The notes under the pieces are model-generated. The model was not told the DNA's origin. It searched no databases and saw only the letters and a program-made list of their open reading frames with translations. A DNA stretch of 64,000 bases from Gammaproteobacteria bacterium (GTDB lineage: Bacteria; Pseudomonadota; Gammaproteobacteria; Ga0077554; Ga007554), in the NCBI GenBank assembly GCA_021731145.1, contig JAKFXX010000007.1, positions 72,108 to 136,107 of the forward strand, in the 5' to 3' direction. Position 1 is the stretch's first letter. Every line of letters begins with the position of its first letter. Positions 1-64,000 of this stretch are shown here, in pieces. The position numbers and the translations under genes are program-made.

Positions 1-2
1 CC

Positions 3-602
3 GGTTATAACATGGGTTTTGGGCCGGATGCGTTGCTGACGAGTTTTCTGGGTGGCACTGCATCCGCAAACTTTTCCAATCTGCGCTGGAACGTGGCAGC
101 GGTTGATTCCAGCGGCCGTGACCGCGTGCTGGTTACTTCTAGAGATGGGTTGCCCCTGCCCATTAATGCTGACTTCAGAAAATGGTCACAGAATGGTGGG
201 GACGCCTTCCTTGGCGCAGTGAATGTGTTGCCTGGGCATGTGGGTGGTGTGGGTGTAAACGGCTCAAGTATTGCCACGCTTGCGGATGGCAGCGCGCTGG
301 CCAGCAAATCTTGGGGTGATAATTTTGGTGCGCGATCGGGTGCAATGAATGTTGCCGGAAACATCGGCGAAAAACTCAATTTTTATCTGCTTGCCGAAAA
401 TGGCACGGGTACTGTTACCACAGTCTTGAATCACCAGTATGTCAATGCTGTTGATCCCACGCAGTCGGCCTTCTGGCAGTTGGGCAACGATGGCACATTG
501 ACGTATCAAGTGGCCGCCGTGCCTGAGGCGGAGACCTGGGCGATGATGGCGGCAGGCTTGCTGATGATCGGCGCGGTTGCCCGTCGCCGCATGTCGGCCT
601 GA
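3..602 (+). CDS. PEP-CTERM sorting domain-containing protein, C-terminal part (5' end lies outside the window)
   Basis: The frame is open from the window edge. The C-terminus VPEAETWAMMAAGLLMIGAVARRR matches the PEP-CTERM sorting signal: a VPE(A) motif, a hydrophobic helix and an Arg cluster. Confidence 0.75.
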   Translation, partial: GYNMGFGPDALLTSFLGGTASANFSNLRWNVAAVDSSGRDRVLVTSRDGLPLPINADFRKWSQNGGDAFLGAVNVLPGHVGGVGVNGSSIATLADGSALASKSWGDNFGARSGAMNVAGNIGEKLNFYLLAENGTGTVTTVLNHQYVNAVDPTQSAFWQLGNDGTLTYQVAAVPEAETWAMMAAGLLMIGAVARRRMSA

Positions 603-608
603 TGTATT

Positions 609-766
609 CCACTCTGGCCGCCGTATCGCAGGGGGCCAGAGTCAATGCTGTTCACTTAACACACTTCCGTTCGCCCTGAGCTTGTCGAAGGGCTCTGGGT
701 GAGTGACTGGTGGTTCGACAAGCTCACCACGAACGGTTAAGTGAACAGTATTGGGGCCAGAGTGGG
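609..766. repeat. Long nested imperfect palindrome (about 158 nt multi-segment stem-loop) immediately downstream of the PEP-CTERM gene
   Basis: Paired segments are 609-619/755-765 (ccactctggcc/ggccagagtgg), 642-660/736-753, 667-673/730-736 and 678-689/714-725 (gagcttgtcgaa/ttcgacaagctc), with a 24-nt central loop. There is also a local hairpin 612-619/634-641. Confidence 0.6.
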
Positions 767-821
767 CTTAAATGGTTTTTGATGTTTGGTTTTTTGTTTC
801 CACATTAAGAGGAACAGAGTA

Positions 822-2348
822 ATGAAATTGAATAAGCTTAATGTTGCATGCGCCCTGGCACTGACGGGTGTTTCTGGCCAGGCGCTGGCGCTGGGTGCGT
901 ATGATGCCCAGACCATCGGTTTGGTCAATGGCAAGGATTATGTGTATCTGTCGGGTGCTTCGGCCCCGCAAAATTTCCTGGGCACACTGGCTGGCCAGCT
1001 ATTTGAGACGGGCTATATCACCTATTACGACAACAACGGCACCGCCAGTGACTTCACCGATGATGGCAAGCTGTACCGTGCCTACTTCGGTCAGGTCAAA
1101 AATGATTCCAGCATCCCCGCCGCGTTCGCTGCTTTGAAGGGCAAAACCGTGCGCTTGCTGGATCGTGCCAAGGGTGGTTCGGTATGGGGTGTGAACCCCG
1201 TGGCGCGTGCCGAGGCCGTGGCCACGCTGAAGATGGATGCCGCCAGTTGCGTGCTGAACGCCGGTATATACCGTTGCGCCGAGGCGGGTGTGGATCCGGG
1301 TACGGCGGCTGACCCCACCAATCCCTTGTCTAATGCCAGTTACAACAAGGTGCCTGACGCTGGTGTCTCTGACGTGGCTCCTAACATGTTTAAAGGCCCC
1401 TTTAACGTGGAGTTTGGTTTTTCCGAGTTAAGCAGCGGGGAGGCCGCCAAGCTCACTTCGTTCCCCGTCAACACGCTGATGATGGGCCTGGCGGTAACCA
1501 ATGCCGTGCCAAACACCACCCATCTGAGCCGCGCCGCCTATGGCGGGATGTTGTCCGGACTGGTTCAGGATTGGACGCAGGTCAAGTCCAGCCTGGCGCC
1601 TGCCGCCGGCCCCCAGGTGGTGGTGTGCCGCCGGGTGCCCGGTTCGGGCACCCAGTCCAGCTATAACTGGTTCTTTAACAACTTCCCCTGCACCACGGAA
1701 TCTAAGGCAGGCAGCGGCGATACCGCGCCGGCACGCATGAGCGACAGCGCAAGCGGTGTTGTGAGCGGTTCAGGCACGGCGGCGGATCCTTTTGTGATCG
1801 ACCCCGCTGCGGGTTATACCGTGATCGAAAACTCCACTTCCGGCAACGTGCGTGATTGCTTGCAGAAGGCAAGCATCGGTGGCGTGCATACCTTTAAGGA
1901 TGAAGAAGGCAAGTTCTATAAGGTCGATTTCGGCGCGGGCGGTTACGGTGCGGTGGGCGTGCTGTCGTTAGACAGTTTTGGCAAGGAGTCGGGCTGGAGC
2001 TTCCGCAATATGGATGGCGCGGGTGACTATAAGCTGGTGTCTGGCAGCCCTGTCGTTACCGGCACGGGTGTCGCCCCCAGCAAGGCCAACCTGGTCGAAG
2101 GCAATTATGATTTTGCGGCGGAGCTCTCCATGCAATACCGTAATGCCACCGTCAACGGGGTTCCTGCATTGTCTGGTAATGCCAAGCTCTTTATGGACCT
2201 GTTCATTCAGCGCGGCGGTCATCCTGACTTCAACACCTCGGCCTGGACGGCGGCGCTGCCACCGACCTATAACCCTGCCACCAGCCCCAATGTCAGCAAG
2301 GCGACACGCGGTGGCAATATGTGCCAACCGCTGCAGCGCTTCTTCTAA
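822..2348 (+). CDS. Secreted hypothetical protein with a periplasmic-binding-protein (PstS-like) fold
   Basis: An RBS (aagaggaaca) lies upstream of ATG 822. The signal peptide is MKLNKLNVACALALTGVSGQALA. By recollection it resembles PstS motifs (YLSGASAPQNF; VVCRRVPGSGTQSSY versus PstS VVRRADGSGTSF). It is longer (509 aa) than PstS. Confidence 0.5.
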   Translation: MKLNKLNVACALALTGVSGQALALGAYDAQTIGLVNGKDYVYLSGASAPQNFLGTLAGQLFETGYITYYDNNGTASDFTDDGKLYRAYFGQVKNDSSIPAAFAALKGKTVRLLDRAKGGSVWGVNPVARAEAVATLKMDAASCVLNAGIYRCAEAGVDPGTAADPTNPLSNASYNKVPDAGVSDVAPNMFKGPFNVEFGFSELSSGEAAKLTSFPVNTLMMGLAVTNAVPNTTHLSRAAYGGMLSGLVQDWTQVKSSLAPAAGPQVVVCRRVPGSGTQSSYNWFFNNFPCTTESKAGSGDTAPARMSDSASGVVSGSGTAADPFVIDPAAGYTVIENSTSGNVRDCLQKASIGGVHTFKDEEGKFYKVDFGAGGYGAVGVLSLDSFGKESGWSFRNMDGAGDYKLVSGSPVVTGTGVAPSKANLVEGNYDFAAELSMQYRNATVNGVPALSGNAKLFMDLFIQRGGHPDFNTSAWTAALPPTYNPATSPNVSKATRGGNMCQPLQRFF

Positions 2349-2427
2349 AAACGGGTATTCAGTGCCTGCGTAGTGGTGAATGTGCTGCACTCTGACGCAA
2401 TGTCAGTGTGTTGTATGATGTAAATGG

Positions 2428-2462
2428 CCGGCTCTTTTCGCAATGAGAAGAGCCGGTTTTTA
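2428..2462 (+). terminator. Rho-independent terminator after the secreted protein gene
   Basis: The stem ccggctctt (2428-2436) pairs with aagagccgg (2448-2456), followed by tttta. Confidence 0.7.
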
Positions 2463-2575
2463 TTTGGGTGTAGTGCGGGCCTTTTAAGCTCAGCGCCCTT
2501 TATTTTTCCTTTTAACTCATTTGTAACATTACCGTGTGAAAATCCCACCTTTAAATAAAACCAGAATATTACTCA

Positions 2576-4186
2576 ATGAAGCGTATTTTTTGTGCGGTGT
2601 TGTACGCCAGTTTTTTTTTCTGGTTTCCGGCGATGGCGCAAGAACAGGCCCCGGCCCCGGCAGAAGAGCAGCCGGTGGTGTTCGATGTGATGGAATACCG
2701 TGTGGAGGGCAACACGGTGTTGCCTGCCATAGTGATCGAGAAGGTGCTTTATCCGCATTTGGGCACGGCAAAAAAGATCGAGGACGTGGAAAAGGCGCGC
2801 GTTGATCTGGAGAAGGCCTACCGCGATGAAGGTTATCCCACCGTGCTGGTGGATATCCCCGAGCAGGATGTGAACAACCGGATGGTGCGCTTGCGCGTGA
2901 CGGAGAGCAAGGTCGAGAAGGTGCGTGTTGTCGGCTCCCGTTACTATTCGCAGGGGCGGATCCTGGAAAAATTCCCGGCGCTGACGCAGGGCGGTGTGCT
3001 GTATCTGCCGGATGTGCAGAAAGGCTTGAGCCGAGTCAACCGCAGCGCGGACCGGCGCGTGACGCCGATACTCAGGCCGGGCAAGACGCCAGGCACCGTG
3101 GAGGTTGATTTCAAGGTTGAAGACAAGCTGCCGCTGCATGCAAGCCTGGAATTGAATGACCGTTACAGCGGCAATACCAGCCCATTGCGGATGATCGGCA
3201 TGGTGCGCTATGACAATCTGTGGCAGCGAGAGCACAGCTTGAGTGTGCAATATCAGACCGCGCCGGAAAAGACCAGCGAAGTCAGTGTATTTTCCGCGTC
3301 TTATTTGTTGCCGGTGCCGGATTCCGACAGGTTGATCGCGATGTACGCCGTGCGTTCACGCAGCGATGTGGCGGCGGTGGGGAATATATCGGTGCTGGGT
3401 CAGGGTGATATTTTCGGCGTGCGCGCCATCCTGCCGCTGCCGCAGCGTGATCGCTTTTTTCATTCCTTGTCATTGGGCTTCGATTACAAGGATTTCAAGG
3501 AAAACGTGACACTGCTTGGCGCGGATTCCATCCGTACCCCGATCAGCTATTTGCCATTTACAGTGCAGTATAACTCGACTTTGCAGGGTGATAGCGGCGT
3601 GACGCAGGCGGATGTGGGGCTGAATTTTTCTGTCCGCGGCCTCGCCGACAACAGGATTGACTGTTTCGGGCAGCACGTTAACGAATTCGAATGCAAGCGC
3701 TATAACGCCAAGCCCAGTTATCTGTATCTGAAGGCCGGTTTGCAGCGCGTGCAACAGTTGCCGCTGGGTCTGCGGCTGATCGCGAGGATCGACGGTCAAT
3801 TGACGGGCCAGCCCCTGATCAGCAATGAGCAATTCGGCGCAGGCGGTGTTGAAAGCGTGCGCGGTTATCTGGAGTATGAGCGATTGGCGGATAACGGCGT
3901 GCGTGGCAGCGTGGAATTGCGCAGCCCCTCGGTTGCCGCGAAGTTGTCAAAGAAATTCGACGACCTGTATTTTCTCGGATTTGCGGAGGGCGCAAAGCTG
4001 CGTGTTAGTGAGCCCCTGCCGGGCCAGGTGTCACGTTTCAGTTTGTCCAGCGCGGGTGTTGGCGTGCGCTTTAAAGGTTGGCGTTACTGGAATGCGTCGC
4101 TCAATGTGGCGGTGCCGTTCGAGAATGCAGCCTTCACAAAGGCCGGGGATGTACGGGTGCATTTCCGGATGGCGTATGAATTTTAG
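2576..4186 (+). CDS. Two-partner secretion outer-membrane transporter TpsB (ShlB/FhaC/HecB family, POTRA plus beta-barrel)
   Basis: It has a signal peptide, a POTRA-like N-terminus (VMEYRVEGNTVLP...), an Omp85-like barrel and a C-terminal ...RMAYEF typical of ShlB-type activators. It sits directly upstream of a TpsA. Confidence 0.9.
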   Translation: MKRIFCAVLYASFFFWFPAMAQEQAPAPAEEQPVVFDVMEYRVEGNTVLPAIVIEKVLYPHLGTAKKIEDVEKARVDLEKAYRDEGYPTVLVDIPEQDVNNRMVRLRVTESKVEKVRVVGSRYYSQGRILEKFPALTQGGVLYLPDVQKGLSRVNRSADRRVTPILRPGKTPGTVEVDFKVEDKLPLHASLELNDRYSGNTSPLRMIGMVRYDNLWQREHSLSVQYQTAPEKTSEVSVFSASYLLPVPDSDRLIAMYAVRSRSDVAAVGNISVLGQGDIFGVRAILPLPQRDRFFHSLSLGFDYKDFKENVTLLGADSIRTPISYLPFTVQYNSTLQGDSGVTQADVGLNFSVRGLADNRIDCFGQHVNEFECKRYNAKPSYLYLKAGLQRVQQLPLGLRLIARIDGQLTGQPLISNEQFGAGGVESVRGYLEYERLADNGVRGSVELRSPSVAAKLSKKFDDLYFLGFAEGAKLRVSEPLPGQVSRFSLSSAGVGVRFKGWRYWNASLNVAVPFENAAFTKAGDVRVHFRMAYEF

Positions 4187-4209
4187 CCAGTGCTGAATCA
4201 ATAGTGGAT

Positions 4210-4262
4210 TGTAGGGTGCGTCCTACGCACCACAATCATTGGTGCGTAGGACGCACCCTACA
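4210..4262. repeat. REP-like perfect palindrome (23-bp arms) between tpsB and tpsA
   Basis: tgtagggtgcgtcctacgcacca (4210-4232) pairs with tggtgcgtaggacgcaccctaca (4240-4262). It shares the TGTAGG...CCTACA termini seen in the elements at 16784 and 60837. Confidence 0.8.
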
Positions 4263-4346
4263 TAGAGCTGGGTTCAGTGCCATTGTTGGGTCCGCTTCGC
4301 TTGACCCAACCTACATTTTCTACTCTATTTTTCGGGGTATCACCAC

Positions 4347-7300
4347 ATGAATGCAAACTTGTTCCGGTTGGTTTTCAGTGCGCGGCTTGGCGCGCTGGTG
4401 CCGGCGTGGGAGGGCGCGCGGGCGCGTCGTGCGGGCAAGGGTGGGCAGCGTGGCCGGGCCGGCAAGCATGCCGCGTTGTTTGCAGGGGCGGCGGGTGTTT
4501 TGTTGTGCGTATTTCCAGTCCATGCAGAGTTGCCGATGCCGTGTGGCGGTGGTGCATGCGGTACGAATCCGATCAATACCCTGCCGTTTGCGAGCAGTGG
4601 CCGCGCCGATTTTTCCAGCAACGGCGTCAGTGCGATTATCAATCAGCTTGACCAAAGAGTCGTGCTGAACTGGCAAAGTTTCAATATCGGGGCCGGTAAC
4701 AGTGTTGAATTCAGGCAGCCGGATGCCGGTTCGGCGGCGCTGAACCGTATATGGCAGGGGTCGCCGAGCGAAATTCTTGGCAACCTGAAAGCCAATGGTC
4801 AGCTTTATCTGATCAATCAGAACGGTATTATTTTCGGCAAGGATGCTCAGGTGAATGCCAGCTCGCTGGTGGCATCGGCGCTGAATATCAGCGACGATGT
4901 TTTCAAAAATGGCGGTATTTACGGCGAGTCGTCGGGCGCAAACCCTGTGTTTACCTGGGAAGATGGCAGCGGGGTGGAATATTCCGCCAGCTTCATCCGG
5001 GTGGATAACGGCGCGAAAATCGCGTCCGCGTCCGGTGGCGTGGTCATGATGCTGGCACCCAAGGTGGAAAATCATGGCAGCATCTCCGCGCCGGGAGGGC
5101 AGGCGGTGCTTGCCGCCGGCGCCAAGGTGTACCTGAGCCTGTTGTCCGACAATGAGGTCAATGGCCTCCCCGCAGGTTCATCGCTGCGTGGCTTTGCCGG
5201 GTTGCTGGTGGAGGTTGACCCGCATGCCTCGGGGCTGGGCGGTGAAGTGACCAATATTGGCCAGATTGTCGCCGAGCGCGGCAATATTACCTTGGCTGGG
5301 CTGGCGGTAAACCAGATGGGGCGGGTTACCGCCACGACGTCGCTGCGGCAAAAGGGTTCGATCATGCTGCTGGCCGCCGATACCAAGGCGGGCGGTGACA
5401 AGACAAAGATTCCTGTCGGGCAGCGCACCGGTGCATTGGTGCTGGGCAAGGACAGCGTAACCGAGGTGTTGCCGGAGACGAATGATGCCACTACCAATTT
5501 CGACGGGCAGGGATTCAGTCCGTCCACGGTGGATCTGGCGGGCAAGAGTATTGAGATGCGGGAGAACGCCGCGATTGTCGCACCGGGCGGAAAAGTCAGT
5601 CTTGTTGCCCGTGAGGATCAGCGGTTACCCGTGCCCAGTGAAAGCAAGATTTATATGGCGCCCGGCAGCCGTATTGATGTATCCGGTACGAAAGATGTCG
5701 ATGTGCCCATGGAGCGCAACTTCATTGAGGTGGAGCTGCGTGGTAACGAGCTGAAGGATTCACCGCTGCAGCGCGATGGCGCGTTGCGCGGCAAAAAAGT
5801 GTGGATTGATATTCGCAAAGGCACACCGCTTGCAGATGTCTCCGGTTATACCGCCCAGGTGGGGAGAACGGTCGCGGAGCGTACCGCGGAAGGTGGTGAG
5901 GTGTCGCTGGTGTCCGCAGGCGATATCGTGATGCGTGAAAATGCTGTGATCGATGTCTCCGCGGGCGGGTTGCGTTATCGTGATGGGCAAGGCAAAACGA
6001 CGCAGTTGGTGTCGCAGGGCAGGGTGTATGACATAGGCGATGCGCCGGCCGATGTCATTTACGATGGCATTGCCAGTTTCACCAAGGAATCAAGAAAGTG
6101 GGGGATTACATCCACCTGGAGTGCCTTTGGTGGAGATGGCTCGCTGAGCCGGTTTGAGCAGGGCTATTACGAAGGCAAGAATGCAGGGTCGGTGACGTTT
6201 CTTGCGAGTGGGCTGGCACTGGATGGCACCTTGACGGGCAAGGCAGCCGCGGGCGTGCATCAGCGCGGCAGTGGCGTGCTGCCCCTGGGCGGGAAGTTTA
6301 CGCTAGGCGATGTCAGTCAGGCCGGGGCGTCTACGCCTGATTTCAGGATTCCGGATGTGCTCTTTTCCGCACAAAAAAATCCGTTGCCTGATGATTTTAC
6401 TTTCGATGAACTCAAGGCGAAGGGTTTGCCTGAAAGTTTCAGGAATCGCGTGACACTCTCCACCGGCGTGTTGCAAGCAGGGGGATTCAACCGTATTGGC
6501 GTATACAGCAACGGGCGCATCGAGGTGCCTAAAGGCGTGTCGATCAGTCTCGCGCCCGGCAGTTGGCTCGGAAAGGACGAGGAGGGGAAGGACAAGATAT
6601 ACACCGCCTCGCTGACACTGACCGGCAGAAAGCTGGATATCCTGGGCGATATCGATGTGCCGGCGGGCAAGATTACGCTGGCGAGCAAGAGAACGCTCGG
6701 CTCCGAGCTACTACAACAGGCGGAAGATTTTCGCGTCAATGTGGGCGCGGACGCCGGCATCACTGCCCGTGGTTTGTGGGTGAATGACTCGCGCTGGGTT
6801 ACGCCGGTAACGGGTGCGGACCCGTTGCTGATCAACGGCGGGTCGATTTCAGTAAGCGCCTTTTCAGATGTCGCACTGAGTTCCGGCAGCGTGCTGGATG
6901 TTTCCGGTGGGGGATGGGTGAAGCCCAATAACCGGCTACAGGTGGGCAACGCCGGTACCCTCAGTTTGGCAAGCGGCTCTTTTGTAAATATAAATAGACC
7001 TGATCGATTTGAATCAACACTCTATCTCGATGGCGAGCTCTACGGCTACGCACTGAGCAGCGGTAACACCGTGGGTAAGGGTGGCACGCTCTCGCTCAGC
7101 ACCTCCAGCGTAAAGATTGGCGGCACGCCTTCCCCTGTCCCCGGCGTATTATCACTTGCCACTGGCGTGTTTCAATCCGGCGGTTTCAAGGACTACACCA
7201 TTACCGGCATGGAGGGCGTTACCGTGAGCCGTGGCGCGCAAGTCGCTCCGCTTGCCGAGAGCCGGGTGCTGACGCCGGATTTTGTGACACGCCGCAGCGG

Positions 7301-10300
7301 TGCGGATATTGGCGGCTTCAGCCGGCGCCAGGTGTTGCTGCCAGAGCAGCGTGCGCCCGGCACCATCACCTTTGCCGCCGGAAGTTCCTTGTGGGGAGCT
7401 ATTTCGGTTGAGGAAGGCGCGCAGGTGCGCACCGATCCAGGGGGAACGATTACGCTCAGTGCAGGCAGCCAGATCAGCCTTTTTGGCGCGCTGGAAGCGC
7501 CCGCCGGGAAGATTTTGCTGGATATAAAAGGCTATGCCGTGAACGGGACATTCGAGCCTAACCGTTTCGTTTGGCTGGGGGGCAACAGCCGCTTATTGGC
7601 GCAGGGTTTCGCCAGAACCCAGACCAATAACCAGGGGCTGCTTCAGGGCGAGGTTCTGGCTGGCGGTGAGATTAACGTCAGCGCCCCGCAAGATACATAT
7701 CTTGTCGCCGAGGCGGGTTCGGTGATGGATGTTTCAGGGGTCAGCGCCACGCTGGATATTCCTCAGCAAAACAATGCCGGCGTGAGCTATCGCCGTGACA
7801 CGATTGCCGGGGATGCGGGCGTTGTTAATCTTGCCATGTCCAACATGTTGCTTGACGGCACATTAAAGGGTGCGGCCGCCGGGGAGCATGCGCGTGGTGG
7901 TTCGCTTATTCTGTCATCCCCCGTGATGGTGGTGAAAGAGGATGGCGCGTCGTTGCCGCAGGGTTTGACGCCCGGCCAGAATATCGCTGCCAAAATGCTT
8001 GAGCCTGCGGCAAGCGCCCTCCAGGGGAAGTCTTTCGTTACGGCAAAGTCGGTGCGTGATGGCGGCTTTGATCAGATCACCTTGACGAGCCTGAACACCA
8101 TTGAATTTGATGGCGATGTCAGCCTTGCGCTGCGGCGCAGCATCACGCTCGATGCGCCAACGATTGCGGCAAAGGAGAATGCCAAGGTTGATCTCGCGGC
8201 CAGTTATGTGTCTGTGGGCAATAGCTCGATTGTGAAGTCGGCATCATCGGGTGGCGGTGGAACGTTAGACGTCGATGCGCGCCTGATTGATCTGGAAGGT
8301 AATGTTGCGCTACAGGGTTTTGGCAATGTTAATTTGGCCAGCACCGGTGATATCCGGCTCAAGGGCGTGTTGCAGGGCAGCGATTTTCTTGCACGCACGC
8401 TGGAAGGCTCGCTTGTCACCGGCGGCAACCTGACGCTACAGGCTGACCAGATTTATCCCACCACCTTGAGTCAATTCCGGCTGGCCGTTGAAAATAATCC
8501 AACGGGCAGCGTGACGATCCTCGGTGGAGGCGCGCCCAGCCCGGTGTTGTCGGCGGGCGGCAAACTTACCGTGAATGCGCCAAACATTGTGCAGCAAGGG
8601 GTACTCAAGGCGCCGCTGGGTGACATCACGCTGGCAGCGGAAGATACGCTGACCTTGGGCGATGGCAGTATCACGTCGGTTTCGGCGGAGGGGCAGATCA
8701 TTCCCTTCGGCAAGACCGATCTGAACGGCAGCGATTATCTCTACCCGCTGGCAGCCGTCGATCTTCGGCTGGATGCGCCGCCTGAAAAGCGTATCCGGTT
8801 GAATGGCAAGGCGATCACGGTTTCAGAAAATGCCGTAGTGGATATCTCCGGCGGGGGCGATCTTTACGCCTATGAATTCATTCCGGGGCCGGGTGGATCC
8901 AGGGATGTGCTTGATGCGGCGAATGCGGGTGATGTTTTCGCCATTCTGCCGGGACGTGCATCTGAATTTGCACCCTATGACAGCCATTATTATCAGGGTA
9001 ACAAGGGAATCAAGCCGGGCGATAGTGTTTATCTATCCGGCGTGGAGGGCTTGCCGGCAGGTTTTTATGCCATGATGCCTGCCCGTTATGCCTTGTTGCC
9101 CGGCGCCTTTCTGGTGAAACCGGTCTCAGGGTATCAGGATATGTCGCCTGGCCAGGCTGTGAAATTGACCGATGGCGCAACCATTGTGTCAGGCTACCAC
9201 GCGGCCGTGGGCCTGGACGGCAGCATCCTGCGTGATGCCAGAACATCGGGTTTTGCCGTGCGCCCTGGCGCATCTGCGCGCACCCAATCGGAGTATCTGG
9301 ATAGCACCGCGAGCGGATTCTTCGCCAACAGCCCGGGCACCCAGCTATCGGGCGATGCAGGCAATCTCTCCATCGCCGCTACCCAGTCCTTAACGCTGAA
9401 TGGTGTGCTGAAAGGTGATCATGCCGCTGGGCGTAACGGCTCGGAAGTGGACATTACCGCCGACCGGCTGGCCATCGTAGGCGCAGGGGCAGACACGTCT
9501 GGTCTGGAGGGCTTCATGCAGCTTGATGCCGCCAGCCTGAACAAATTCAGCGCGTCCAGCCTGTTGTTGGGCGGTACCCGCAAGCGCACTGAAAAAGGCA
9601 TGGAAATCCGCATGGATGCACGGCAGGTTGTGGTCGCCAACACGGCATCCAGCGCGCTGCGTGGCCCTGAGGTTTTATTGGCCGCCAAGGATGAGGTCAG
9701 GGTAAAGGCGGGCAGCGTAGTGGAAGGCAAGGGCGCCGCTTCCGGCAAGCCCCAGGATATTGCCATCGGGTTCACGATCAGGGATACCGACAACGACGGC
9801 GTTATCGGCAAGGCGGACACCAATCGCGGTGATGTGAATCATGATGGCGTGATTGATGGGCAGGACAATGTGGACGGCAATGGCGCGCTGTTGCGCGTGG
9901 CGTCCGGTGAAGCGGTGGCGATAACGCGCGAGAGCGTTGATCGCAGCCAGGGTGATCTGGTGGTGGAGGCCGGCGCGGTGTTGCGGGCAGACAAGTCCAT
10001 GATATTGGACGCTACGCGTGACAACCGTTCAGAGGGCACGCTTGCATTGGGCGAAGGGGGCGCTTTGAGCGTGGGCGCGCAGCGCATCAGCCTGGGCGAG
10101 GCGGGCGATGTGCGGGAAGGGTTGGTGTTTTCCAATGCGCAGCTTGCCGCGCTGAATAACCTTGGCAGCCTGACACTGCGCAGTTATAGCGCGGTGGATA
10201 TTTATGGCGGGGGCGATTTCGGCAGCAAGGCACTGAAGAACCTTTCTATCGAAGCGGCGGGTTTCGGAGGTTATCAAAACGCAGGACAAACAGCGACGCT

Positions 10301-13300
10301 GCGCGCGGAAACGGTTTCGCTGTCAAAACCGAACAACGCGGTCTCTGACGTGGCCGTGCCCGTGGGCACCGGCAAGCTGAATATCGACGCGCAACGGGTG
10401 ATGCTGGGCAAGGGCAAAACCGCACAGAGCAGTGACAACACGGAAGCGGGTTTTGCTGACGTCAAAGGTTTTACCATCAAAGGCTTTGATGGTGGCGTGA
10501 AGCTCGCTGCCGCGCAGGAGATCGTCGCCCAGGGACGCGGCAAACTCGATGTCGATGGCGATCTTGCCCTGGAGTCCTCCCGCATTACGGCGGCGGGCGG
10601 CGCCCGGCAGGCAATAACGGCCACTGGCGCAGTGAATATCACCCAACCCACGGTCGTGGCGAATCTTGGACAAGCCACCGCCCTGGCCGGGCGCCTGGAT
10701 TTCGTGGGCAAAAGCATCAATCATCAAGGCCGGATCGACCTCCCCACGGGCGTGGTGACAATGACCGCCAAGGGCGCGGATGCAACAGACAGCGTTACCC
10801 TTGCGGCAGGTTCGCAAATCAATGCGCCTGGATTCGTCAAGCGTTTCGACGACGTCGCCGCGTATGCGGCCGGGGGCAGCGTCACGCTGGTCTCGGAGCA
10901 CGGTGATGTGAATGTCAATTCAGGCGCATTGGTGGATGTGTCAGGCACGGCGCAGAGCGATGCGGGCCGTTTGACGCTCCGTGCGGCGCAAGGGCGGGCG
11001 AATATTGAAGGGAGCCTGAAGGGAGCCGCAGGCAGCACCTCACGCAAGGGTACTTTCACGCTGGATGCGGGTAAGATTTCTGACTTTAGCGCGCTGAACA
11101 ATACCCTGAACGCCGCCGAATTTGGCGAGGCGCGCAACATCCGCGTGCGCGGTGGCGACATCGCCGTGGCTGAGGGTGACACCATCAAGGCGCACCAGGT
11201 CAGCCTCGTCGCGGATGATGGCAGGATAGACGTGAAAGGCACAGTGGATGCCTCTGGCGACACCGGCGGAAGAATCGGGCTGTATGCGCAAAAAGACGTA
11301 ATGCTGCATAAAGGCGGCAGGCTTGATGCCCGCGCCATGGCTGCGGACAAAAAGGGCGGCAGTGTCACGCTGGCAACCAGCGCGGGCGAGATCGACCTGG
11401 AGTCGGGTGCGAGCATCGATGTTTCCGGCGGGGGCAAAGACAAAGGCGGCACAGTGCTGCTACGCGCGCCGCGCATCGACACTGACAATGACCAGAAAGA
11501 TGATAATGTCGCTATTAACCGCAAAGCAGGCACGGAGATCGCCATTCCCAGCGCATCCAGTGTTGTTATCGAAGGGGTTAAGGTGTACGACGCCACTACC
11601 ATTGCCGCGACAGGGGCCAAGGTGGCCACCGCTGCGGCAGCAAGCAATAAGTTGTACAGCGACACCAAGGGCTTCGCGCAGAACGCTGATGCCATCAAGG
11701 CGGGCCTCGGCAAAGGCGGTGATGCTAGCGTCCATGTGCGTGCGGGTGTGGAAATCCGCAGCCCCGGCGATTTGACCCTTGCTGCGGACTGGGATCTTTT
11801 TAATTGGCGTTTCAATGGTGAGCCTGGCGTACTTACCCTGCGCGCGCAAGGTGACCTGAAGCTTGATAAATCGATCAGTGATGGTTTTGCTTTTGCTTTT
11901 ACCAAGACGGGGGTCGATAAAGAGAAATCGCTGCTGCAAGCGGGAGACTCCTGGTCTTATCGTCTGGTGGCAGGGGCGGATCAAGGCAGTGCGGACCCCC
12001 TGGCCTTGCAGCTTCCGGGAGACGATACGGTGGGTGATGTTTTGCTTGCCGGCAAAACCATTGTTCGCACAGGCAACGGGACGATAGATATTGCCGCCGC
12101 GCGCGATGTTACCTTGGTCAGCGCGGAGTCGGTGATCTACACGGCGGGTGTGCCTGGGGGTCCTTTGAGTGATTTCACCCCTCCCCGTATGGGAGCGGAT
12201 GCTGCGGCAGTTACCGCTGCGTATCCCACGGCGGGCGGCGATATTCGCATCACCGCGCAAGGCAACATCGAGGCCAAGCAGCCGTCTCCCCAGCTCATCA
12301 CGGATTGGCTGTTCCGCCAAGGCAGCCTCAATGCCGACGGCACATTGGCGTCAAACTCATCTGTAAACGCCAATCACAAACAACCGGCCTGGCGGCCGGT
12401 GTTTAGCCAGTTCAAGCAGGGGATAGGCGCGCTGGGTGGCGGTGATATTTCCATTACAGCCGACGGTGATATTGACAACCTTTCGGCGGTCATCCCCACC
12501 AATGGCCGGCTGGGGGGAGCCAATGGCTCGATCCCCGATCCATCCAAACTGGTAGTGCAGGGTGGCGGCAATCTGAGCGTGACGGCGGGCGGCGATATTC
12601 GCAGCGGTATTTTCTATGTCGGCAAGGGCGTGGGCGACATCAAGGCCGGTGGTGCGCTGGGTTCGGCGCGTTCCGCGGATGGCAAGCCCTTATATACCTT
12701 GCTGGCGCTGGGCGAGGGCAGCTATAACGTCGCCTCTGGCGGTGAGTTGGCAGTGCAGCATGTGTTTAACCCTACCGTCGTGGCGCAAGCGGGTGGAAAT
12801 TTGAGTGGCACATCGAAGGATAAAAAATCTCAATTCTTTACCTATGACGCCGATAGCAAGGTGGCAATGACCTCGCTTTCCGGCGATGTGCGCTTTATCA
12901 ATGATTCGGCAAGCACGAAGAGTGTCTTTGGCAAAAATTCCGAGGGTATGTTTAACATCTATCCAGGCACGTTGTCCGCGTCGGCCTTGCAGGGAGGCAT
13001 TAGCTTGCATGGGCCTTTGGCGTTGTTCCCTGCGCCGCAAGGTAACTTGACCTTGCTTGCGGAAAAGTCGATCGATCTGAGCAGTAACACAGCGACGATC
13101 AATATGTCGGATGTGGCGCCTTCACGTTTGCCAAGCCCGCTTCATCCGCAGTCTGCTGACACTCTTGGGTTATATAAAGATGGGAACATCACAGCGCTGG
13201 TTTCAGCGGCGGACCTGGAAGGGCTCGATTATCACGACCCCGCCATCCTGCATCGTAACGACGCAGAGCCGGTGCGAATCTATGCGCAAACCGGGAGTAT

Positions 13301-14711
13301 CACCGGTGGCAACGCTCAGCGTTTTGCCATTCTACCCAAGCGGGCGTTACTCAGCGCCGGTGTGGACATTAAAAATGTTTCGCTCGCCGGGCAAAACCTG
13401 CGTGATACGGACGTGACCCGCCTTCAGGCCGGGCGCGATGTCATATTCCAGATCCAGCGTAATGATTCAGATGGTAAAATTATTTTTAGCCCAGGCCTCG
13501 AAGATCTCCCCATGAGCGGCCCCGGACGGGTGGAGGTGATTGCCGGGCGCGATGTGGATCTGGGCAGTTCCAGCGGCATCGTCACCAAGGGCAACCTCTA
13601 CAACCCCTTTCTCCCGGAACAGGGCGCCTCAGTGCTGGTATACGCGGGGGCGTCCGCGCCGGCGGATTACGCCGCATTCACCGCGCGCTACATCGAGCCG
13701 CGCGGCGCGGCAACAGGCGGGCGTGACTATATCCCCGAGCTTGCCAGTTACATGCGTGGCCAGAGTGGCGATTTGGGTCTCACTGAGGATGCGGCACTCG
13801 CTCAATTCAAGGCCTTGCCGCAAGAATCGCAGGCCGCGTTCATCAACCGTGTGTTCTTCGCCGAACTCAGATCCTCCGGCCGCGCCGCAGCCGATGTAAA
13901 AGGCCCGGAATACCGTAACTACAGCCATGGCAGAGCGCTCATTGCCACCCTGTTCCCAGCCGTCGAGGGTTCCGCAGGCCAGCCTGAAGGGGACATCAGG
14001 CTATATTTCAGCCAGATCAAAACCGAACAAGGCGGAGATATTGATTTGCTCGCGCCCCATGGTTTGGTCAATGCGGGGCTTGCCACTGCCAAGGGTGTAA
14101 ACAAAACAGCCGCAAACCTCGGTATCGTCAGCGTGCGTGGCGGCAATATAAACGCTTTTGTGCGCGACGATTTTCTGGTCAACCAGTCACGGGTGTTTAC
14201 CATGGCGGGTGGCGATATTCTGATCTGGTCCGACAAGGGCGATATCGACGCCGGCAAAGGCTCAAAAACCGCCAGCGCCACACCGCCGCCACGGCTGAGA
14301 TTGAACAAGGATGGTAGACTCTTTTTTGATATCACCGACTCGGTGACGGGCAGCGGCATCGGCACATTGCTCAGCAAGGAAGGCGTCAGGCCGGGCGATG
14401 TCGATTTGATAGCGCCCGCAGGCGTGGTGAACGCGGGTGATGCGGGCATCCGTGCCAAGGGTGACATCTTCATCCCTGGTTTGGTAGTGGGTGGGGATAA
14501 TATCCGGGCGGGGGGTACCATCACCGGCGTACCCGTCAGCGATAGTGGCGCATTCGCCGGTGCCCTGAGCGGCGTCAGCAACCTTGGCGCCGACACCAGC
14601 AAAATTGCCGAAAAGGCCACCCAGGATCTCTCCGCGTCGGCCGCCAATCCAGTGAAAAACACCTTCCGGCCTTCATTCCTGACGGTGGAGGTGATCGGAT
14701 TCGGTGATTGA
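4347..14711 (+). CDS. Filamentous hemagglutinin family TpsA exoprotein (3454 aa) with an extended signal peptide and an N-terminal TPS secretion domain
   Basis: It has an ESPR-type N-terminus (MNANLFRLVFSARLG...) and a TPS domain (NPINTLPFASSG...VLNWQSFNIGAGNSVEFRQP...ILGNLKANGQLYLINQNGIIFG). The body is long and Gly/Ala/Thr-rich, consistent with a beta-helical fold. I saw no VENN or CdiA-CT toxin boundary. Confidence 0.9.
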   Translation: MNANLFRLVFSARLGALVPAWEGARARRAGKGGQRGRAGKHAALFAGAAGVLLCVFPVHAELPMPCGGGACGTNPINTLPFASSGRADFSSNGVSAIINQLDQRVVLNWQSFNIGAGNSVEFRQPDAGSAALNRIWQGSPSEILGNLKANGQLYLINQNGIIFGKDAQVNASSLVASALNISDDVFKNGGIYGESSGANPVFTWEDGSGVEYSASFIRVDNGAKIASASGGVVMMLAPKVENHGSISAPGGQAVLAAGAKVYLSLLSDNEVNGLPAGSSLRGFAGLLVEVDPHASGLGGEVTNIGQIVAERGNITLAGLAVNQMGRVTATTSLRQKGSIMLLAADTKAGGDKTKIPVGQRTGALVLGKDSVTEVLPETNDATTNFDGQGFSPSTVDLAGKSIEMRENAAIVAPGGKVSLVAREDQRLPVPSESKIYMAPGSRIDVSGTKDVDVPMERNFIEVELRGNELKDSPLQRDGALRGKKVWIDIRKGTPLADVSGYTAQVGRTVAERTAEGGEVSLVSAGDIVMRENAVIDVSAGGLRYRDGQGKTTQLVSQGRVYDIGDAPADVIYDGIASFTKESRKWGITSTWSAFGGDGSLSRFEQGYYEGKNAGSVTFLASGLALDGTLTGKAAAGVHQRGSGVLPLGGKFTLGDVSQAGASTPDFRIPDVLFSAQKNPLPDDFTFDELKAKGLPESFRNRVTLSTGVLQAGGFNRIGVYSNGRIEVPKGVSISLAPGSWLGKDEEGKDKIYTASLTLTGRKLDILGDIDVPAGKITLASKRTLGSELLQQAEDFRVNVGADAGITARGLWVNDSRWVTPVTGADPLLINGGSISVSAFSDVALSSGSVLDVSGGGWVKPNNRLQVGNAGTLSLASGSFVNINRPDRFESTLYLDGELYGYALSSGNTVGKGGTLSLSTSSVKIGGTPSPVPGVLSLATGVFQSGGFKDYTITGMEGVTVSRGAQVAPLAESRVLTPDFVTRRSGADIGGFSRRQVLLPEQRAPGTITFAAGSSLWGAISVEEGAQVRTDPGGTITLSAGSQISLFGALEAPAGKILLDIKGYAVNGTFEPNRFVWLGGNSRLLAQGFARTQTNNQGLLQGEVLAGGEINVSAPQDTYLVAEAGSVMDVSGVSATLDIPQQNNAGVSYRRDTIAGDAGVVNLAMSNMLLDGTLKGAAAGEHARGGSLILSSPVMVVKEDGASLPQGLTPGQNIAAKMLEPAASALQGKSFVTAKSVRDGGFDQITLTSLNTIEFDGDVSLALRRSITLDAPTIAAKENAKVDLAASYVSVGNSSIVKSASSGGGGTLDVDARLIDLEGNVALQGFGNVNLASTGDIRLKGVLQGSDFLARTLEGSLVTGGNLTLQADQIYPTTLSQFRLAVENNPTGSVTILGGGAPSPVLSAGGKLTVNAPNIVQQGVLKAPLGDITLAAEDTLTLGDGSITSVSAEGQIIPFGKTDLNGSDYLYPLAAVDLRLDAPPEKRIRLNGKAITVSENAVVDISGGGDLYAYEFIPGPGGSRDVLDAANAGDVFAILPGRASEFAPYDSHYYQGNKGIKPGDSVYLSGVEGLPAGFYAMMPARYALLPGAFLVKPVSGYQDMSPGQAVKLTDGATIVSGYHAAVGLDGSILRDARTSGFAVRPGASARTQSEYLDSTASGFFANSPGTQLSGDAGNLSIAATQSLTLNGVLKGDHAAGRNGSEVDITADRLAIVGAGADTSGLEGFMQLDAASLNKFSASSLLLGGTRKRTEKGMEIRMDARQVVVANTASSALRGPEVLLAAKDEVRVKAGSVVEGKGAASGKPQDIAIGFTIRDTDNDGVIGKADTNRGDVNHDGVIDGQDNVDGNGALLRVASGEAVAITRESVDRSQGDLVVEAGAVLRADKSMILDATRDNRSEGTLALGEGGALSVGAQRISLGEAGDVREGLVFSNAQLAALNNLGSLTLRSYSAVDIYGGGDFGSKALKNLSIEAAGFGGYQNAGQTATLRAETVSLSKPNNAVSDVAVPVGTGKLNIDAQRVMLGKGKTAQSSDNTEAGFADVKGFTIKGFDGGVKLAAAQEIVAQGRGKLDVDGDLALESSRITAAGGARQAITATGAVNITQPTVVANLGQATALAGRLDFVGKSINHQGRIDLPTGVVTMTAKGADATDSVTLAAGSQINAPGFVKRFDDVAAYAAGGSVTLVSEHGDVNVNSGALVDVSGTAQSDAGRLTLRAAQGRANIEGSLKGAAGSTSRKGTFTLDAGKISDFSALNNTLNAAEFGEARNIRVRGGDIAVAEGDTIKAHQVSLVADDGRIDVKGTVDASGDTGGRIGLYAQKDVMLHKGGRLDARAMAADKKGGSVTLATSAGEIDLESGASIDVSGGGKDKGGTVLLRAPRIDTDNDQKDDNVAINRKAGTEIAIPSASSVVIEGVKVYDATTIAATGAKVATAAAASNKLYSDTKGFAQNADAIKAGLGKGGDASVHVRAGVEIRSPGDLTLAADWDLFNWRFNGEPGVLTLRAQGDLKLDKSISDGFAFAFTKTGVDKEKSLLQAGDSWSYRLVAGADQGSADPLALQLPGDDTVGDVLLAGKTIVRTGNGTIDIAAARDVTLVSAESVIYTAGVPGGPLSDFTPPRMGADAAAVTAAYPTAGGDIRITAQGNIEAKQPSPQLITDWLFRQGSLNADGTLASNSSVNANHKQPAWRPVFSQFKQGIGALGGGDISITADGDIDNLSAVIPTNGRLGGANGSIPDPSKLVVQGGGNLSVTAGGDIRSGIFYVGKGVGDIKAGGALGSARSADGKPLYTLLALGEGSYNVASGGELAVQHVFNPTVVAQAGGNLSGTSKDKKSQFFTYDADSKVAMTSLSGDVRFINDSASTKSVFGKNSEGMFNIYPGTLSASALQGGISLHGPLALFPAPQGNLTLLAEKSIDLSSNTATINMSDVAPSRLPSPLHPQSADTLGLYKDGNITALVSAADLEGLDYHDPAILHRNDAEPVRIYAQTGSITGGNAQRFAILPKRALLSAGVDIKNVSLAGQNLRDTDVTRLQAGRDVIFQIQRNDSDGKIIFSPGLEDLPMSGPGRVEVIAGRDVDLGSSSGIVTKGNLYNPFLPEQGASVLVYAGASAPADYAAFTARYIEPRGAATGGRDYIPELASYMRGQSGDLGLTEDAALAQFKALPQESQAAFINRVFFAELRSSGRAAADVKGPEYRNYSHGRALIATLFPAVEGSAGQPEGDIRLYFSQIKTEQGGDIDLLAPHGLVNAGLATAKGVNKTAANLGIVSVRGGNINAFVRDDFLVNQSRVFTMAGGDILIWSDKGDIDAGKGSKTASATPPPRLRLNKDGRLFFDITDSVTGSGIGTLLSKEGVRPGDVDLIAPAGVVNAGDAGIRAKGDIFIPGLVVGGDNIRAGGTITGVPVSDSGAFAGALSGVSNLGADTSKIAEKATQDLSASAANPVKNTFRPSFLTVEVIGFGD

Positions 14712-14949
14712 TTATCTTTGAATGTATGCGCTGTGCCCATGAAGGGGGCAATGTGCGCACCGGAGCAAGCAGCCTGGGCGACGTGGAACGGAATCCAGGC
14801 TGCGCACTTCATTTGATCAAACTGTCTGCTATTAACAATTCTGCAACATTTGGCGGGTAAAGTACCCCCTTCCTAAGCAAGCTCATCCCGTTGATGGGGT
14901 GGACGACAGCATATTCCTTCGATCAACCGGATTCACGAATAAAAACGTC

Positions 14950-16743
14950 ATGAAATTGCAATCCAACAAAAAGATATCGCGCATTTTTTTATTACTGGCG
15001 GGTTTGATGACGCTTGTCCCAGGTGTTTCCCACGCCTGGTGGAGTGACGATTGGTCGTATCGCAAAAAGATAACCCTCAATACCACGGAAAGTGGAGCAA
15101 GTATCAAGGAGAGTTTGGCGTCCGTGCCGGTCTTGGTGCGTCTGCACAGCGGCAATTTCGATTTTTTGAGCAGCAAGGAAGACGGATCGGACCTGCGTTT
15201 TGTCAGTGGCGATGACAAAACACCGCTCAAATATCACATCGAAAAATTCGATGGGCTGAATGAGCTTGCCGTGATCTGGGTACAGGTGCCGGCGCTGTCG
15301 GCACAATCCAGCGCCGACGCAATGTGGCTGTATTACGGCAATGAAAAGGCGGCCGCAGGCGATGACGCCAAAGGCACTTACGACGTTAATCAGGTGGTTG
15401 CCTATCATTTTGGCGGCCAGGGCGCACCCAAGGATCAAACCGCCTATGCCAACAGTGCAGCACAGTCCACGGCGAGCGAAGCCGCTGCATCATTGATCGG
15501 CGCAGGCGCAATATTCAATGCTACAAGCACCATAACCATACCGGCATCACCTTCACTCAACTTTACCGCAGAGAAGGGCTTCACGTTTTCCGCATGGATC
15601 AAGACTGCTGCGACGCAGGCGAATGCCGTAATTTTTTCCCAGCAGGAGGGCGCGGCGTCGCTGGTTATCGGCATGGATCAAGCGGGGGTGTATGCCCGCA
15701 TGCCCGGTGCGGAAACAAAACGTGTCGCGTTGGCGCCAGGCGCATGGCACCACGTGGCGGTAAGCGCCGGTAAGCGCCTGGTTGTTTATGTCGATGGCGT
15801 TGAGGCAGCAGCGGCGGATGCCGCCCTGCCGCCGCTGGGTGGGAATATCACGCTGGGCACCTCATTTACCGGTGAGATGGATGAGGTGCAGATATCAAAC
15901 GTTGCCCGTTCCGCGGACTGGATTAAAGCAGCGGCGCAAGGGGAAGGCGTTGATGCGAAGTTGATCGCCTACGGCGCGGATGAACAAACAGAGGGCGGCG
16001 ACTCATCTTATTTTAAGACTATCCTGCAATCCGTTACGCTCGATGGCTGGGTGGTGATCGCGATTTTGATGGTGATGGCCGTCATAAGCTGGATCGTGAT
16101 GGTGAACAAGGCTGTCGTCATCGGCAGAATGACCAGGGATAATGAAAAATTTATCACGTCTTTCCAGAAAGTCGCGGCTGATCCAGGCGTGCTGGACAGG
16201 GATGATGATCAGGATGATAACGCCAATAAAGAGACGCCTTTTGCCGCAGCATTGTTCGGGCGGCACGATCATTACCAAAGCTCGCCGATTTACCGCATCT
16301 ATCATGTTGGTGTGCAGGAAATCAAACACCGCTTTGGCAACACCGATCCCAAACTTGTAGGCAAGGCGCTCTCGCCGCAAGCCATCGGTGCGATTCGTGC
16401 CAGCCTCGATGGGGCATTGGTCAGGGAAAATCAGAAGCTCTCCAGCCAGATGGTGTTGCTCACCATCGCCATCAGTGGTGGGCCGTTCCTTGGTTTGCTC
16501 GGCACCGTGGTGGGCGTGATGATCACCTTCGCCGCGATTGCCGCCAGTGGTGACGTCAACGTCAATGCCATTGCGCCCGGTATTGCCGCAGCGCTGGTGG
16601 CTACCGTGGCGGGTCTGGCCGTGGCGATTCCAGCACTGTTTGGCTACAACTACCTGATCAGTAAAATCAAGAATATCACTGCGGATATGCATGTATTCGT
16701 CGATGAGTTTGTTCACAAGCTGGCTGAGAACTACGGAACTTAG
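14950..16743 (+). CDS. DUF2341 plus LamG-like domain fused to a MotA/TolQ/ExbB proton-channel domain
   Basis: It has a signal peptide and the DUF2341 signature (WWSDDWSYRKKITL). A beta-rich LamG-like middle region follows. The C-terminus has three transmembrane helices with the ExbB/TolQ motif (LLTIAISGGPFLGLLGTVVGVMITFAAIA). Confidence 0.8.
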   Translation: MKLQSNKKISRIFLLLAGLMTLVPGVSHAWWSDDWSYRKKITLNTTESGASIKESLASVPVLVRLHSGNFDFLSSKEDGSDLRFVSGDDKTPLKYHIEKFDGLNELAVIWVQVPALSAQSSADAMWLYYGNEKAAAGDDAKGTYDVNQVVAYHFGGQGAPKDQTAYANSAAQSTASEAAASLIGAGAIFNATSTITIPASPSLNFTAEKGFTFSAWIKTAATQANAVIFSQQEGAASLVIGMDQAGVYARMPGAETKRVALAPGAWHHVAVSAGKRLVVYVDGVEAAAADAALPPLGGNITLGTSFTGEMDEVQISNVARSADWIKAAAQGEGVDAKLIAYGADEQTEGGDSSYFKTILQSVTLDGWVVIAILMVMAVISWIVMVNKAVVIGRMTRDNEKFITSFQKVAADPGVLDRDDDQDDNANKETPFAAALFGRHDHYQSSPIYRIYHVGVQEIKHRFGNTDPKLVGKALSPQAIGAIRASLDGALVRENQKLSSQMVLLTIAISGGPFLGLLGTVVGVMITFAAIAASGDVNVNAIAPGIAAALVATVAGLAVAIPALFGYNYLISKIKNITADMHVFVDEFVHKLAENYGT

Positions 16744-16783
16744 TACATGAACACATAAATTGTGCAGCGTAATGCCGCACGAT

Positions 16784-16830
16784 TGTAGGTCGGCCTTCAG
16801 GCCGACATATCCGGCTAAAGCCAGACCTAC
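16784..16830. repeat. REP-like palindromic element (TGTAGGTC...GACCTACA)
   Basis: tgtaggtc (16784-16791) and gacctaca (16823-16830) flank an inner hairpin gtcggcc-ttca-ggccgac. It lies between the ExbB-like and ExbD-like genes. Confidence 0.65.
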
Positions 16831-16892
16831 ATGGGGTTCGGATCATGTTTCGTAATTTATAATTTCATGTGCTAGGACTGGAGGATAAAACG

Positions 16893-17297
16893 ATGCAAGT
16901 GCAGTCCGAAGATAAACCGTACGATGACATCAACGTCACGCCCATGCTCGATCTGGCGTATGTGTTGCTGGTAATTTTCATCATCATGACCACCGCTTCG
17001 GTACAGGGTATCAAGGTCAATCTGCCCAAGGCCAGCGCCACACCAAGCCTGGCTAAACCGACCACCAAGGCGATTACGATCACCGATGCCGGGCAAATAT
17101 TTCTCGACACCTATCCGGTGACGATGTCGGAGCTGGAAACACAGTTGCGCAGTTACAAGGCAGCCAACCCAAGTTTTCCCGTGGTCATCAAGGGCGACGC
17201 CAAGGTTCAGTATGAAAAGGTGATTGACGTGCTGGACTTGATGGGCAAGCTCGATATTACGCAATTGGGTTTGGTTACACAGAAAATTGTCAAATAA
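16893..17297 (+). CDS. ExbD/TolR family biopolymer transport protein
   Basis: A single N-terminal transmembrane helix (NVTPMLDLAYVLLVIFIIMT) is followed by a periplasmic domain typical of ExbD/TolR. It is adjacent to the ExbB-like gene. Confidence 0.8.
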   Translation: MQVQSEDKPYDDINVTPMLDLAYVLLVIFIIMTTASVQGIKVNLPKASATPSLAKPTTKAITITDAGQIFLDTYPVTMSELETQLRSYKAANPSFPVVIKGDAKVQYEKVIDVLDLMGKLDITQLGLVTQKIVK

Positions 17298-17336
17298 GAG
17301 CGCTATGCCAGGCTCGATTTTGTTGGGATGTAACGT

Positions 17337-18032
17337 GTGAGTGCCGACAAGCAGTTTCTGTTCCGCTGGGCGCCCAGGCTGATAGTGGTGGCGTTCCTCC
17401 TGCTGTTTCTTGTGGCGGCGGTCTATTTTCTGAGAGATATCATCTTTGCTGATGATAGCCACAAAAAAAATGTGATCCATGAGATCTCGCTGATAAAGCC
17501 GCCGCCGCCTCCCAAGCCAGAGGAAAAACCACCGGAGCCGGAGGTGAAAAAAGAAGAGGTAAAAATCCCCGAGCCGGAAACGCCGCCTCCTCCTGCTGAT
17601 CAGCCTGATAATGCCAAGCAAGACGAACCACCGCCCGCAAACGACTTGGGGCTGGATGCTGATGGTCAGGCGGGTTCTGATTCCTTTGGCTTGGGTGCCA
17701 ACAAAGGGGGAAGAAGCATCATCGGAGGGGGGGGCGGTAACGGCGGTGGTGGAAATCGCTACGGCTGGTATGCGGGAATGATTGAAAAGGGAATTCAGGA
17801 TGTTTTGGACAAGAATAAAGAGCTTGCCAAAGATAACTATAAGGTTGTCATAAAAGTCTGGGTCAACAAGGACGGGAGCGTCGAGCGCTTTGATCTTGGC
17901 GGTTCTTCCGGGAATCCAGAGACGGATAAGGCGATAAGGACGGCACTGAAAGAAATGACACGGGTGAAAGAACCGCCTCCAGACGGAATGCCGCAACCTG
18001 TAAAGCTGCGCATCACTTCGCGTTTGTTGTAA
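17337..18032 (+). CDS. TonB-like energy transducer (N-terminal transmembrane helix, Pro/Glu/Lys-rich spacer, C-terminal TonB-like domain)
   Basis: It has a transmembrane helix (LIVVAFLLLFLVAAVYFL), a spacer (PPPPKPEEKPPEPEVKKEEVKIPEPETPPPP), a Gly-rich stretch and a C-terminal domain (YKVVIKVWVNKDGSVERFDL...). A GTG start is assumed. Confidence 0.6.
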   Translation: MSADKQFLFRWAPRLIVVAFLLLFLVAAVYFLRDIIFADDSHKKNVIHEISLIKPPPPPKPEEKPPEPEVKKEEVKIPEPETPPPPADQPDNAKQDEPPPANDLGLDADGQAGSDSFGLGANKGGRSIIGGGGGNGGGGNRYGWYAGMIEKGIQDVLDKNKELAKDNYKVVIKVWVNKDGSVERFDLGGSSGNPETDKAIRTALKEMTRVKEPPPDGMPQPVKLRITSRLL

Positions 18033-18121
18033 GTCGGCAGGTAATGCCGGATTACCTGATGATTTTCATCCCTCTGGGGTGAGGATTGAGATGAAAAATT
18101 CACAGTGAGAAGAACCTGGAA

Positions 18122-19660
18122 ATGGCAATTAAGAAATTAGGTGTTACCGTCTTATCTCTCGCATTGTTCAATCCATCCGCGTGGGCTGGAGAAAAAGAAG
18201 ATCTTGAAAAACTGCGCGGAACTACCAAAGGACTGATTCAAATTCTGGTGGAGCAGGGCGCGATTACCAAGGAAAAGGCCGGGGAGTTAATACGCGAGAT
18301 CGAGAAATCTCCCACGGAAACGGAAACACCGGAAGAAGAAGTAGATAAGAAAACCGTGCGCGTGCCTTACGTGTCTGAAACGGTCAAGCAGGAAATGACG
18401 GAGCAGATCCGGATGGATGTGCTGGCACAAGCCAAGCGGGAACAGTGGGGCAAGCCCGGCGCAATCCCTGAGTGGGCACAGAAAATAAGGTGGGAAGGCG
18501 ATTTTCGCTTGCGTTCACAGAGCGATATGTTTCAGAGCGACAACTTTAACCTCCTGCCAAACTATCTGGAGATTAACCGGGTTGGCGGTCCGGCGAATAC
18601 GGATAATCCCTTTCTGAATACTACTAATGACCGGGAGCGTTTACGGTTGCGGGCAAGGCTGAGCATGCTCGCCGAAGTCACGCAAGGGGTCACGGCGGCA
18701 TTCCGTCTGGCCACCGGTAGTGCCAATGATCCTGTTTCGACCAACCAGACATTGGGCAATATGGGCAATCGTTTTAATTTTATGCTTGATCAAGCCTACA
18801 TCAAGCTGGAGCCTTATCAATGGTTGACGCTGGTGGGTGGCAAGATACCCAATCCCTGGTTTGGCACCGACCTGGTGTGGGACGAGGATCTTAACTTCGA
18901 TGGCGCCGCCGTGCAATTCAAACCGCGCATCGGCAACGAACTGGTATGGTTCTCAACGCTGGGTGCTTTTCCGTTGCAGGAAATCGAGCTGTCGAAAAAG
19001 GACAAATGGCTATACGGTGCGCAGACCGGTGTCGATTGGAATCGAAGCCAGTTCAGGGCGAGATTTGGCGTGGCTTATTATGACTACCAGAATATCACCG
19101 GGCAAAGAAAAGCGCCCAATGATCCTTCTCAGGATTTTACCGCGCCGCAGTTTATGCAGAAAGGTAATACCTTGTTTGATATTTCACAAACTCAAAACAG
19201 TGGCAGGTACGCGCTTGCATCTGAATACAAAGAATTGAACATAACCGCCAACCTCGATATATACACATTTTCCCCGGTACACATCACGCTGACAGGCGAT
19301 TATGTCAAGAATATTGGGTTTAAAAAAGAAGACATAGTGCAGCGTACCGGGAGAGATGTCGACCAGCAGAATCAGGCATATTTGGGCAGGGTTGCTGTCG
19401 GCATGCCGAGGATCAAGCATCGCCACGACTGGCAGGTGTTCGGTGGTTATAAACACCTGGAAAGCGACGCCGTATTGGATGCCTTCACAGATTCCGATTT
19501 CCATCTGGGGGGCACCAATGCCAAAGGCTGGATCGCGGGCGGTAGCTATGGTGTTGCCACCGATACCTGGCTGACACTGCGCTGGTTGAGCGCGGATCAG
19601 ATAGTTGGGCCGCCGCTTGCCATCGACGTTATGCAACTTGATTTGAACGTGAGATTTTGA
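18122..19660 (+). CDS. Putative outer-membrane beta-barrel protein (porin-like; not a TonB-dependent receptor)
   Basis: It has a signal peptide (AWA/GE), an N-terminal charged helical segment, then alternating amphipathic beta-strands. The C-terminus is ...LNVRF, with an aromatic terminal residue. Confidence 0.55.
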   Translation: MAIKKLGVTVLSLALFNPSAWAGEKEDLEKLRGTTKGLIQILVEQGAITKEKAGELIREIEKSPTETETPEEEVDKKTVRVPYVSETVKQEMTEQIRMDVLAQAKREQWGKPGAIPEWAQKIRWEGDFRLRSQSDMFQSDNFNLLPNYLEINRVGGPANTDNPFLNTTNDRERLRLRARLSMLAEVTQGVTAAFRLATGSANDPVSTNQTLGNMGNRFNFMLDQAYIKLEPYQWLTLVGGKIPNPWFGTDLVWDEDLNFDGAAVQFKPRIGNELVWFSTLGAFPLQEIELSKKDKWLYGAQTGVDWNRSQFRARFGVAYYDYQNITGQRKAPNDPSQDFTAPQFMQKGNTLFDISQTQNSGRYALASEYKELNITANLDIYTFSPVHITLTGDYVKNIGFKKEDIVQRTGRDVDQQNQAYLGRVAVGMPRIKHRHDWQVFGGYKHLESDAVLDAFTDSDFHLGGTNAKGWIAGGSYGVATDTWLTLRWLSADQIVGPPLAIDVMQLDLNVRF

Positions 19661-19717
19661 CCTGTGTATTTTTTAGAGTCACGGAACACGGCCGGGACCA
19701 GACAGGAGGTGAATGTC

Positions 19718-20416
19718 ATGATCCGTCATAAAGGATGGCTTCTGCTTGTAATGTTCACTCTAGGGTTGGCCGGAAATGCCGCTGCGGATTCCGGTGACAA
19801 AAAAGAACGCGAGGCGCTAAGAAAAATGCGCCTCATGATACAGACGTTTGAACAGGAAAAATCGGCGCTGCAGCAGGAAAACAATAGCCTGAACGAGAAA
19901 GTGAAGGCACTGGGTAGCCAGGTCGGTGACATCAAAAGCGCTTCCACAGGCCAGATCAGGAAAAAAGATGCTCGTTTGGGCGAGGTTGAAAAGGAACTGG
20001 TTGCTGTCAAACAGGAAAATCAGTTTCTGGTAGCCAAGCTGCAAAGTACCCAGCAGAGTCTGGAAGAATTGACGCTGAAGCACAAGGAGGTTGTTCAGGC
20101 CGCGCAAAACAGTCTTCAGGACGGCGTCAAGCAAGGCGAGGAGTATAACAATAAGATAAAAGAGGCTGAAGTCAAAATTTCTCAGCAGTCTCAAGCTATT
20201 GACATGTGCGAGAAGAAGAATCTGGCGCTTTACAATCTCAATATGGAGATTCTGGAGAAATACAAGAGTAAGGGTGTTTGGGGATCATTTATTCAGGCTG
20301 AGCCCTTTACGCAAATAAAGCGCGTTGAAATTGAGAATACACTGCAAGAATATAAGGACAAGCTTGACAGCCAAAAAATGGAAAAATCTGGACCCGGCAC
20401 CGGCAAGGGAGGATAG
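19718..20416 (+). CDS. Secreted coiled-coil protein of unknown function
   Basis: An RBS (aggagg) lies upstream of ATG 19718. The signal peptide is followed by heptad-rich, Gln/Glu/Lys-rich sequence. Confidence 0.5.
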   Translation: MIRHKGWLLLVMFTLGLAGNAAADSGDKKEREALRKMRLMIQTFEQEKSALQQENNSLNEKVKALGSQVGDIKSASTGQIRKKDARLGEVEKELVAVKQENQFLVAKLQSTQQSLEELTLKHKEVVQAAQNSLQDGVKQGEEYNNKIKEAEVKISQQSQAIDMCEKKNLALYNLNMEILEKYKSKGVWGSFIQAEPFTQIKRVEIENTLQEYKDKLDSQKMEKSGPGTGKGG

Positions 20417-20472
20417 GAAACGCTGGGGGTAAGTGGCATAATCCCTTGCCGCTACTCTAATAAAATGCATCC

Positions 20473-21162
20473 ATGAGTCCAATTTCACGCCCTGCCTTTA
20501 GCCGTATTTTCCCCTTTGCGATTTATATTGCCTTTTTGGCCATTGCCTCCGGCATGTCCACCTTGCAGGATATGGGCTATATCAAAGACTGGGATTTGCG
20601 CTGGCTCTATCCTGTCAAGGTGGGTTTGGTGTTGCTGGCGCTGCTAGGGTTATGGCGCCATTATTCTGAACTTTCCAGGCCAGCCAATGTAAAGGCGGGG
20701 GACTGGATCGTTGCCGGGATCACGGGTGTTGTGGTTTTTGTGATCTGGATTAACCTGGACCAGGCGTGGGCGACAATGGGCAGCGAGTCACGCGGCTTCA
20801 GTCCGGTATCAGAAGGGGGCGAAATTGACTGGATACTGGTGGCATTCCGTCTGATAGGCGCGGCTATGATAGTGCCTGTCATGGAGGAGTTGTTCTGGCG
20901 TTCGTTTGTGATGCGCTGGATAGATAACCCGGATTTTCTTCGCATCAATCCAGCTCAAATCAGCATTAAGTCGTTTGTTATAGCTTCGGTACTTTTTGGT
21001 ATCGAACACAATCTGTGGCTGGCGGGCATCATTGCCGGGATTGCCTATGGTTGGCTATACAAGCGCAGTGCCAATCTTTGGGTTCCTGTATTTTCACATG
21101 CCGTCACCAACGGCCTGCTTGGCATCTGGGTGATCTATTCCGGAAATTGGCAGTTCTGGTGA
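20473..21162 (+). CDS. CPBP-family intramembrane metalloprotease (CAAX protease-related; PEP-CTERM/exosortase-associated type)
   Basis: It has multiple transmembrane helices and the CPBP motifs EELFWRSF (EExxxR) and FGIEH. It resembles the CAAX protease subfamily that co-occurs with PEP-CTERM systems. Confidence 0.8.
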   Translation: MSPISRPAFSRIFPFAIYIAFLAIASGMSTLQDMGYIKDWDLRWLYPVKVGLVLLALLGLWRHYSELSRPANVKAGDWIVAGITGVVVFVIWINLDQAWATMGSESRGFSPVSEGGEIDWILVAFRLIGAAMIVPVMEELFWRSFVMRWIDNPDFLRINPAQISIKSFVIASVLFGIEHNLWLAGIIAGIAYGWLYKRSANLWVPVFSHAVTNGLLGIWVIYSGNWQFW

Positions 21163-21359
21163 AACATCCTTAGCAGTCCTTCCTCTCGGGAAAGCCGCGC
21201 CTTTTTACCCCCTCCTCCTTTGGCTGATAGCCCATAAATTATTCGGCCGCTGTACGTAATCAGATTGTCATATTGACGGACTATTATTGCCCCCAGGTTA
21301 CATAGCTTTTAACGCCAGCGCATCCTTAATAACCGGCACTGCATTCTACGGAGATTAAC

Positions 21360-22133
21360 TTGAGAAAAATATTGTGTCTCATGGCGTGCGCCATTCTTGC
21401 TGCGTGCTCGGTAAATCCGCCAGCACATACCGGCAATGAAGAAATTCTCAATAAACTTGGGGAAATGAGCAAGCAGATCACTACGCTGAGTGATGATGTC
21501 AGCGTGATCAAGAAAGCGTTGGCCGTTGCGATGGGCGGCGCACCTGAGCAGCCGAAACCACCCGTTATTACTACGATTGATCTCGATGACGCCTCCCCTG
21601 TGAGGGGTGATGAAAATGCCACGGTGGCAATTGTTGAGTTTTCAGATTACCAGTGCCCATTTTGCGGCCGCTTTCATGCGCAGGTTCTACCCAGCCTGAA
21701 GAAAGCATATATAGATGCCGGGAAAGTCCGGCATATTTTTCGTGATTTTCCGCTTGATTTTCACCCTCAAGCAAAGGATGCGAGCATTGCTGCGAACTGT
21801 GTTGGTGAGCAGAAGGCCTATTGGGAGATGCACGACAGTTTGTTTGCAAATCAAAATCGCCTTGGCGCCGCTTTATATGAAGAGCTTGCTAAAAAGATGA
21901 ATCTTGATATGGCCTCTTTTCAAGCATGCCTGAAGAATGCGAAGCAGGCGGAAAAAATTGAGAAAGACCTGTCTTATGGGCAAAGCCTTGGGATAGACGG
22001 AACCCCCAGCTTTTTCATTGGACGCATTGAAGGCAAGAAGCTTGTGGATGTTAAGCAGATAGTAGGCGCACAGCCCCCGGCAGTGTTTGCCCAGGCAATT
22101 GAGGCTGCCTTGGGGGGCGCGCCTAAAAATTGA
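21360..22133 (+). CDS. DsbA-family thiol:disulfide oxidoreductase lipoprotein
   Basis: It has a lipobox (LAAC), a CPFC active site and a thioredoxin fold. A TTG start is assumed, with GGAGA 8 bp upstream. Confidence 0.8.
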   Translation: MRKILCLMACAILAACSVNPPAHTGNEEILNKLGEMSKQITTLSDDVSVIKKALAVAMGGAPEQPKPPVITTIDLDDASPVRGDENATVAIVEFSDYQCPFCGRFHAQVLPSLKKAYIDAGKVRHIFRDFPLDFHPQAKDASIAANCVGEQKAYWEMHDSLFANQNRLGAALYEELAKKMNLDMASFQACLKNAKQAEKIEKDLSYGQSLGIDGTPSFFIGRIEGKKLVDVKQIVGAQPPAVFAQAIEAALGGAPKN

Positions 22134-22185
22134 TGGCTGTTTTACTTACGAGATGAGTCCTCAGAGTAAGTGATATTTGATTTGT

Positions 22186-23382
22186 ATGCCCATTTACCAT
22201 TATAGCGCCTTGACAGAACGCGGCGTTTTGGCCGCAGGCGAGGGGGTTGCCACCTCGAGCGAAGCTTTACGCCAGGAATTGGTGGCGAAGGGTCTGCTGG
22301 TACAAGACATCCGTCAAAAAAACTCTGGATTGGGCTTGCGCCTAAAGCGCATCAAAGCGGAGGAATTTCTGCTGTTTAACCAGGAGTTTGTGGCACTCAT
22401 ACGCGCGGGTTTGACAATACCCGACGCCTTGAAAATAGCGGCGGATCGTCCTGATAGCCCGATGTTGGCCAGCCTCCTGCGGCACGTGAATGAAGAGGTG
22501 CATGGTGGTGCGTTACTTTCCGAAGCCTGCTCCAGGCACCCCGAGGTATTCGATGGTCTTTACGTCTCTGCGATAAAAACCGGCGAAAAGACCGGCGTGC
22601 TGGCGACGGTTCTGGAGAAATATCAAGCCTACCTCAAACGCCGGGTTGGTTTGCAGAAAACCATTTCACATGCGCTGACCTATCCGGTGTTTTTGTTGCT
22701 GGTGTTAGGCACGGTGCTGGGTGTGCTGTTTTTGTTTGTCATGCCGCGTTTTGTTGCGATGTATACCGATTTTGGCGCTGAACTGCCGCTACCCACACAA
22801 ATTCTCGTTACCTTGGTAAATAATTTGCCTTTTTATTTACCCGTGGTGTTATTGCTGGGCACGCTCGGATGGTTCGCCATCCAAGCCTGGGTAAAGACCG
22901 ATGCAGGGCGTCTGCGGGCAGATCATTTGAAGGGACGGCTGCCGATACTGGGGAAGGTCTATCAGGATATTGCCATCGTGCAACTGGTGCGGACGCTTGC
23001 CACCCTGCTCTCCGGTGGTACGCCCTTGGTCGAGGCCATGCGCATCACGCAGGATTCACTTACCAATCGCGCCAAGGCGCGTGCGTTGGCTCAGGCCGAA
23101 AACCTGGTGATGGGGGGGCAAAGCCTGGCGTCTGCCATGCGCAATACGCAACTCATGCCGGGAACGGCAATAAAGATGATTGAGGTGGGCGAGGCGTCGG
23201 GTGGGCTTGATGCCATGCTGGAGGAAATCGCCCAGTTCTATGAGGAAGTACTGACTAATAAACTTGCACGCATGACAGCATTGATTGAGCCTTTATTGAT
23301 GCTGATCATGGGCGTCATGATAGGCGGCACGATCATCGTGATGTATTTGCCGATCTTTCAGATTGCGGACATCGTCAAATGA
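22186..23382 (+). CDS. Type II secretion / type IV pilus inner-membrane platform protein (GspF/PilC/MshG family)
   Basis: It has two GspF-type repeats and three transmembrane segments. Its stop overlaps the ATPase start (ATGA). Confidence 0.85.
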   Translation: MPIYHYSALTERGVLAAGEGVATSSEALRQELVAKGLLVQDIRQKNSGLGLRLKRIKAEEFLLFNQEFVALIRAGLTIPDALKIAADRPDSPMLASLLRHVNEEVHGGALLSEACSRHPEVFDGLYVSAIKTGEKTGVLATVLEKYQAYLKRRVGLQKTISHALTYPVFLLLVLGTVLGVLFLFVMPRFVAMYTDFGAELPLPTQILVTLVNNLPFYLPVVLLLGTLGWFAIQAWVKTDAGRLRADHLKGRLPILGKVYQDIAIVQLVRTLATLLSGGTPLVEAMRITQDSLTNRAKARALAQAENLVMGGQSLASAMRNTQLMPGTAIKMIEVGEASGGLDAMLEEIAQFYEEVLTNKLARMTALIEPLLMLIMGVMIGGTIIVMYLPIFQIADIVK

Positions 23383-25097
23383 GCCATCCCTTCAGTTACC
23401 GGAGGTTAGGAGAAATCCTGCTGGGCAAGCAGTATGTCAGCCATCATCAGATAGATGCCGTCCTGACAGGCAAAAAGGGCCGGCTGGGCGAGGTGTTGCT
23501 TGATGAAGGCCGCATTACGCCAGCGCAGTTGGCCGAGGCTCTGGCAGAACAGTGCGGCTTACCCTATGTTGACCTGGAGGGATTTGTTATTTCGCCAGAG
23601 TTGTACAGCTTGATATCTGCAACGCACGCCTATCAGTATGGGGTTGTTCCCTACCAGAGAGACGGAGAAGTGTTGATCGTTGTTGTTTCTCCCCCCTGCG
23701 ATATTACTTTGGCCGACCGCCTGGAATGTTTGAGCGGTTTACAGGTGCGCCTATTTGCCAGCAGTCCACAAGCGATTGCAGCGGTGTTGAAGCGCAGCGA
23801 AGGGAATTCCGAGGTACTGAAAGGCGTCTCCGAGGATTTCAAGCTTGCCATCGTCAAGGAGAATGACGATGGCAAGGAGCAATACGTGTCATTGGATGCG
23901 GCCAATGAAGATGCCGCAAGCCCGGTTATAAAGCTCATTAACAGCATGCTGTCGGCGGCCATTCAAAAGCGTGTCAGTGACGTACATATAGAGACCTACG
24001 AAAAAGGCATCTCGGTCAATTACCGTATCGATGGTGTTTTATACCCCGCGACCGATACGCTCGACCGGCGCCATCAGAGCGCGTTGGTGTCGCGCCTCAA
24101 GGTGATGGCGGAGTTGGATATCGCCGAAAAAAGGGTACCCCAGGATGGACGATTCAAGTTGCGCTTTGGTTCGCGTGACATAGATTTCAGGGTATCCATC
24201 CTGCCCAGTGTGTTCGGTGAAGATGTGGTTATCCGGATTCTGGACAAATCATCCATCACCGATGGGATGAAGAATCTACGTCTGGAAAGCTTGGGAATGG
24301 CACCTGAAATCCTGAAAAAATTTCGCAAGAGTATCCATGAACCCTATGGCATGGTGCTGATTACCGGCCCCACGGGCAGTGGAAAAACGACCACGCTGTA
24401 TGCGGCGCTCAGCGAATTGAATACCGGTGATGAAAAGATCATTACCATCGAAGATCCGGTCGAATATCAATTGCACGGCATCGTGCAAATCGCGGTAAAC
24501 GAGAAAAAAAATCTTACCTTTGCCAAGGGGCTGCGTTCCATACTGCGGCATGATCCTGACAAGATCATGGTAGGTGAAATACGCGATGGAGAAACAGCGC
24601 AGATTGCCGTTCAATCGGCGCTGACGGGGCATCTGGTGTTCACAACGGTGCATGCTAATAGTGCTTTCGATGTGCTCGGGCGCTTCAGCCATATGGGAGT
24701 GGATACGTATAACTTTGTTTCGGCGCTCAATTGCGTCATGGCACAACGCCTGGTTCGAATCATTTGCCCGAAATGCAAGCGTCAAACCGCGGTTGATGAT
24801 GACATTCTGGAGCTGTCCGGGCTCGATCCTGCACAATATCAAGATCAAGCATGGTACGAAGGCGCCGGCTGTGATTACTGCCACGGCACGGGTTATCGCG
24901 GCCGTGCCGCCGTTACCGAGTTTCTCGCTTTGTCGCCATCCATCCGCCAGATGATCATAGAACGGCGTCCGATCAATGAGATGCAGGCGGCGGCGGTGCA
25001 GAATGGGATGGTCACATTACGTCAATCCGCACTGGCGCTGGTGCTTTCAGGCCAGGCGACGCTGAAAGAGATTAATCGTGTCACTTTCGTTGAATAA
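23379..25097 (+). CDS. GspE/MshE-family secretion ATPase with an N-terminal MshEN (c-di-GMP-binding) domain
   Basis: It has tandem RLGxxLL motifs (RLGEILLGKQYVSHHQIDAVL; RLGEVLLDEGRITPAQLAEALAEQ), Walker A GPTGSGKTT and a tetracysteine motif (CPKC...CDYC). Confidence 0.9.
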   Translation: MSHPFSYRRLGEILLGKQYVSHHQIDAVLTGKKGRLGEVLLDEGRITPAQLAEALAEQCGLPYVDLEGFVISPELYSLISATHAYQYGVVPYQRDGEVLIVVVSPPCDITLADRLECLSGLQVRLFASSPQAIAAVLKRSEGNSEVLKGVSEDFKLAIVKENDDGKEQYVSLDAANEDAASPVIKLINSMLSAAIQKRVSDVHIETYEKGISVNYRIDGVLYPATDTLDRRHQSALVSRLKVMAELDIAEKRVPQDGRFKLRFGSRDIDFRVSILPSVFGEDVVIRILDKSSITDGMKNLRLESLGMAPEILKKFRKSIHEPYGMVLITGPTGSGKTTTLYAALSELNTGDEKIITIEDPVEYQLHGIVQIAVNEKKNLTFAKGLRSILRHDPDKIMVGEIRDGETAQIAVQSALTGHLVFTTVHANSAFDVLGRFSHMGVDTYNFVSALNCVMAQRLVRIICPKCKRQTAVDDDILELSGLDPAQYQDQAWYEGAGCDYCHGTGYRGRAAVTEFLALSPSIRQMIIERRPINEMQAAAVQNGMVTLRQSALALVLSGQATLKEINRVTFVE

Positions 25098-26034
25098 TCT
25101 GTTTGACAGTATTGCACCGCGCTCTAAAGCCGTTTTTGGAATCGGCATCGGCAGGGATCGTCTTTCTGCCGCGCATGTTGTTACTACAAAACAGGCGAGA
25201 CATATCGAACGGATCAGGCAGATAAATCTGCCTTTCACACTATTCAGTGGCACCCCTACGCCCGAGATAGGTCATGGGCTTTCATCCTTGTTGGGCGAGT
25301 TATGCGGTGAAGTCAAAAGGTCGCATATTCCCATTCAGATCGCATTGCCTGACCCGGTGGTGAGCTTGCGTGTCTTCGAGTTGGGTGCCATTCCTAAAAC
25401 CAGAAAAGAGCAACTGGCGCTTGTCCACTGGCGGTTCAACAAGGAGTTGAATTTGGGGGGGCGCGCCATTGAATGCAGTTGCCAGCCTTTGGGCGTGGAT
25501 AACGACAAACATCTCTTGTTGGCGATGGCTATCGATCAGGCTTGGTTGGATTGCCTGAAGGAGGCGTGCCGGGACGCGGGTGTGATCAGTACGGTCATCG
25601 ACATGGCGGCGTGTTATCGCTCTAACCGTTTTTACGAACGCTTCTCTTGCGATGGCGCCGATGTAGTTGTTATTTCATTGGATGACGACGCCTGGACAGT
25701 GTCCATTTCGGACGCGCAAGGCCGTTTACGCTTTGTCCGCTCGCGTTGGCGTGAAACCATGCCGGAGCGGGAGAGGGAATATCAGGAAATAGCCGCCGAG
25801 TCAGAAAAGATGGTGCGCCTCTATGCGCATGCCGCCCCTGGCCGGAGCATAAAAAACATACACGCAATAGGTGATGCCAAGGATGTCTCTGGGGTCGCGG
25901 ATTTATTGGATCAACGCATGGCGGGGAAATGTATCAGGGTGGCCGGAGGAGTCGAGTTTATATCTAAGCAAGGCGTGTCCGGAAATACTGTAGACAGTAT
26001 GGTGTCAACCCTGTCGGCAACGGTGTTGCGATGA
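25078..26034 (+). CDS. PilM/MshI-like actin-fold assembly protein (putative)
   Basis: Its N-terminus (AVFGIGIGRDRLSAAHV) resembles the PilM/GspL ATPase-fold start. Its position follows the ATPase. The start is uncertain: GTG 25078 or TTG 25090. Confidence 0.5.
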   Translation: MSLSLNNLFDSIAPRSKAVFGIGIGRDRLSAAHVVTTKQARHIERIRQINLPFTLFSGTPTPEIGHGLSSLLGELCGEVKRSHIPIQIALPDPVVSLRVFELGAIPKTRKEQLALVHWRFNKELNLGGRAIECSCQPLGVDNDKHLLLAMAIDQAWLDCLKEACRDAGVISTVIDMAACYRSNRFYERFSCDGADVVVISLDDDAWTVSISDAQGRLRFVRSRWRETMPEREREYQEIAAESEKMVRLYAHAAPGRSIKNIHAIGDAKDVSGVADLLDQRMAGKCIRVAGGVEFISKQGVSGNTVDSMVSTLSATVLR

Positions 26035-26573
26035 AAATCATAACGAATTTTTCGACGTCATCCGCTGGCATGGCGCCGCGGATCATGATGATATTGTGGG
26101 CAACGGCGTTGCTGGCCGCGCTGTTAGCCGCTGGGATGGCTATGCAAACATCCCAATTGAAACAGACGAAGCTGGACTTGGAGCGTCAATTGTCAAAACT
26201 CCAAAACAGGCACGTCGCTGGGATCCCGAAAGTATTTCCCCGTCATGAAGAGCTTGTCACGTTAAAGAAGCGCATAGACGCTGTTTCATCCATATCAAAT
26301 AGTGGGGAAGGGTCACTATCCGCGTTCCTGAGAAAAATAGAGCTGCTATTGCCTGACGAAGCCTATCTTGTGACACTTCACTACAAGGGAGATACCAGGG
26401 AGGCTCAGATTACGGCTGAGGCAGGCAGCGCAAAAATACTTACCGGTTTTTTGCGTGATCTTGAAAAAGAGAAAAGCTTCCTTGAAGTTTTGCTGACAAA
26501 ACAGTCGCAGCGCACATTGAACGATAAGCAGATTGTTCAGTTCGATCTGCGTATAAAGGAGCGTCTTTCATGA
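26031..26573 (+). CDS. PilN/GspL(periplasmic)-like bitopic assembly protein (putative)
   Basis: It has a single transmembrane helix followed by a coiled coil (LKQTKLDLERQLSKLQ). It is translationally coupled (ATGA) to both neighbours. Confidence 0.45.
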   Translation: MKIITNFSTSSAGMAPRIMMILWATALLAALLAAGMAMQTSQLKQTKLDLERQLSKLQNRHVAGIPKVFPRHEELVTLKKRIDAVSSISNSGEGSLSAFLRKIELLLPDEAYLVTLHYKGDTREAQITAEAGSAKILTGFLRDLEKEKSFLEVLLTKQSQRTLNDKQIVQFDLRIKERLS

Positions 26574-27139
26574 AGGCGACGCATCCTTTTGCGGAAAACA
26601 TATGGTATTCGCTACGCCATCCCCTGATCAAGGCGGGGATGGCGGCTAGCGGGGCCGCCATAACCCTGGCCATTGTAGTCTGTTTTGGATATTGGATGCC
26701 CGTGCGTAACGATATCAACAGCCTCTCTGAATCGGTTAATCTCGAACGTAAGCGGATTGTTGATGATACGCGTTCCGTGCAAATTTATAACGCATATTTG
26801 AGCGCTATAAAACAGCTTTCGGCCATTGATAAAAAAATTAACAGCCCTGCCGGTCATGCAGATCTTGTGAATAATATTGATAGTATCGCAATACAAAGAA
26901 AAGTAACGATTATTTCTGAATCCTACGATGAGGGTAAAGAAAGGAATGGTTACACGTCGCTGTATATGGAGTTGGCATTACAGGGAGACTATCAGGGGCT
27001 GAATGAATTTCTTGTTGATATTCGTGGCCTGCCAACCTGGACTGTTGTTGGGGAAGGGTCGATAAGCCGCTTGGCAGGACAGCAGGATTTGGTTAAGGCG
27101 CAATTGCGTTTAATAACTTATCACAAGACGGGAATATGA
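26570..27139 (+). CDS. PilO/GspM-like bitopic assembly protein (putative)
   Basis: It has a single transmembrane helix, a coiled coil and a C-terminal alpha/beta domain. Its position in the pilMNOP-like run supports the call. Confidence 0.45.
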   Translation: MKATHPFAENIWYSLRHPLIKAGMAASGAAITLAIVVCFGYWMPVRNDINSLSESVNLERKRIVDDTRSVQIYNAYLSAIKQLSAIDKKINSPAGHADLVNNIDSIAIQRKVTIISESYDEGKERNGYTSLYMELALQGDYQGLNEFLVDIRGLPTWTVVGEGSISRLAGQQDLVKAQLRLITYHKTGI

Positions 27140-27768
27140 AAAGTTACAAGGAAGTAGCCATCAGACATCGCAATGCAATATTGCTGGTGATGGCTTTTGT
27201 CTTGATGGCCGCCAACGTATTGAATTGGGGCGCATGGGGTCAGGTCAATTCTCGGGAAGCGCCTGGAAGGGGATCAACGGCAGGGGGGTTCCAGGTTTCT
27301 GATTTTCAGATAAAAAATATGAATGTGCCTGAGGAGAAAGATAGCGCGATTGGCCGTGACTTGTTCTATCCTGTTTTTGAAGAATATTCAGAACCTGTTA
27401 AAGAAATAACATCCATTGCGGAGGATAATGAAAATATTAAACAAATAACTGATGCCGAGATACCTCCTCCCCTTCCGCAAAAAACTCCTGAACAACTTGA
27501 AGAGGAGATCGCACGGTCCGATGCCGCTAATTTTAAATATATTGGTACGATTTGGCGTGGAGGACAAGGCCAGGCGCTTTTGGTGAACACGGACAAGCGT
27601 TATTTCGTCTTTTCTGGAGACAAGGCAGGCAGCCGATTCGTTGTTGAAATGATAACGAACGACGCGGTCTCTCTAAGAGACCCTGTCACAAACGTGACGG
27701 CTCAAGTACTAATATCGGGAGGACCCGCATTAAAAGCGGCTCAAGAGACAAGTGACATTGAAAGATAG
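27136..27768 (+). CDS. PilP-like periplasmic protein (putative)
   Basis: It has an N-terminal transmembrane helix or signal anchor, a Pro/Glu-rich linker and a C-terminal beta domain. It sits immediately upstream of the secretin. Confidence 0.4.
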   Translation: MKSYKEVAIRHRNAILLVMAFVLMAANVLNWGAWGQVNSREAPGRGSTAGGFQVSDFQIKNMNVPEEKDSAIGRDLFYPVFEEYSEPVKEITSIAEDNENIKQITDAEIPPPLPQKTPEQLEEEIARSDAANFKYIGTIWRGGQGQALLVNTDKRYFVFSGDKAGSRFVVEMITNDAVSLRDPVTNVTAQVLISGGPALKAAQETSDIER

Positions 27769-27774
27769 CGTAAA

Positions 27775-30057
27775 ATGAAACCGATAAAAAAAATAATATG
27801 TTATTTCATGGTGGTAGTGTTGTGCCTGTTGGTTGCATCTTGTGCCGGTCCGATTCGAAAGGCGGAAAACTATGAGGATAAACAGGAATGGATAAATGCG
27901 GTAATTGAGTACCGAAAGGCCTATAACGATGAGCCAAGGAACGTGGAATATAAGTCACGTCTGAAGCATGCCGAATTCAAGGCGGCCGACTATTATTACC
28001 ATCAAGGTATGCTACTTTTGGAGCGGGAAAAAATCGATGAAGCCATAGTTCAACTCCAGCAGGGCTTGACTGCAATGCCCGGTGATGAGCGGCTAATGCA
28101 GGCGATGAACAAAGCGCTTTCAAAAAGAGAGGCCAACAATCTTTATCAAGAAGGAGTTCTGATAGAAGGCGCGGGCAATGCCGACGAAGCGAAGCGCATA
28201 TTCCAAAGGGCCGTAAATGTCTATCCTGATCACAAAGCGGCATCAGAGGCCCTTGCCAATCTTGAAAATAAAAAAATCAAGGAGCGTGATACCGAGAAAT
28301 TCTCGTTGACTTCAGCATCCCCCATTTCGCTGAATTTCCGTCAAGCCGATATGCGCTCAGTTTTTGAGTTCGTTGCCAAATCATTTGGCATAAATATCAT
28401 ATTTGATGAGGCCATCAAGACCATATCCCCCGTCACGGTATTTGCCAAGGATGTTTCCTTCGAGCAAGCTTTGGCCCTGATTAATGTGGCAACCAAAACC
28501 TTCTATAAGAAAATCAGCAAAAATACCATCATAATTGTGCCGGATTCAAAGGACAAGCGTGGTCAATATGAAGATCATATGATGCGTACCTTTTATTTGA
28601 GCACTGTCCGGGCCAAGGAGGCGGCGGATATCCTGAGAGGTGTGATGACAATAAGGAAAATGATCGTCAACGAACCGTTAAATACGCTGGTTGTCCGTGA
28701 TACCGAGGAAGTTATCAGGCAGGTGGAAAAGATTATTGATGTAAACGACAGAAAGCCCGCTGAAATAGTTCTGGAAGTTGAGATCCTGGAGATGAATCGC
28801 ACCAAGGCAGAGCGTCTTGGCCTTGATCTTGGGTCGTATCAAATCAGCGCTGCGGTTCCGTCAGCCATCGCCCTGAGTGGATCCATTAGCGGCGCGATTG
28901 AGAAGGCTTCGCTACTTACGCTTCCTTCGGCGACCTTCAGGTTTTTTAAGCAGGATGTAGATGCCAGGACGCTTGCCAATCCCAAGGTAAGGGTTGTGAA
29001 CGGAAAATCCGCAAAAATCCATATTGGCGACCGTGTGCCGTTACGTGTTTCCACGATCATCAATACGACGGGGCAGGTGAACACAACTTATGATTACAAA
29101 GACATTGGTATAAAGCTTAGCGTTGAACCAACCATAAATCTGGACAATTCATCATCAGTAAAGCTTGGTTTGGAAGTGAGCTCCCTGGGGGCTAATCTGG
29201 GAACGGCGACAGAGCCGGCATTCCTTATCGGTAGCCGAAATGCTGAAACTTTTATGCTGTTGCGTGATGGTGAAACAGCGATTCTGGGCGGTCTTATTCG
29301 TGATGAGGATCGCAAGACGGTAGTAAGGGTTCCATTACTGGGAGACATTCCTGCCGCAGGTTCTCTATTTAGTTCTTACGATATGTCGAAGGGGCGCACC
29401 GACGTGTTGTTGACCATCACGCCTCGTGTTGTGCGAGGCTGGGATCTGCCCGCCAAGGAAGTCCGCCAGTTTTATTCTGGCACCGAAGATAAATATCTTG
29501 ATCAAGCGCCCTTTCAGAGCCTCGCTTCTCCATCATCGGCTGCGGTAAAGGAGGATGCCGGGATTCAGGAGTCCCCGCAGGCACCTGTTAACGAAAGTCC
29601 GGCGGCACCCCCATTGCCAGGCCAGTCGATTGCGCCAGGTATTGGGGGGAATGTTATCCAGTCTCCCGCGCTCGGCTTTTCTAAGCCAGCTTATATGGTC
29701 ATCAATCAAGATGAGGTGGATGTTCAGATTCTTTTTGACAACCTCGCAAAAAACAGGGAGATCGCCACGGAAATACAATTCAATTCAAAGGTGCTGGAAT
29801 TTGTCGGGGGTGATGCGGGCGAATTCAAAGTTGGTTTTTTTCAGGCCGACAAAAATGAGGCAGGAGATGCTGTACGTCTAAGCGCCGGGCTTGCAAATGA
29901 TGCCGTCTCGAAAGAGAAAGGTATTCTGGCAACCCTCCGGTTCCGTGCCTTGAAGCCAGGTGTTTCTGCTCTCACGTATGGTGCCTCATCGGTCAAAAAT
30001 GCGGCGGGTGACATCATTAATCCACAGTCAAATATCTCACGTGTCATTGTACGCTAG
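27775..30057 (+). CDS. Secretin lipoprotein with an N-terminal TPR domain (MshN-MshL-like fusion) and a C-terminal linker plus cohesin-like domain
   Basis: It has a lipobox (LLVASCAG), TPR repeats and a secretin domain (ANPKVRVVNGKSAKIHIGDRVP...LLGDIPAAGSLF). A Pro/Ala/Ser-rich linker is followed by a roughly 130-aa beta domain (DVQILFDN...ILATLRFRALKPGVSALTYG) that resembles cohesin modules. Confidence 0.8.
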   Translation: MKPIKKIICYFMVVVLCLLVASCAGPIRKAENYEDKQEWINAVIEYRKAYNDEPRNVEYKSRLKHAEFKAADYYYHQGMLLLEREKIDEAIVQLQQGLTAMPGDERLMQAMNKALSKREANNLYQEGVLIEGAGNADEAKRIFQRAVNVYPDHKAASEALANLENKKIKERDTEKFSLTSASPISLNFRQADMRSVFEFVAKSFGINIIFDEAIKTISPVTVFAKDVSFEQALALINVATKTFYKKISKNTIIIVPDSKDKRGQYEDHMMRTFYLSTVRAKEAADILRGVMTIRKMIVNEPLNTLVVRDTEEVIRQVEKIIDVNDRKPAEIVLEVEILEMNRTKAERLGLDLGSYQISAAVPSAIALSGSISGAIEKASLLTLPSATFRFFKQDVDARTLANPKVRVVNGKSAKIHIGDRVPLRVSTIINTTGQVNTTYDYKDIGIKLSVEPTINLDNSSSVKLGLEVSSLGANLGTATEPAFLIGSRNAETFMLLRDGETAILGGLIRDEDRKTVVRVPLLGDIPAAGSLFSSYDMSKGRTDVLLTITPRVVRGWDLPAKEVRQFYSGTEDKYLDQAPFQSLASPSSAAVKEDAGIQESPQAPVNESPAAPPLPGQSIAPGIGGNVIQSPALGFSKPAYMVINQDEVDVQILFDNLAKNREIATEIQFNSKVLEFVGGDAGEFKVGFFQADKNEAGDAVRLSAGLANDAVSKEKGILATLRFRALKPGVSALTYGASSVKNAAGDIINPQSNISRVIVR

Positions 30058-30538
30058 GAAATACAAACTCCTGGGAGTCACCTTCGTCGAGTTGCTGGTG
30101 ACGCTGGTGATTCTTTCGATTCTCGCGGCGGTTGCATTGCCTTATGCAGAAATTACGGTGCGCCGCAATAAGGAGATTGAATTGCGCCAGGCACTGCGTG
30201 ATATGCGCAGTGCCATTGACCGTTTTCATCTGGACTGGGAAACGGCAAAAATATCGAAATTGGATAATGATGTTAGCGAAAATGGTTACCCAAAAAAATT
30301 GCAAGTATTGGTTGAAGGAGTGGGGTCTGCCCAGGCCAAAGGGACAAAGATTAAATACTTGCGCCGAATTCCTGCCGACCCGTTCTCCGGCCCTGACAAG
30401 CCGTCACTGGAGCACTGGGTGCTGCGCGGTTATCAGGATGCGTCCGATGCCACCTCGTGGGGAGGAACGGATGTTTACGATGTACGGTCATTAAGCCGTC
30501 GCAAGGCGATTGACGGCAGCTTCTACAAGGATTGGTGA
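30047..30538 (+). CDS. Type IV pilin-like pseudopilin (prepilin N-terminus KYKLLG/VTFVELLVTL)
   Basis: It has a class III signal with Gly at -1, Glu at +5 and a hydrophobic helix. The start codon is uncertain (GTG 30041 or TTG 30047). It overlaps the secretin stop. Confidence 0.6.
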   Translation: MYARKYKLLGVTFVELLVTLVILSILAAVALPYAEITVRRNKEIELRQALRDMRSAIDRFHLDWETAKISKLDNDVSENGYPKKLQVLVEGVGSAQAKGTKIKYLRRIPADPFSGPDKPSLEHWVLRGYQDASDATSWGGTDVYDVRSLSRRKAIDGSFYKDW

Positions 30539-30539
30539 C

Positions 30540-30917
30540 ATGCGCCGCAGTATTGTCCACAAGGCGCGCGGCTTTACCTTGGTGGAGCTGATGGTGGTGC
30601 TGGTTTTGATTGTTATACTTGCCAGTCTCGCAGCACCCTTGGTAACCAGCTCAATACAGCGCGGCCGTGAAGCTGTGCTCAAGGAAGATTTATTAGTGAT
30701 GCGTAAAGCAATTGATGATTACTATGCGGATACGGGAAATTATCCGGAGGATATCAAGCAACTGATGGAAAAACGTTATCTGAGGAAAATTCCTGTTGAT
30801 CCTTTAACTGAACGCAGTGATACGTGGCGTGAGGTTCGTGATGATGCGGGGATTGTTGATATAAAAAGTGGAGCGGATGGAAAATCCGCCAATGATGAGT
30901 CATACAGCGAATGGTAG
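30540..30917 (+). CDS. GspG-like pseudopilin (prepilin N-terminus MRRSIVHKARG/FTLVELMVVL)
   Basis: It has the canonical G-FTLVE prepilin motif. Its C-terminal region resembles GspG (IPVDPLTERSDTWR). Confidence 0.7.
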   Translation: MRRSIVHKARGFTLVELMVVLVLIVILASLAAPLVTSSIQRGREAVLKEDLLVMRKAIDDYYADTGNYPEDIKQLMEKRYLRKIPVDPLTERSDTWREVRDDAGIVDIKSGADGKSANDESYSEW

Positions 30918-30957
30918 TTTATTGTCTTAATCTTAATTTGATGTGAGAGGCTGGTCT

Positions 30958-31392
30958 ATGAAAAAGAGCATGAGATGGTCTTCGGGTTTTACCATGATGG
31001 AGTTGCTGATTGTTCTGGTTATTATCGGATTGTTAGCGGCTTTGGTGGGTCCTGCATTGTTCCAGCGCATCAATCCGGCAAAACAATCGGCGGCGCGCAG
31101 TCAGATTGAAAATTTCATGACAGCTCTCGACACCTATTTTGTAGATAACGGACACTTTCCAACGACACAACAGGGTTTTTTGGCGCTTCGTGTTAAACCG
31201 GAAGGTGATGAAAAGTGGGCGGGGCCTTATCTTAAAAAAGACGTGCCAAACGATCCATGGGGAAATCCATACCAATACCGCGCTCCTGGACACAATGGTG
31301 GCTACGATATTTTATCTCTGGGCGCGGATGGTAAAGAGGGTGGCGAAAATGAAAATATGGATATCAATAGCTGGGAGATCGACAAGAAATAA
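30958..31392 (+). CDS. Major pseudopilin, GspG family
   Basis: The N-terminus is MKKSMRWSSG/FTMMELLIVLVIIGLLAALV. GspG hallmarks are present (QIENFMTALDTYFVDNGHFPT...NPYQY...YDILSLGADGKEGGE). Confidence 0.8.
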   Translation: MKKSMRWSSGFTMMELLIVLVIIGLLAALVGPALFQRINPAKQSAARSQIENFMTALDTYFVDNGHFPTTQQGFLALRVKPEGDEKWAGPYLKKDVPNDPWGNPYQYRAPGHNGGYDILSLGADGKEGGENENMDINSWEIDKK

Positions 31393-31897
31393 TCATGATG
31401 GATTTACCTATATCATGGTGCTGGTCGCGGTTGTAATAACCGGCCTGATGGCAGGTGTTGCAGCCACCATCGCATCGCGGGTTATGCAGGCCGAGAGAGA
31501 GAAGGAATTGCTTTTCCGTGGCATGGCTTATCAGAATGCGATAAAAAGCTATTATCAGGCTGGCGCGCAACTTAATACGTTTATCTTTCCGCGCTCGTTA
31601 AACGATTTGCTGAATGACCCGCGCTTTCCCGGCAAACATCATATTCGTGCTCTGTATGTGGACCCAATGGGGAAAGGACGGCGGGAGTGGCGCGTGATCC
31701 GTTCAATTGATGGCGGTATCGCCGGCGTTGTCAGCTCAAGCAAACAAAAATCTTTAAAGACCGCCAACTTCCCCGCTGGACTGGAATCTCTGGCGGGCAA
31801 GAAGTCCTATGCGGAATGGGTTTTTCAGTACAACGCTCCCGCAGCAATCCAAACTCCACGTTCCGTCATGCCACGTGTACCTGTGCAGCAGAAATAG
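31349..31897 (+). CDS. Pilin-like protein with a non-canonical prepilin N-terminus (putative minor pseudopilin)
   Basis: It carries ...HDG/FTYIMVLVAVVITGLMAG, which is prepilin-like but has Met at +5 and an 18-aa leader if ATG 31349 is used. It overlaps the gspG-like gene by 44 bp in another frame. An alternative start is ATG 31415. Confidence 0.4.
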   Translation: MKIWISIAGRSTRNNHDGFTYIMVLVAVVITGLMAGVAATIASRVMQAEREKELLFRGMAYQNAIKSYYQAGAQLNTFIFPRSLNDLLNDPRFPGKHHIRALYVDPMGKGRREWRVIRSIDGGIAGVVSSSKQKSLKTANFPAGLESLAGKKSYAEWVFQYNAPAAIQTPRSVMPRVPVQQK

Positions 31898-31899
31898 AT

Positions 31900-34236
31900 T
31901 CAAGATTCCGCCGCCTCTCCCGCCTCTCCCGCCTCTCCCGCCTCTCCCGCCTCATACGGTTCGGCATAGCCACATTCCTTTTGCGGACAGACCTTTTCCG
32001 TGCCACGACGCTTGGTGGTTTTGATGGTCATCACCGGCCATTGGCATTTTGGGCAAGGCTCGCTGAGGGGCTCATTCCACACCGCGTAGTTGCAATCCGG
32101 ATAGGTTGCACAGGAGTAGAAGATCTTGCCGTAGCGTGACTTGCGCTTGAGCAGGGTGCCCTTGTGACACTGCGGGCAGTCCACGCCGGTGTCGGCGGGC
32201 TTCTCCAGGGGTTCTATGTGTTTGCAGGCAGGGTAATTGCTGCAACCGATGAACTTGCCGTAGCGGCCCTGGCGGAAGATAAGCGGAGATTCACACTTGG
32301 GGCAGGTGCGGCCTTCCACGACTTCGGGCTCTGTCGCAGCGCCCGCTTCCTCATTGAGGTTGCGGGTGTAATCGCACTCCGGGTAGGTGGTGCAGCCGAT
32401 GAACCGTCCGCGTTTTCCGAGGCGGATCGAGAGCGGTTTGCCGCATTTGGGGCAGGCTTCGTCCAACGCCTCCTGGGTGACATCCTGGCGCTTAACGTTC
32501 TCTTCGGTAGTGTCGACCTGAGTCTTGAAGGGCGTCCAGAAATCGCGCAGGAGCGGAACCCAGTCTTTTTCACCGCGCGACACCGCATCGAGCTCGTCTT
32601 CGAGATGGGCGGTGAAGTCGTAATCCACATAACGCGTGAAATATTCGGTGAGGAACTTGTTGACAATGCGTCCCACGTCGGTGGGTTTGAAGCGCCGCTT
32701 GTCCAGCTCTACATACTCACGCTGCTGGAGCGTGGAGATGATGCTCGCATAGGTGGAGGGGCGGCCGATGCCGTGTTCTTCGAGCGCCTTGATCAGGCTG
32801 GCTTCGCCATAACGCGGGGGTGGCTCGGTGAAATGCTGTTCGGGCTGGATGCCAAGGAGGTCAATTTTTTCCCCTGCCAGCAGCACGGGCAGGCGGCGTT
32901 CATCCTCGCCTTCTTTACCTTCTTCTTTGCTGTCGTCCACGCTTTCCTGGTACACCGCCATGAAGCCGGGGTGGACTATGGTGGAGCCGTTGGCGCGGAA
33001 CAGATTGCCTTCGCCGGCGCTCATGTCGACGCTCACGGTGTCGAGGGTGGCGTGGATCATCTGGCAGGCGATGGTGCGCTTCCAGATCAGGTCATACAGC
33101 TTGTACTGGTCAGCGGTCAGACTGTCCTTGATAGACTCCGGTGCGCGTTCCGCAGCAGTGGGGCGTATCGCCTCGTGGGCCTCCTGGGCATTTTTGGATT
33201 TTGTTTTGTAAACATGCGGTTGCTCGGGCACGTTGTCGCTGCCGAAACGGGTGGCAATGAGGCTACGGATATCGTCCAGCGCCTCGTTTGCCAGGCTCAC
33301 CGAGTCGGTACGCATATAGCTGATCAAACCCACTGCGCCACCGCCGATGTCGATACCCTCATAGAGCTGCTGGGCGAGGCGCATGGTGCGCTGAGCGGTA
33401 AAGCCCAGTTTGCGCGATGCCTCCTGTTGCAGTGTCGAGGTGGTAAACGGCGGTGAAGGATTGCGTTTACGCTGCTTCTTGTCCACCTTGGCGACCACCA
33501 GGGCGCCCGCTGCGGCGCGCAGCAATTCCTCCTCGATTTTGGCGGCCTGCTCGCCATCGGTGACGCTGAACTGGCTGACTTTTTCACCTTGATACTGGAT
33601 GAGTTTGGCGCTGAAGCGGTCGCCTTTTTTGGCGAGGTTGGAGAGTATCGTCCAGTATTCGCGCGTTACGAATTTTTCGATCTCTTCCTCGCGCTCGACG
33701 ATCATGCGCAGCGCCGGGCTTTGCACGCGCCCGGCGGAGAGGCCACGGCGGATTTTTTTCCACAGCAGCGGGGAGAGGTTGAAGCCCACCAGGTAATCCA
33801 GCGCGCGGCGCGCCTGCTGGGCGTTGACCAGCTCCATGGATACCTCGCGCGGATTCGCCACGGCCTCGTTCACGGCGCGTTTGGTGATCTCGTAGAACAC
33901 CACGCGATGCACGGGCTTGTCCTTGAGGAGCTTCTTTTCCTTGAGTATTTCCAGGAGATGCCAGGAGATGGCCTCGCCTTCACGGTCCGGATCGGTTGCC
34001 AGATAGAGCACATCGGCCTTTTTCATGGCGCTGACGATGGCGTCGACGTGCTTTTCATTCCTTTCAATAGTCTGGTACTTCATGGCGAAGCTGTGCTCTG
34101 TATCGACAGCGCCCTCTTTGGGCAGCAGGTCACGCACATGGCCGTAGGAGGCGAGGATGTCGAAGTCCTTGCCCAGGTATTTTTTCAAGGTCTTGGCCTT
34201 GGCGGGCGATTCAACGATAAGGAGATTTTTGGTCAC
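31900..34236 (-). CDS. topA: DNA topoisomerase I
   Basis: It has a Toprim N-terminus (LLIVESPAKAKTLKKYLG), C-terminal C4 zinc ribbons (CPKCG...) and a (GEA)n tail. Confidence 0.95.
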   Translation of the reverse strand: MTKNLLIVESPAKAKTLKKYLGKDFDILASYGHVRDLLPKEGAVDTEHSFAMKYQTIERNEKHVDAIVSAMKKADVLYLATDPDREGEAISWHLLEILKEKKLLKDKPVHRVVFYEITKRAVNEAVANPREVSMELVNAQQARRALDYLVGFNLSPLLWKKIRRGLSAGRVQSPALRMIVEREEEIEKFVTREYWTILSNLAKKGDRFSAKLIQYQGEKVSQFSVTDGEQAAKIEEELLRAAAGALVVAKVDKKQRKRNPSPPFTTSTLQQEASRKLGFTAQRTMRLAQQLYEGIDIGGGAVGLISYMRTDSVSLANEALDDIRSLIATRFGSDNVPEQPHVYKTKSKNAQEAHEAIRPTAAERAPESIKDSLTADQYKLYDLIWKRTIACQMIHATLDTVSVDMSAGEGNLFRANGSTIVHPGFMAVYQESVDDSKEEGKEGEDERRLPVLLAGEKIDLLGIQPEQHFTEPPPRYGEASLIKALEEHGIGRPSTYASIISTLQQREYVELDKRRFKPTDVGRIVNKFLTEYFTRYVDYDFTAHLEDELDAVSRGEKDWVPLLRDFWTPFKTQVDTTEENVKRQDVTQEALDEACPKCGKPLSIRLGKRGRFIGCTTYPECDYTRNLNEEAGAATEPEVVEGRTCPKCESPLIFRQGRYGKFIGCSNYPACKHIEPLEKPADTGVDCPQCHKGTLLKRKSRYGKIFYSCATYPDCNYAVWNEPLSEPCPKCQWPVMTIKTTKRRGTEKVCPQKECGYAEPYEAGEAGEAGEAGEAAES
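31908..31952. repeat. 9-bp tandem repeat (ccgcctctc, about 4.7 copies) inside the topA 3' end, encoding (GEA)n
   Basis: Direct tandem copies are visible in the sequence. The translated C-terminus is EAGEAGEAGEAGEAAES. Confidence 0.85.
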
Positions 34237-34341
34237 TTGTGCCCTTCAGGGTATAAGTTATGTAGCTATAGAAAACAGCCGCAAAAAGCCACAGGCAGCA
34301 AGCGATGGCCGAAAGCCGCACTTGCTGCCTGCAACGCGCTA

Positions 34342-34821
34342 TTAATGTAAATTGTTGGGCATCTCGTCGAACACGAGGTCTTCCATCCAGGCGAAAGCCG
34401 CTTCCTGGCCGGGCTGATTGAACAGCACCATGAGGATCACCCACTTGAGCTGGGCGAGATCAATTTCCTCGCTCTCCAGGGCCATGATGCGGTCGATCAC
34501 GAGTTCGCGGTTGGCCGGATCAAGCACGCCGAGCTGTTCCAGGAACATCAGAAAGCCGCGGCACTCCAGATCGAGCCGGTTCGTCTCCTGATGGGTGAAG
34601 ACACGAATCGAGTGGCTGGTGGTGAGCATGATCGGCGCGGCGTTTTCCCGCATCTGCGCCATGCCTTCCAGCCAGGTGAAGGCCTTGTCGATCTCGCCGT
34701 AGTGAAAGCCGGCCTCAATGAGTTCTTTCCTCAGCGCCTCCTGGTCAGGGGTAGTTTCCAGCTCGCCGTCGAGGTAGTTCTCGAACAGGTACATCAGGAC
34801 ATCCAACACATTTTCTTTCAT
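34342..34821 (-). CDS. smg: Smg protein (DUF494)
   Basis: The N-terminus is MKENVLDVLMYLFENYL. It sits in the conserved position between dprA and topA. Confidence 0.85.
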   Translation of the reverse strand: MKENVLDVLMYLFENYLDGELETTPDQEALRKELIEAGFHYGEIDKAFTWLEGMAQMRENAAPIMLTTSHSIRVFTHQETNRLDLECRGFLMFLEQLGVLDPANRELVIDRIMALESEEIDLAQLKWVILMVLFNQPGQEAAFAWMEDLVFDEMPNNLH

Positions 34822-34838
34822 TTCAGGACCTCCTGCGC

Positions 34839-35993
34839 TTAGCCTTTAACCCGGCGGGTATAGCATCCGCCCGATGCCGATTCAACTATATTATGCAATT
34901 CCAATACCAAAAGCATGGAGGAAACCTGCTCCGGCGTCAATCCACTGCGTTCCACCAATGTGTCTATGGAAGTGGGGGAGAAGTCGACGCAATCAAGCAA
35001 TTTCAATGAGTTATCGTCAAGATTAAGTCCAATGCCAGAGTTTTCACCGGAACATAATACAGTGTTATACGCCACGTCCGATACCATTGGGCCGAGTTCT
35101 TCAAGGATATCCTGGACATTTTCGACCAGTTTTGCCCCTAGTCGAATCAGGGAATGACAGCCGCGCGCCAGGGGATTATGGATGGAGCCGGGAATGGCGA
35201 AGACCTCGCGGCCTTGCTCCGCCGCCAGACGTGCGGTGATCAGTGAGCCGCTGGCGAGTGCGGCCTCCACTACCAGCGTACCCAGGCTCAGGCCGCTGAT
35301 AATTCGATTGCGGCGCGGGAAGTGTTCGGCCAGCGGCGGGGTGCCGGGCACAAATTCAGAGACCAGTGCGCCGCGTTGGGCAATGCGGTGCGCCAAATCA
35401 CGGTGCCGGGCTGGATAGACGCGGTCCAGGCCAGTGCCCGTGACGGCGATGGTGAGACCCTCTCCATCAAGCGCCCCCTGGTGGCTGGCGGCGTCGACGC
35501 CCAGCGCCAGACCACTGGTGACGGTTAATCCCGCGCCGCACAGATGTCTTGCAAAGTCGTGAGCGGTCTCCCGTCCGGCGGCAGAGGGGTTGCGGCTGCC
35601 CACCAGCGCCAATTGCGGGGTTGCCAACACAGCCGGGTTGCCATGTACGAACAGGAGCGGCGGCGGATCAGCGATTTCGCGCAGTTGTGCCGGGTAGGCA
35701 GGATCATGGAGCGCGAGTATGTGGTTGCCGGGCAGCGCCCCCCAGGCAAGGTCTTTTTCCACGGCGGCCCAATCGGGTTTGCGCAGATAAGCGGCGAGCG
35801 CCGCCGCACCGCGCATGCCGGATGATGCCACTTGCTCCGGGGTGGCCTCGAAAATGGCGCGGGGCGTCGCATAATGATCGAGCAACGCCATGAATGTGAC
35901 GGGGCCTACGCCCGGCGCCCTCAGCAGGGCCAGCCAATAGCCTAGATCGTTTTTGTCGCTGGGATAAGTCATTGGCTGGTAGTCACTTGTCAT
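34839..35993 (-). CDS. dprA: DNA-processing protein DprA
   Basis: It has the Rossmann-like DprA core (GLALGVDAASHQGAL...) and lies in the dprA-smg-topA synteny. Confidence 0.9.
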   Translation of the reverse strand: MTSDYQPMTYPSDKNDLGYWLALLRAPGVGPVTFMALLDHYATPRAIFEATPEQVASSGMRGAAALAAYLRKPDWAAVEKDLAWGALPGNHILALHDPAYPAQLREIADPPPLLFVHGNPAVLATPQLALVGSRNPSAAGRETAHDFARHLCGAGLTVTSGLALGVDAASHQGALDGEGLTIAVTGTGLDRVYPARHRDLAHRIAQRGALVSEFVPGTPPLAEHFPRRNRIISGLSLGTLVVEAALASGSLITARLAAEQGREVFAIPGSIHNPLARGCHSLIRLGAKLVENVQDILEELGPMVSDVAYNTVLCSGENSGIGLNLDDNSLKLLDCVDFSPTSIDTLVERSGLTPEQVSSMLLVLELHNIVESASGGCYTRRVKG

Positions 35994-36036
35994 TTGTTGC
36001 CAGGGTCAGAGCAAGTCCACCATCACCGGGTTATGG

Positions 36037-37107
36037 CTACGGATTTTTCACCATATCATACAGCCGGATATCCCGTTCCGCCTGCATGACCAGTGCATAG
36101 CTCACGCGCTCGAAGGTGCGAAACACCATGAGCAGACCGGCGCGCTCATCAGGCAGCTTTACCATATTGTTCGCGCCAGGATTGATCGTGTCGCGCACGG
36201 TGGTGCCGGACTGAAGGACGGCCAGCACATGGCCCGGCTCCATGCCATTCTGCGTGCCCAGGTTGAGCGCTACCACCTGATTCCGGCCGATTTTGGAGAC
36301 GCCGTCGGCTACCGCAATGATATTGCCAGAGGTTGCCTTTTCCGGTGCATGAGGGAAAAAATCCCGGCTGGCATCCTTTTCCTCTTGCGGGAACAGGTTA
36401 TCGCCAATCAAGGTCTCACGATAGGCGTTGGTGATGCGTAATGTTGTGGGATCGCCCGCGCGCTCCACGCTGGCATCGGCGACCTGGATGGTCTCATAGC
36501 CCAGGATGTCTTCTTTTTTGGCGCCGGGGTTGCGGTACGCCTTGCCGCGGTGAAATACGCCAAAGCGGGGGGTAATCGCGTCCGCCATCTTGCGCGCATA
36601 TATCTTGCTCCCGGTGCCGACTGCCTGGCGGCCTTCCTCAAATGCAACGACATAAGGCGCATTTTCGATCTCGCTCGCACTGACCACGCGTGCGCGCAAC
36701 AGGAAGGGTTCGATGGCATCCATGGCGATGGCGGGGATGGCACTGTTCAGGCCGGAAACGCGGATCTGGGGAGACAGCTTTACCGTCGGCAGGTTTGATG
36801 TGGACTGCGCGGTGCGTTCGATTTGCAGTACCGGCTTGCCGTCCTGCACACCCAGCACAATCACATCGCCCGGATAGATCAGGTGCGGGTTTTTGATCTC
36901 TGGGTTGATATGCCATACATCCGGCCAGCGCCAGGGGTCACGCAGGAAGCGCGCGGAGATGTCCCACAGCGTGTCGCCCTTGACCACCTTGTGGCGGTTG
37001 GGATGATCAGGGTTGAGTGCTACGGTATCCGCCAGCGCGGCTGACACGGTGGCGGCGCTGGCCAGAAGCGCGAAACACAGGCCCACCAAGGTCTTTTTGG
37101 TCAACAT
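36037..37107 (-). CDS. LysM peptidoglycan-binding domain protein
   Basis: It has a signal peptide and a LysM motif (HKVVKGDTLWDISARFL...YPGDVIVL). It is divergent from def, as in many proteobacteria. Confidence 0.8.
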   Translation of the reverse strand: MLTKKTLVGLCFALLASAATVSAALADTVALNPDHPNRHKVVKGDTLWDISARFLRDPWRWPDVWHINPEIKNPHLIYPGDVIVLGVQDGKPVLQIERTAQSTSNLPTVKLSPQIRVSGLNSAIPAIAMDAIEPFLLRARVVSASEIENAPYVVAFEEGRQAVGTGSKIYARKMADAITPRFGVFHRGKAYRNPGAKKEDILGYETIQVADASVERAGDPTTLRITNAYRETLIGDNLFPQEEKDASRDFFPHAPEKATSGNIIAVADGVSKIGRNQVVALNLGTQNGMEPGHVLAVLQSGTTVRDTINPGANNMVKLPDERAGLLMVFRTFERVSYALVMQAERDIRLYDMVKNP

Positions 37108-37200
37108 AATCGTCCTTATTGCATGTGGCGCCGGGAGCGCCTATCTATTATGATCATTCCTTATATCGGACTCACATCGCATTAAGTTAACGGTTATCTG

Positions 37201-37704
37201 ATGGCTATTCTTCCAATTTTGCATTATCCCGACCCGCGGTTGCGCAACAAGGCTGCTCCAGTCGCCAAGGTTGATGGTAAACTCCGCGCCCTGATCGACG
37301 ATATGTTCGAGACCATGTATCAGGCGCCGGGCATCGGCCTGGCGGCGCCCCAGGTTGATGTTGCCCTGCGTGTGCTCGTTATTGATATCTCGGAGCAGCG
37401 CAATGCGCCATTATGCCTGATTAATCCGGAAATCCTGCACATGGAAGGCGTAGAGCAGATGGAGGAAGGCTGTCTCTCGGTGCCGGGAATTTACGAGCCG
37501 GTGCAGCGTGCCAAGTATATCAAGGTGCGTGCGCTGGACCGCAATGGCGCATCATTTGATCTGGATGCCGACGATCTGCTGGCCGTGTGCATCCAGCACG
37601 AGATGGATCACCTGGACGGCAAGTTGTTTGTCGATTATTTGTCTGAATTAAAACGGCAGCGCCTCCGCAAAAAGCTGGAAAAAGTGCGCCGCCAGACCTT
37701 ATAA
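37201..37704 (+). CDS. def: Peptide deformylase
   Basis: It has the motifs [14 protein letters not shown] and HEMDHL. Confidence 0.95.
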
Positions 37705-37721
37705 ATAAAAAGTAGAAAATC

Positions 37722-38711
37722 TTGAAATCCAGTCTCAATATCATCTTTGCCGGCACACCCGAATTCGCCGTCGCGCCGCTGCGGGCATTGCTCGCGACGG
37801 AACATACCGTGTGCGCGGTCTATACCCAGCCGGATCGCCCGGCAGGCAGGGGCCGCAAGCTCACTGCCAGCCCGGTCAAGTGTGTGGCGCTTGAACACGG
37901 CATCCCGGTGTATCAGCCGGTCAGTCTCAAGTCCGCGGAAGAGCAGGCGCGGCTACAGGCATTGCAGGCTGATCTGATGGTGGTGGTTGCCTATGGCCTG
38001 ATACTGCCGTCCCCGGTGCTGGAGGCGCCGCGCCTGGGCTGCGTGAATATTCACGCCTCGCTGCTGCCGCGCTGGCGCGGCGCCGCGCCGCTCCAGCGCG
38101 CCATCCTGGCGGGTGATACCGAGACAGGTATTACCATCATGCAAATGGATGTGGGTCTGGATACCGGCGCCATGCTGGTGCGTGCATCCTGCCCCATCCT
38201 GCCGGATGACACCACGCAAACCCTGCACGACCGGCTGGCGGCGCTGGGCGCGCAAACGCTGCTGCCAGTGCTGGAACAGCTTGACAATGGCACGGCGCAC
38301 GCCACCCCGCAGGATGACAGCCTGGCTTGTTACGCCGCCAAGATTGACAAGACTGAGGCGGTGATAGATTGGTCACGGCCTGCCGTGGAGCTGGAACGCA
38401 AGGTGCGCGCATTCAATCCCTGGCCGGTGGCGCGTACACTTTTGGGTGAGACACCGCTGCATGTCTGGGGGGCACAGGTGGTGGCAGGCGATGCGGGCCA
38501 GCCGCCGGGGACCATCCTGTCTGCCGGAAAGGAAGGCATTGATGTCGCCACAGGCAGCGGCATTCTGCGCCTGCTGCAACTCCAGGTGCCGGGCGGCCGT
38601 CCCATGTCGACCGCCGATTTTTTGAACGCCCATCGTAATTTGGTGACTATAGGCATCACGCTTACCCTGAAGGACAGCGCGCAGCCTCCCCTCCGGGGGA
38701 CAAGCAAATGA
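37722..38711 (+). CDS. fmt: Methionyl-tRNA formyltransferase
   Basis: The N-terminus is IIFAGTPEFAV with an SLLPRWRGAAP motif. It follows def. Confidence 0.95.
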   Translation: MKSSLNIIFAGTPEFAVAPLRALLATEHTVCAVYTQPDRPAGRGRKLTASPVKCVALEHGIPVYQPVSLKSAEEQARLQALQADLMVVVAYGLILPSPVLEAPRLGCVNIHASLLPRWRGAAPLQRAILAGDTETGITIMQMDVGLDTGAMLVRASCPILPDDTTQTLHDRLAALGAQTLLPVLEQLDNGTAHATPQDDSLACYAAKIDKTEAVIDWSRPAVELERKVRAFNPWPVARTLLGETPLHVWGAQVVAGDAGQPPGTILSAGKEGIDVATGSGILRLLQLQVPGGRPMSTADFLNAHRNLVTIGITLTLKDSAQPPLRGTSK

Positions 38712-40147
38712 AATCAAGAACCGCCGCCGCGAAGGTATTGGCTCAGGTAGTGGGCAAAGGGCGTTCGCTGGGCGGGATTCTTGCGCCCACGCTTGCTCAG
38801 TTGCGTAAGGACGGGGATCGGGCATTGGCGCAGGAGTTGTGTTACGGCGTGCTGCGCTGGTATCCACGGTTGGCCGCGCTATTGGAGCGGTTGTTGAGCA
38901 AACCGCTGAAAGAGCGCGATGAGGATGTGCGCGGCCTGTTGCTGCTGGGCTTGTATCAAATTATCTACATGCGCGTGCCGGATCATGCCGCAGTGGGCGA
39001 GACGGTGGCAGCGGCCAGGGACTTGGGTAAGCCGTGGGCGGGTGGGCTGGTGAATGCCGTTTTGCGCAATTATTTGCGCGATAGCGCCCATTTGCTGGAA
39101 GAGGTGGATCAAAACGAGGCGGCGGCGCTGGCCCATCCCGCATGGTTGCTGGAATTGCTCAAGAACGCCTGGCCGGGTGACTGGCAGGCTATCGTCACGG
39201 CCAATAACCAGCGCCCGCCGATGGCGCTGCGCGTCAACGCCCGGCATATGGAGCGCGACGCCTATCTGCGCATGCTGGTAGGTGACGGGATCGCCGCGCA
39301 TCCGGCGCCGCATACCACGCACGGGGTCATTCTGGAACAGCCCACCGATGTTGAACGCCTGCCCGGATTCAACGAGGGGTGGGTGTCGGTGCAGGATAGC
39401 GCGGCCCAGCTCGCGGCAACGTTGCTCGATGTCCAGCCCGGCCAGCGCGTGCTCGACGCCTGCGCGGCACCCGGCGGCAAGGCGGCGCATATCCTGGAGT
39501 CACAGCCCGGCGTTGATCTGACGGCGCTGGATAACGATGCCGCACGCCTGAAGCGTGTGGACGGGAATTTGCGGCGCTTGCGACCGCCAGGGATGGCGGC
39601 CGTTCCTGCGCATCCGGCAACTGCTCCCCGCGTTGCTCTACCTCCGGCATCCATGCCGTCGCCTGCGCCCACGGCACTTGTGCATCCCTGCACGGCGGAA
39701 GTACTGGAAAGGCAGGAGCAGTTTCCAGTGCAGGTTCGCCTGATCGAGGGTGATGCCGCCCAGCCTGCCGCGTGGTGGGATGGCGTCATGTACGATCGCA
39801 TCCTGCTTGATGCGCCGTGCTCGGCGACCGGTGTGATACGCCGCCACCCCGATATCAAAATCCTGCGCAGGCCAGGCGATATTGCCGCGCTGGCGGAGCT
39901 GCAAGGGCGTATGCTGCAGGCGCTATGGCCCTTGCTGAAGCCGGGGGGGGTGTTTTTGTACGCCACCTGCTCCATACTGCCACAGGAAAATGAGCAGCAG
40001 GTAACGCGCTTTCTGGCGGCGCAAACGGACGCCTGCGAAAAGGTTATCGATGCTTCATGGGGAAATCCAAGGGAGGCGGGGCGGCAGATCCTGCCTGGCG
40101 AGAACGGCATGGACGGGTTTTATTATGCGTGTTTGCAAAAAACATAG
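38708..40147 (+). CDS. rsmB: 16S rRNA (cytosine967-C5)-methyltransferase RsmB, with an unusual Pro/Ala-rich internal insertion
   Basis: It has a NusB-like N-terminus and SAM-methyltransferase motifs (DACAAPGGK; DRILLDAPCSATGVIRRHPD). It sits in the fmt-rsmB synteny. There is a roughly 45-aa insertion (PPGMAAVPAHPATAPRVALPPASMPSPAPTALVHPCTAEVLERQEQFP). Confidence 0.9.
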   Translation: MKSRTAAAKVLAQVVGKGRSLGGILAPTLAQLRKDGDRALAQELCYGVLRWYPRLAALLERLLSKPLKERDEDVRGLLLLGLYQIIYMRVPDHAAVGETVAAARDLGKPWAGGLVNAVLRNYLRDSAHLLEEVDQNEAAALAHPAWLLELLKNAWPGDWQAIVTANNQRPPMALRVNARHMERDAYLRMLVGDGIAAHPAPHTTHGVILEQPTDVERLPGFNEGWVSVQDSAAQLAATLLDVQPGQRVLDACAAPGGKAAHILESQPGVDLTALDNDAARLKRVDGNLRRLRPPGMAAVPAHPATAPRVALPPASMPSPAPTALVHPCTAEVLERQEQFPVQVRLIEGDAAQPAAWWDGVMYDRILLDAPCSATGVIRRHPDIKILRRPGDIAALAELQGRMLQALWPLLKPGGVFLYATCSILPQENEQQVTRFLAAQTDACEKVIDASWGNPREAGRQILPGENGMDGFYYACLQKT

Positions 40148-40168
40148 GGCTTCGTTGCTAAAAGCCTT

Positions 40169-40753
40169 ATGAGAAACCGGAACGGCAACGCGTTCTTATC
40201 AACACTGGCCATGTTCATGGCCGGCCTGATGTGTTTCGGCACTGCCTGGGGTGAAAACTCAAATGGCGAATTTACCGTGCGCGGCGTGGAGACAGAGCTG
40301 GTCGACAAGGTGTACCGGCTTGACGCGCGCATCGACTATCAGCTCAGCGACCGGATGCTGGATGCGTTGCATAAAGGCATACCGCTGACCATCGCGATGG
40401 ACATCGAGGTGTGGCGCAAGCGGCAATATCTCTGGAACGAGCAACTCGCCGCAGTAACGCAACGCTATCAGCTTTCCTATCACGCGCTGACGCGTCAATA
40501 CCAGATCAAAAACCTCAATACCGGCATACAAAATGGTTTTCCAACGCTGCATGCGGCCTTGGAGATGCTGGGCACGGTTGATGATTTTCCGATGCTGGAC
40601 CAGCAATTGCTGCGGGCGGGTGAAACATACGAGGCGCGCTTGCGTACTCGTCTGGATATCGAGGCGCTGCCGGTGCCGATCCGTTTGTTGGCCTATATCT
40701 ACGCCGGATGGCGCGTAAGCAGCGAGTGGCATACATGGTCATTGCGGCTCTAA
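40169..40753 (+). CDS. DUF4390 domain protein
   Basis: It has a signal peptide and occupies the conserved position between rsmB and the NtrY-like kinase in betaproteobacteria. Confidence 0.65.
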   Translation: MRNRNGNAFLSTLAMFMAGLMCFGTAWGENSNGEFTVRGVETELVDKVYRLDARIDYQLSDRMLDALHKGIPLTIAMDIEVWRKRQYLWNEQLAAVTQRYQLSYHALTRQYQIKNLNTGIQNGFPTLHAALEMLGTVDDFPMLDQQLLRAGETYEARLRTRLDIEALPVPIRLLAYIYAGWRVSSEWHTWSLRL

Positions 40754-42924
40754 AACGCACCGGCTCGGGCATTGCGCCGGTGGTAGTGCTGTTTGTGCTG
40801 CTGCTGGCGTCGCTCTACATGATGAGCAGCGCGACGCAAAATTCAGCGGAGTTTGGCCGCCTCTATTCTGTCCTGCTGGTGGTCAACATCCTGGAGCTGG
40901 TGCTTCTGGTGGGCCTGATTACCGCCAATCTTTATCGCCTGGTGCGCCAGTACCGGGCCGGCGTGGTGGGGTCACGGCTCACCGCGCGGCTGGTGGTCAT
41001 ATTCGTGATCCTCTCAGTGGTGCCGGTATCGCTGGTGTATTATTTCTCGCTGGATTTTTTGCGGCGCGGGATTGATAGCTGGTTTGACGTGCGCATCGAA
41101 AAGGCGCTGGGTGACGCGCTGGAATTGAGCCGCACCGCACTTGATGCGCGCATGCGCGACCTGCTGCGGCAAACCGAGTTGATGGCGCGGGAGATGGAAG
41201 ACATCCCCAATGGCCAGGTCATCTTTGATATGGACAAATTGCGCCAGCGTAGCGGGGCCTCTGATCTTACCTTGCTGACCCCGCAAGGCCACATTCTCGC
41301 CATTAGCAGCGATGACCCCACCATGGCCTCCCCTACCCAGCCCAGTGAGGCGATATTGCAACGGGTGCGGCAGGGGATCACCTATGTCGGGCTTGATCCG
41401 ATCCGCGACACAGGCCTCTATGTGCGGACGGTGGTCACAGTGCCTGGCCTCGATCCCGGCAGTCCGCCGCGCCTGCTGCAGGGGCTGTTCCCGGTCGCGG
41501 GGCGCATGAGTGAGCTGGCCGAGGGGGTGCAATCCGTTTATGCCCGGTACCAGGAGTTGGGCTATATGCGCGAGCCGCTCAAGCTCAGTTTTACCCTGAC
41601 CTTGTCGCTGGTGTTGTGGCTCAGCGTGCTGATGGCGGTATGGGCCGCGTTTTTTTCGGCGCGGCGTTTGACGGAGCCGGTGCGGGTGCTGGCGCTGGGT
41701 ACGCGTGCGGTGGCGGCAGGCGACTATGACCAGCGGCTGCCGTTGCTGCCCAGCCATGACGAGCTGGGCTTTCTGGTACAGTCATTCAACGATATGACGC
41801 GCAAGATATCGCTCGCCCGCGACGAGGCCCAACGCAGCCATCAACAGGCCGAAACTCAGCGCGCCTATCTGGAAGCGGTGCTGGACCGGCTGTCTTCCGG
41901 TGTACTGACATTGGATGGGCAACACATTCCGCGCACGGCAAACATCGCCGCAAGCCAGATTCTTGGCGCGGATCTCGATAATAATATTATTGGCGAACCT
42001 CTCGATCAGCTTGGCGGCGTCTATCCTCATCTTAGCGGTTTTGCCAAGGCTCTTGCGCCGCATTTGACGGGCGCGCCGCGGGAATGGCGCGAGGAAGTGG
42101 TTTTGTTTGGCGCGGGCGGACGGCAGGTATTGATGTGCCGTGGTGCACCGCTGTCCGACACGGCAGGCGAGACGGGAGGACATGTGGTCGTGTTCGATGA
42201 CATCACAAACCTGATCCAGGCGCAGCGTGATGCGGCGTGGGGCGAGGTGGCCCGGCGTCTGGCGCACGAGATCAAGAACCCGCTCACACCTATCCAGCTT
42301 TCCGCCGAGCGTCTGCGGCATAAATACCTCAAAACCATGAACGCAGAGGACGCGGACGTACTGGACCGCTCCACCCATACCATCATCCAGCAGGTGCAGA
42401 CCATGCAGGAAATGGTCAAGGCCTTTTCCGATTATGCGCGCGCGCCGAAGCTGATGCTGCATCCGCTGGATCTGAATCGCCTGATCAACGAGGTGCTGGA
42501 TCTCTATCGCGGAGATGCAAGGGTGCGGACCAAGGCGCGCCTCGATCCGCAACTGCCGCGCATCGAGGCCGATGCAGGGCGCTTCCGGCAATTGCTGCAC
42601 AACCTCATCAAAAACGCCCTTGATGCCATTGGTGAAAACGCCGGGTGTTGCGTTACCATCACCACACAATGGCTACACGAACCGGATTTTCAGAGCATCG
42701 AACTGCGCGTGCAGGACAATGGCCCAGGCATCACGCCGGAGATTCTTGCCCGCCTTTTTGAGCCCGGCGTCAGCAGCAAAGCCAAGGGCGGCGGGCTGGG
42801 GCTGGCGATTGTGAAAAAGATCGTTGAAGAACACGGCGGCGTGGTGTGGGCGGAAAATGTCCCCGGCGACGGCGCCTGTATCGTGGTGCGTCTCCCGCTG
42901 CAAAGCGCTGGAGCAGCCGCGTGA
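40708..42924 (+). CDS. ntrY: Sensor histidine kinase, NtrY-like (transmembrane, HAMP, PAS, HisKA, HATPase)
   Basis: It has N-terminal transmembrane helices, a HAMP domain, an H-box (LAHEIKNPLTPIQLSAERL) and G-boxes (GGGLGLAIVKKIVEEHGG). It is followed by a sigma-54 activator. Confidence 0.75.
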   Translation: MARKQRVAYMVIAALKRTGSGIAPVVVLFVLLLASLYMMSSATQNSAEFGRLYSVLLVVNILELVLLVGLITANLYRLVRQYRAGVVGSRLTARLVVIFVILSVVPVSLVYYFSLDFLRRGIDSWFDVRIEKALGDALELSRTALDARMRDLLRQTELMAREMEDIPNGQVIFDMDKLRQRSGASDLTLLTPQGHILAISSDDPTMASPTQPSEAILQRVRQGITYVGLDPIRDTGLYVRTVVTVPGLDPGSPPRLLQGLFPVAGRMSELAEGVQSVYARYQELGYMREPLKLSFTLTLSLVLWLSVLMAVWAAFFSARRLTEPVRVLALGTRAVAAGDYDQRLPLLPSHDELGFLVQSFNDMTRKISLARDEAQRSHQQAETQRAYLEAVLDRLSSGVLTLDGQHIPRTANIAASQILGADLDNNIIGEPLDQLGGVYPHLSGFAKALAPHLTGAPREWREEVVLFGAGGRQVLMCRGAPLSDTAGETGGHVVVFDDITNLIQAQRDAAWGEVARRLAHEIKNPLTPIQLSAERLRHKYLKTMNAEDADVLDRSTHTIIQQVQTMQEMVKAFSDYARAPKLMLHPLDLNRLINEVLDLYRGDARVRTKARLDPQLPRIEADAGRFRQLLHNLIKNALDAIGENAGCCVTITTQWLHEPDFQSIELRVQDNGPGITPEILARLFEPGVSSKAKGGGLGLAIVKKIVEEHGGVVWAENVPGDGACIVVRLPLQSAGAAA

Positions 42925-42962
42925 GCGCATCCATCGGACATTTGTACAAAGGATAACAGCGC

Positions 42963-44333
42963 ATGAGCATGGCCTATATTCTGGTGGTGGACGACGAGCG
43001 CGACATCCGCGAACTGGTCAAGGAAATCCTGGTTGACGAGGGATACGAGGTCGCTATCGCGGAGAACGGTGAGGCGGCGCAGCGCGCGCGGCGCGAACGC
43101 CGTCCTGATCTGGTGCTGCTGGATATCTGGATGCCGGACATCGACGGTATCTCGCTGCTCAAGGAGTGGGGGGCCGAAGAGGGCGATGCGTTGCCGCCGG
43201 TCATCATGATGTCCGGACACGGCACTGTGGAAACTGCGGTGGAGGCCACCCGTTTAGGCGCCTACGACTTTCTGGAAAAACCCTTGTCCATGGCCAAGCT
43301 GCTGTTGACCATCAAACGCGCGCTGGAGGCCGACCGGCTGCGCCGGGAAAACCTCGGGTTGCGGCGCCACGATCAGACGGTAACGGAACCCGTGGGCCAC
43401 GGCACGGTAATGCACCATCTGCGCGAACAGGCCAGGCGCATCGCCCAGCACGACGCCTGGGTTCTGATCACTGGCGAGCCGGGCAGCGGCAAGGAGTTGT
43501 TTGCCCGTTATCTGCACGCCAACAGTGCGCGTCGCAATGGTCCGTTTATTGATGCCGGTATTCCGCAGGGCAATCCGGCTATCGAATTGTTTGGCAGTGA
43601 AGAAAGCGGAAAGATTCATTACGGGCGCTTTGAGCAAGCCAACGGCGGCACCCTGTTCCTGGATGAGATCGGCGATATGGATGCCGCGTTGCAGGCGCGC
43701 CTGCTACGCGCCCTGCAAAGCCGCTCCTTCACGAGGGTGGGCGGCAGCGAGCCGGTGAAGCTCGACGCGCGCGTTCTCGCAGCCACGCATCACGATCTGG
43801 CGCAGGATGTCCAGGCCAAGCGCTTCCGTGAAGACCTTTATTATCAGTTAAACGTAGTGCCGCTACGCGTACCCCCGTTACGCGAACATTGCGAAGACGT
43901 TCCCGAATTGCTCAACTATTACATGAACGTTTTCGTCAATCAGGACAACATGCCCTACCGCCGCTTCAGCATGGCGGCGCAAAACCGCCTGCGCAATTAT
44001 CCATGGCCGGGCAACGTCCGCGAATTGAAAAACCTGGTGCAGCGCCTGCTGATTCTCGGGACAGGCGCCGAAATCGGCGTCGATGAAGTGGAGGCCGCGT
44101 TGGGCGAGGCGCCCGCCAGCGTAACTGCGACATCAACACTGGGCTTTGATTTACCCTTGCGCGAGGCGCGCGACCGTTTTGAAAAGGCCTATCTGGAATA
44201 TCAATTGCGCGAGACGGGCGGCAACATTACCAAGGTGGCCAAGCTGGCGGGCATGGAACGCACCCATTTGTACCGCAAAATGCGGGCTTTGGGCATAAGC
44301 ATCGGCGATGTACAAGAAACAGCGGATCAGTGA
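42963..44333 (+). CDS. ntrX: Sigma-54-dependent response regulator, NtrX-like (REC, AAA+, Fis HTH)
   Basis: It has a REC domain (ILVVDDERDIRELV...DLVLLDIWMPD), AAA+ motifs (GEPGSGKELFAR; GAFTGA-like region) and a C-terminal HTH. Confidence 0.8.
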   Translation: MSMAYILVVDDERDIRELVKEILVDEGYEVAIAENGEAAQRARRERRPDLVLLDIWMPDIDGISLLKEWGAEEGDALPPVIMMSGHGTVETAVEATRLGAYDFLEKPLSMAKLLLTIKRALEADRLRRENLGLRRHDQTVTEPVGHGTVMHHLREQARRIAQHDAWVLITGEPGSGKELFARYLHANSARRNGPFIDAGIPQGNPAIELFGSEESGKIHYGRFEQANGGTLFLDEIGDMDAALQARLLRALQSRSFTRVGGSEPVKLDARVLAATHHDLAQDVQAKRFREDLYYQLNVVPLRVPPLREHCEDVPELLNYYMNVFVNQDNMPYRRFSMAAQNRLRNYPWPGNVRELKNLVQRLLILGTGAEIGVDEVEAALGEAPASVTATSTLGFDLPLREARDRFEKAYLEYQLRETGGNITKVAKLAGMERTHLYRKMRALGISIGDVQETADQ

Positions 44334-44369
44334 TAAGATTGCCGCCCTTGTTTTGGATTGTGAACTGAC

Positions 44370-45743
44370 ATGAAGATCATCATCCTCGGCGCAGGCCAGG
44401 TAGGTTCGTCGGTAGCCGCCAATCTGGTCAGCGAGGCCAACGATATCACGGTGGTGGATACCAACCAGGATCTCCTGCAAAATCTCCAGGACCGTTTCGA
44501 CCTGCGCACCGTGTGCGGCGAGGCCTCCCATCCCGAGGTGCTGCGGCGCGCCGGAGCAGAGGATGCGGACATGATCCTCGCCGTCACCAACAGTGATGAA
44601 ACCAACATGGTAGCGTGCCAGGTAGCGTACACGCTGTTTCACACCCCCACCAAAATCGCGCGCGTGCGTTCCAACGAATATCTTAGCCATCCCCAGCTAT
44701 TCACCAATGATGCGCTCCCTGTCGATTTTCTGATCAGTCCCGATCAGGCAGTGACAGATTATATCCAGCGCCTTATAGAATACCCCGGCGCGCTCCAGGT
44801 GCTCGATTTTGCTCATGGCAAGGTGCGGCTGGTGGCGGTGCGTGCCTATCATGACGGACCACTGGTAGGGCGTGAACTGCGCGCCCTGCGCGAGCACATG
44901 CCGGGTGTTCAGACGCGCGTTGCCGCCATCTTCCGCCGTGATGCGCCTATCGTTCCCGAGGGCAATACCGTCATCGAAGTGGATGACGAAGTATTTTTCA
45001 TTGCCGCCAGCAAAGACATCCGCGCGGTGATGGGAGAGCTGAGGCGGCTGGACAGCCCCATCAAGCGCGTGATGATCGCGGGCGGCGGCAACATCGGAAA
45101 ACGTCTGGCCAAGGCGCTGGAAAATGACTACCAGATCAAGGTTATCGAACACAACCAGAAGCGTGCGCGCGCCCTGTCGGAAGAGCTGAAAAAGGCCATC
45201 GTCCTGCTGGGCGATGCCACCGATGAAGATCTATTGCGCGAAGAAAATATCGAGGCCACTGATATATTCTGCGCGCTGACCAATGACGACGAAGATAATA
45301 TCCTCTCCGCGATGCTTGCCAAGCGCCTTGGCGCACGCAAGGTGATGGCGTTGATCAATCGCTCTGCCTATGTCGATCTGGTGGAGAGCGGCACGATAGA
45401 CATCGCAATATCCCCCCACCAGGCGATGATCGGCAGCCTGTTGGCTCATGTGCGGCGTGGTGATGTTGCGGCAGTTCACTCGTTGCGGCGCGGCGCAGCG
45501 GAAGCACTGGAGGCGGTGGCGCACGGCGACCGCAAATCATCAAAAGTGGTGGGGCGCGCCATCCAGGACATCAAACTGCCGCCGGGCGCCAGCATTGGCG
45601 CCATGTTGCGTGGCGATGAGGTCATAATCGCCCATCACGATACCGTGATCGAAGCGGAGGATCACGTCATCCTGTTTCTGGTCGACAAAACCCGTATCCG
45701 CGACGTGGAACGCCTGTTTCAGGTGAGCGCGACGTTTCTTTAA
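44370..45743 (+). CDS. trkA: Trk potassium uptake system protein TrkA (tandem RCK/NAD-binding domains)
   Basis: The N-terminus is [17 protein letters not shown] second Rossmann motif ([14 protein letters not shown]) is present. Confidence 0.9.
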
Positions 45744-45827
45744 AAGTAACAATAATCAAAAATGAAGAGGCATGGTATGGCGTTCCACCGGTTTTCTGAC
45801 TTACTGCTCGTTTCCTGCTGCTGAAAA

Positions 45828-47279
45828 ATGCAACTCTCCGCCATACAACGCATACTCGGTCTTCTGTTGATGCTGTTCAGTATCACCATGCTGCCGCCGG
45901 TAGCGGTGTCCTTTTGGTACGACGACCACACCGCACAATCCTTTCTTCTGGGCTTTGTGTTGACGCTGTTGGCAGGTTTTCTGTGTTGGCTGCCGGTGCG
46001 CGCGTATCGCAAGGAGTTACGCCTGCGCGACGGCTTTCTGATCGTGGTGATTTTCTGGACCGCGTTGAGTATGGTCAGCGCTCTGCCGTTCATGCTCGCC
46101 GAGCATCCGCACATGTCGTTCACAGACTCGGTTTTTGAGTCGGTGTCGGGCTTCACCACCACCGGCGCAACGGTGATGGTCGGCCTCGATCACATGCCGC
46201 AATCCATCCTCTACTACCGGCAGCAACTGCAATTCCTCGGTGGCATGGGAATCGTGGTTCTGGCGGTGGCCATTTTCCCCATGCTCGGCATCGGCGGTAT
46301 GCAGCTCTATCGTGCCGAGACGCCGGGGCCGATGAAAGACAACAAACTTACCCCCCGCATTACCGAAACAGCGCGGGCCTTGTGGTACATCTACCTGGGT
46401 TTGACGGTGGCCTGCGCGCTGGCCTACTGGCTGGCCGGGATGAGCCTGTTCGACGCCATCGGTCACAGCTTTTCCACCATCTCCACCGGCGGTTTTTCCA
46501 CGCATGACGCCAGCCTTGGTCACTTCAACAGCGCACTCATCGACGCTATTGCTACCGTGTTCATGCTGCTTGGCGGGTTCAGCTTCGCGGTGCATTTCAT
46601 GGCATGGCGGGAGAGGGACATCCGCCACTATTGGCGCGACGCGGAGGCGCTCGCCTTCATCGGTATCGTCGCCGCGATAATAGCGATTGTCGTCGTGGTG
46701 CTGATGGTCACGCAAAAGTATCCGGACTTTTGGAGCGCATTGCGCTATGGCTCTCTCCAGGTAGTCACCATGATTACCAGTACCGGTTTCCTGACGGCGG
46801 ACTTCGCATCCTGGCCGCTGTTCCTGCCCGCATTGCTGATTGCCATCGGCTTCATCGGCGGCTGCGCCGGTTCAACTGCAGGCGGCATGAAAGTAGTGCG
46901 TATCCTGCTACTCTACAAGCAGGGCACCCGCGAGATCATGCGCCTGATCCATCCCAGCGCCATTATTCCCGTCAAAATCGGCGAGCGTTCGCTGCCGGAC
47001 CGTATCGTTGAAGCCGTGTGGGGATTCTCCGTCCTTTACATCACCAGCTTTGTTGTTCTGTCGCTGGCTTTGATGGGCACCGGGTTGGACATAGTCACCG
47101 CCTTCTCCGGCGTCGCCACCTGCCTCAACCTCGGTGGCCCTGGCCTCGGTGCAGTGACGATGAATTTTACCATCGTCAATGATGTTGGCATCTGGATACT
47201 GAGCTTCGCCATGCTCCTGGGGCGCCTTGAGGTGTTCACGCTACTGGTGCTGCTGACCCCGGCGTTTTGGCGGAAGTAA
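45828..47279 (+). CDS. trkH: TrkH-family potassium transporter
   Basis: It has multiple transmembrane helices and a TrkH N-terminus (MQLSAIQRILGLLL). It is adjacent to trkA. Confidence 0.85.
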   Translation: MQLSAIQRILGLLLMLFSITMLPPVAVSFWYDDHTAQSFLLGFVLTLLAGFLCWLPVRAYRKELRLRDGFLIVVIFWTALSMVSALPFMLAEHPHMSFTDSVFESVSGFTTTGATVMVGLDHMPQSILYYRQQLQFLGGMGIVVLAVAIFPMLGIGGMQLYRAETPGPMKDNKLTPRITETARALWYIYLGLTVACALAYWLAGMSLFDAIGHSFSTISTGGFSTHDASLGHFNSALIDAIATVFMLLGGFSFAVHFMAWRERDIRHYWRDAEALAFIGIVAAIIAIVVVVLMVTQKYPDFWSALRYGSLQVVTMITSTGFLTADFASWPLFLPALLIAIGFIGGCAGSTAGGMKVVRILLLYKQGTREIMRLIHPSAIIPVKIGERSLPDRIVEAVWGFSVLYITSFVVLSLALMGTGLDIVTAFSGVATCLNLGGPGLGAVTMNFTIVNDVGIWILSFAMLLGRLEVFTLLVLLTPAFWRK

Positions 47280-47450
47280 TGGCGTTGGTGAGTTGGGATT
47301 TGCTCTGATGTGAATTATCCCGAGTACTTTCGGGAGTGGAAGATGAATATTCTTGCAGGTTAATGCACAAGATATGGTGTTTTTGGCTGGCGTAGCCAAG
47401 CGAGTGCATCTTGCTGAATATTAATGCGTTTTCTAGTGTCAACCATTTTT

Positions 47451-47569
47451 AATGATATTATATCATTGTTTTTTATACATTAAAAAATATAACCCCATGC
47501 ATGCCCCATGCCTGTTGACACAGGCTGGGGTGGGCGTTAATCTTCCCATCACAGCACAATATATTGTGT
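47451..47569 (+). promoter_or_regulatory. nrdJ promoter region: 17-bp perfect palindrome, sigma70-like -35/-10, and a NrdR-box-like palindrome
   Basis: The palindrome AATGATATTATATCATT is at 47451-47467. TTGACA (47515-47520), 17 bp, then TAATCT (47538-47543). GCACAATATATTGTGT (47554-47569) matches the NrdR box consensus acaCwAtATaTwGtgt. All lie upstream of nrdJ. Confidence 0.55.
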
Positions 47570-47668
47570 TTGTCCGAATTCAACCAAACAAGCCATAGTC
47601 AAACAACCCCATGCGCAATGTGGTTGCCGTGACGTGCGAAAAACAAACGACAAAGGGAGCATGCGTCC

Positions 47669-49822
47669 ATGAAGGTTACCCATCTCAAGGCTGTCTCGAA
47701 TGCCGATACCATCATCGAGCTTCAGCCCGCATCTTTTGACATCTGGGATAAAAAGTACCGCCTGAAGAAGAAAGACGGCACCGTCATCGACGAAACCCTC
47801 GATCACACCTACCGGCGCGTCGCCCGTGCCGTGGCCGATGTGGAAGATACCGAAGAGAAGCGCGCCGAGTGGTATGACAAGTTTCTGTGGGCGCTGCGCC
47901 GTGGCGCGATTCCTGCCGGCCGTATCGTTTCCAACGCCGGTGCCCAGGCCTACAAGCCCGCAACCTCCACGATCAACTGCACGGTGTCCGGCACCATTCA
48001 AGACTCCATGGACAACATCCTGGGGAAGGTGCACGAGGCGGGTCTTACCCTGAAGGCTGGTTGCGGTATTGGTTATGAATTTTCCACCCTGCGCCCCAGG
48101 GGCGCGTTCGTCGCCGGTGCTGGTGCGTACACCTCCGGTCCGCTGTCGTTCATGGATATCTACGACAAGATGTGTTTCACCGTCTCCTCCGCTGGTGGTC
48201 GTCGCGGCGCGCAGATGGCGACTTTTGACGTAAGCCACCCGGACGTGCTCGATTTCATCCGCGCCAAGCGCGAAAACGGACGCCTGCGTCAGTTCAATCT
48301 GTCGCTGCTGGTGACGCGGGAATACATGGAGGCCGTCAAGAATGACACGGACTGGCCGCTGGTGTTCCCGCTCGACGCCAAGGAAGTCGAGAGCGACGGC
48401 ATCGACGTCAACGACCCCAAGCAGGTAGTTTGGCGCGAATGGCCCACCAAGGATAAATACCTGTCCAACGACCAGGGCCTGGTCGCATGCAAGATCTATC
48501 GCACCATCCGCGCGCGCCGCTTGTGGGACGCGATCATGACCTCCACCTATGACTTCGCCGAGCCGGGCTTCATCCTGATCGACAACGTCAACGAGATGAA
48601 CAATAACTGGTTCTGCGAAAGCATCCGCGCTACCAATCCCTGTGGTGAGCAGCCACTTCCCCCCTACGGCGCCTGTCTGCTGGGCTCGATCAACCTGACC
48701 AATTTCGTGCGCAATGCGTTCACGTCCAAGGCCAGCTTTGATTGGGACGAATACCGTCGCGCCGTGGCGATCTTCACCCGTATGCTGGATAACGTGGTGG
48801 AGATCAGCGGCCTGCCCCTGGAGCAGCAGCGCGAAGAGATCAAGAGCAAGCGCCGTCACGGCATGGGTTATCTGGGCTTGGGCTCCGCCATAACCATGCA
48901 GTGCATGCGTTACGGCTCGAAAGAGTCGCTGGAATTCACCGAACAGGTCACCCGCGAAATGGCGCTGGTGGGCTGGCAGGTGGGCGCCGAACTGGCCCAG
49001 GAAAAAGGCGCGGCCCCGGTGTTGAATCAGGAGTTCACGGTAACGGGCGAGATGCTGCGCAAGCGGCCGGAAATGGCGAAAGACGGCTTCAAGATAGGCG
49101 ATAAGGTGCCGGGCAAGGTGCTGCTGGCCAAATACAGCCACTACATGCAGCGCATAGCCGGGATTGCCCCCGAACTGGTGGACGCCATCGCCGAACACGG
49201 CGCGCGCTTCACCCATCACAGCTCCATCGCCCCCACCGGAACCATCTCGTTGTCGTTGGCCAATAACGCCAGTAACGGTATCGAGCCCAGCTTCGCGCAC
49301 CACTATGCGCGTAACGTGATCCGTGAAGGCAAGAAGTCCAAAGAGAAGGTCGACGTTTATTCCTATGAACTGCTGGCCTACCGCTCCTTGATCAACGACA
49401 AGGCCATGCCTTACTCCGACAAGGAAGACGAGCAACTGCCGGAGTATTTTATCACCGCCGATGACGTTACGCCGAAAGAACATGTAGACGTGCAGGCCGC
49501 CGCGCAGAAATGGATCGACTCGTCCATCTCCAAAACCGCCAACGTGCCGACGGATTATCCCTACGACGATTTCAAGGGCATCTACCTCTACGCCTACGAG
49601 CAAGGCCTGAAGGGTTGCACCACCTTCCGTTTCAATCCCGAAGCGTTCCAGGGCGTGCTGGTGAAAGAGAGTGATCTGGAGAGCACCACCTACCGCTTCA
49701 CCCTGGAAGACGGCACCGTGCTGGAGGTCAAGGGTAACGAGGAGATTGAATACGACGGAGAAATCCACACCGCCGCCAACCTGTTCGATGCCCTGAAAGA
49801 AGGCTACTACGGCAAGTTCTAA
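47669..49822 (+). CDS. nrdJ: Class II (adenosylcobalamin-dependent) ribonucleotide reductase, large N-terminal part (NrdJa of a split NrdJ)
   Basis: It has the RNR active-site motif (NPCGEQPLPPYGACLLGSINLT) and a 10-stranded barrel. An RBS (aaagggag) lies upstream. Confidence 0.9.
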   Translation: MKVTHLKAVSNADTIIELQPASFDIWDKKYRLKKKDGTVIDETLDHTYRRVARAVADVEDTEEKRAEWYDKFLWALRRGAIPAGRIVSNAGAQAYKPATSTINCTVSGTIQDSMDNILGKVHEAGLTLKAGCGIGYEFSTLRPRGAFVAGAGAYTSGPLSFMDIYDKMCFTVSSAGGRRGAQMATFDVSHPDVLDFIRAKRENGRLRQFNLSLLVTREYMEAVKNDTDWPLVFPLDAKEVESDGIDVNDPKQVVWREWPTKDKYLSNDQGLVACKIYRTIRARRLWDAIMTSTYDFAEPGFILIDNVNEMNNNWFCESIRATNPCGEQPLPPYGACLLGSINLTNFVRNAFTSKASFDWDEYRRAVAIFTRMLDNVVEISGLPLEQQREEIKSKRRHGMGYLGLGSAITMQCMRYGSKESLEFTEQVTREMALVGWQVGAELAQEKGAAPVLNQEFTVTGEMLRKRPEMAKDGFKIGDKVPGKVLLAKYSHYMQRIAGIAPELVDAIAEHGARFTHHSSIAPTGTISLSLANNASNGIEPSFAHHYARNVIREGKKSKEKVDVYSYELLAYRSLINDKAMPYSDKEDEQLPEYFITADDVTPKEHVDVQAAAQKWIDSSISKTANVPTDYPYDDFKGIYLYAYEQGLKGCTTFRFNPEAFQGVLVKESDLESTTYRFTLEDGTVLEVKGNEEIEYDGEIHTAANLFDALKEGYYGKF

Positions 49823-49879
49823 ACTATATTACGGGACGGGTGCAGCCCGCTGGGGTATCCCCGTCACTGGAGAAACAAC

Positions 49880-50572
49880 ATGGCTATCAAGATAGAAAAG
49901 AAGATTGTGAAGTACAGCGTGGTCAAGGATGAGGAGAAGGCTGCTGCCGCCCCTGCCGAGGAATCCACCGTTGCCAAGGTAGTGCAGATGCACGAAAAGC
50001 TTGAGCGGCCCGAGGTGCTGATCGGCTCCACCTACAAGATCAAAACCCCGCTCACCGAGCATGCCCTGTATGTCACCGTCAATGATGTCGTGCTCAACCC
50101 CGGCACCGACGACGAGTTGCGCCGCCCCTTCGAAGTCTTCATTAACTCGAAGAACATGGACCACTTCCAGTGGATCGTCGCCCTCACCCGCATCATCTCC
50201 GCCGTGTTCCGCAAGGGTGGTGATGTCACCTTCCTGGTGGAAGAGCTGCGTTCCGTGTTCGACCCGCGCGGCGGCTACTTCAAGAAGGGTGGCAAATACA
50301 TGCCTTCACTGGTCGCCGAGATCGGTGACGTGATCGAGCGCCATATGCGCATGATAGGCCTGCTGAAAGACGACACCCTCGACGAGCACCAGAAAAAACT
50401 GATCAACGAAAAACGCGCCGAGTTCGAATCCATGCTGCACAGGGCCGAAGATAGCGAAAGCGGCAGCTTCCCCACCGGCGCCCAGCTCTGTGCCAAATGC
50501 AACACCAAGGCCATGATCAAAATGGATAATTGCATGACTTGCTTGAATTGTGGCGATTCAAAGTGTGGCTAA
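49880..50572 (+). CDS. Class II RNR C-terminal part (NrdJb) with a C-terminal Cys-rich tail
   Basis: It lies immediately downstream of nrdJa. The tail is CAKCNTKAMIKMDNCMTCLNCGDSKCG. A split NrdJa/NrdJb arrangement is known in Pseudomonas. Confidence 0.7.
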   Translation: MAIKIEKKIVKYSVVKDEEKAAAAPAEESTVAKVVQMHEKLERPEVLIGSTYKIKTPLTEHALYVTVNDVVLNPGTDDELRRPFEVFINSKNMDHFQWIVALTRIISAVFRKGGDVTFLVEELRSVFDPRGGYFKKGGKYMPSLVAEIGDVIERHMRMIGLLKDDTLDEHQKKLINEKRAEFESMLHRAEDSESGSFPTGAQLCAKCNTKAMIKMDNCMTCLNCGDSKCG

Positions 50573-50777
50573 AGGGCGTGTGACGCCTTCCCCGCCGGGT
50601 AGAGGGGAAGCGCGAACGCAGTGAGAAGTAGGGTTCTGGCGCAGTGATGATTTAACGTTGGACTTGACTGGAAGTGCGTAGCGCCGTCCAGGCGGACGAA
50701 TCGCTTGCTTTGCATGGCGAGTTCCAAGCCCATCACCGGCAATCATCAACCCACCACACTGGAATCCTCAAGTCCAA

Positions 50778-50880
50778 TGTAGGGTGGACACGCTTTTTGT
50801 GTCCACCAGGCGTTGCGCAGCAACACAATGCCCAATTCCATTCGGCGCAATGCGCTGTCGCTTATTGGCGCCCTACATAG
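50778..50880. repeat. Dispersed repeat element (copy 1) bounded by TGTAGGG...CCCTACA
   Basis: The segment tgtagggtggacacgctttttgtgtccaccaggcgttgcgcagcaacacaatgcc is homologous to 56187-56246. The termini tgtagggtgg and ggcgccctaca are inverted. Confidence 0.7.
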
Positions 50881-51116
50881 TGCGCGTTACCGCGTTGATG
50901 GGTATCAGACAGGAAGCAGTCGTAGAATTTGAATCAAAGCTATCGGCTTATCAGGCAGCAGTCTGCCACGATCTTCTAGTCGCGCCGCACCTTTGGTTTT
51001 TCCAATAGCGGTCGCTCTGGCAGAAAAATCATAGATTGATCTTGCGCGTGCCAAGTCAGTTATTCATCCTTCGGTTTATCATAACGCCAAATAGAGATTT
51101 CGTTAGAAAGCGCTAT

Positions 51117-51494
51117 ATGAAAATAATATCACTGCAATTGTCTAACATTCTGAGCTTCAGATACTTCGACAACGTTGGAAATGCCGAGAGCATCAGTTTT
51201 GATGATGATCTCAATATCATTATCGGGGAAAACGGATCAGGTAAATCAACGGCTCTGGAGGTCGTAAACTTCCTGTTCAGGCGCGTACTCTATAAACAGT
51301 ACAACCTCAATCAAGACCTATACACTCAGCGGAACAGTATCAACACTGATCAGCGCAAACAAATTCTCCTACCTGAGCATGTCGGCTGGCGGGTTTCATC
51401 AGAACATGCAAACCAGCAGTGGCAGGTAAGGCATCGCATATCGAGAAAAAAGCAATGTCAGAGCATGTGCGCGTGTCATGGGGCGGCTATTTAA
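51117..51494 (+). pseudogene. Truncated P-loop NTPase (RecF/SMC/OLD-like AAA N-terminus), probable gene remnant
   Basis: It begins MKIISLQLSNILSFRYFD...LNIIIGENGSGKSTALEVVNFLF. The frame degenerates after about 100 codons and runs into the convergent gene. GC content is low. Confidence 0.5.
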
Positions 51495-52503
51495 CAGCTA
51501 AAGCACGAACTATCATTTGCTGTACTTCTGTTGTGGCGTGAAGTGGGTTCAATTCAACCTCTGGGTGCGATGAAGCGAACACCCTAAAAATTTCGTCAGC
51601 AAAAGCTTGGCCGATTTCTTCCACTCCAGTGAAATCCAGAACTACAGTCTTGAATTTCTCAAAGCGAGATACCAGACGCTTTGCCTGTGAGCGTGAAACA
51701 AGCTTCTCACCTTCATGGCGAGCCAATCGAACCGGAACAATAGTTTTGCTGAAAGTAAATTCGTCTGGTTCAGAAAACTGTGCGTAGACCGAATTAAGCG
51801 TACGCTGGCTATCGTTATCCAGCTTCAATAACACGCGCGTCCCCGGAATATCCCTGTCGCCATCTATTAGCCAGTCACCCTGCTCTGCCATGTGCGAGAA
51901 ATTAAGCGTACGCGACATAATTACGAATGAATCAAAAGCCCGAGAGGTAAAAAATATACCCTCACCAGAATGGTTGGCTGGATCTGTTGTGAACTTTCCT
52001 TTTGCCAGTTCCAGGATCGCCTCTCTAGCATCGTAAAGTTTTGCTAGCCGTTGAATACGATAAAAAATGCCTTCCCCGTCATCGTTAATCCAAATCTCTA
52101 CATCGAGCGCGGTGCGTTCGAAGTGAACCGTAAGCATAGTCCCTTCGGAATGATCTATGGCATTATTGATCATCTCCGTGACGCCGTAATGCCACATATT
52201 GCGCACATTTTCTGGCAGGTCGGCCAGGAGTGGCGCCAGCTTTTCAAGCCAAACTATATCCTCCCTCAAGCCAGCCAAGGGGAATTCCCAAGATTTCTCA
52301 ATTAATGGGATAAGCCATGAAGCCTTTATGTTTCCTTTGCCAGAAGAACTAATCAACTTTTCGCTCTCAAGAGCGTGAAGATGACGGCTTGCGGCTTGCT
52401 TTGAAATGCCAAAATGCCGTGCTGTTTCAGAAGCAACATTGCGCGCCTTGTTTCGGCACATTTTCAGCATGAATTGTCTAATTTCGGATGTTTTCGTTCT
52501 CAT
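51487..52503 (-). CDS. ATP-binding protein with an N-terminal wHTH, a GHKL-type ATPase domain and a C-terminal STAS-like (DUF4325) domain
   Basis: It has an HTH (RHFGISKQAASRHLHALE), an HATPase N-box (VTEMINNAIDHS; DDGEGIF) and a C-terminal STAS-like segment (VVLDFTGVEEIGQAFADEIFRVF). Confidence 0.6.
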   Translation of the reverse strand: MRTKTSEIRQFMLKMCRNKARNVASETARHFGISKQAASRHLHALESEKLISSSGKGNIKASWLIPLIEKSWEFPLAGLREDIVWLEKLAPLLADLPENVRNMWHYGVTEMINNAIDHSEGTMLTVHFERTALDVEIWINDDGEGIFYRIQRLAKLYDAREAILELAKGKFTTDPANHSGEGIFFTSRAFDSFVIMSRTLNFSHMAEQGDWLIDGDRDIPGTRVLLKLDNDSQRTLNSVYAQFSEPDEFTFSKTIVPVRLARHEGEKLVSRSQAKRLVSRFEKFKTVVLDFTGVEEIGQAFADEIFRVFASSHPEVELNPLHATTEVQQMIVRALAVK

Positions 52504-52717
52504 GGCTCGTCAACAAGATATGTATCCTCCGGCAAAGCCGGGAGGCTCCGCAAATGAACACTATCGACAACAATTTTACACTATATCGACAACATTAGAA
52601 GAATTTTTCGACAACATTTGAAGTCCCGTAGAAATTTGGCGTCAAACCGCCCAATCTCTTGGTAAAGCTGTTCTCTGAAATAAAGCTGGATCTTCTATTG
52701 TGAGAATGTAACGCCAG

Positions 52718-53485
52718 TCATGATTTTCCGCCAAAATAACCCAACCGTGCGGAGAGCCGCTTTCCGGCGGTAATCGTCACTGCTATCCATTCGTCGCTGC
52801 GCCGCGCGATGGGTGCGGAGACCGATAGGCCTGCGACCATTTTGCCGCTGGCGTCCAGCACCGGAACGCCGATACAGCCGACGCCGGTTTCGGCTTCTTC
52901 GTTATCCAGCGCGTAGCCTTGTTCCAATGAGTGTTTTGCTTCATTCCATAGCTGCTCGGGCTGGGTGAGGGTGGTGGGGGTGTAGGCGGGCAGGCGGGTG
53001 CGCCGGGCATAGGCAAGGCAGTCTGTTTTTCCGTCAAATGCAAGAAACAGCTTGCCCACCGCCGTGACGTGCAGCGGGGCATGGCCGCCGATGACTTGTT
53101 CGACCCGGATCATCTTGTGGCTGGAGACCCGTTCCACGTAGACCACCTCATCGCCGTCGCGCACGGTGAGGTTCACTGTTTCACCCAGTTCGCTGCGCAG
53201 CCATTCCATAATCGGTAATGCCTCGCGTTTGAGATCCACCCGCTGCTCCACCCGGCTGGCAAGGCCGAGCAATTTGATGCCCAACCGGTAATGGCCGGCC
53301 TCGGTGCGCTCCACCAGTCCATGCTCGCCTAATGCCGCCAGTATGCGGTGCGCTGTGGAGGGGTGCAGACCGGTCTCGGCGGAGAGAATCTTCAGACTGA
53401 CGGGGCCGTGGCCTTGGGCGATGGCGTCCAGTAGCTGGGCCATGCGGTCTATGACTTGAATGGAGCTGGTAGTTTTTTCTTTCAT
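52718..53485 (-). CDS. IclR-family transcriptional regulator
   Basis: It has an N-terminal HTH (VIDRMAQLLDAIAQGHGPVSLKILSAETGLHPSTAHRIL) and a C-terminal IclR effector domain. Confidence 0.9.
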   Translation of the reverse strand: MKEKTTSSIQVIDRMAQLLDAIAQGHGPVSLKILSAETGLHPSTAHRILAALGEHGLVERTEAGHYRLGIKLLGLASRVEQRVDLKREALPIMEWLRSELGETVNLTVRDGDEVVYVERVSSHKMIRVEQVIGGHAPLHVTAVGKLFLAFDGKTDCLAYARRTRLPAYTPTTLTQPEQLWNEAKHSLEQGYALDNEEAETGVGCIGVPVLDASGKMVAGLSVSAPIARRSDEWIAVTITAGKRLSARLGYFGGKS

Positions 53486-53508
53486 TTCACATTATGAAAA
53501 CTATTACA

Positions 53509-53549
53509 TATTGCGAAATAATATACAGAAGGATAATATCTTTGCAATA
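53509..53549. promoter_or_regulatory. Imperfect palindrome in the iclR / transketolase-like divergent intergenic region (candidate IclR operator)
   Basis: The sequence is TATTGCGAAATAATAT-acagaagg-ATAATATCTTTGCAATA. The outer TATTGC/GCAATA and inner ATAATAT halves are symmetric. Confidence 0.35.
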
Positions 53550-53577
53550 TTCTTTTGTATAACTTAGGAGCGTCGCC

Positions 53578-55785
53578 ATGGATATCCCAACCGCAACCAG
53601 CACCCCGGCTTTCTGTGAAGGCATTCAATATTTCGCGGAAGCCCTGCCCGGTTCCGATGAATATGCCACACAGCCAGCCATCGCCGCAGGACAGAACGCC
53701 GTGGCTGATCCCAGTGATTCGCGCGCGGTATTCCAAACCCTGCTGGGGGCGGATGCGTTGCGCTACCTCACCCTGCAAATGACGGGCGCCAAGGCCTCCG
53801 GCCATCCGGGCGGGTTTGCCAGCAGCGCCGAGGCCTACGCCTCGCTGGTGATGCTGGGACACACCAACATCGTCACCGAAGTGGGACACCATGCCCCCGG
53901 TTTTTACAGCGCCATGTTCATGGATTCCTCGCTGGAGGAGATGGGCATCAACACGGTGCAAGACCTGCGTGCGCGCTTCCGTGAGAAGCACGGTTTGCTG
54001 GGCCACCTCTCTGGCGCCATCCCCGGCATTCTCGCTCCTGCGGGGCCGCTGGGGCAGGGCCAGCATTTCGCCATGGCGGGTGCGATGCTGCACCCCGGCA
54101 CGTTGTTCCCCTTCACGCTCGGTGATGGCGGCATGGGCGAGCCGTATATCCTGAATGCCATGATGCACTTCCATGTTGCTTTTCCCACCATCACCAACTT
54201 CCTGCCGGTGCTGATCTGGAATGGCTATAGCCAGGAACATCACGCAATGGTCTCTTTGTTCACCGACGAGGAGATGATTGCTTACTGGAAGGGACACGGC
54301 TTTGAATCCGTATATCTGGTGGACGCCAAGAATTTTGATGACGCGGGCCAGAGTGGTGCGTTTGTGGACAGCACCCGTTTCTCGATGGGTAATCGTCTGG
54401 CCTTCACGCGCGCCATGCTGGAAACCATGAACGAGGCGGCGCAGTCCGCGCTGGGCGGCAAGCTCACAGCCTTTATAGTCAAGCAGCTCAAGGGTTCGGG
54501 TGTGCATGCGCTGGGTGCGAAATCACACAATCTTTATCCCCAGCACACTCTTGAAAACGTCGATGTTGTGGAAGGCCTCAAGCGCCGCGCGCTCGCCCCG
54601 CAGGCGTGGCAGATTGTGCGTGACAACTTCAGCCGCGCCGGTGGTGGCCCTGCCGCGCGCACCGTAGTGACAGAATCGGTGTTGGCGCTGACGCCTATTA
54701 CCAATCTGCCTGTGCAGGAGTTTGCGCTGGGTGAGAACAAGCCGCCGACCACGGCGATGGGTGCGATGGTGGGTGCGGTGGGCAAGCAGGACGCGCGCTT
54801 TCTGGTGACCAACGCCGATGGCAACGAGGCCTCCGGCATCGGCAACATCAATGAGGCGCTGAAGATTCGTCACCCCACGGAAGATGCGCTGTATCACCAG
54901 ACGCCTAACGGTCAGGTATACGAGCCGCTCAATGAAGACGCCTGTGCAGGTCTGGCGGTGGGGTTGGCGCTGTTCGGCAGCCGCAGCCTGTGGTGCTCGT
55001 ATGAGAGTTTTGCCATCAACGGCCTGCCGATTCTTCAGACCGTGACCCAGGCCATGGCCGAACTGCGCCGCAAGACGCCCAGCGTTGTCACGCTGTTCAC
55101 CGCCGGCGCGCTGGAGCAGGGCCGTAACGGCTGGACGCATCAGCGTCCGGAGATCGAGGCCTATTTCGCCGCCATGATGCGCAACGGCAACCTGTTCCCG
55201 GTGTTTCCGGTGGACGCCAACATGATCCAGGCCGCCTACGCCTGGGCGCTGGACAGCTATAACAAGGGCATCATCATCACTGCGTCGAAGAGTCCGTTGC
55301 CGATCCGCACCACGCTGGAACAAAGTCGCCGTGCATTGGCGGACGGTGCCATTACTCTGTTTGATCACCCTGGCGCGAAGACCGTGGTGTTCGCGGTGGT
55401 GGGCGACATGATCCTGCTGCCTGTGTTCGAGGCGGCGGAAAAATTGAAGGCTGCGGGCTTTGGCGTGAAGATCGTCGCCGTGGTCAACCCGCGCCGCCTC
55501 TATCGCCCCACCGATGTGGCCTGGGACACCTGCTCGGAGCCGGACAATCTGTTCCTTGACGACGATCATTTCAACGCACTGTTCGATGGCGATGTGCTGT
55601 TGGGCGTGAGCGGCGGACCCAGTGGCACGCTGGAGCCTGTCATGCTGCGCACCCGTGCGCCGAAGCGCGATGTGTTCGCCTGGAAGCGCGGCGAGACTAC
55701 TGCCTCGCCCGCCGAGATTATGAGCTTTAACGGTCTGTCGGGCGATAATCTGGCGCAACGGGCGCGGGAGTTGGCAGGGGTTTGA
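53578..55785 (+). CDS. Transketolase-family thiamine-diphosphate enzyme (divergent, 735 aa)
   Basis: By recollection it carries transketolase motifs: SGHPGG, GPLGQGQHFAMAGAM (compare GPLGQGIANAVGMAI) and GDGGMGEP...N (ThDP/Mg site), plus a histidine motif HQRPE. Confidence 0.6.
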   Translation: MDIPTATSTPAFCEGIQYFAEALPGSDEYATQPAIAAGQNAVADPSDSRAVFQTLLGADALRYLTLQMTGAKASGHPGGFASSAEAYASLVMLGHTNIVTEVGHHAPGFYSAMFMDSSLEEMGINTVQDLRARFREKHGLLGHLSGAIPGILAPAGPLGQGQHFAMAGAMLHPGTLFPFTLGDGGMGEPYILNAMMHFHVAFPTITNFLPVLIWNGYSQEHHAMVSLFTDEEMIAYWKGHGFESVYLVDAKNFDDAGQSGAFVDSTRFSMGNRLAFTRAMLETMNEAAQSALGGKLTAFIVKQLKGSGVHALGAKSHNLYPQHTLENVDVVEGLKRRALAPQAWQIVRDNFSRAGGGPAARTVVTESVLALTPITNLPVQEFALGENKPPTTAMGAMVGAVGKQDARFLVTNADGNEASGIGNINEALKIRHPTEDALYHQTPNGQVYEPLNEDACAGLAVGLALFGSRSLWCSYESFAINGLPILQTVTQAMAELRRKTPSVVTLFTAGALEQGRNGWTHQRPEIEAYFAAMMRNGNLFPVFPVDANMIQAAYAWALDSYNKGIIITASKSPLPIRTTLEQSRRALADGAITLFDHPGAKTVVFAVVGDMILLPVFEAAEKLKAAGFGVKIVAVVNPRRLYRPTDVAWDTCSEPDNLFLDDDHFNALFDGDVLLGVSGGPSGTLEPVMLRTRAPKRDVFAWKRGETTASPAEIMSFNGLSGDNLAQRARELAGV

Positions 55786-55867
55786 TGTAGGGTATAAAGT
55801 ATCAGGCGCAGGCTCCGTGCGCTGCGCCTGATATATCACTCCATCAACGTCTACGAAAGGAAATCAA

Positions 55868-56167
55868 ATGAAAAAATTATTTTCCGCACTCGTGTTCTCT
55901 GCGCTGGCCGTCCTCAGCGTTAATGTTTCTTTTGCCGCTGATGCGGCCAAGCCCGCTTCCGTCCAGGCAACCACCACGGAAAAGCTCGACATCAACACGG
56001 CCACCGAACAGCAGTTGACTACCTTGTCCGGCGTAGGTGAAGCCAGGGCCAAGGACATTATTAAGGGGCGCCCTTACAAGGCCAAGGATGATCTGGTGAA
56101 AAACAAAATCATTCCCCAATCAGTCTATGACAAGATCAAAGAAAAAATTATCGCCAAGCAGAAATGA
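55868..56167 (+). CDS. comEA: ComEA-family helix-hairpin-helix DNA-binding protein
   Basis: It has a signal peptide and HhH motifs (DINTATEQQLTTLSGVGEARAKDIIKGRPY). Confidence 0.85.
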   Translation: MKKLFSALVFSALAVLSVNVSFAADAAKPASVQATTTEKLDINTATEQQLTTLSGVGEARAKDIIKGRPYKAKDDLVKNKIIPQSVYDKIKEKIIAKQK

Positions 56168-56186
56168 TTCGGCAATAAAGCAGCCA

Positions 56187-56246
56187 AATGTGGTGGTTTC
56201 GCGCTTTTTGCGCAACCCACCAAGCGTTGCGTAGCAACACAATAGC
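56187..56246. repeat. Dispersed repeat element (copy 2), homologous to 50778-50832
   Basis: The sequence is aatgtggtggtttcgcgctttttgcgcaacccaccaagcgttgcgtagcaacacaatagc. It is about 80 percent identical to copy 1 and lies right after the comEA stop. Confidence 0.7.
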
Positions 56247-56268
56247 TTGAGTTTCCAAAGGCCGCGCA

Positions 56269-57576
56269 ATGACCACAACCAAAATCATCGTCCTTGACGA
56301 CGACCCCACCGGTTCACAGACAGTTCACGGTTGCCTGTTGCTTACGCGTTGGGATGTCGATGCCCTCAAAGAGGCGCTGGCCGATGCCGCGCCGCTGTTC
56401 TTCGTGCTTACCAACACGCGAGGCATGAGTGCCGAGCGTGCTGCGCAAGTGACGCGTGATGTGTGCCGCAATCTGAAAATAGCGTTGGATGGAACGGGTA
56501 TCAACCCGGTGCTGGTGAGCCGCTCCGATTCAACGCTGCGCGGACACTACCCGGTCGAAACCGATGTGATCGCCGCAGAACTCGGGCCATTCGACGCGCA
56601 TTTTCTTGTGCCTGCTTTCTTTGAGGGCGGGCGCGTTACCCGCGACAGCATTCATTACCTCAAAGTGAATGGCGTGGATGTCCCCGTGCATGAAACCGAG
56701 TTTGCACGCGACTCGGTGTTCGGCTACCGCCACAGCTACCTGCCCGATTATGTGGAAGAGAAGACGGGCGGCCGTATTTTCGCAGGCGAAGTTGAGCGTT
56801 TTCTGCTGGCGGATATCCGTCATGGCGTACTTGACAGGTTGCTGGCCCTGGAAGGCAATCGTTGTGGCGTGGTGGATGCCGAGAATTACGACGACCTGGC
56901 GCGCTTCACGGCGGATGTGCGCGTGGCGGCAGGTCAGGGCAAGCGATTCCTGTTCCGTAGCGCGGCGAGTCTGGTGAAGGCGCTGGCTGATTTGCCGCCC
57001 CAGCCTGTGGCTGCCGAGGCGATGAGCCGTTTCACGCGCAACCATCGTCCTGGTGCCGTGATTGTTGGCTCACACGTAGACAAGAGCAGCCGCCAGTTGG
57101 CACGGCTGTTGGAAGAGACCGGCGTGAGAGGTGTTGAGGTCGATGTGCGCCGCATTCCCCATGAGAGCGCGGCAGTACTGCAAGATGCGCTGCGTGAGGC
57201 CGAGGCCGCCTTCGTTACCGGTAAGACAGCGGTGATTTACACCCGTCGCGGCGAGGTGCAATTCCCCGGTCAGGCCGCGCGCCTGGCCTTCGGCGAGGCC
57301 GTATCAGCGCTGTTAATGGACGTGATACGCAACCTGCCACAAGATCTGGGTTTCCTGATCGGCAAGGGCGGCATCACCTCCAACGACATGCTGAGCACCG
57401 GCCTCGCATTACGCGCTGCTCGCGTGCTCGGCCAGGTCGCGCCCGGTGTTTCGGTGGTGCGCTGCCCTGCCGATCATCCACGTTTTCCGGATATGCCGGT
57501 GGTGATTTTTCCGGGGAATGTGGGGGATGACGATACGCTGGCGCTGGTGTGTCGGCGGTTTATGTTGCCCGGCTAA
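56269..57576 (+). CDS. Four-carbon acid sugar kinase family protein (OtnK-like, DUF1537/DUF1357)
   Basis: The N-terminus (KIIVLDDDPTGSQTVHGC) is characteristic of the family. Confidence 0.7.
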   Translation: MTTTKIIVLDDDPTGSQTVHGCLLLTRWDVDALKEALADAAPLFFVLTNTRGMSAERAAQVTRDVCRNLKIALDGTGINPVLVSRSDSTLRGHYPVETDVIAAELGPFDAHFLVPAFFEGGRVTRDSIHYLKVNGVDVPVHETEFARDSVFGYRHSYLPDYVEEKTGGRIFAGEVERFLLADIRHGVLDRLLALEGNRCGVVDAENYDDLARFTADVRVAAGQGKRFLFRSAASLVKALADLPPQPVAAEAMSRFTRNHRPGAVIVGSHVDKSSRQLARLLEETGVRGVEVDVRRIPHESAAVLQDALREAEAAFVTGKTAVIYTRRGEVQFPGQAARLAFGEAVSALLMDVIRNLPQDLGFLIGKGGITSNDMLSTGLALRAARVLGQVAPGVSVVRCPADHPRFPDMPVVIFPGNVGDDDTLALVCRRFMLPG

Positions 57577-59045
57577 TGAAAACATTGGCGTCAGATACTC
57601 AGGCATTAATCACTGCCTTGCACCGCATCCTGCCTTCCAGTGCCGTTTTGTCCGACGCGGAAGATCTGCGCCCTTACGAATGTGACGGTCTATCCGCTTA
57701 CCGTGAACTGCCGCTGGCGGTGTGCCTGCCGGAGACGGTGGAGCAGGTGCGCGCGGTGTTGCGTGTATGCCATGACATGAACGTGCCTGTGGTGGCGCGC
57801 GGTGCGGGCACGGGTTTGTCGGGCGGGGCGCTGCCGCTGGCCAATGGCGTGGTGTTGAGCCTGGCTAAATTCATGCGCATTCTTGAAGTTGACCCTGCAA
57901 ACCGCATTGCCCGCGTACAGCCGGGAGTGAGGAATCTCGCCATCTCGCAAGCCGCCGCGCCCTATGGATTGTATTACGCACCCGACCCTTCCTCGCAAAT
58001 CGCCTGCACCATTGGTGGCAATGTGGCGGAAAATTCCGGCGGGGTGCATTGCCTGAAATACGGCCTCACAGTGCATAACGTGCTGGGGTTGAAGGTGCTG
58101 ACCATGGACGGCGAGTTGCTGGAAATCGGCGGTGCCGCACTGGATGCCCCAGGCTACGATCTGCTTGCGCTGATGACCGGTTCAGAAGGGCTGTTGGGGG
58201 TGATCGTGGAAGTCACCGTGAAGTTGTTGCCCAAGCCCGAGCGTGCCCAGGTGGTGCTGGCGGCCTTCGACGATGTGGTGAAGGCGGGCGAGGCGGTGGG
58301 CAGCATCATTGGTGCGGGCATCGTCCCTGGCGGCCTGGAGATGATGGACAATCTGGCGATCCGTGCCGCTGAAGACTTCATTCACGCAGGCTATCCGGTG
58401 GACGCCGCCGCGATTCTGTTGTGCGAGGTGGACGGCGCGAACGAAGAAGTGTCCGATCAGATACTCAAGGTGCGCGAGATATTGAAGCAGGCGGGCGCGA
58501 CCGAGGTGCGTACTGCGCGCGGTGAGGCCGAGCGCCTCAAGTTCTGGGCGGGGCGCAAGGCCGCGTTTCCGGCAGTGGGGCGCATCTCGCCTGATTATTA
58601 CTGCATGGATGGCACTATCCCGCGCAAGCGTCTTTCCGAGGTGCTCTCGCGTATCGCCGAACTCTCGAAAGAATACGGCCTGCCGGTTGCCAATGTCTTT
58701 CACGCCGGAGACGGCAATTTGCACCCATTGATCCTGTATGACGCCAACAAGCCCGGCGAGCTGGAGCGCACCGAAGAATTCGGCGGCAAGATCCTCGACC
58801 TGTGCGTTGCAGTGGGCGGCACCATTACCGGCGAGCATGGCGTGGGCATGGAGAAGATCGGCCAGATGTGCCATCAATTCGCGCCCGCCGAGCTAACCCA
58901 GTTTCACGCAGTCAAACATGCGTTTGATCCGCAAGGTTTGCTCAACCCAGGCAAGGCTGTGCCCACCCTGCACCGCTGTGCCGAGTTCGGTGCCATGCAC
59001 GTGCATGGCGGCAAATTGTCTCATCCTGAATTGGAGCGGTTTTGA
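57576..59045 (+). CDS. glcD: Glycolate oxidase FAD-linked subunit GlcD
   Basis: It has an FAD-binding PCMH domain (VVARGAGTGLSGGALP). Its start overlaps the previous stop (TAATG). Confidence 0.9.
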   Translation: MKTLASDTQALITALHRILPSSAVLSDAEDLRPYECDGLSAYRELPLAVCLPETVEQVRAVLRVCHDMNVPVVARGAGTGLSGGALPLANGVVLSLAKFMRILEVDPANRIARVQPGVRNLAISQAAAPYGLYYAPDPSSQIACTIGGNVAENSGGVHCLKYGLTVHNVLGLKVLTMDGELLEIGGAALDAPGYDLLALMTGSEGLLGVIVEVTVKLLPKPERAQVVLAAFDDVVKAGEAVGSIIGAGIVPGGLEMMDNLAIRAAEDFIHAGYPVDAAAILLCEVDGANEEVSDQILKVREILKQAGATEVRTARGEAERLKFWAGRKAAFPAVGRISPDYYCMDGTIPRKRLSEVLSRIAELSKEYGLPVANVFHAGDGNLHPLILYDANKPGELERTEEFGGKILDLCVAVGGTITGEHGVGMEKIGQMCHQFAPAELTQFHAVKHAFDPQGLLNPGKAVPTLHRCAEFGAMHVHGGKLSHPELERF

Positions 59046-59046
59046 C

Positions 59047-60114
59047 ATGACGCCTGATACCGACATCAGTGCCGCGCTCCAGGCCAATCTGCTGGAGGCC
59101 ATTGCACAAGGCAGCCCCGTGCAGATTGTGAGCGGCGGCAGCAAGACCTTTTATGGCCGCGCGCCACAGGGTGAACCTCTGTCCGTGACAGGGCACCGAG
59201 GCGTGATCAGCTATGAGCCGACCGAGTTGGTCATCACCGCCCGTGCGGGCACCCGGCTCGCCGATGTCGAGGCCTTGCTCGCCGAGCACAACCAGATGCT
59301 GCCTTTCGAGCCGCCCCATTTCACAGGTAACGCTACTTTGGGTGGCGCCATTGCCACCGGCCTGTCCGGCCCACGTCGGCCCTATGCAGGCAGTGCGCGC
59401 GATTTCGTGTTGGGTATCAAGGTGCTGACCGGCAAGGGCGAGATCCTGAGTTTCGGTGGACAAGTGATGAAAAATGTCGCGGGTTTTGATGTGTCGCGCT
59501 TCATGGCGGGTAGCCTGGGCACACTGGGCATTTTGCTGGAGATTTCTCTTAAAGTCCTGCCGCGTCCTGAGTCTGAACAGACCCTGCTATTCGAATGCTC
59601 AGCCCTTGAGGCTATCCAGCGCATGAACGCCTGGGCAGGCCAGCCGCTGCCTCTCTCCGGCGCGGTGTTTGATGGCGGGAGGCTGTATTTGCGCCTTTCA
59701 GGAAGCACGGCGGCGCTGAATGCCGCGCGTGAAAAGCTGGGGGGGGAATTATTTGCCGATGGTCCTGCCTTTTGGCGTGATGCGCGAGATCACACATGCA
59801 CCTTCTTTCAGGGCGATGCCCCGTTGTGGCGAGTATCGGTGCCCGCCGCAACACCGCCGCTCGACCTGCCTGGAGAATGGCTGATAGACTGGGGTGGCGC
59901 TCAGCGCTGGCTCAAGACAAGCTGCGCACCCGCGACGATCCGTGAGCTCACCGCCAAGGCAGGCGGCCATGCCACGCTGTTTCGTGGTGGCGACCGCCAG
60001 GGGGCAGTGTTTCACCCCTTGCCCCCGGCTTTAATGGCCCTGCACCGGCGGCTCAAGGCGGCGTTCGATCCTCACGGGATTCTCAACTTGGGTAGGATGT
60101 ATTCGGATTTGTGA
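59047..60114 (+). CDS. glcE: Glycolate oxidase FAD-binding subunit GlcE
   Basis: It has an FAD-binding domain and follows glcD with a 1-bp gap. Confidence 0.85.
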   Translation: MTPDTDISAALQANLLEAIAQGSPVQIVSGGSKTFYGRAPQGEPLSVTGHRGVISYEPTELVITARAGTRLADVEALLAEHNQMLPFEPPHFTGNATLGGAIATGLSGPRRPYAGSARDFVLGIKVLTGKGEILSFGGQVMKNVAGFDVSRFMAGSLGTLGILLEISLKVLPRPESEQTLLFECSALEAIQRMNAWAGQPLPLSGAVFDGGRLYLRLSGSTAALNAAREKLGGELFADGPAFWRDARDHTCTFFQGDAPLWRVSVPAATPPLDLPGEWLIDWGGAQRWLKTSCAPATIRELTAKAGGHATLFRGGDRQGAVFHPLPPALMALHRRLKAAFDPHGILNLGRMYSDL

Positions 60115-60147
60115 TCCAGTCATCAACGGTAAGCAAGGAGGTTGTGT

Positions 60148-60801
60148 ATGAGTGAACTGACTCTTGTTATCGGCAACAAAAACTATTCGTCCTGGTCACT
60201 GCGTCCCTGGTTGCTGTTGAGTCACGCCGGCATTCCTTTTAAGGAAATAAGAATCCCTTTGTATGTCGGGGACTGGCAGGCGGAAATGCTCAAATATTCG
60301 CCATCGGGCAAGGTGCCCGCCTTGCGGGATGGTGGCCTGACAGTATGGGATTCGCTGGCGATCTGTGAATACATTGCAGAGCAGCTTCCCGAACACCTGC
60401 TTTGGCCAAAGGACAAGGAAGCGCGCGCGGTGGCACGTTCGGTGAGTGCGGAGATGCACTCCGGCTTTGCCAACCTGCGCCAGAATATGACCATGAATTG
60501 CCGGAAACACTATCCTGGAAAGGGCCGTGCGCCCGGCGTGCAGGAGGACATCGACCGCATTACGGCCATTTGGAATGACTGCCGCGCCCGTTTCGGCACT
60601 GGCGGGGATTTTCTGTTCGGTCAATTCAGTATCGCCGACGCCATGTTCGCGCCGGTGACCACGCGCTTTATTACCTACGACGTGCCGCTCGATCCGGTAA
60701 GCGCCGCGTATGTCAAAGCGGTGCAGGCCTTGCCCGCCATGCAGGAGTGGTATGCCGCAGCACGCGATGAAACTGAAGTGATTGAGCAATACGAGCACTA
60801 A
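60148..60801 (+). CDS. Glutathione S-transferase family protein
   Basis: AGGAGG lies 6 bp upstream of ATG 60148. It has a GST N-terminal thioredoxin-like fold (LVIGNKNYSSWSLRPWLLL) and a GST C-terminal domain. Confidence 0.8.
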   Translation: MSELTLVIGNKNYSSWSLRPWLLLSHAGIPFKEIRIPLYVGDWQAEMLKYSPSGKVPALRDGGLTVWDSLAICEYIAEQLPEHLLWPKDKEARAVARSVSAEMHSGFANLRQNMTMNCRKHYPGKGRAPGVQEDIDRITAIWNDCRARFGTGGDFLFGQFSIADAMFAPVTTRFITYDVPLDPVSAAYVKAVQALPAMQEWYAAARDETEVIEQYEH

Positions 60802-60836
60802 ATTAGTAGATCGCAAGCAGGCAAATAAAATACCCC

Positions 60837-60892
60837 GTAGGGTGCGCCGTGCGCACCAATCTGCAAATACTGGTGCGCACGGCGCACCCTAC
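60837..60892. repeat. REP-like palindrome (22-bp arms) between the GST gene and glcF
   Basis: gtagggtgcgccgtgcgcacca (60837-60858) pairs with tggtgcgcacggcgcaccctac (60871-60892). It belongs to the same family as 4210-4262. Confidence 0.8.
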
Positions 60893-60948
60893 ATCTGACC
60901 CTCGCCCCTCTTGAGCAAAGAGGGGCATACGATTTTTGTGAACCATTC

Positions 60949-62172
60949 ATGCAAACCCAGCTTAGCGATTCCATCAAAAATACCCCACAAGGCCAGGAGG
61001 CCGACAGCATTCTGCGCGCCTGCGTGCATTGCGGTTTCTGCACGGCCACTTGTCCCACGTACCAATTGCTGGGCGATGAGCTGGATGGCCCGCGCGGCCG
61101 CATCTATCTCATCAAGGGGATGCTGGAAGGCGAGACGGTCAGCCGCAAGACCCAGCTCCATCTTGACCGCTGCCTGACCTGCCGCGCCTGCGAGACCACA
61201 TGTCCCTCGGGTGTGCAGTATGGCCGGTTGGTGGATATAGGGCGGGCCGTGGCAGAAGAGCGCGTGGCTCGCCCATGGCGGGAGCGCGTCACGCGCCGTT
61301 TGCTGCGTGCGGTGATTCCTTATTCCAGCCGTTTCGCTCCGCTTTTGAGGTTGGGTCAGGTGGTGCGGCCGTTGTTGCCGACAGCTATGCGCGCTTCCAT
61401 ACCGTCGCGTCAGCCCTCTACCCTCTGGCCCGCGCCTCGCCACACCCGGAAAATGATGGTGCTGGATGGCTGTGCGCAACCTGCCATCGCTCCCAACATC
61501 AACGCCGCCGCAGCGCGCGTGCTGGATCGTCTGGGCATCTCACTGCTACGCGCCGATAGGGCAGTCTGCTGTGGAGCGGTGAGTCATCATCTCAATGCTC
61601 ACGAAGAAGGCATGGATTTCATGCGCCGCAACATCGACGCCTGGTGGCCGCATGTCGAAGCGGGCGCGGAGGCCATAGTCATGACTGCCAGCGGCTGTGG
61701 CGCCCTGGTAAAGGAATACGGCCACATCCTGCGCCATGATCCGGCCTATGCCGAAAAAGCCGCGCGTGTTTCTACGCTTACCCGGGATATTTCCGAGATA
61801 CTGCTGGCTGAAAAGGACAGCCTGGCAAAACACTTCAGCAACTCTAAGAGCCAGAGGCTCGCTTTTCATTCGCCCTGCACCTTGCAGCATGGCCAAAAAC
61901 TGCCCGGCGTTGTGGAGGATATCCTGCAAACCTGTGGCTACCAGCTCACCCCCGTGCCTGACGCGCATCTGTGCTGCGGTTCGGCGGGCACCTATTCCAT
62001 CTTGCAAAAAGAGCTTTCCCAGCAACTGCTGCAAAATAAACTCACCGCGTTGCAGTCCGGCGCGCCCGCAGTCATCACCACTGCCAACATCGGTTGCCTG
62101 ACCCATTTGCAAAGCCGGTCGGATGTGCCGGTCAGGCATTGGGTTGAGTTATTGGACACTGGCGCAGAATAA
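60949..62172 (+). CDS. glcF: Glycolate oxidase iron-sulfur subunit GlcF
   Basis: It has two 4Fe-4S ferredoxin motifs (CVHCGFCTATCP; CLTCRACETTCP) plus CCG domains. Confidence 0.9.
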   Translation: MQTQLSDSIKNTPQGQEADSILRACVHCGFCTATCPTYQLLGDELDGPRGRIYLIKGMLEGETVSRKTQLHLDRCLTCRACETTCPSGVQYGRLVDIGRAVAEERVARPWRERVTRRLLRAVIPYSSRFAPLLRLGQVVRPLLPTAMRASIPSRQPSTLWPAPRHTRKMMVLDGCAQPAIAPNINAAAARVLDRLGISLLRADRAVCCGAVSHHLNAHEEGMDFMRRNIDAWWPHVEAGAEAIVMTASGCGALVKEYGHILRHDPAYAEKAARVSTLTRDISEILLAEKDSLAKHFSNSKSQRLAFHSPCTLQHGQKLPGVVEDILQTCGYQLTPVPDAHLCCGSAGTYSILQKELSQQLLQNKLTALQSGAPAVITTANIGCLTHLQSRSDVPVRHWVELLDTGAE

Positions 62173-62357
62173 CGATATTTCTTTTTGAGGCGTTTCCCAT
62201 TCAGCTTCGGTTCAGCTTGACCGAGGTAATCTGTACCCAAGCTGGAAGAAAATCCAGCCAAGCTGAAGGAGCAATGAGCGTAGGCCAGCTCTCTATACGG
62301 TCGGTGAATACGTTGGGTCACCGGTATGTTACTCGGTAATTTGATTAGGAGAAGATA

Positions 62358-62690
62358 ATGAAAGTTCAAGCGCTTGTTCTGGGTGCCGCTCTGTCGGTTG
62401 CTGCGTTGCCGTCTTTTGCTGCTGAAGGCCTGGATCTGGCCAAGGCCAGTGGTTGCCTGGCGTGCCACAGCGTAGAGAAGAAAGTTGTTGGTCCTGCCTG
62501 GCAGGATGTTGCCAACAAGTACAAAGGTGATGCAGGCGCCAAGGCTGCCCTGATCGCCAAGGTTAAGGCTGGCGGCAAGGGCAACTGGACTGCCGTAACT
62601 GGCGGTGTACCAATGCCTCCCTACTCCCCTCGCGTTGCCGATGCGGATATCGAGAAGCTGGTAACCTTCGTGTTGGGTCTGGCCAAGTAA
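62358..62690 (+). CDS. Class I cytochrome c (c551/c552-like)
   Basis: It has a signal peptide, a CLACH heme-binding motif, a distal Met (GVPMPP) and a GGAG-type RBS. Confidence 0.85.
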   Translation: MKVQALVLGAALSVAALPSFAAEGLDLAKASGCLACHSVEKKVVGPAWQDVANKYKGDAGAKAALIAKVKAGGKGNWTAVTGGVPMPPYSPRVADADIEKLVTFVLGLAK

Positions 62691-62706
62691 TAGCCGGATA
62701 ACACCG

Positions 62707-62755
62707 CCTCCCTCGCGTAGCGCCTTTTCGGGCGCTGCGCGAGGGAGGTTTTTTT
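62707..62755 (+). terminator. Rho-independent terminator after the cytochrome c gene
   Basis: The stem cctccctcgcg (62707-62717) pairs with cgcgagggagg (62738-62748), with an inner gcgcc/ggcgc stem, followed by ttttttt. Confidence 0.85.
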
Positions 62756-62910
62756 ATGGCTGATGAAAAGGCCGACTGTTTATTATTTTCAATATCTTAC
62801 GATCAATTCACGGCTCCTTTTTGGCCCCATTCAGCCTCTGTTCAGCCTCGATGAGATAGCCTGTAATCGCCTGCAATAATCAGGCGTGCCAACTACCGGA
62901 GGAGATAACA

Positions 62911-63519
62911 ATGAAGCCCTCAATGCTTGTTCTAGGTCTGGCCTTATCATCCCTTGCCGTTTCGTCTAATGCCGTCGCCGGCGATGATAATGACCGCTAT
63001 GATCGTTCCTATGGCAGGGGCTATCATAATGGCGATTATGGGCGCCATGAGCGTCACGGCCATCATGGTCGTCGCTCTGATGATTTTGCCAGAGTGATTG
63101 ATGTCGATCCCATCATCGAAATTTCGCGCACGCCGTACAATCGGCAGCAATGTTGGGATGAGCAGGTAACTTATTCCGGACGCAGCCGCCATGATGCTGC
63201 GGGTGCGATGATTCTTGGCGGCATAGTGGGTGGCGTGGTTGGCAATCAGGTGGGCGAAGGGCGTGGCAGGGATGTCGCCACATTGCTTGGGACGCTGGTG
63301 GGCGCCTCCATCGGCCATGACATGAGCGGGAGAAACGCGCCCCCCACTCCCGTAGTGAACCAGCGCTGCCGCAACATCACCCAGTATGATGAAAGCGAGC
63401 GTGTTGCTGGTTACCGCGTGACGTACTCTTATAGGGGGCAAACCTATGTAACGCGCACCGACAGTCATCCCGGCTCGATGATCAGAGTCAGTTCGGCGGT
63501 TACGTCGTATGACGATTGA
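62911..63519 (+). CDS. Glycine-zipper 2TM domain protein (Rick_17kDa_Anti/SlyB-like) with a His/Arg/Asp-rich N-terminal region
   Basis: It has a signal peptide and a glycine zipper (GAMILGGIVGGVVGNQVGEG...LLGTLVGASIG). Confidence 0.75.
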   Translation: MKPSMLVLGLALSSLAVSSNAVAGDDNDRYDRSYGRGYHNGDYGRHERHGHHGRRSDDFARVIDVDPIIEISRTPYNRQQCWDEQVTYSGRSRHDAAGAMILGGIVGGVVGNQVGEGRGRDVATLLGTLVGASIGHDMSGRNAPPTPVVNQRCRNITQYDESERVAGYRVTYSYRGQTYVTRTDSHPGSMIRVSSAVTSYDD

Positions 63520-63808
63520 GATTTCGAGGTGGATTGCCCGTATATTACAAGGTGGTGTGCTGGCAGCACTATTGGTAGTGTGGGTAATGCCCGCCCACGC
63601 CGCCCTCCGGGTCGCGGATCATCAACGGCGGCAATTGACGCTCGATGATGCCGTCGCCGAGGTGCGTCAGGCAACGGCGGGGCGGGTGGTGTCGGCGGAT
63701 GCGGCGGAGATACAGGGACGAGCGATGTTTCGTATCAAGGTGCTCACCACCTCCGGGCAGGTGCGTATCTTCATGGTCGAGCCGGAGGGCGGTAAACGGT
63801 TTGAATAA
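63509..63808 (+). CDS. PepSY domain protein
   Basis: It has a signal or transmembrane segment followed by a PepSY-like fold (DDAVAEVRQATAGRVVSADAAEIQGRAMFRIKVLTTSGQVRIFMV). Confidence 0.7.
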   Translation: MTIEISRWIARILQGGVLAALLVVWVMPAHAALRVADHQRRQLTLDDAVAEVRQATAGRVVSADAAEIQGRAMFRIKVLTTSGQVRIFMVEPEGGKRFE

Positions 63809-63829
63809 ACCTAAAAACCTCAGATGTAA

Positions 63830-63960
63830 GCCACAGAGTTCACAGAGAACACAGAGGTGATACGGGTTCTGCGTGTTTATTCTGATCACCGGGCGGGTGA
63901 GGAAAAAATCCACCGTAACTCATGAGTTTTTCTTCTGTGAACTCTGTGTTCTCTGTGGCT
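63830..63960. repeat. Inverted repeat built from CACAGAG triplets, flanking a 77-bp spacer
   Basis: gccacagagttcacagagaacacagag (63830-63856) is inverted relative to ttctgtgaactctgtgttctctgtggc (63934-63960). The spacer contains the hairpin ggtgat...atcacc. A T-run follows the right arm. Confidence 0.6.
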
Positions 63961-64000
63961 AACCGCTTTTTTTAGAATAACGAGCGAAGGGTGGGCGATG

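Follow-up and report, generated by a model that had tools for sequence, protein, structure and literature searches.

A DUF2341-LamG-ExbB fusion of the ExbB2 type and its linkage to two-partner secretion and Porin_5 genes

The stretch of DNA analyzed here (the window; 64,000 nucleotides of a Gammaproteobacteria bacterium, contig JAKFXX010000007.1) carries at 14950..16743 (+) the gene for an ExbB2-type fusion protein of 597 aa, which joins a signal peptide, a DUF2341 domain and a LamG domain to a TolQ/ExbB channel. The open reading frame spans 14899-16743 (+), and the choice of the ATG at 14950 as the start fits the homologues, which are 597-599 aa long and align with 100% coverage. Three Pfam domains were recognized: DUF2341 at residues 78-145 (66.8 bits vs GA 23.4), Laminin_G_3 at residues 192-326 (63.6 bits vs GA 27.6) and MotA_ExbB (PF01618) at residues 477-580 (96.8 bits vs GA 22.9). 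The N-terminus reads as a Sec-type signal peptide (residues 1-28; 14950..15033 (+)), MKLQSNKKISRIFLLLAGLMTLVPGVSHA followed by WWSDDW, with predicted cleavage after SHA; the cleavage junction, A-x-A/WW, is kept across two family alignments (A1 and A3). Because a signal peptide is present, the N-terminal module (residues 29-346; 15034..15987 (+)) is placed in the periplasm. Hydrophobic stretches lie at residues 8-30, 357-393 and 500-567, the last comprising TM2 and TM3, and the AF2 model has helices at 354-410, 476-533 and 538-595. The MotA_ExbB core with TM2 and TM3 (16378..16689 (+)) was identified by Pfam, by alignment to TolQ and by Foldseek. An earlier sequence-only reading of this gene had proposed a DUF2341 and LamG-like periplasmic half on a MotA/TolQ/ExbB-family channel with three transmembrane helices. 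Both parts of that proposal are borne out, the first by Pfam scores and a lectin-like fold in structure comparison, the second by agreement of signal peptide, Pfam, hydropathy, AF2 and Foldseek.

The periplasmic module, of about 320 residues, is predicted to be a single rigid unit in which the DUF2341 beta-sandwich packs against a ConA/LamG lectin-type jelly roll, with a predicted flexible linker of about 15 residues leading to TM1 of the TolQ-like three-helix channel. Both the jelly-roll fold and the profile match of a ConA-like lectin or LamG domain were found, and the best structural matches (AbnA domain 4, neurotoxin Hc-N, CBM40 and LamG) are all non-catalytic binding domains. DUF2341 plus LamG is a genuine recurrent cassette that occurs in tandem in giant proteins of 0.9-7.9 kaa, with 3-25 matched stretches in searches and each domain present 2-4 times in the seven proteins scanned. 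The label "MshQ-type" given to the cassette by the sequence-only reading is not supported: neither a pilin domain nor an MshQ-specific domain was found in seven sampled cassette relatives, the fusion has no MshQ-type match in NCBIfam, and its only pilus-related NCBIfam match is a weak one to TafC (E = 0.0035). A search of the MshQ/LamG literature found nothing relevant. DUF2341 has been tied in published work to type IV pilus tip adhesins (PilY-type proteins, archaeal T4P loci).

The channel part superimposes on TolQ structures with TM-scores of 0.73-0.81 (Foldseek) and is nearer to TolQ than to ExbB among PDB matches (1e-15 vs 1e-9). It matches the TolQ model TIGR02796 with E = 4e-39, at 134.5 bits, which is below the equivalog cut-off of 221. 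Thr519, Thr552 and Pro561 align with the 'GTV', 'IAT' and 'AIPA' motifs of E. coli TolQ, and the position of TolQ Glu173 is occupied by Ala. The polar Thr ring is intact, and the partner ExbD retains its transmembrane Asp. On architecture, a Zor-like defence system was set aside as a reading: the N-terminal periplasmic module, the ExbD partner and the TonB-like protein are unlike ZorAB.

The fusion gene lies within a set of envelope genes. Upstream are a PdtB-like TpsB outer-membrane transporter with POTRA_2 and ShlB domains (2576..4186 (+)), which is 41% identical over 507 aa to P. aeruginosa PdtB (E = 6e-120), and a giant PdtA-like TpsA exoprotein of 3454 aa (4347..14711 (+)) with an ESPR signal, a TPS domain and a C-terminal DUF3739. 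The latter is 28% identical over 1092 aa to the C-terminal part of PdtA, and its DUF3739 region and extreme C-terminal motif (KPSFLxVEVxGFG) are conserved. Downstream follow the cognate ExbD and TonB-like genes that the sequence-only reading had noted, both confirmed by Pfam. The ExbD2-like B subunit (16869..17297 (+), probable start ATG 16893; Pfam ExbD 97.8 bits) is nearer to ExbD than to TolR, shares 61% identity with P. aeruginosa ExbD2 and keeps the transmembrane Asp (TPMLDL) when aligned to E. coli ExbD. The TonB4-like energy transducer (17337..18032 (+)) consists of a TM anchor, a Pro-rich rod and a TonB_2 C-terminal domain (39.4 bits vs GA 22) that also matches TolA models; it is 33% identical to P. 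aeruginosa TonB4, and a conserved TM His (SHLS-type motif) was not found across the 62-sequence family alignment. Next come a PA0696-like Porin_5 outer-membrane barrel (18122..19660 (+); E = 8e-175, 36% identity to PA0696), with an N-terminal periplasmic extension whose conserved VRVPYVPE motif reads VRVPYVSE in the window copy, and a secreted PA0697-like coiled-coil protein (19664..20416 (+), probable start ATG 19718). The latter is rich in K, E, L and Q, bears a signal peptide, matches PA0697 weakly (E = 3e-4) and belongs to no family found by Pfam search. A promoter and terminator scan of 14600-22300 gave no signal above shuffled expectation.

A secreted PBP_like_2-type protein at 786..2348 (+) is a possible accessory; its Pfam match is weak (21.9 bits, below GA 27), searches of PDB and NCBIfam gave no match, and members of its cluster are also near the fusion in two other loci (L031 and L069). 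In Pseudomonas, a PstS/DING-like protein (LapA/Psp) is found at the matching position (PMC2225411). The two may be equivalent, judged by position only, and membership of the window protein in the module is uncertain.

The closest known relative of the fusion is ExbB2 of P. aeruginosa (PA0693; P0154), which is 615 aa long, carries the same three Pfam domains and is 40% identical over its full length (617 columns, E = 2e-138). Its gene lies between those for PdtB and ExbD2-TonB4-Porin_5(PA0696)-PA0697-YbjN-PPIase-LysR; this is the published order of PA0690-PA0701, and P0154 was identified as ExbB2 from a protein search together with its gene context. All seven module proteins of the window match P. 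aeruginosa counterparts. By sequence comparison, the fusion is the orthologue of ExbB2, and the window module is the counterpart of PA0693-PA0697. A single operon of P. aeruginosa, dependent on sigma-VreI and PhoB, comprises pdtB, exbB2D2, tonB4 and PA0696-0701, and the ExbB2 system is induced by phosphate starvation in this species; single mutants in tpsA, tpsB, PA0695 and PA0696 are unchanged in zebrafish virulence. Our literature search found no functional study of tonB4, PA0695 or PA0696 beyond the VreI papers, no experiment that connects PdtA secretion or PA0696 with ExbB2/TonB4, and nothing functional on Porin_5 (PF16930). Profile searches found no vreAIR-like genes in the window. A search of the window for Pho boxes (CTGTCATNNNNCTGTCAT, an E. 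coli-type consensus, with up to 3 mismatches) gave 4 matches vs 4.17 expected by chance, and thus lends no support to phosphate control there.

The DUF2341-LamG-ExbB fusion was found in at least 583 species genomes, under the NCBI name "DUF2341 domain-containing protein". The family spans hundreds of Proteobacteria and some Verrucomicrobiota, and includes P. aeruginosa and a Klebsiella plasmid. Synteny was surveyed in 80 species-level loci, with neighbour counts stated per 72 or 66 loci. An antisense shadow ORF, 16872-17996 (-), was among those called in the window and survived the codon-position GC filter; because ORF calling kept it, neighbour counts were taken from tblastn with the window proteins. 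In 69 of 72 loci a TPS gene (TpsB or TpsA) is found no more than 10 kb from the fusion, and in 33 of the 72 the TpsA C-terminus is directly upstream. ExbD is present in all 66 loci, the PA0696-like Porin_5 gene in 64, the coiled-coil protein gene in 59 and the TonB4-like gene in at least 52 (all by tblastn). The genes to which the fusion is genetically locked are those for TpsB and a giant DUF3739 TpsA, for the TonB4-like transducer, for the Porin_5 barrel and for the secreted coiled-coil protein. Secondary neighbours are PpiC PPIase, YbjN and ECF sigma/FecR/VreA-like genes, which parallel PA0698-0699 and vreAIR, the ECF/FecR/VreA-like genes being present in only about 10 of the 80 loci. GT4 and GT41 (HMW1C-like) glycosyltransferase genes adjoin TpsA in 11 loci. 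For TonB-dependent receptors, no Plug or TonB_dep_Rec was seen among the 25 of 64 families listed for 21 representatives of large non-core neighbour ORFs (four more large-ORF neighbour clusters were annotated separately), and profile searches of the neighbourhood of the fusion in the window found none. TolB and Pal homologues were not found in the module. Near a fusion copy on a Methylomagnum plasmid, the PLSDB annotation, which is incomplete, shows neither a TPS nor a porin gene, which indicates that a core motor without these partners is possible.

A type IV filament-superfamily cluster (22177-31392) starts 5.4 kb downstream of the fusion, with CAAX protease and thioredoxin genes in between. 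The sequence-only reading had described it as MSH-like; its position stands, but by profile scores it types as T2SS rather than MSHA, since GspG passes its curated cut-off (164.8 bits vs 88.85) and the secretin scores higher as GspD (163 bits) than as PilQ (151) or MshL (82.8, against a cut-off of 250.2). It is scarcely plausible, then, that the lectin-like module has a pilus or pilus glycan as its ligand and so couples a proton motive force (PMF)-driven stator to a nearby MSH-like filament machine: besides the type of the cluster and the intervening genes, only 5 of 66 loci, all from close relatives, have GspF/GspE-type genes after the fusion, and the neighbours found throughout are instead TPS and Porin_5 genes. 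Synteny largely refutes the pilus connection, and what survives of the original proposal is a lectin-like module fused to a PMF stator subunit, as domains and fold attest. Of the outcome that the sequence-only reading named as refuting, half holds: the fusion is common and almost never adjoins type IV filament genes, but it is accompanied by TPS genes rather than by TonB-dependent receptors. Very improbable, too, is a catalytic module, in which a ConA-fold glycanase or lyase would attack polysaccharide of the periplasm or the capsule, with ExbB as no more than an anchor. Its best structural matches are to binding domains, its Pfam match is to the non-catalytic Laminin_G_3, and tandem repetition, as the cassette shows in giant proteins, is a usual feature of modules with a binding or structural role.

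ExbB2-ExbD2-TonB4 might instead be an ordinary alternative TonB system that energizes receptors encoded elsewhere, e.g., in phosphate- or iron-limited uptake, with the N-terminal module as an accessory stabilizer. The TonB_2 C-terminal domain, the Pro-rich rod and ExbD are all present, as such a system would have them, and the phosphate-starvation response in P. aeruginosa and the alkaline phosphatase, PhoX or PhoD genes that adjoin some fusion copies point the same way. A precedent is found in Serratia ExbB, whose periplasmic N-terminal extension is specific to the TonB paralogue HasB. We nevertheless consider this unlikely, given a TonB-like protein without the conserved TM His, a channel nearer to TolQ, no receptor among the large-ORF neighbour families listed in the 80-locus survey, and a near-universal linkage to TPS and Porin_5. 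The resemblance to TolQ raises the alternative of a Tol-Pal-like tethering paralogue, in which TolQ/R/A-like proteins, an outer-membrane barrel taking the role of TolB-Pal and a coiled coil similar to CpoB would stabilize or remodel the envelope at sites of giant exoprotein export while the lectin module binds peptidoglycan. The TIGR02796, PDB and TM-score comparisons all favour TolQ, the transducer matches TolA models, SLT transglycosylase genes are neighbours in 12 loci, and the order of A subunit, B subunit, transducer, outer-membrane protein and coiled coil resembles that of the Tol-Pal operon, tolQRA-tolB-pal-cpoB. Against this, the equivalog score is far below its cut-off, the B subunit is nearer to ExbD than to TolR, TolB and Pal are missing from the neighbourhood, and peptidoglycan binding by the module is a proposal only; this alternative appears decidedly improbable.

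We consider it fairly probable that the fusion is the A (channel/stator) subunit of a dedicated PMF-driven Ton/Tol-like system of the ExbB2-ExbD2-TonB4 type that is coupled to two-partner secretion. The solved TolQ5R2 and ExbB5D2 complexes suggest, by analogy, a channel pentamer whose periplasmic face is probably crowned by five copies of the rigid lectin-like module. Proton flow through ExbD would drive the TonB4-like rod, which may engage the Porin_5 barrel rather than a plugged TonB-dependent receptor, with the VRVPYVPE strand of the periplasmic extension as a candidate dock. The crown would bind an envelope ligand. Candidates are TpsA in transit (which may carry glycans in some lineages), the DUF3739 region retained at the C-terminus of TpsA, and a glycan; such binding would place or gate the motor where TPS export occurs. 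What is energized could be the export of the giant TpsA, its release or its retention, or the uptake of material that TpsA has captured. Counting against TPS coupling are the classical view that two-partner secretion needs no energy at the outer membrane, the unchanged zebrafish virulence of the single P. aeruginosa mutants, the lack of vreAIR genes and of Pho-box matches above chance in the window, and the Methylomagnum plasmid copy. A more specific version, which we regard as rather doubtful, is that ExbB2-ExbD2-TonB4-Porin_5 is a PMF machine dedicated to TPS, whereby the crown captures, in the periplasm, the giant TpsA (which may be glycosylated in some lineages) or its retained DUF3739 C-terminus, and the motor, acting via TonB4 on Porin_5 or TpsB, powers a step such as release, retraction or cargo uptake. 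If this holds, type Vb secretion would have its first described case of energy coupling from the inner membrane.

The fusion gene is one more member of a widespread, already-annotated but functionally unexplored ExbB2-type family, and the pilus link behind its apparent specialness is not real. The targets usually ascribed to Ton and Tol motors are plugged receptors or TolB-Pal. The genetic locking of stators that have a putative lectin-like periplasmic crown to a giant TpsA and Porin_5, in contrast to the energy-independent view of TPS, points to an unexplored envelope-spanning function. This can be tested in a model pathogen; the P. aeruginosa member sits in a phosphate-starvation virulence regulon.

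The window system shares with E. coli TolQ-TolR-TolA and ExbB-ExbD-TonB, whose motors were solved as 5:2 complexes, a three-TM A subunit, the Thr and Pro residues of TM2 and TM3 and the B-subunit Asp, as well as a Pro-rich transducer that crosses the membrane once and ends in a TonB/TolA-type domain. It differs from them in the cleaved signal peptide and the ~320-residue periplasmic lectin-like module on the A subunit, in a transducer without the conserved TM His, and in having neither a TonB-dependent receptor nor TolB/Pal, the candidate outer-membrane partners being Porin_5 and TpsB. With P. aeruginosa PA0690-PA0697 (the 'PUMA3' regulon) it shares the gene set (TpsA, TpsB, ExbB2, ExbD2, TonB4, Porin_5 and a small secreted protein) and a nearby T2SS and PstS-family-like secreted protein. 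The gene order is tpsB-tpsA-exbB2 in the window and pdtA-phdA-pdtB-exbB2 in Pseudomonas, the window is without vreAIR, YbjN, PPIase and LysR genes, and its T2SS-like cluster, which lies downstream of the module, has a PilM/N/O-type platform, unlike that of Pseudomonas. The tandem (DUF2341-Laminin_G_3)n giants share the whole 320-residue cassette with the fusion at about 30% identity, but these secreted or surface proteins contain multiple repeats and lack a membrane channel. A survey of non-flagellar MotA/ExbB homologues with N-terminal appendages (the 'GIT' clade) lists DUF2341 as an A-subunit N-terminal domain of unknown function (mBio 2025, PMC12505986). It gives no genomic context, ligand or function for DUF2341 A subunits, and its supplements do not name the DUF2341 carriers; the linkage to TPS and Porin_5 and the ExbB2 identity were established in the present analysis. 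A precedent for coupling between a TPS protein and a TonB-energized outer-membrane protein is provided by Haemophilus HxuCBA. In that system the TpsA protein HxuA is secreted by the TpsB protein HxuB and works with the TonB-dependent receptor HxuC. HxuC is a classical plugged receptor served by the housekeeping ExbBD-TonB, whereas the window encodes a dedicated motor with a putative lectin crown and a Porin_5 barrel.

The gene at 14950-16743 (open reading frame 14899-16743, plus strand, ATG at 14950) encodes a 597-aa protein with an N-terminal Sec signal peptide ending in SHA before WW, in which Pfam places DUF2341 (residues 78-145), Laminin_G_3 (192-326) and MotA_ExbB (477-580), each above its curated threshold. 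Hydrophobic segments lie at residues 357-393 and 500-567, and in the full-length AlphaFold model the all-beta region of residues 30-346 is connected by a disordered linker to a helical bundle, which superposes on solved TolQ chains with TM-scores of 0.73-0.81, against 0.68 for ExbB. Homologues of 597-599 aa align to the protein across 100% of its length. The sequence-only reading had proposed exactly this fusion of DUF2341, LamG and a three-helix ExbB-type channel with cognate exbD and tonB-like genes behind it, and both proposals hold: Pfam identifies ExbD (16869-17297) and a TonB_2-domain protein (17337-18032) after the fusion on the plus strand. Solved-structure matches of the N-terminal periplasmic module include sialidase lectin/CBM40 modules, pentraxins and laminin G; since just ~180-210 of its 322 residues are aligned, the DUF2341 half is without a clear solved counterpart.

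Residue-level alignment with E. coli TolQ showed that the fusion keeps the TM2 'GTV' threonine, the TM3 threonine and the 'AIPA' proline, whereas TolQ Glu173 is replaced by alanine. The transmembrane aspartate of the ExbD is kept in TPMLDL. Judged by these residues, the motor is intact at key positions and looks functional. The A subunit (the fusion) is nearer to TolQ than to ExbB, while the B subunit is nearer to ExbD than to TolR. Assignment as a bona fide TolQ was rejected, as the fusion scores 134.5 bits against TIGR02796 (TolQ; cut-off 221), and the A subunit is therefore placed in a distinct clade. The TonB-like protein has a proline-rich rod, and its C-terminal domain is conserved; a conserved transmembrane histidine was not found in its family. 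A 374-aa ORF antisense to exbD and tonB (16872-17996, minus strand) recurs across loci and was dismissed as a shadow ORF.

A protein search with the fusion returned 4793 matches; all of the best 120 have the same three domains, and several of these 120 carry the name 'DUF2341 domain-containing protein' or 'ExbB'. Scanning one genome per species located a relative in at least 583 species, with taxa including Bradyrhizobium, Burkholderia, Methylosinus, Thiobacillus, Sulfuricella, Magnetospirillum and Verrucomicrobiota. The closest genome match, an uncultured 'Gammaproteobacteria' MAG (locus L001), shows 94% protein identity. Eighty loci from the scan, all essentially full-length, were kept and queried with the window's own proteins, and enough sequence was available upstream in 72 and downstream in 66. 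A two-partner secretion (TPS) gene lies upstream of the fusion in 69 of the 72 (a directly adjoining TpsA C-terminus in 33, TpsB in 28, a TPS gene within 10 kb in 8 more). Downstream, ExbD is present in all 66 loci, Porin_5 in 64, a secreted coiled-coil protein in 59 and the TonB-like protein in at least 52. De novo clustering of neighbour ORFs added PpiC PPIase (19 loci), YbjN (15), ECF sigma (10), FecR (10), a VreA-like TonB_C protein (6), a Phd-like protein and polysaccharide-export genes as secondary neighbours. Neither Plug nor TonB_dep_Rec was found among the 25 of 64 families covered for 21 representatives of large non-core neighbour ORFs. GT4 (6 loci) and HMW1C-like TPR-GT41 (5 loci) glycosyltransferases adjoin tpsA, for example in L058 and L036, a hint that some TpsA proteins are glycosylated.

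The cluster downstream encodes GspF, GspE, an ORF at the PilM position without a family match, PilN, PilO, a TPR-secretin and several pseudopilins. Its earlier typing as MSH-like did not survive profile comparison: GspG passes the NCBIfam equivalog cut-off (164.8 bits against 88.85), and the secretin scores 163 bits for GspD, 151 for PilQ and 83 for MshL. By these profiles the cluster belongs to the type IV filament superfamily as a T2SS-like system and does not encode an MSHA pilus. The proposed physical tie between stator and pilus is not supported: only 5 of 66 loci (L001, L003, L004, L006 and L019) have GspF/GspE after the fusion, and these five belong to its nearest relatives, with L019 at 51% identity; in 2 of 66 the fusion is followed by CAAX protease and thioredoxin genes. 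The T2SS association is neither a conserved nor a physical link to the stator. The GspE-type ATPase (23379-25097) contains MshEN and, with 43 bits against a cut-off of 38, matches the NCBIfam model of the c-di-GMP-binding motif, so the T2SS-like system is probably c-di-GMP-regulated. The secretin (27775-30057) has an unusual architecture, with an N-terminal TPR region (YbgF/CpoB-like matches) and a FecR_C-like segment before the N domains; the ORF at 29960-30538 overlaps its 3' end, and the true start of that ORF is therefore probably further downstream.

A PEP-CTERM-tailed protein opens the window (12-602) and a PEP-CTERM-associated CAAX protease (20473-21162; TIGR03008, 241 bits, cut-off 81) separates the ExbB2 module from the T2SS-like cluster; the two suggest an exosortase system in the source organism. 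Ordinary housekeeping genes at 31900-46000 (topA, DUF494/smg, dprA, a LysM protein, def, fmt, rsmB, DUF4390, ntrY/ntrX-like, trkA) place the module in a proteobacterial chromosome.

An exhaustive search with the 322-residue N-terminal module (E <= 1e-30) matched 1036 representative proteins. Apart from ~600-aa ExbB fusions at ~40-56% identity, most of the highest-ranking matches are giant proteins of 0.9-7.9 kaa (up to 7867 aa), which contain the whole ~320-residue unit at ~30% identity in 3 to 25 matched stretches each. All seven giants scanned are tandem DUF2341/Laminin_G_3 arrays with each domain present 2-4 times; in two of them further small domains occur (FG-GAP; CarboxypepD_reg-like), whereas no pilin or MshQ-type domain was seen in any of the seven. 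With these arrays and the literature tying DUF2341 to PilY-type pilus adhesins and archaeal T4P loci, the notion that the DUF2341-LamG pairing belongs to large surface or pilus-associated proteins is reasonable in general.

The analysis establishes the topology, the fold and the intact motor residues of the fusion; TPS, TonB4, Porin_5 and the coiled-coil protein accompany it in a synteny that looks obligate, and the P. aeruginosa genes are co-transcribed. In the model we propose, the motor would be a 5:2 assembly with a periplasmic crown of five lectin-like modules, and TonB4 would pass force to an outer-membrane partner other than a plugged receptor. Porin_5 (18122-19660) is the best candidate. 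In its ~100-residue N-terminal periplasmic extension, compared with 64 homologues, a helical segment is conserved, the linker after it is poorly so, and then comes a highly conserved, strand-like (T)VRVPYVPE motif (residues ~75-90; VRVPYVSE in the window copy), which formally resembles a TonB box and could serve as a similar docking motif. The crown might bind TpsA in transit (GT4 or HMW1C-like GT41 genes flank tpsA in 11 loci), the conserved DUF3739 region of TpsA with its C-terminal KPSFLxVEVxGFG end, or an envelope glycan. At the TpsA C-terminus (14200-14711, 51 homologues) the extreme end beyond DUF3739 is a conserved KPSFLxVEVxGFG(D/E). Against this model, TPS is classically energy-independent, P. 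aeruginosa single mutants lack a zebrafish virulence phenotype, and around one plasmid copy the PLSDB annotation, which is incomplete, shows neither a TPS nor a porin gene.

In P. aeruginosa the order is hxc T2SS, lapA, pdtA (TpsA), phdA, pdtB (TpsB), exbB2, exbD2, tonB4, PA0696 (putative porin), PA0697, PA0698 (YbjN), PA0699 (PpiC) and PA0701 (LysR); all are phosphate-starvation-induced via PhoB and sigma-VreI, and phdA to PA0701 form a single transcript. A Klebsiella pneumoniae plasmid (L082, NZ_CP065459, IncFIB/IncHI1B) carries the whole PA0690-PA0701-like module, colinear with this order, with TpsB split and IS5/IS3 flanking, which indicates that the module is horizontally mobile. A Methylomagnum plasmid (L081, NZ_AP019784) has only fusion, ExbD, TonB and a hypothetical gene, with PhoX and a second alkaline phosphatase as neighbours. 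A search that started from the Klebsiella copy led to P0154, a P. aeruginosa protein of 615 aa (904 member sequences) named 'DUF2341 domain-containing protein'. Its context (TpsA of 4180 aa, DUF772, TpsB, P0154, ExbD, TonB_2, Porin_5, a 220-aa protein, YbjN, PPIase, a 141-aa protein, LysR, AraC) is PA0690-PA0701a gene for gene, so P. aeruginosa ExbB2 itself is a DUF2341-LamG-ExbB fusion.

The fusion is a new member of a known, widespread, already-annotated family. Llamas et al. (2009) had observed that homologues of TPS, exbBD and PA0696 occur as a group in Pseudomonas, Burkholderia, Rhodopseudomonas and Janthinobacterium, and a 2025 survey of MotA/ExbB homologues (PMC12505986) includes DUF2341 among the N-terminal appendages whose function is unknown. 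The remaining interest is at the family level, in the role of a lectin-crowned Ton/Tol-like motor for two-partner secretion. Just upstream of tpsB, a 520-aa secreted protein (786-2348) matches PBP_like_2 weakly (21.9 bits, below the GA of 27) with no PDB or NCBIfam match; its relatives adjoin the fusion in two further loci (L031 and L069). It holds the position of the PstS/DING-like T2SS substrates LapA and Psp, which in Pseudomonas lie with the Hxc T2SS beside a giant TpsA (PMC2225411), so a loose T2SS 'secretion island' association may recur. Protein by protein, the window's fusion is 40% identical to ExbB2 over its full length, ExbD 61% to ExbD2, TpsB 41% to PdtB, Porin_5 36% to PA0696, the TonB-like protein 33% to TonB4 and TpsA 28% to PdtA, and the coiled-coil protein matches PA0697 weakly (E = 3e-4).
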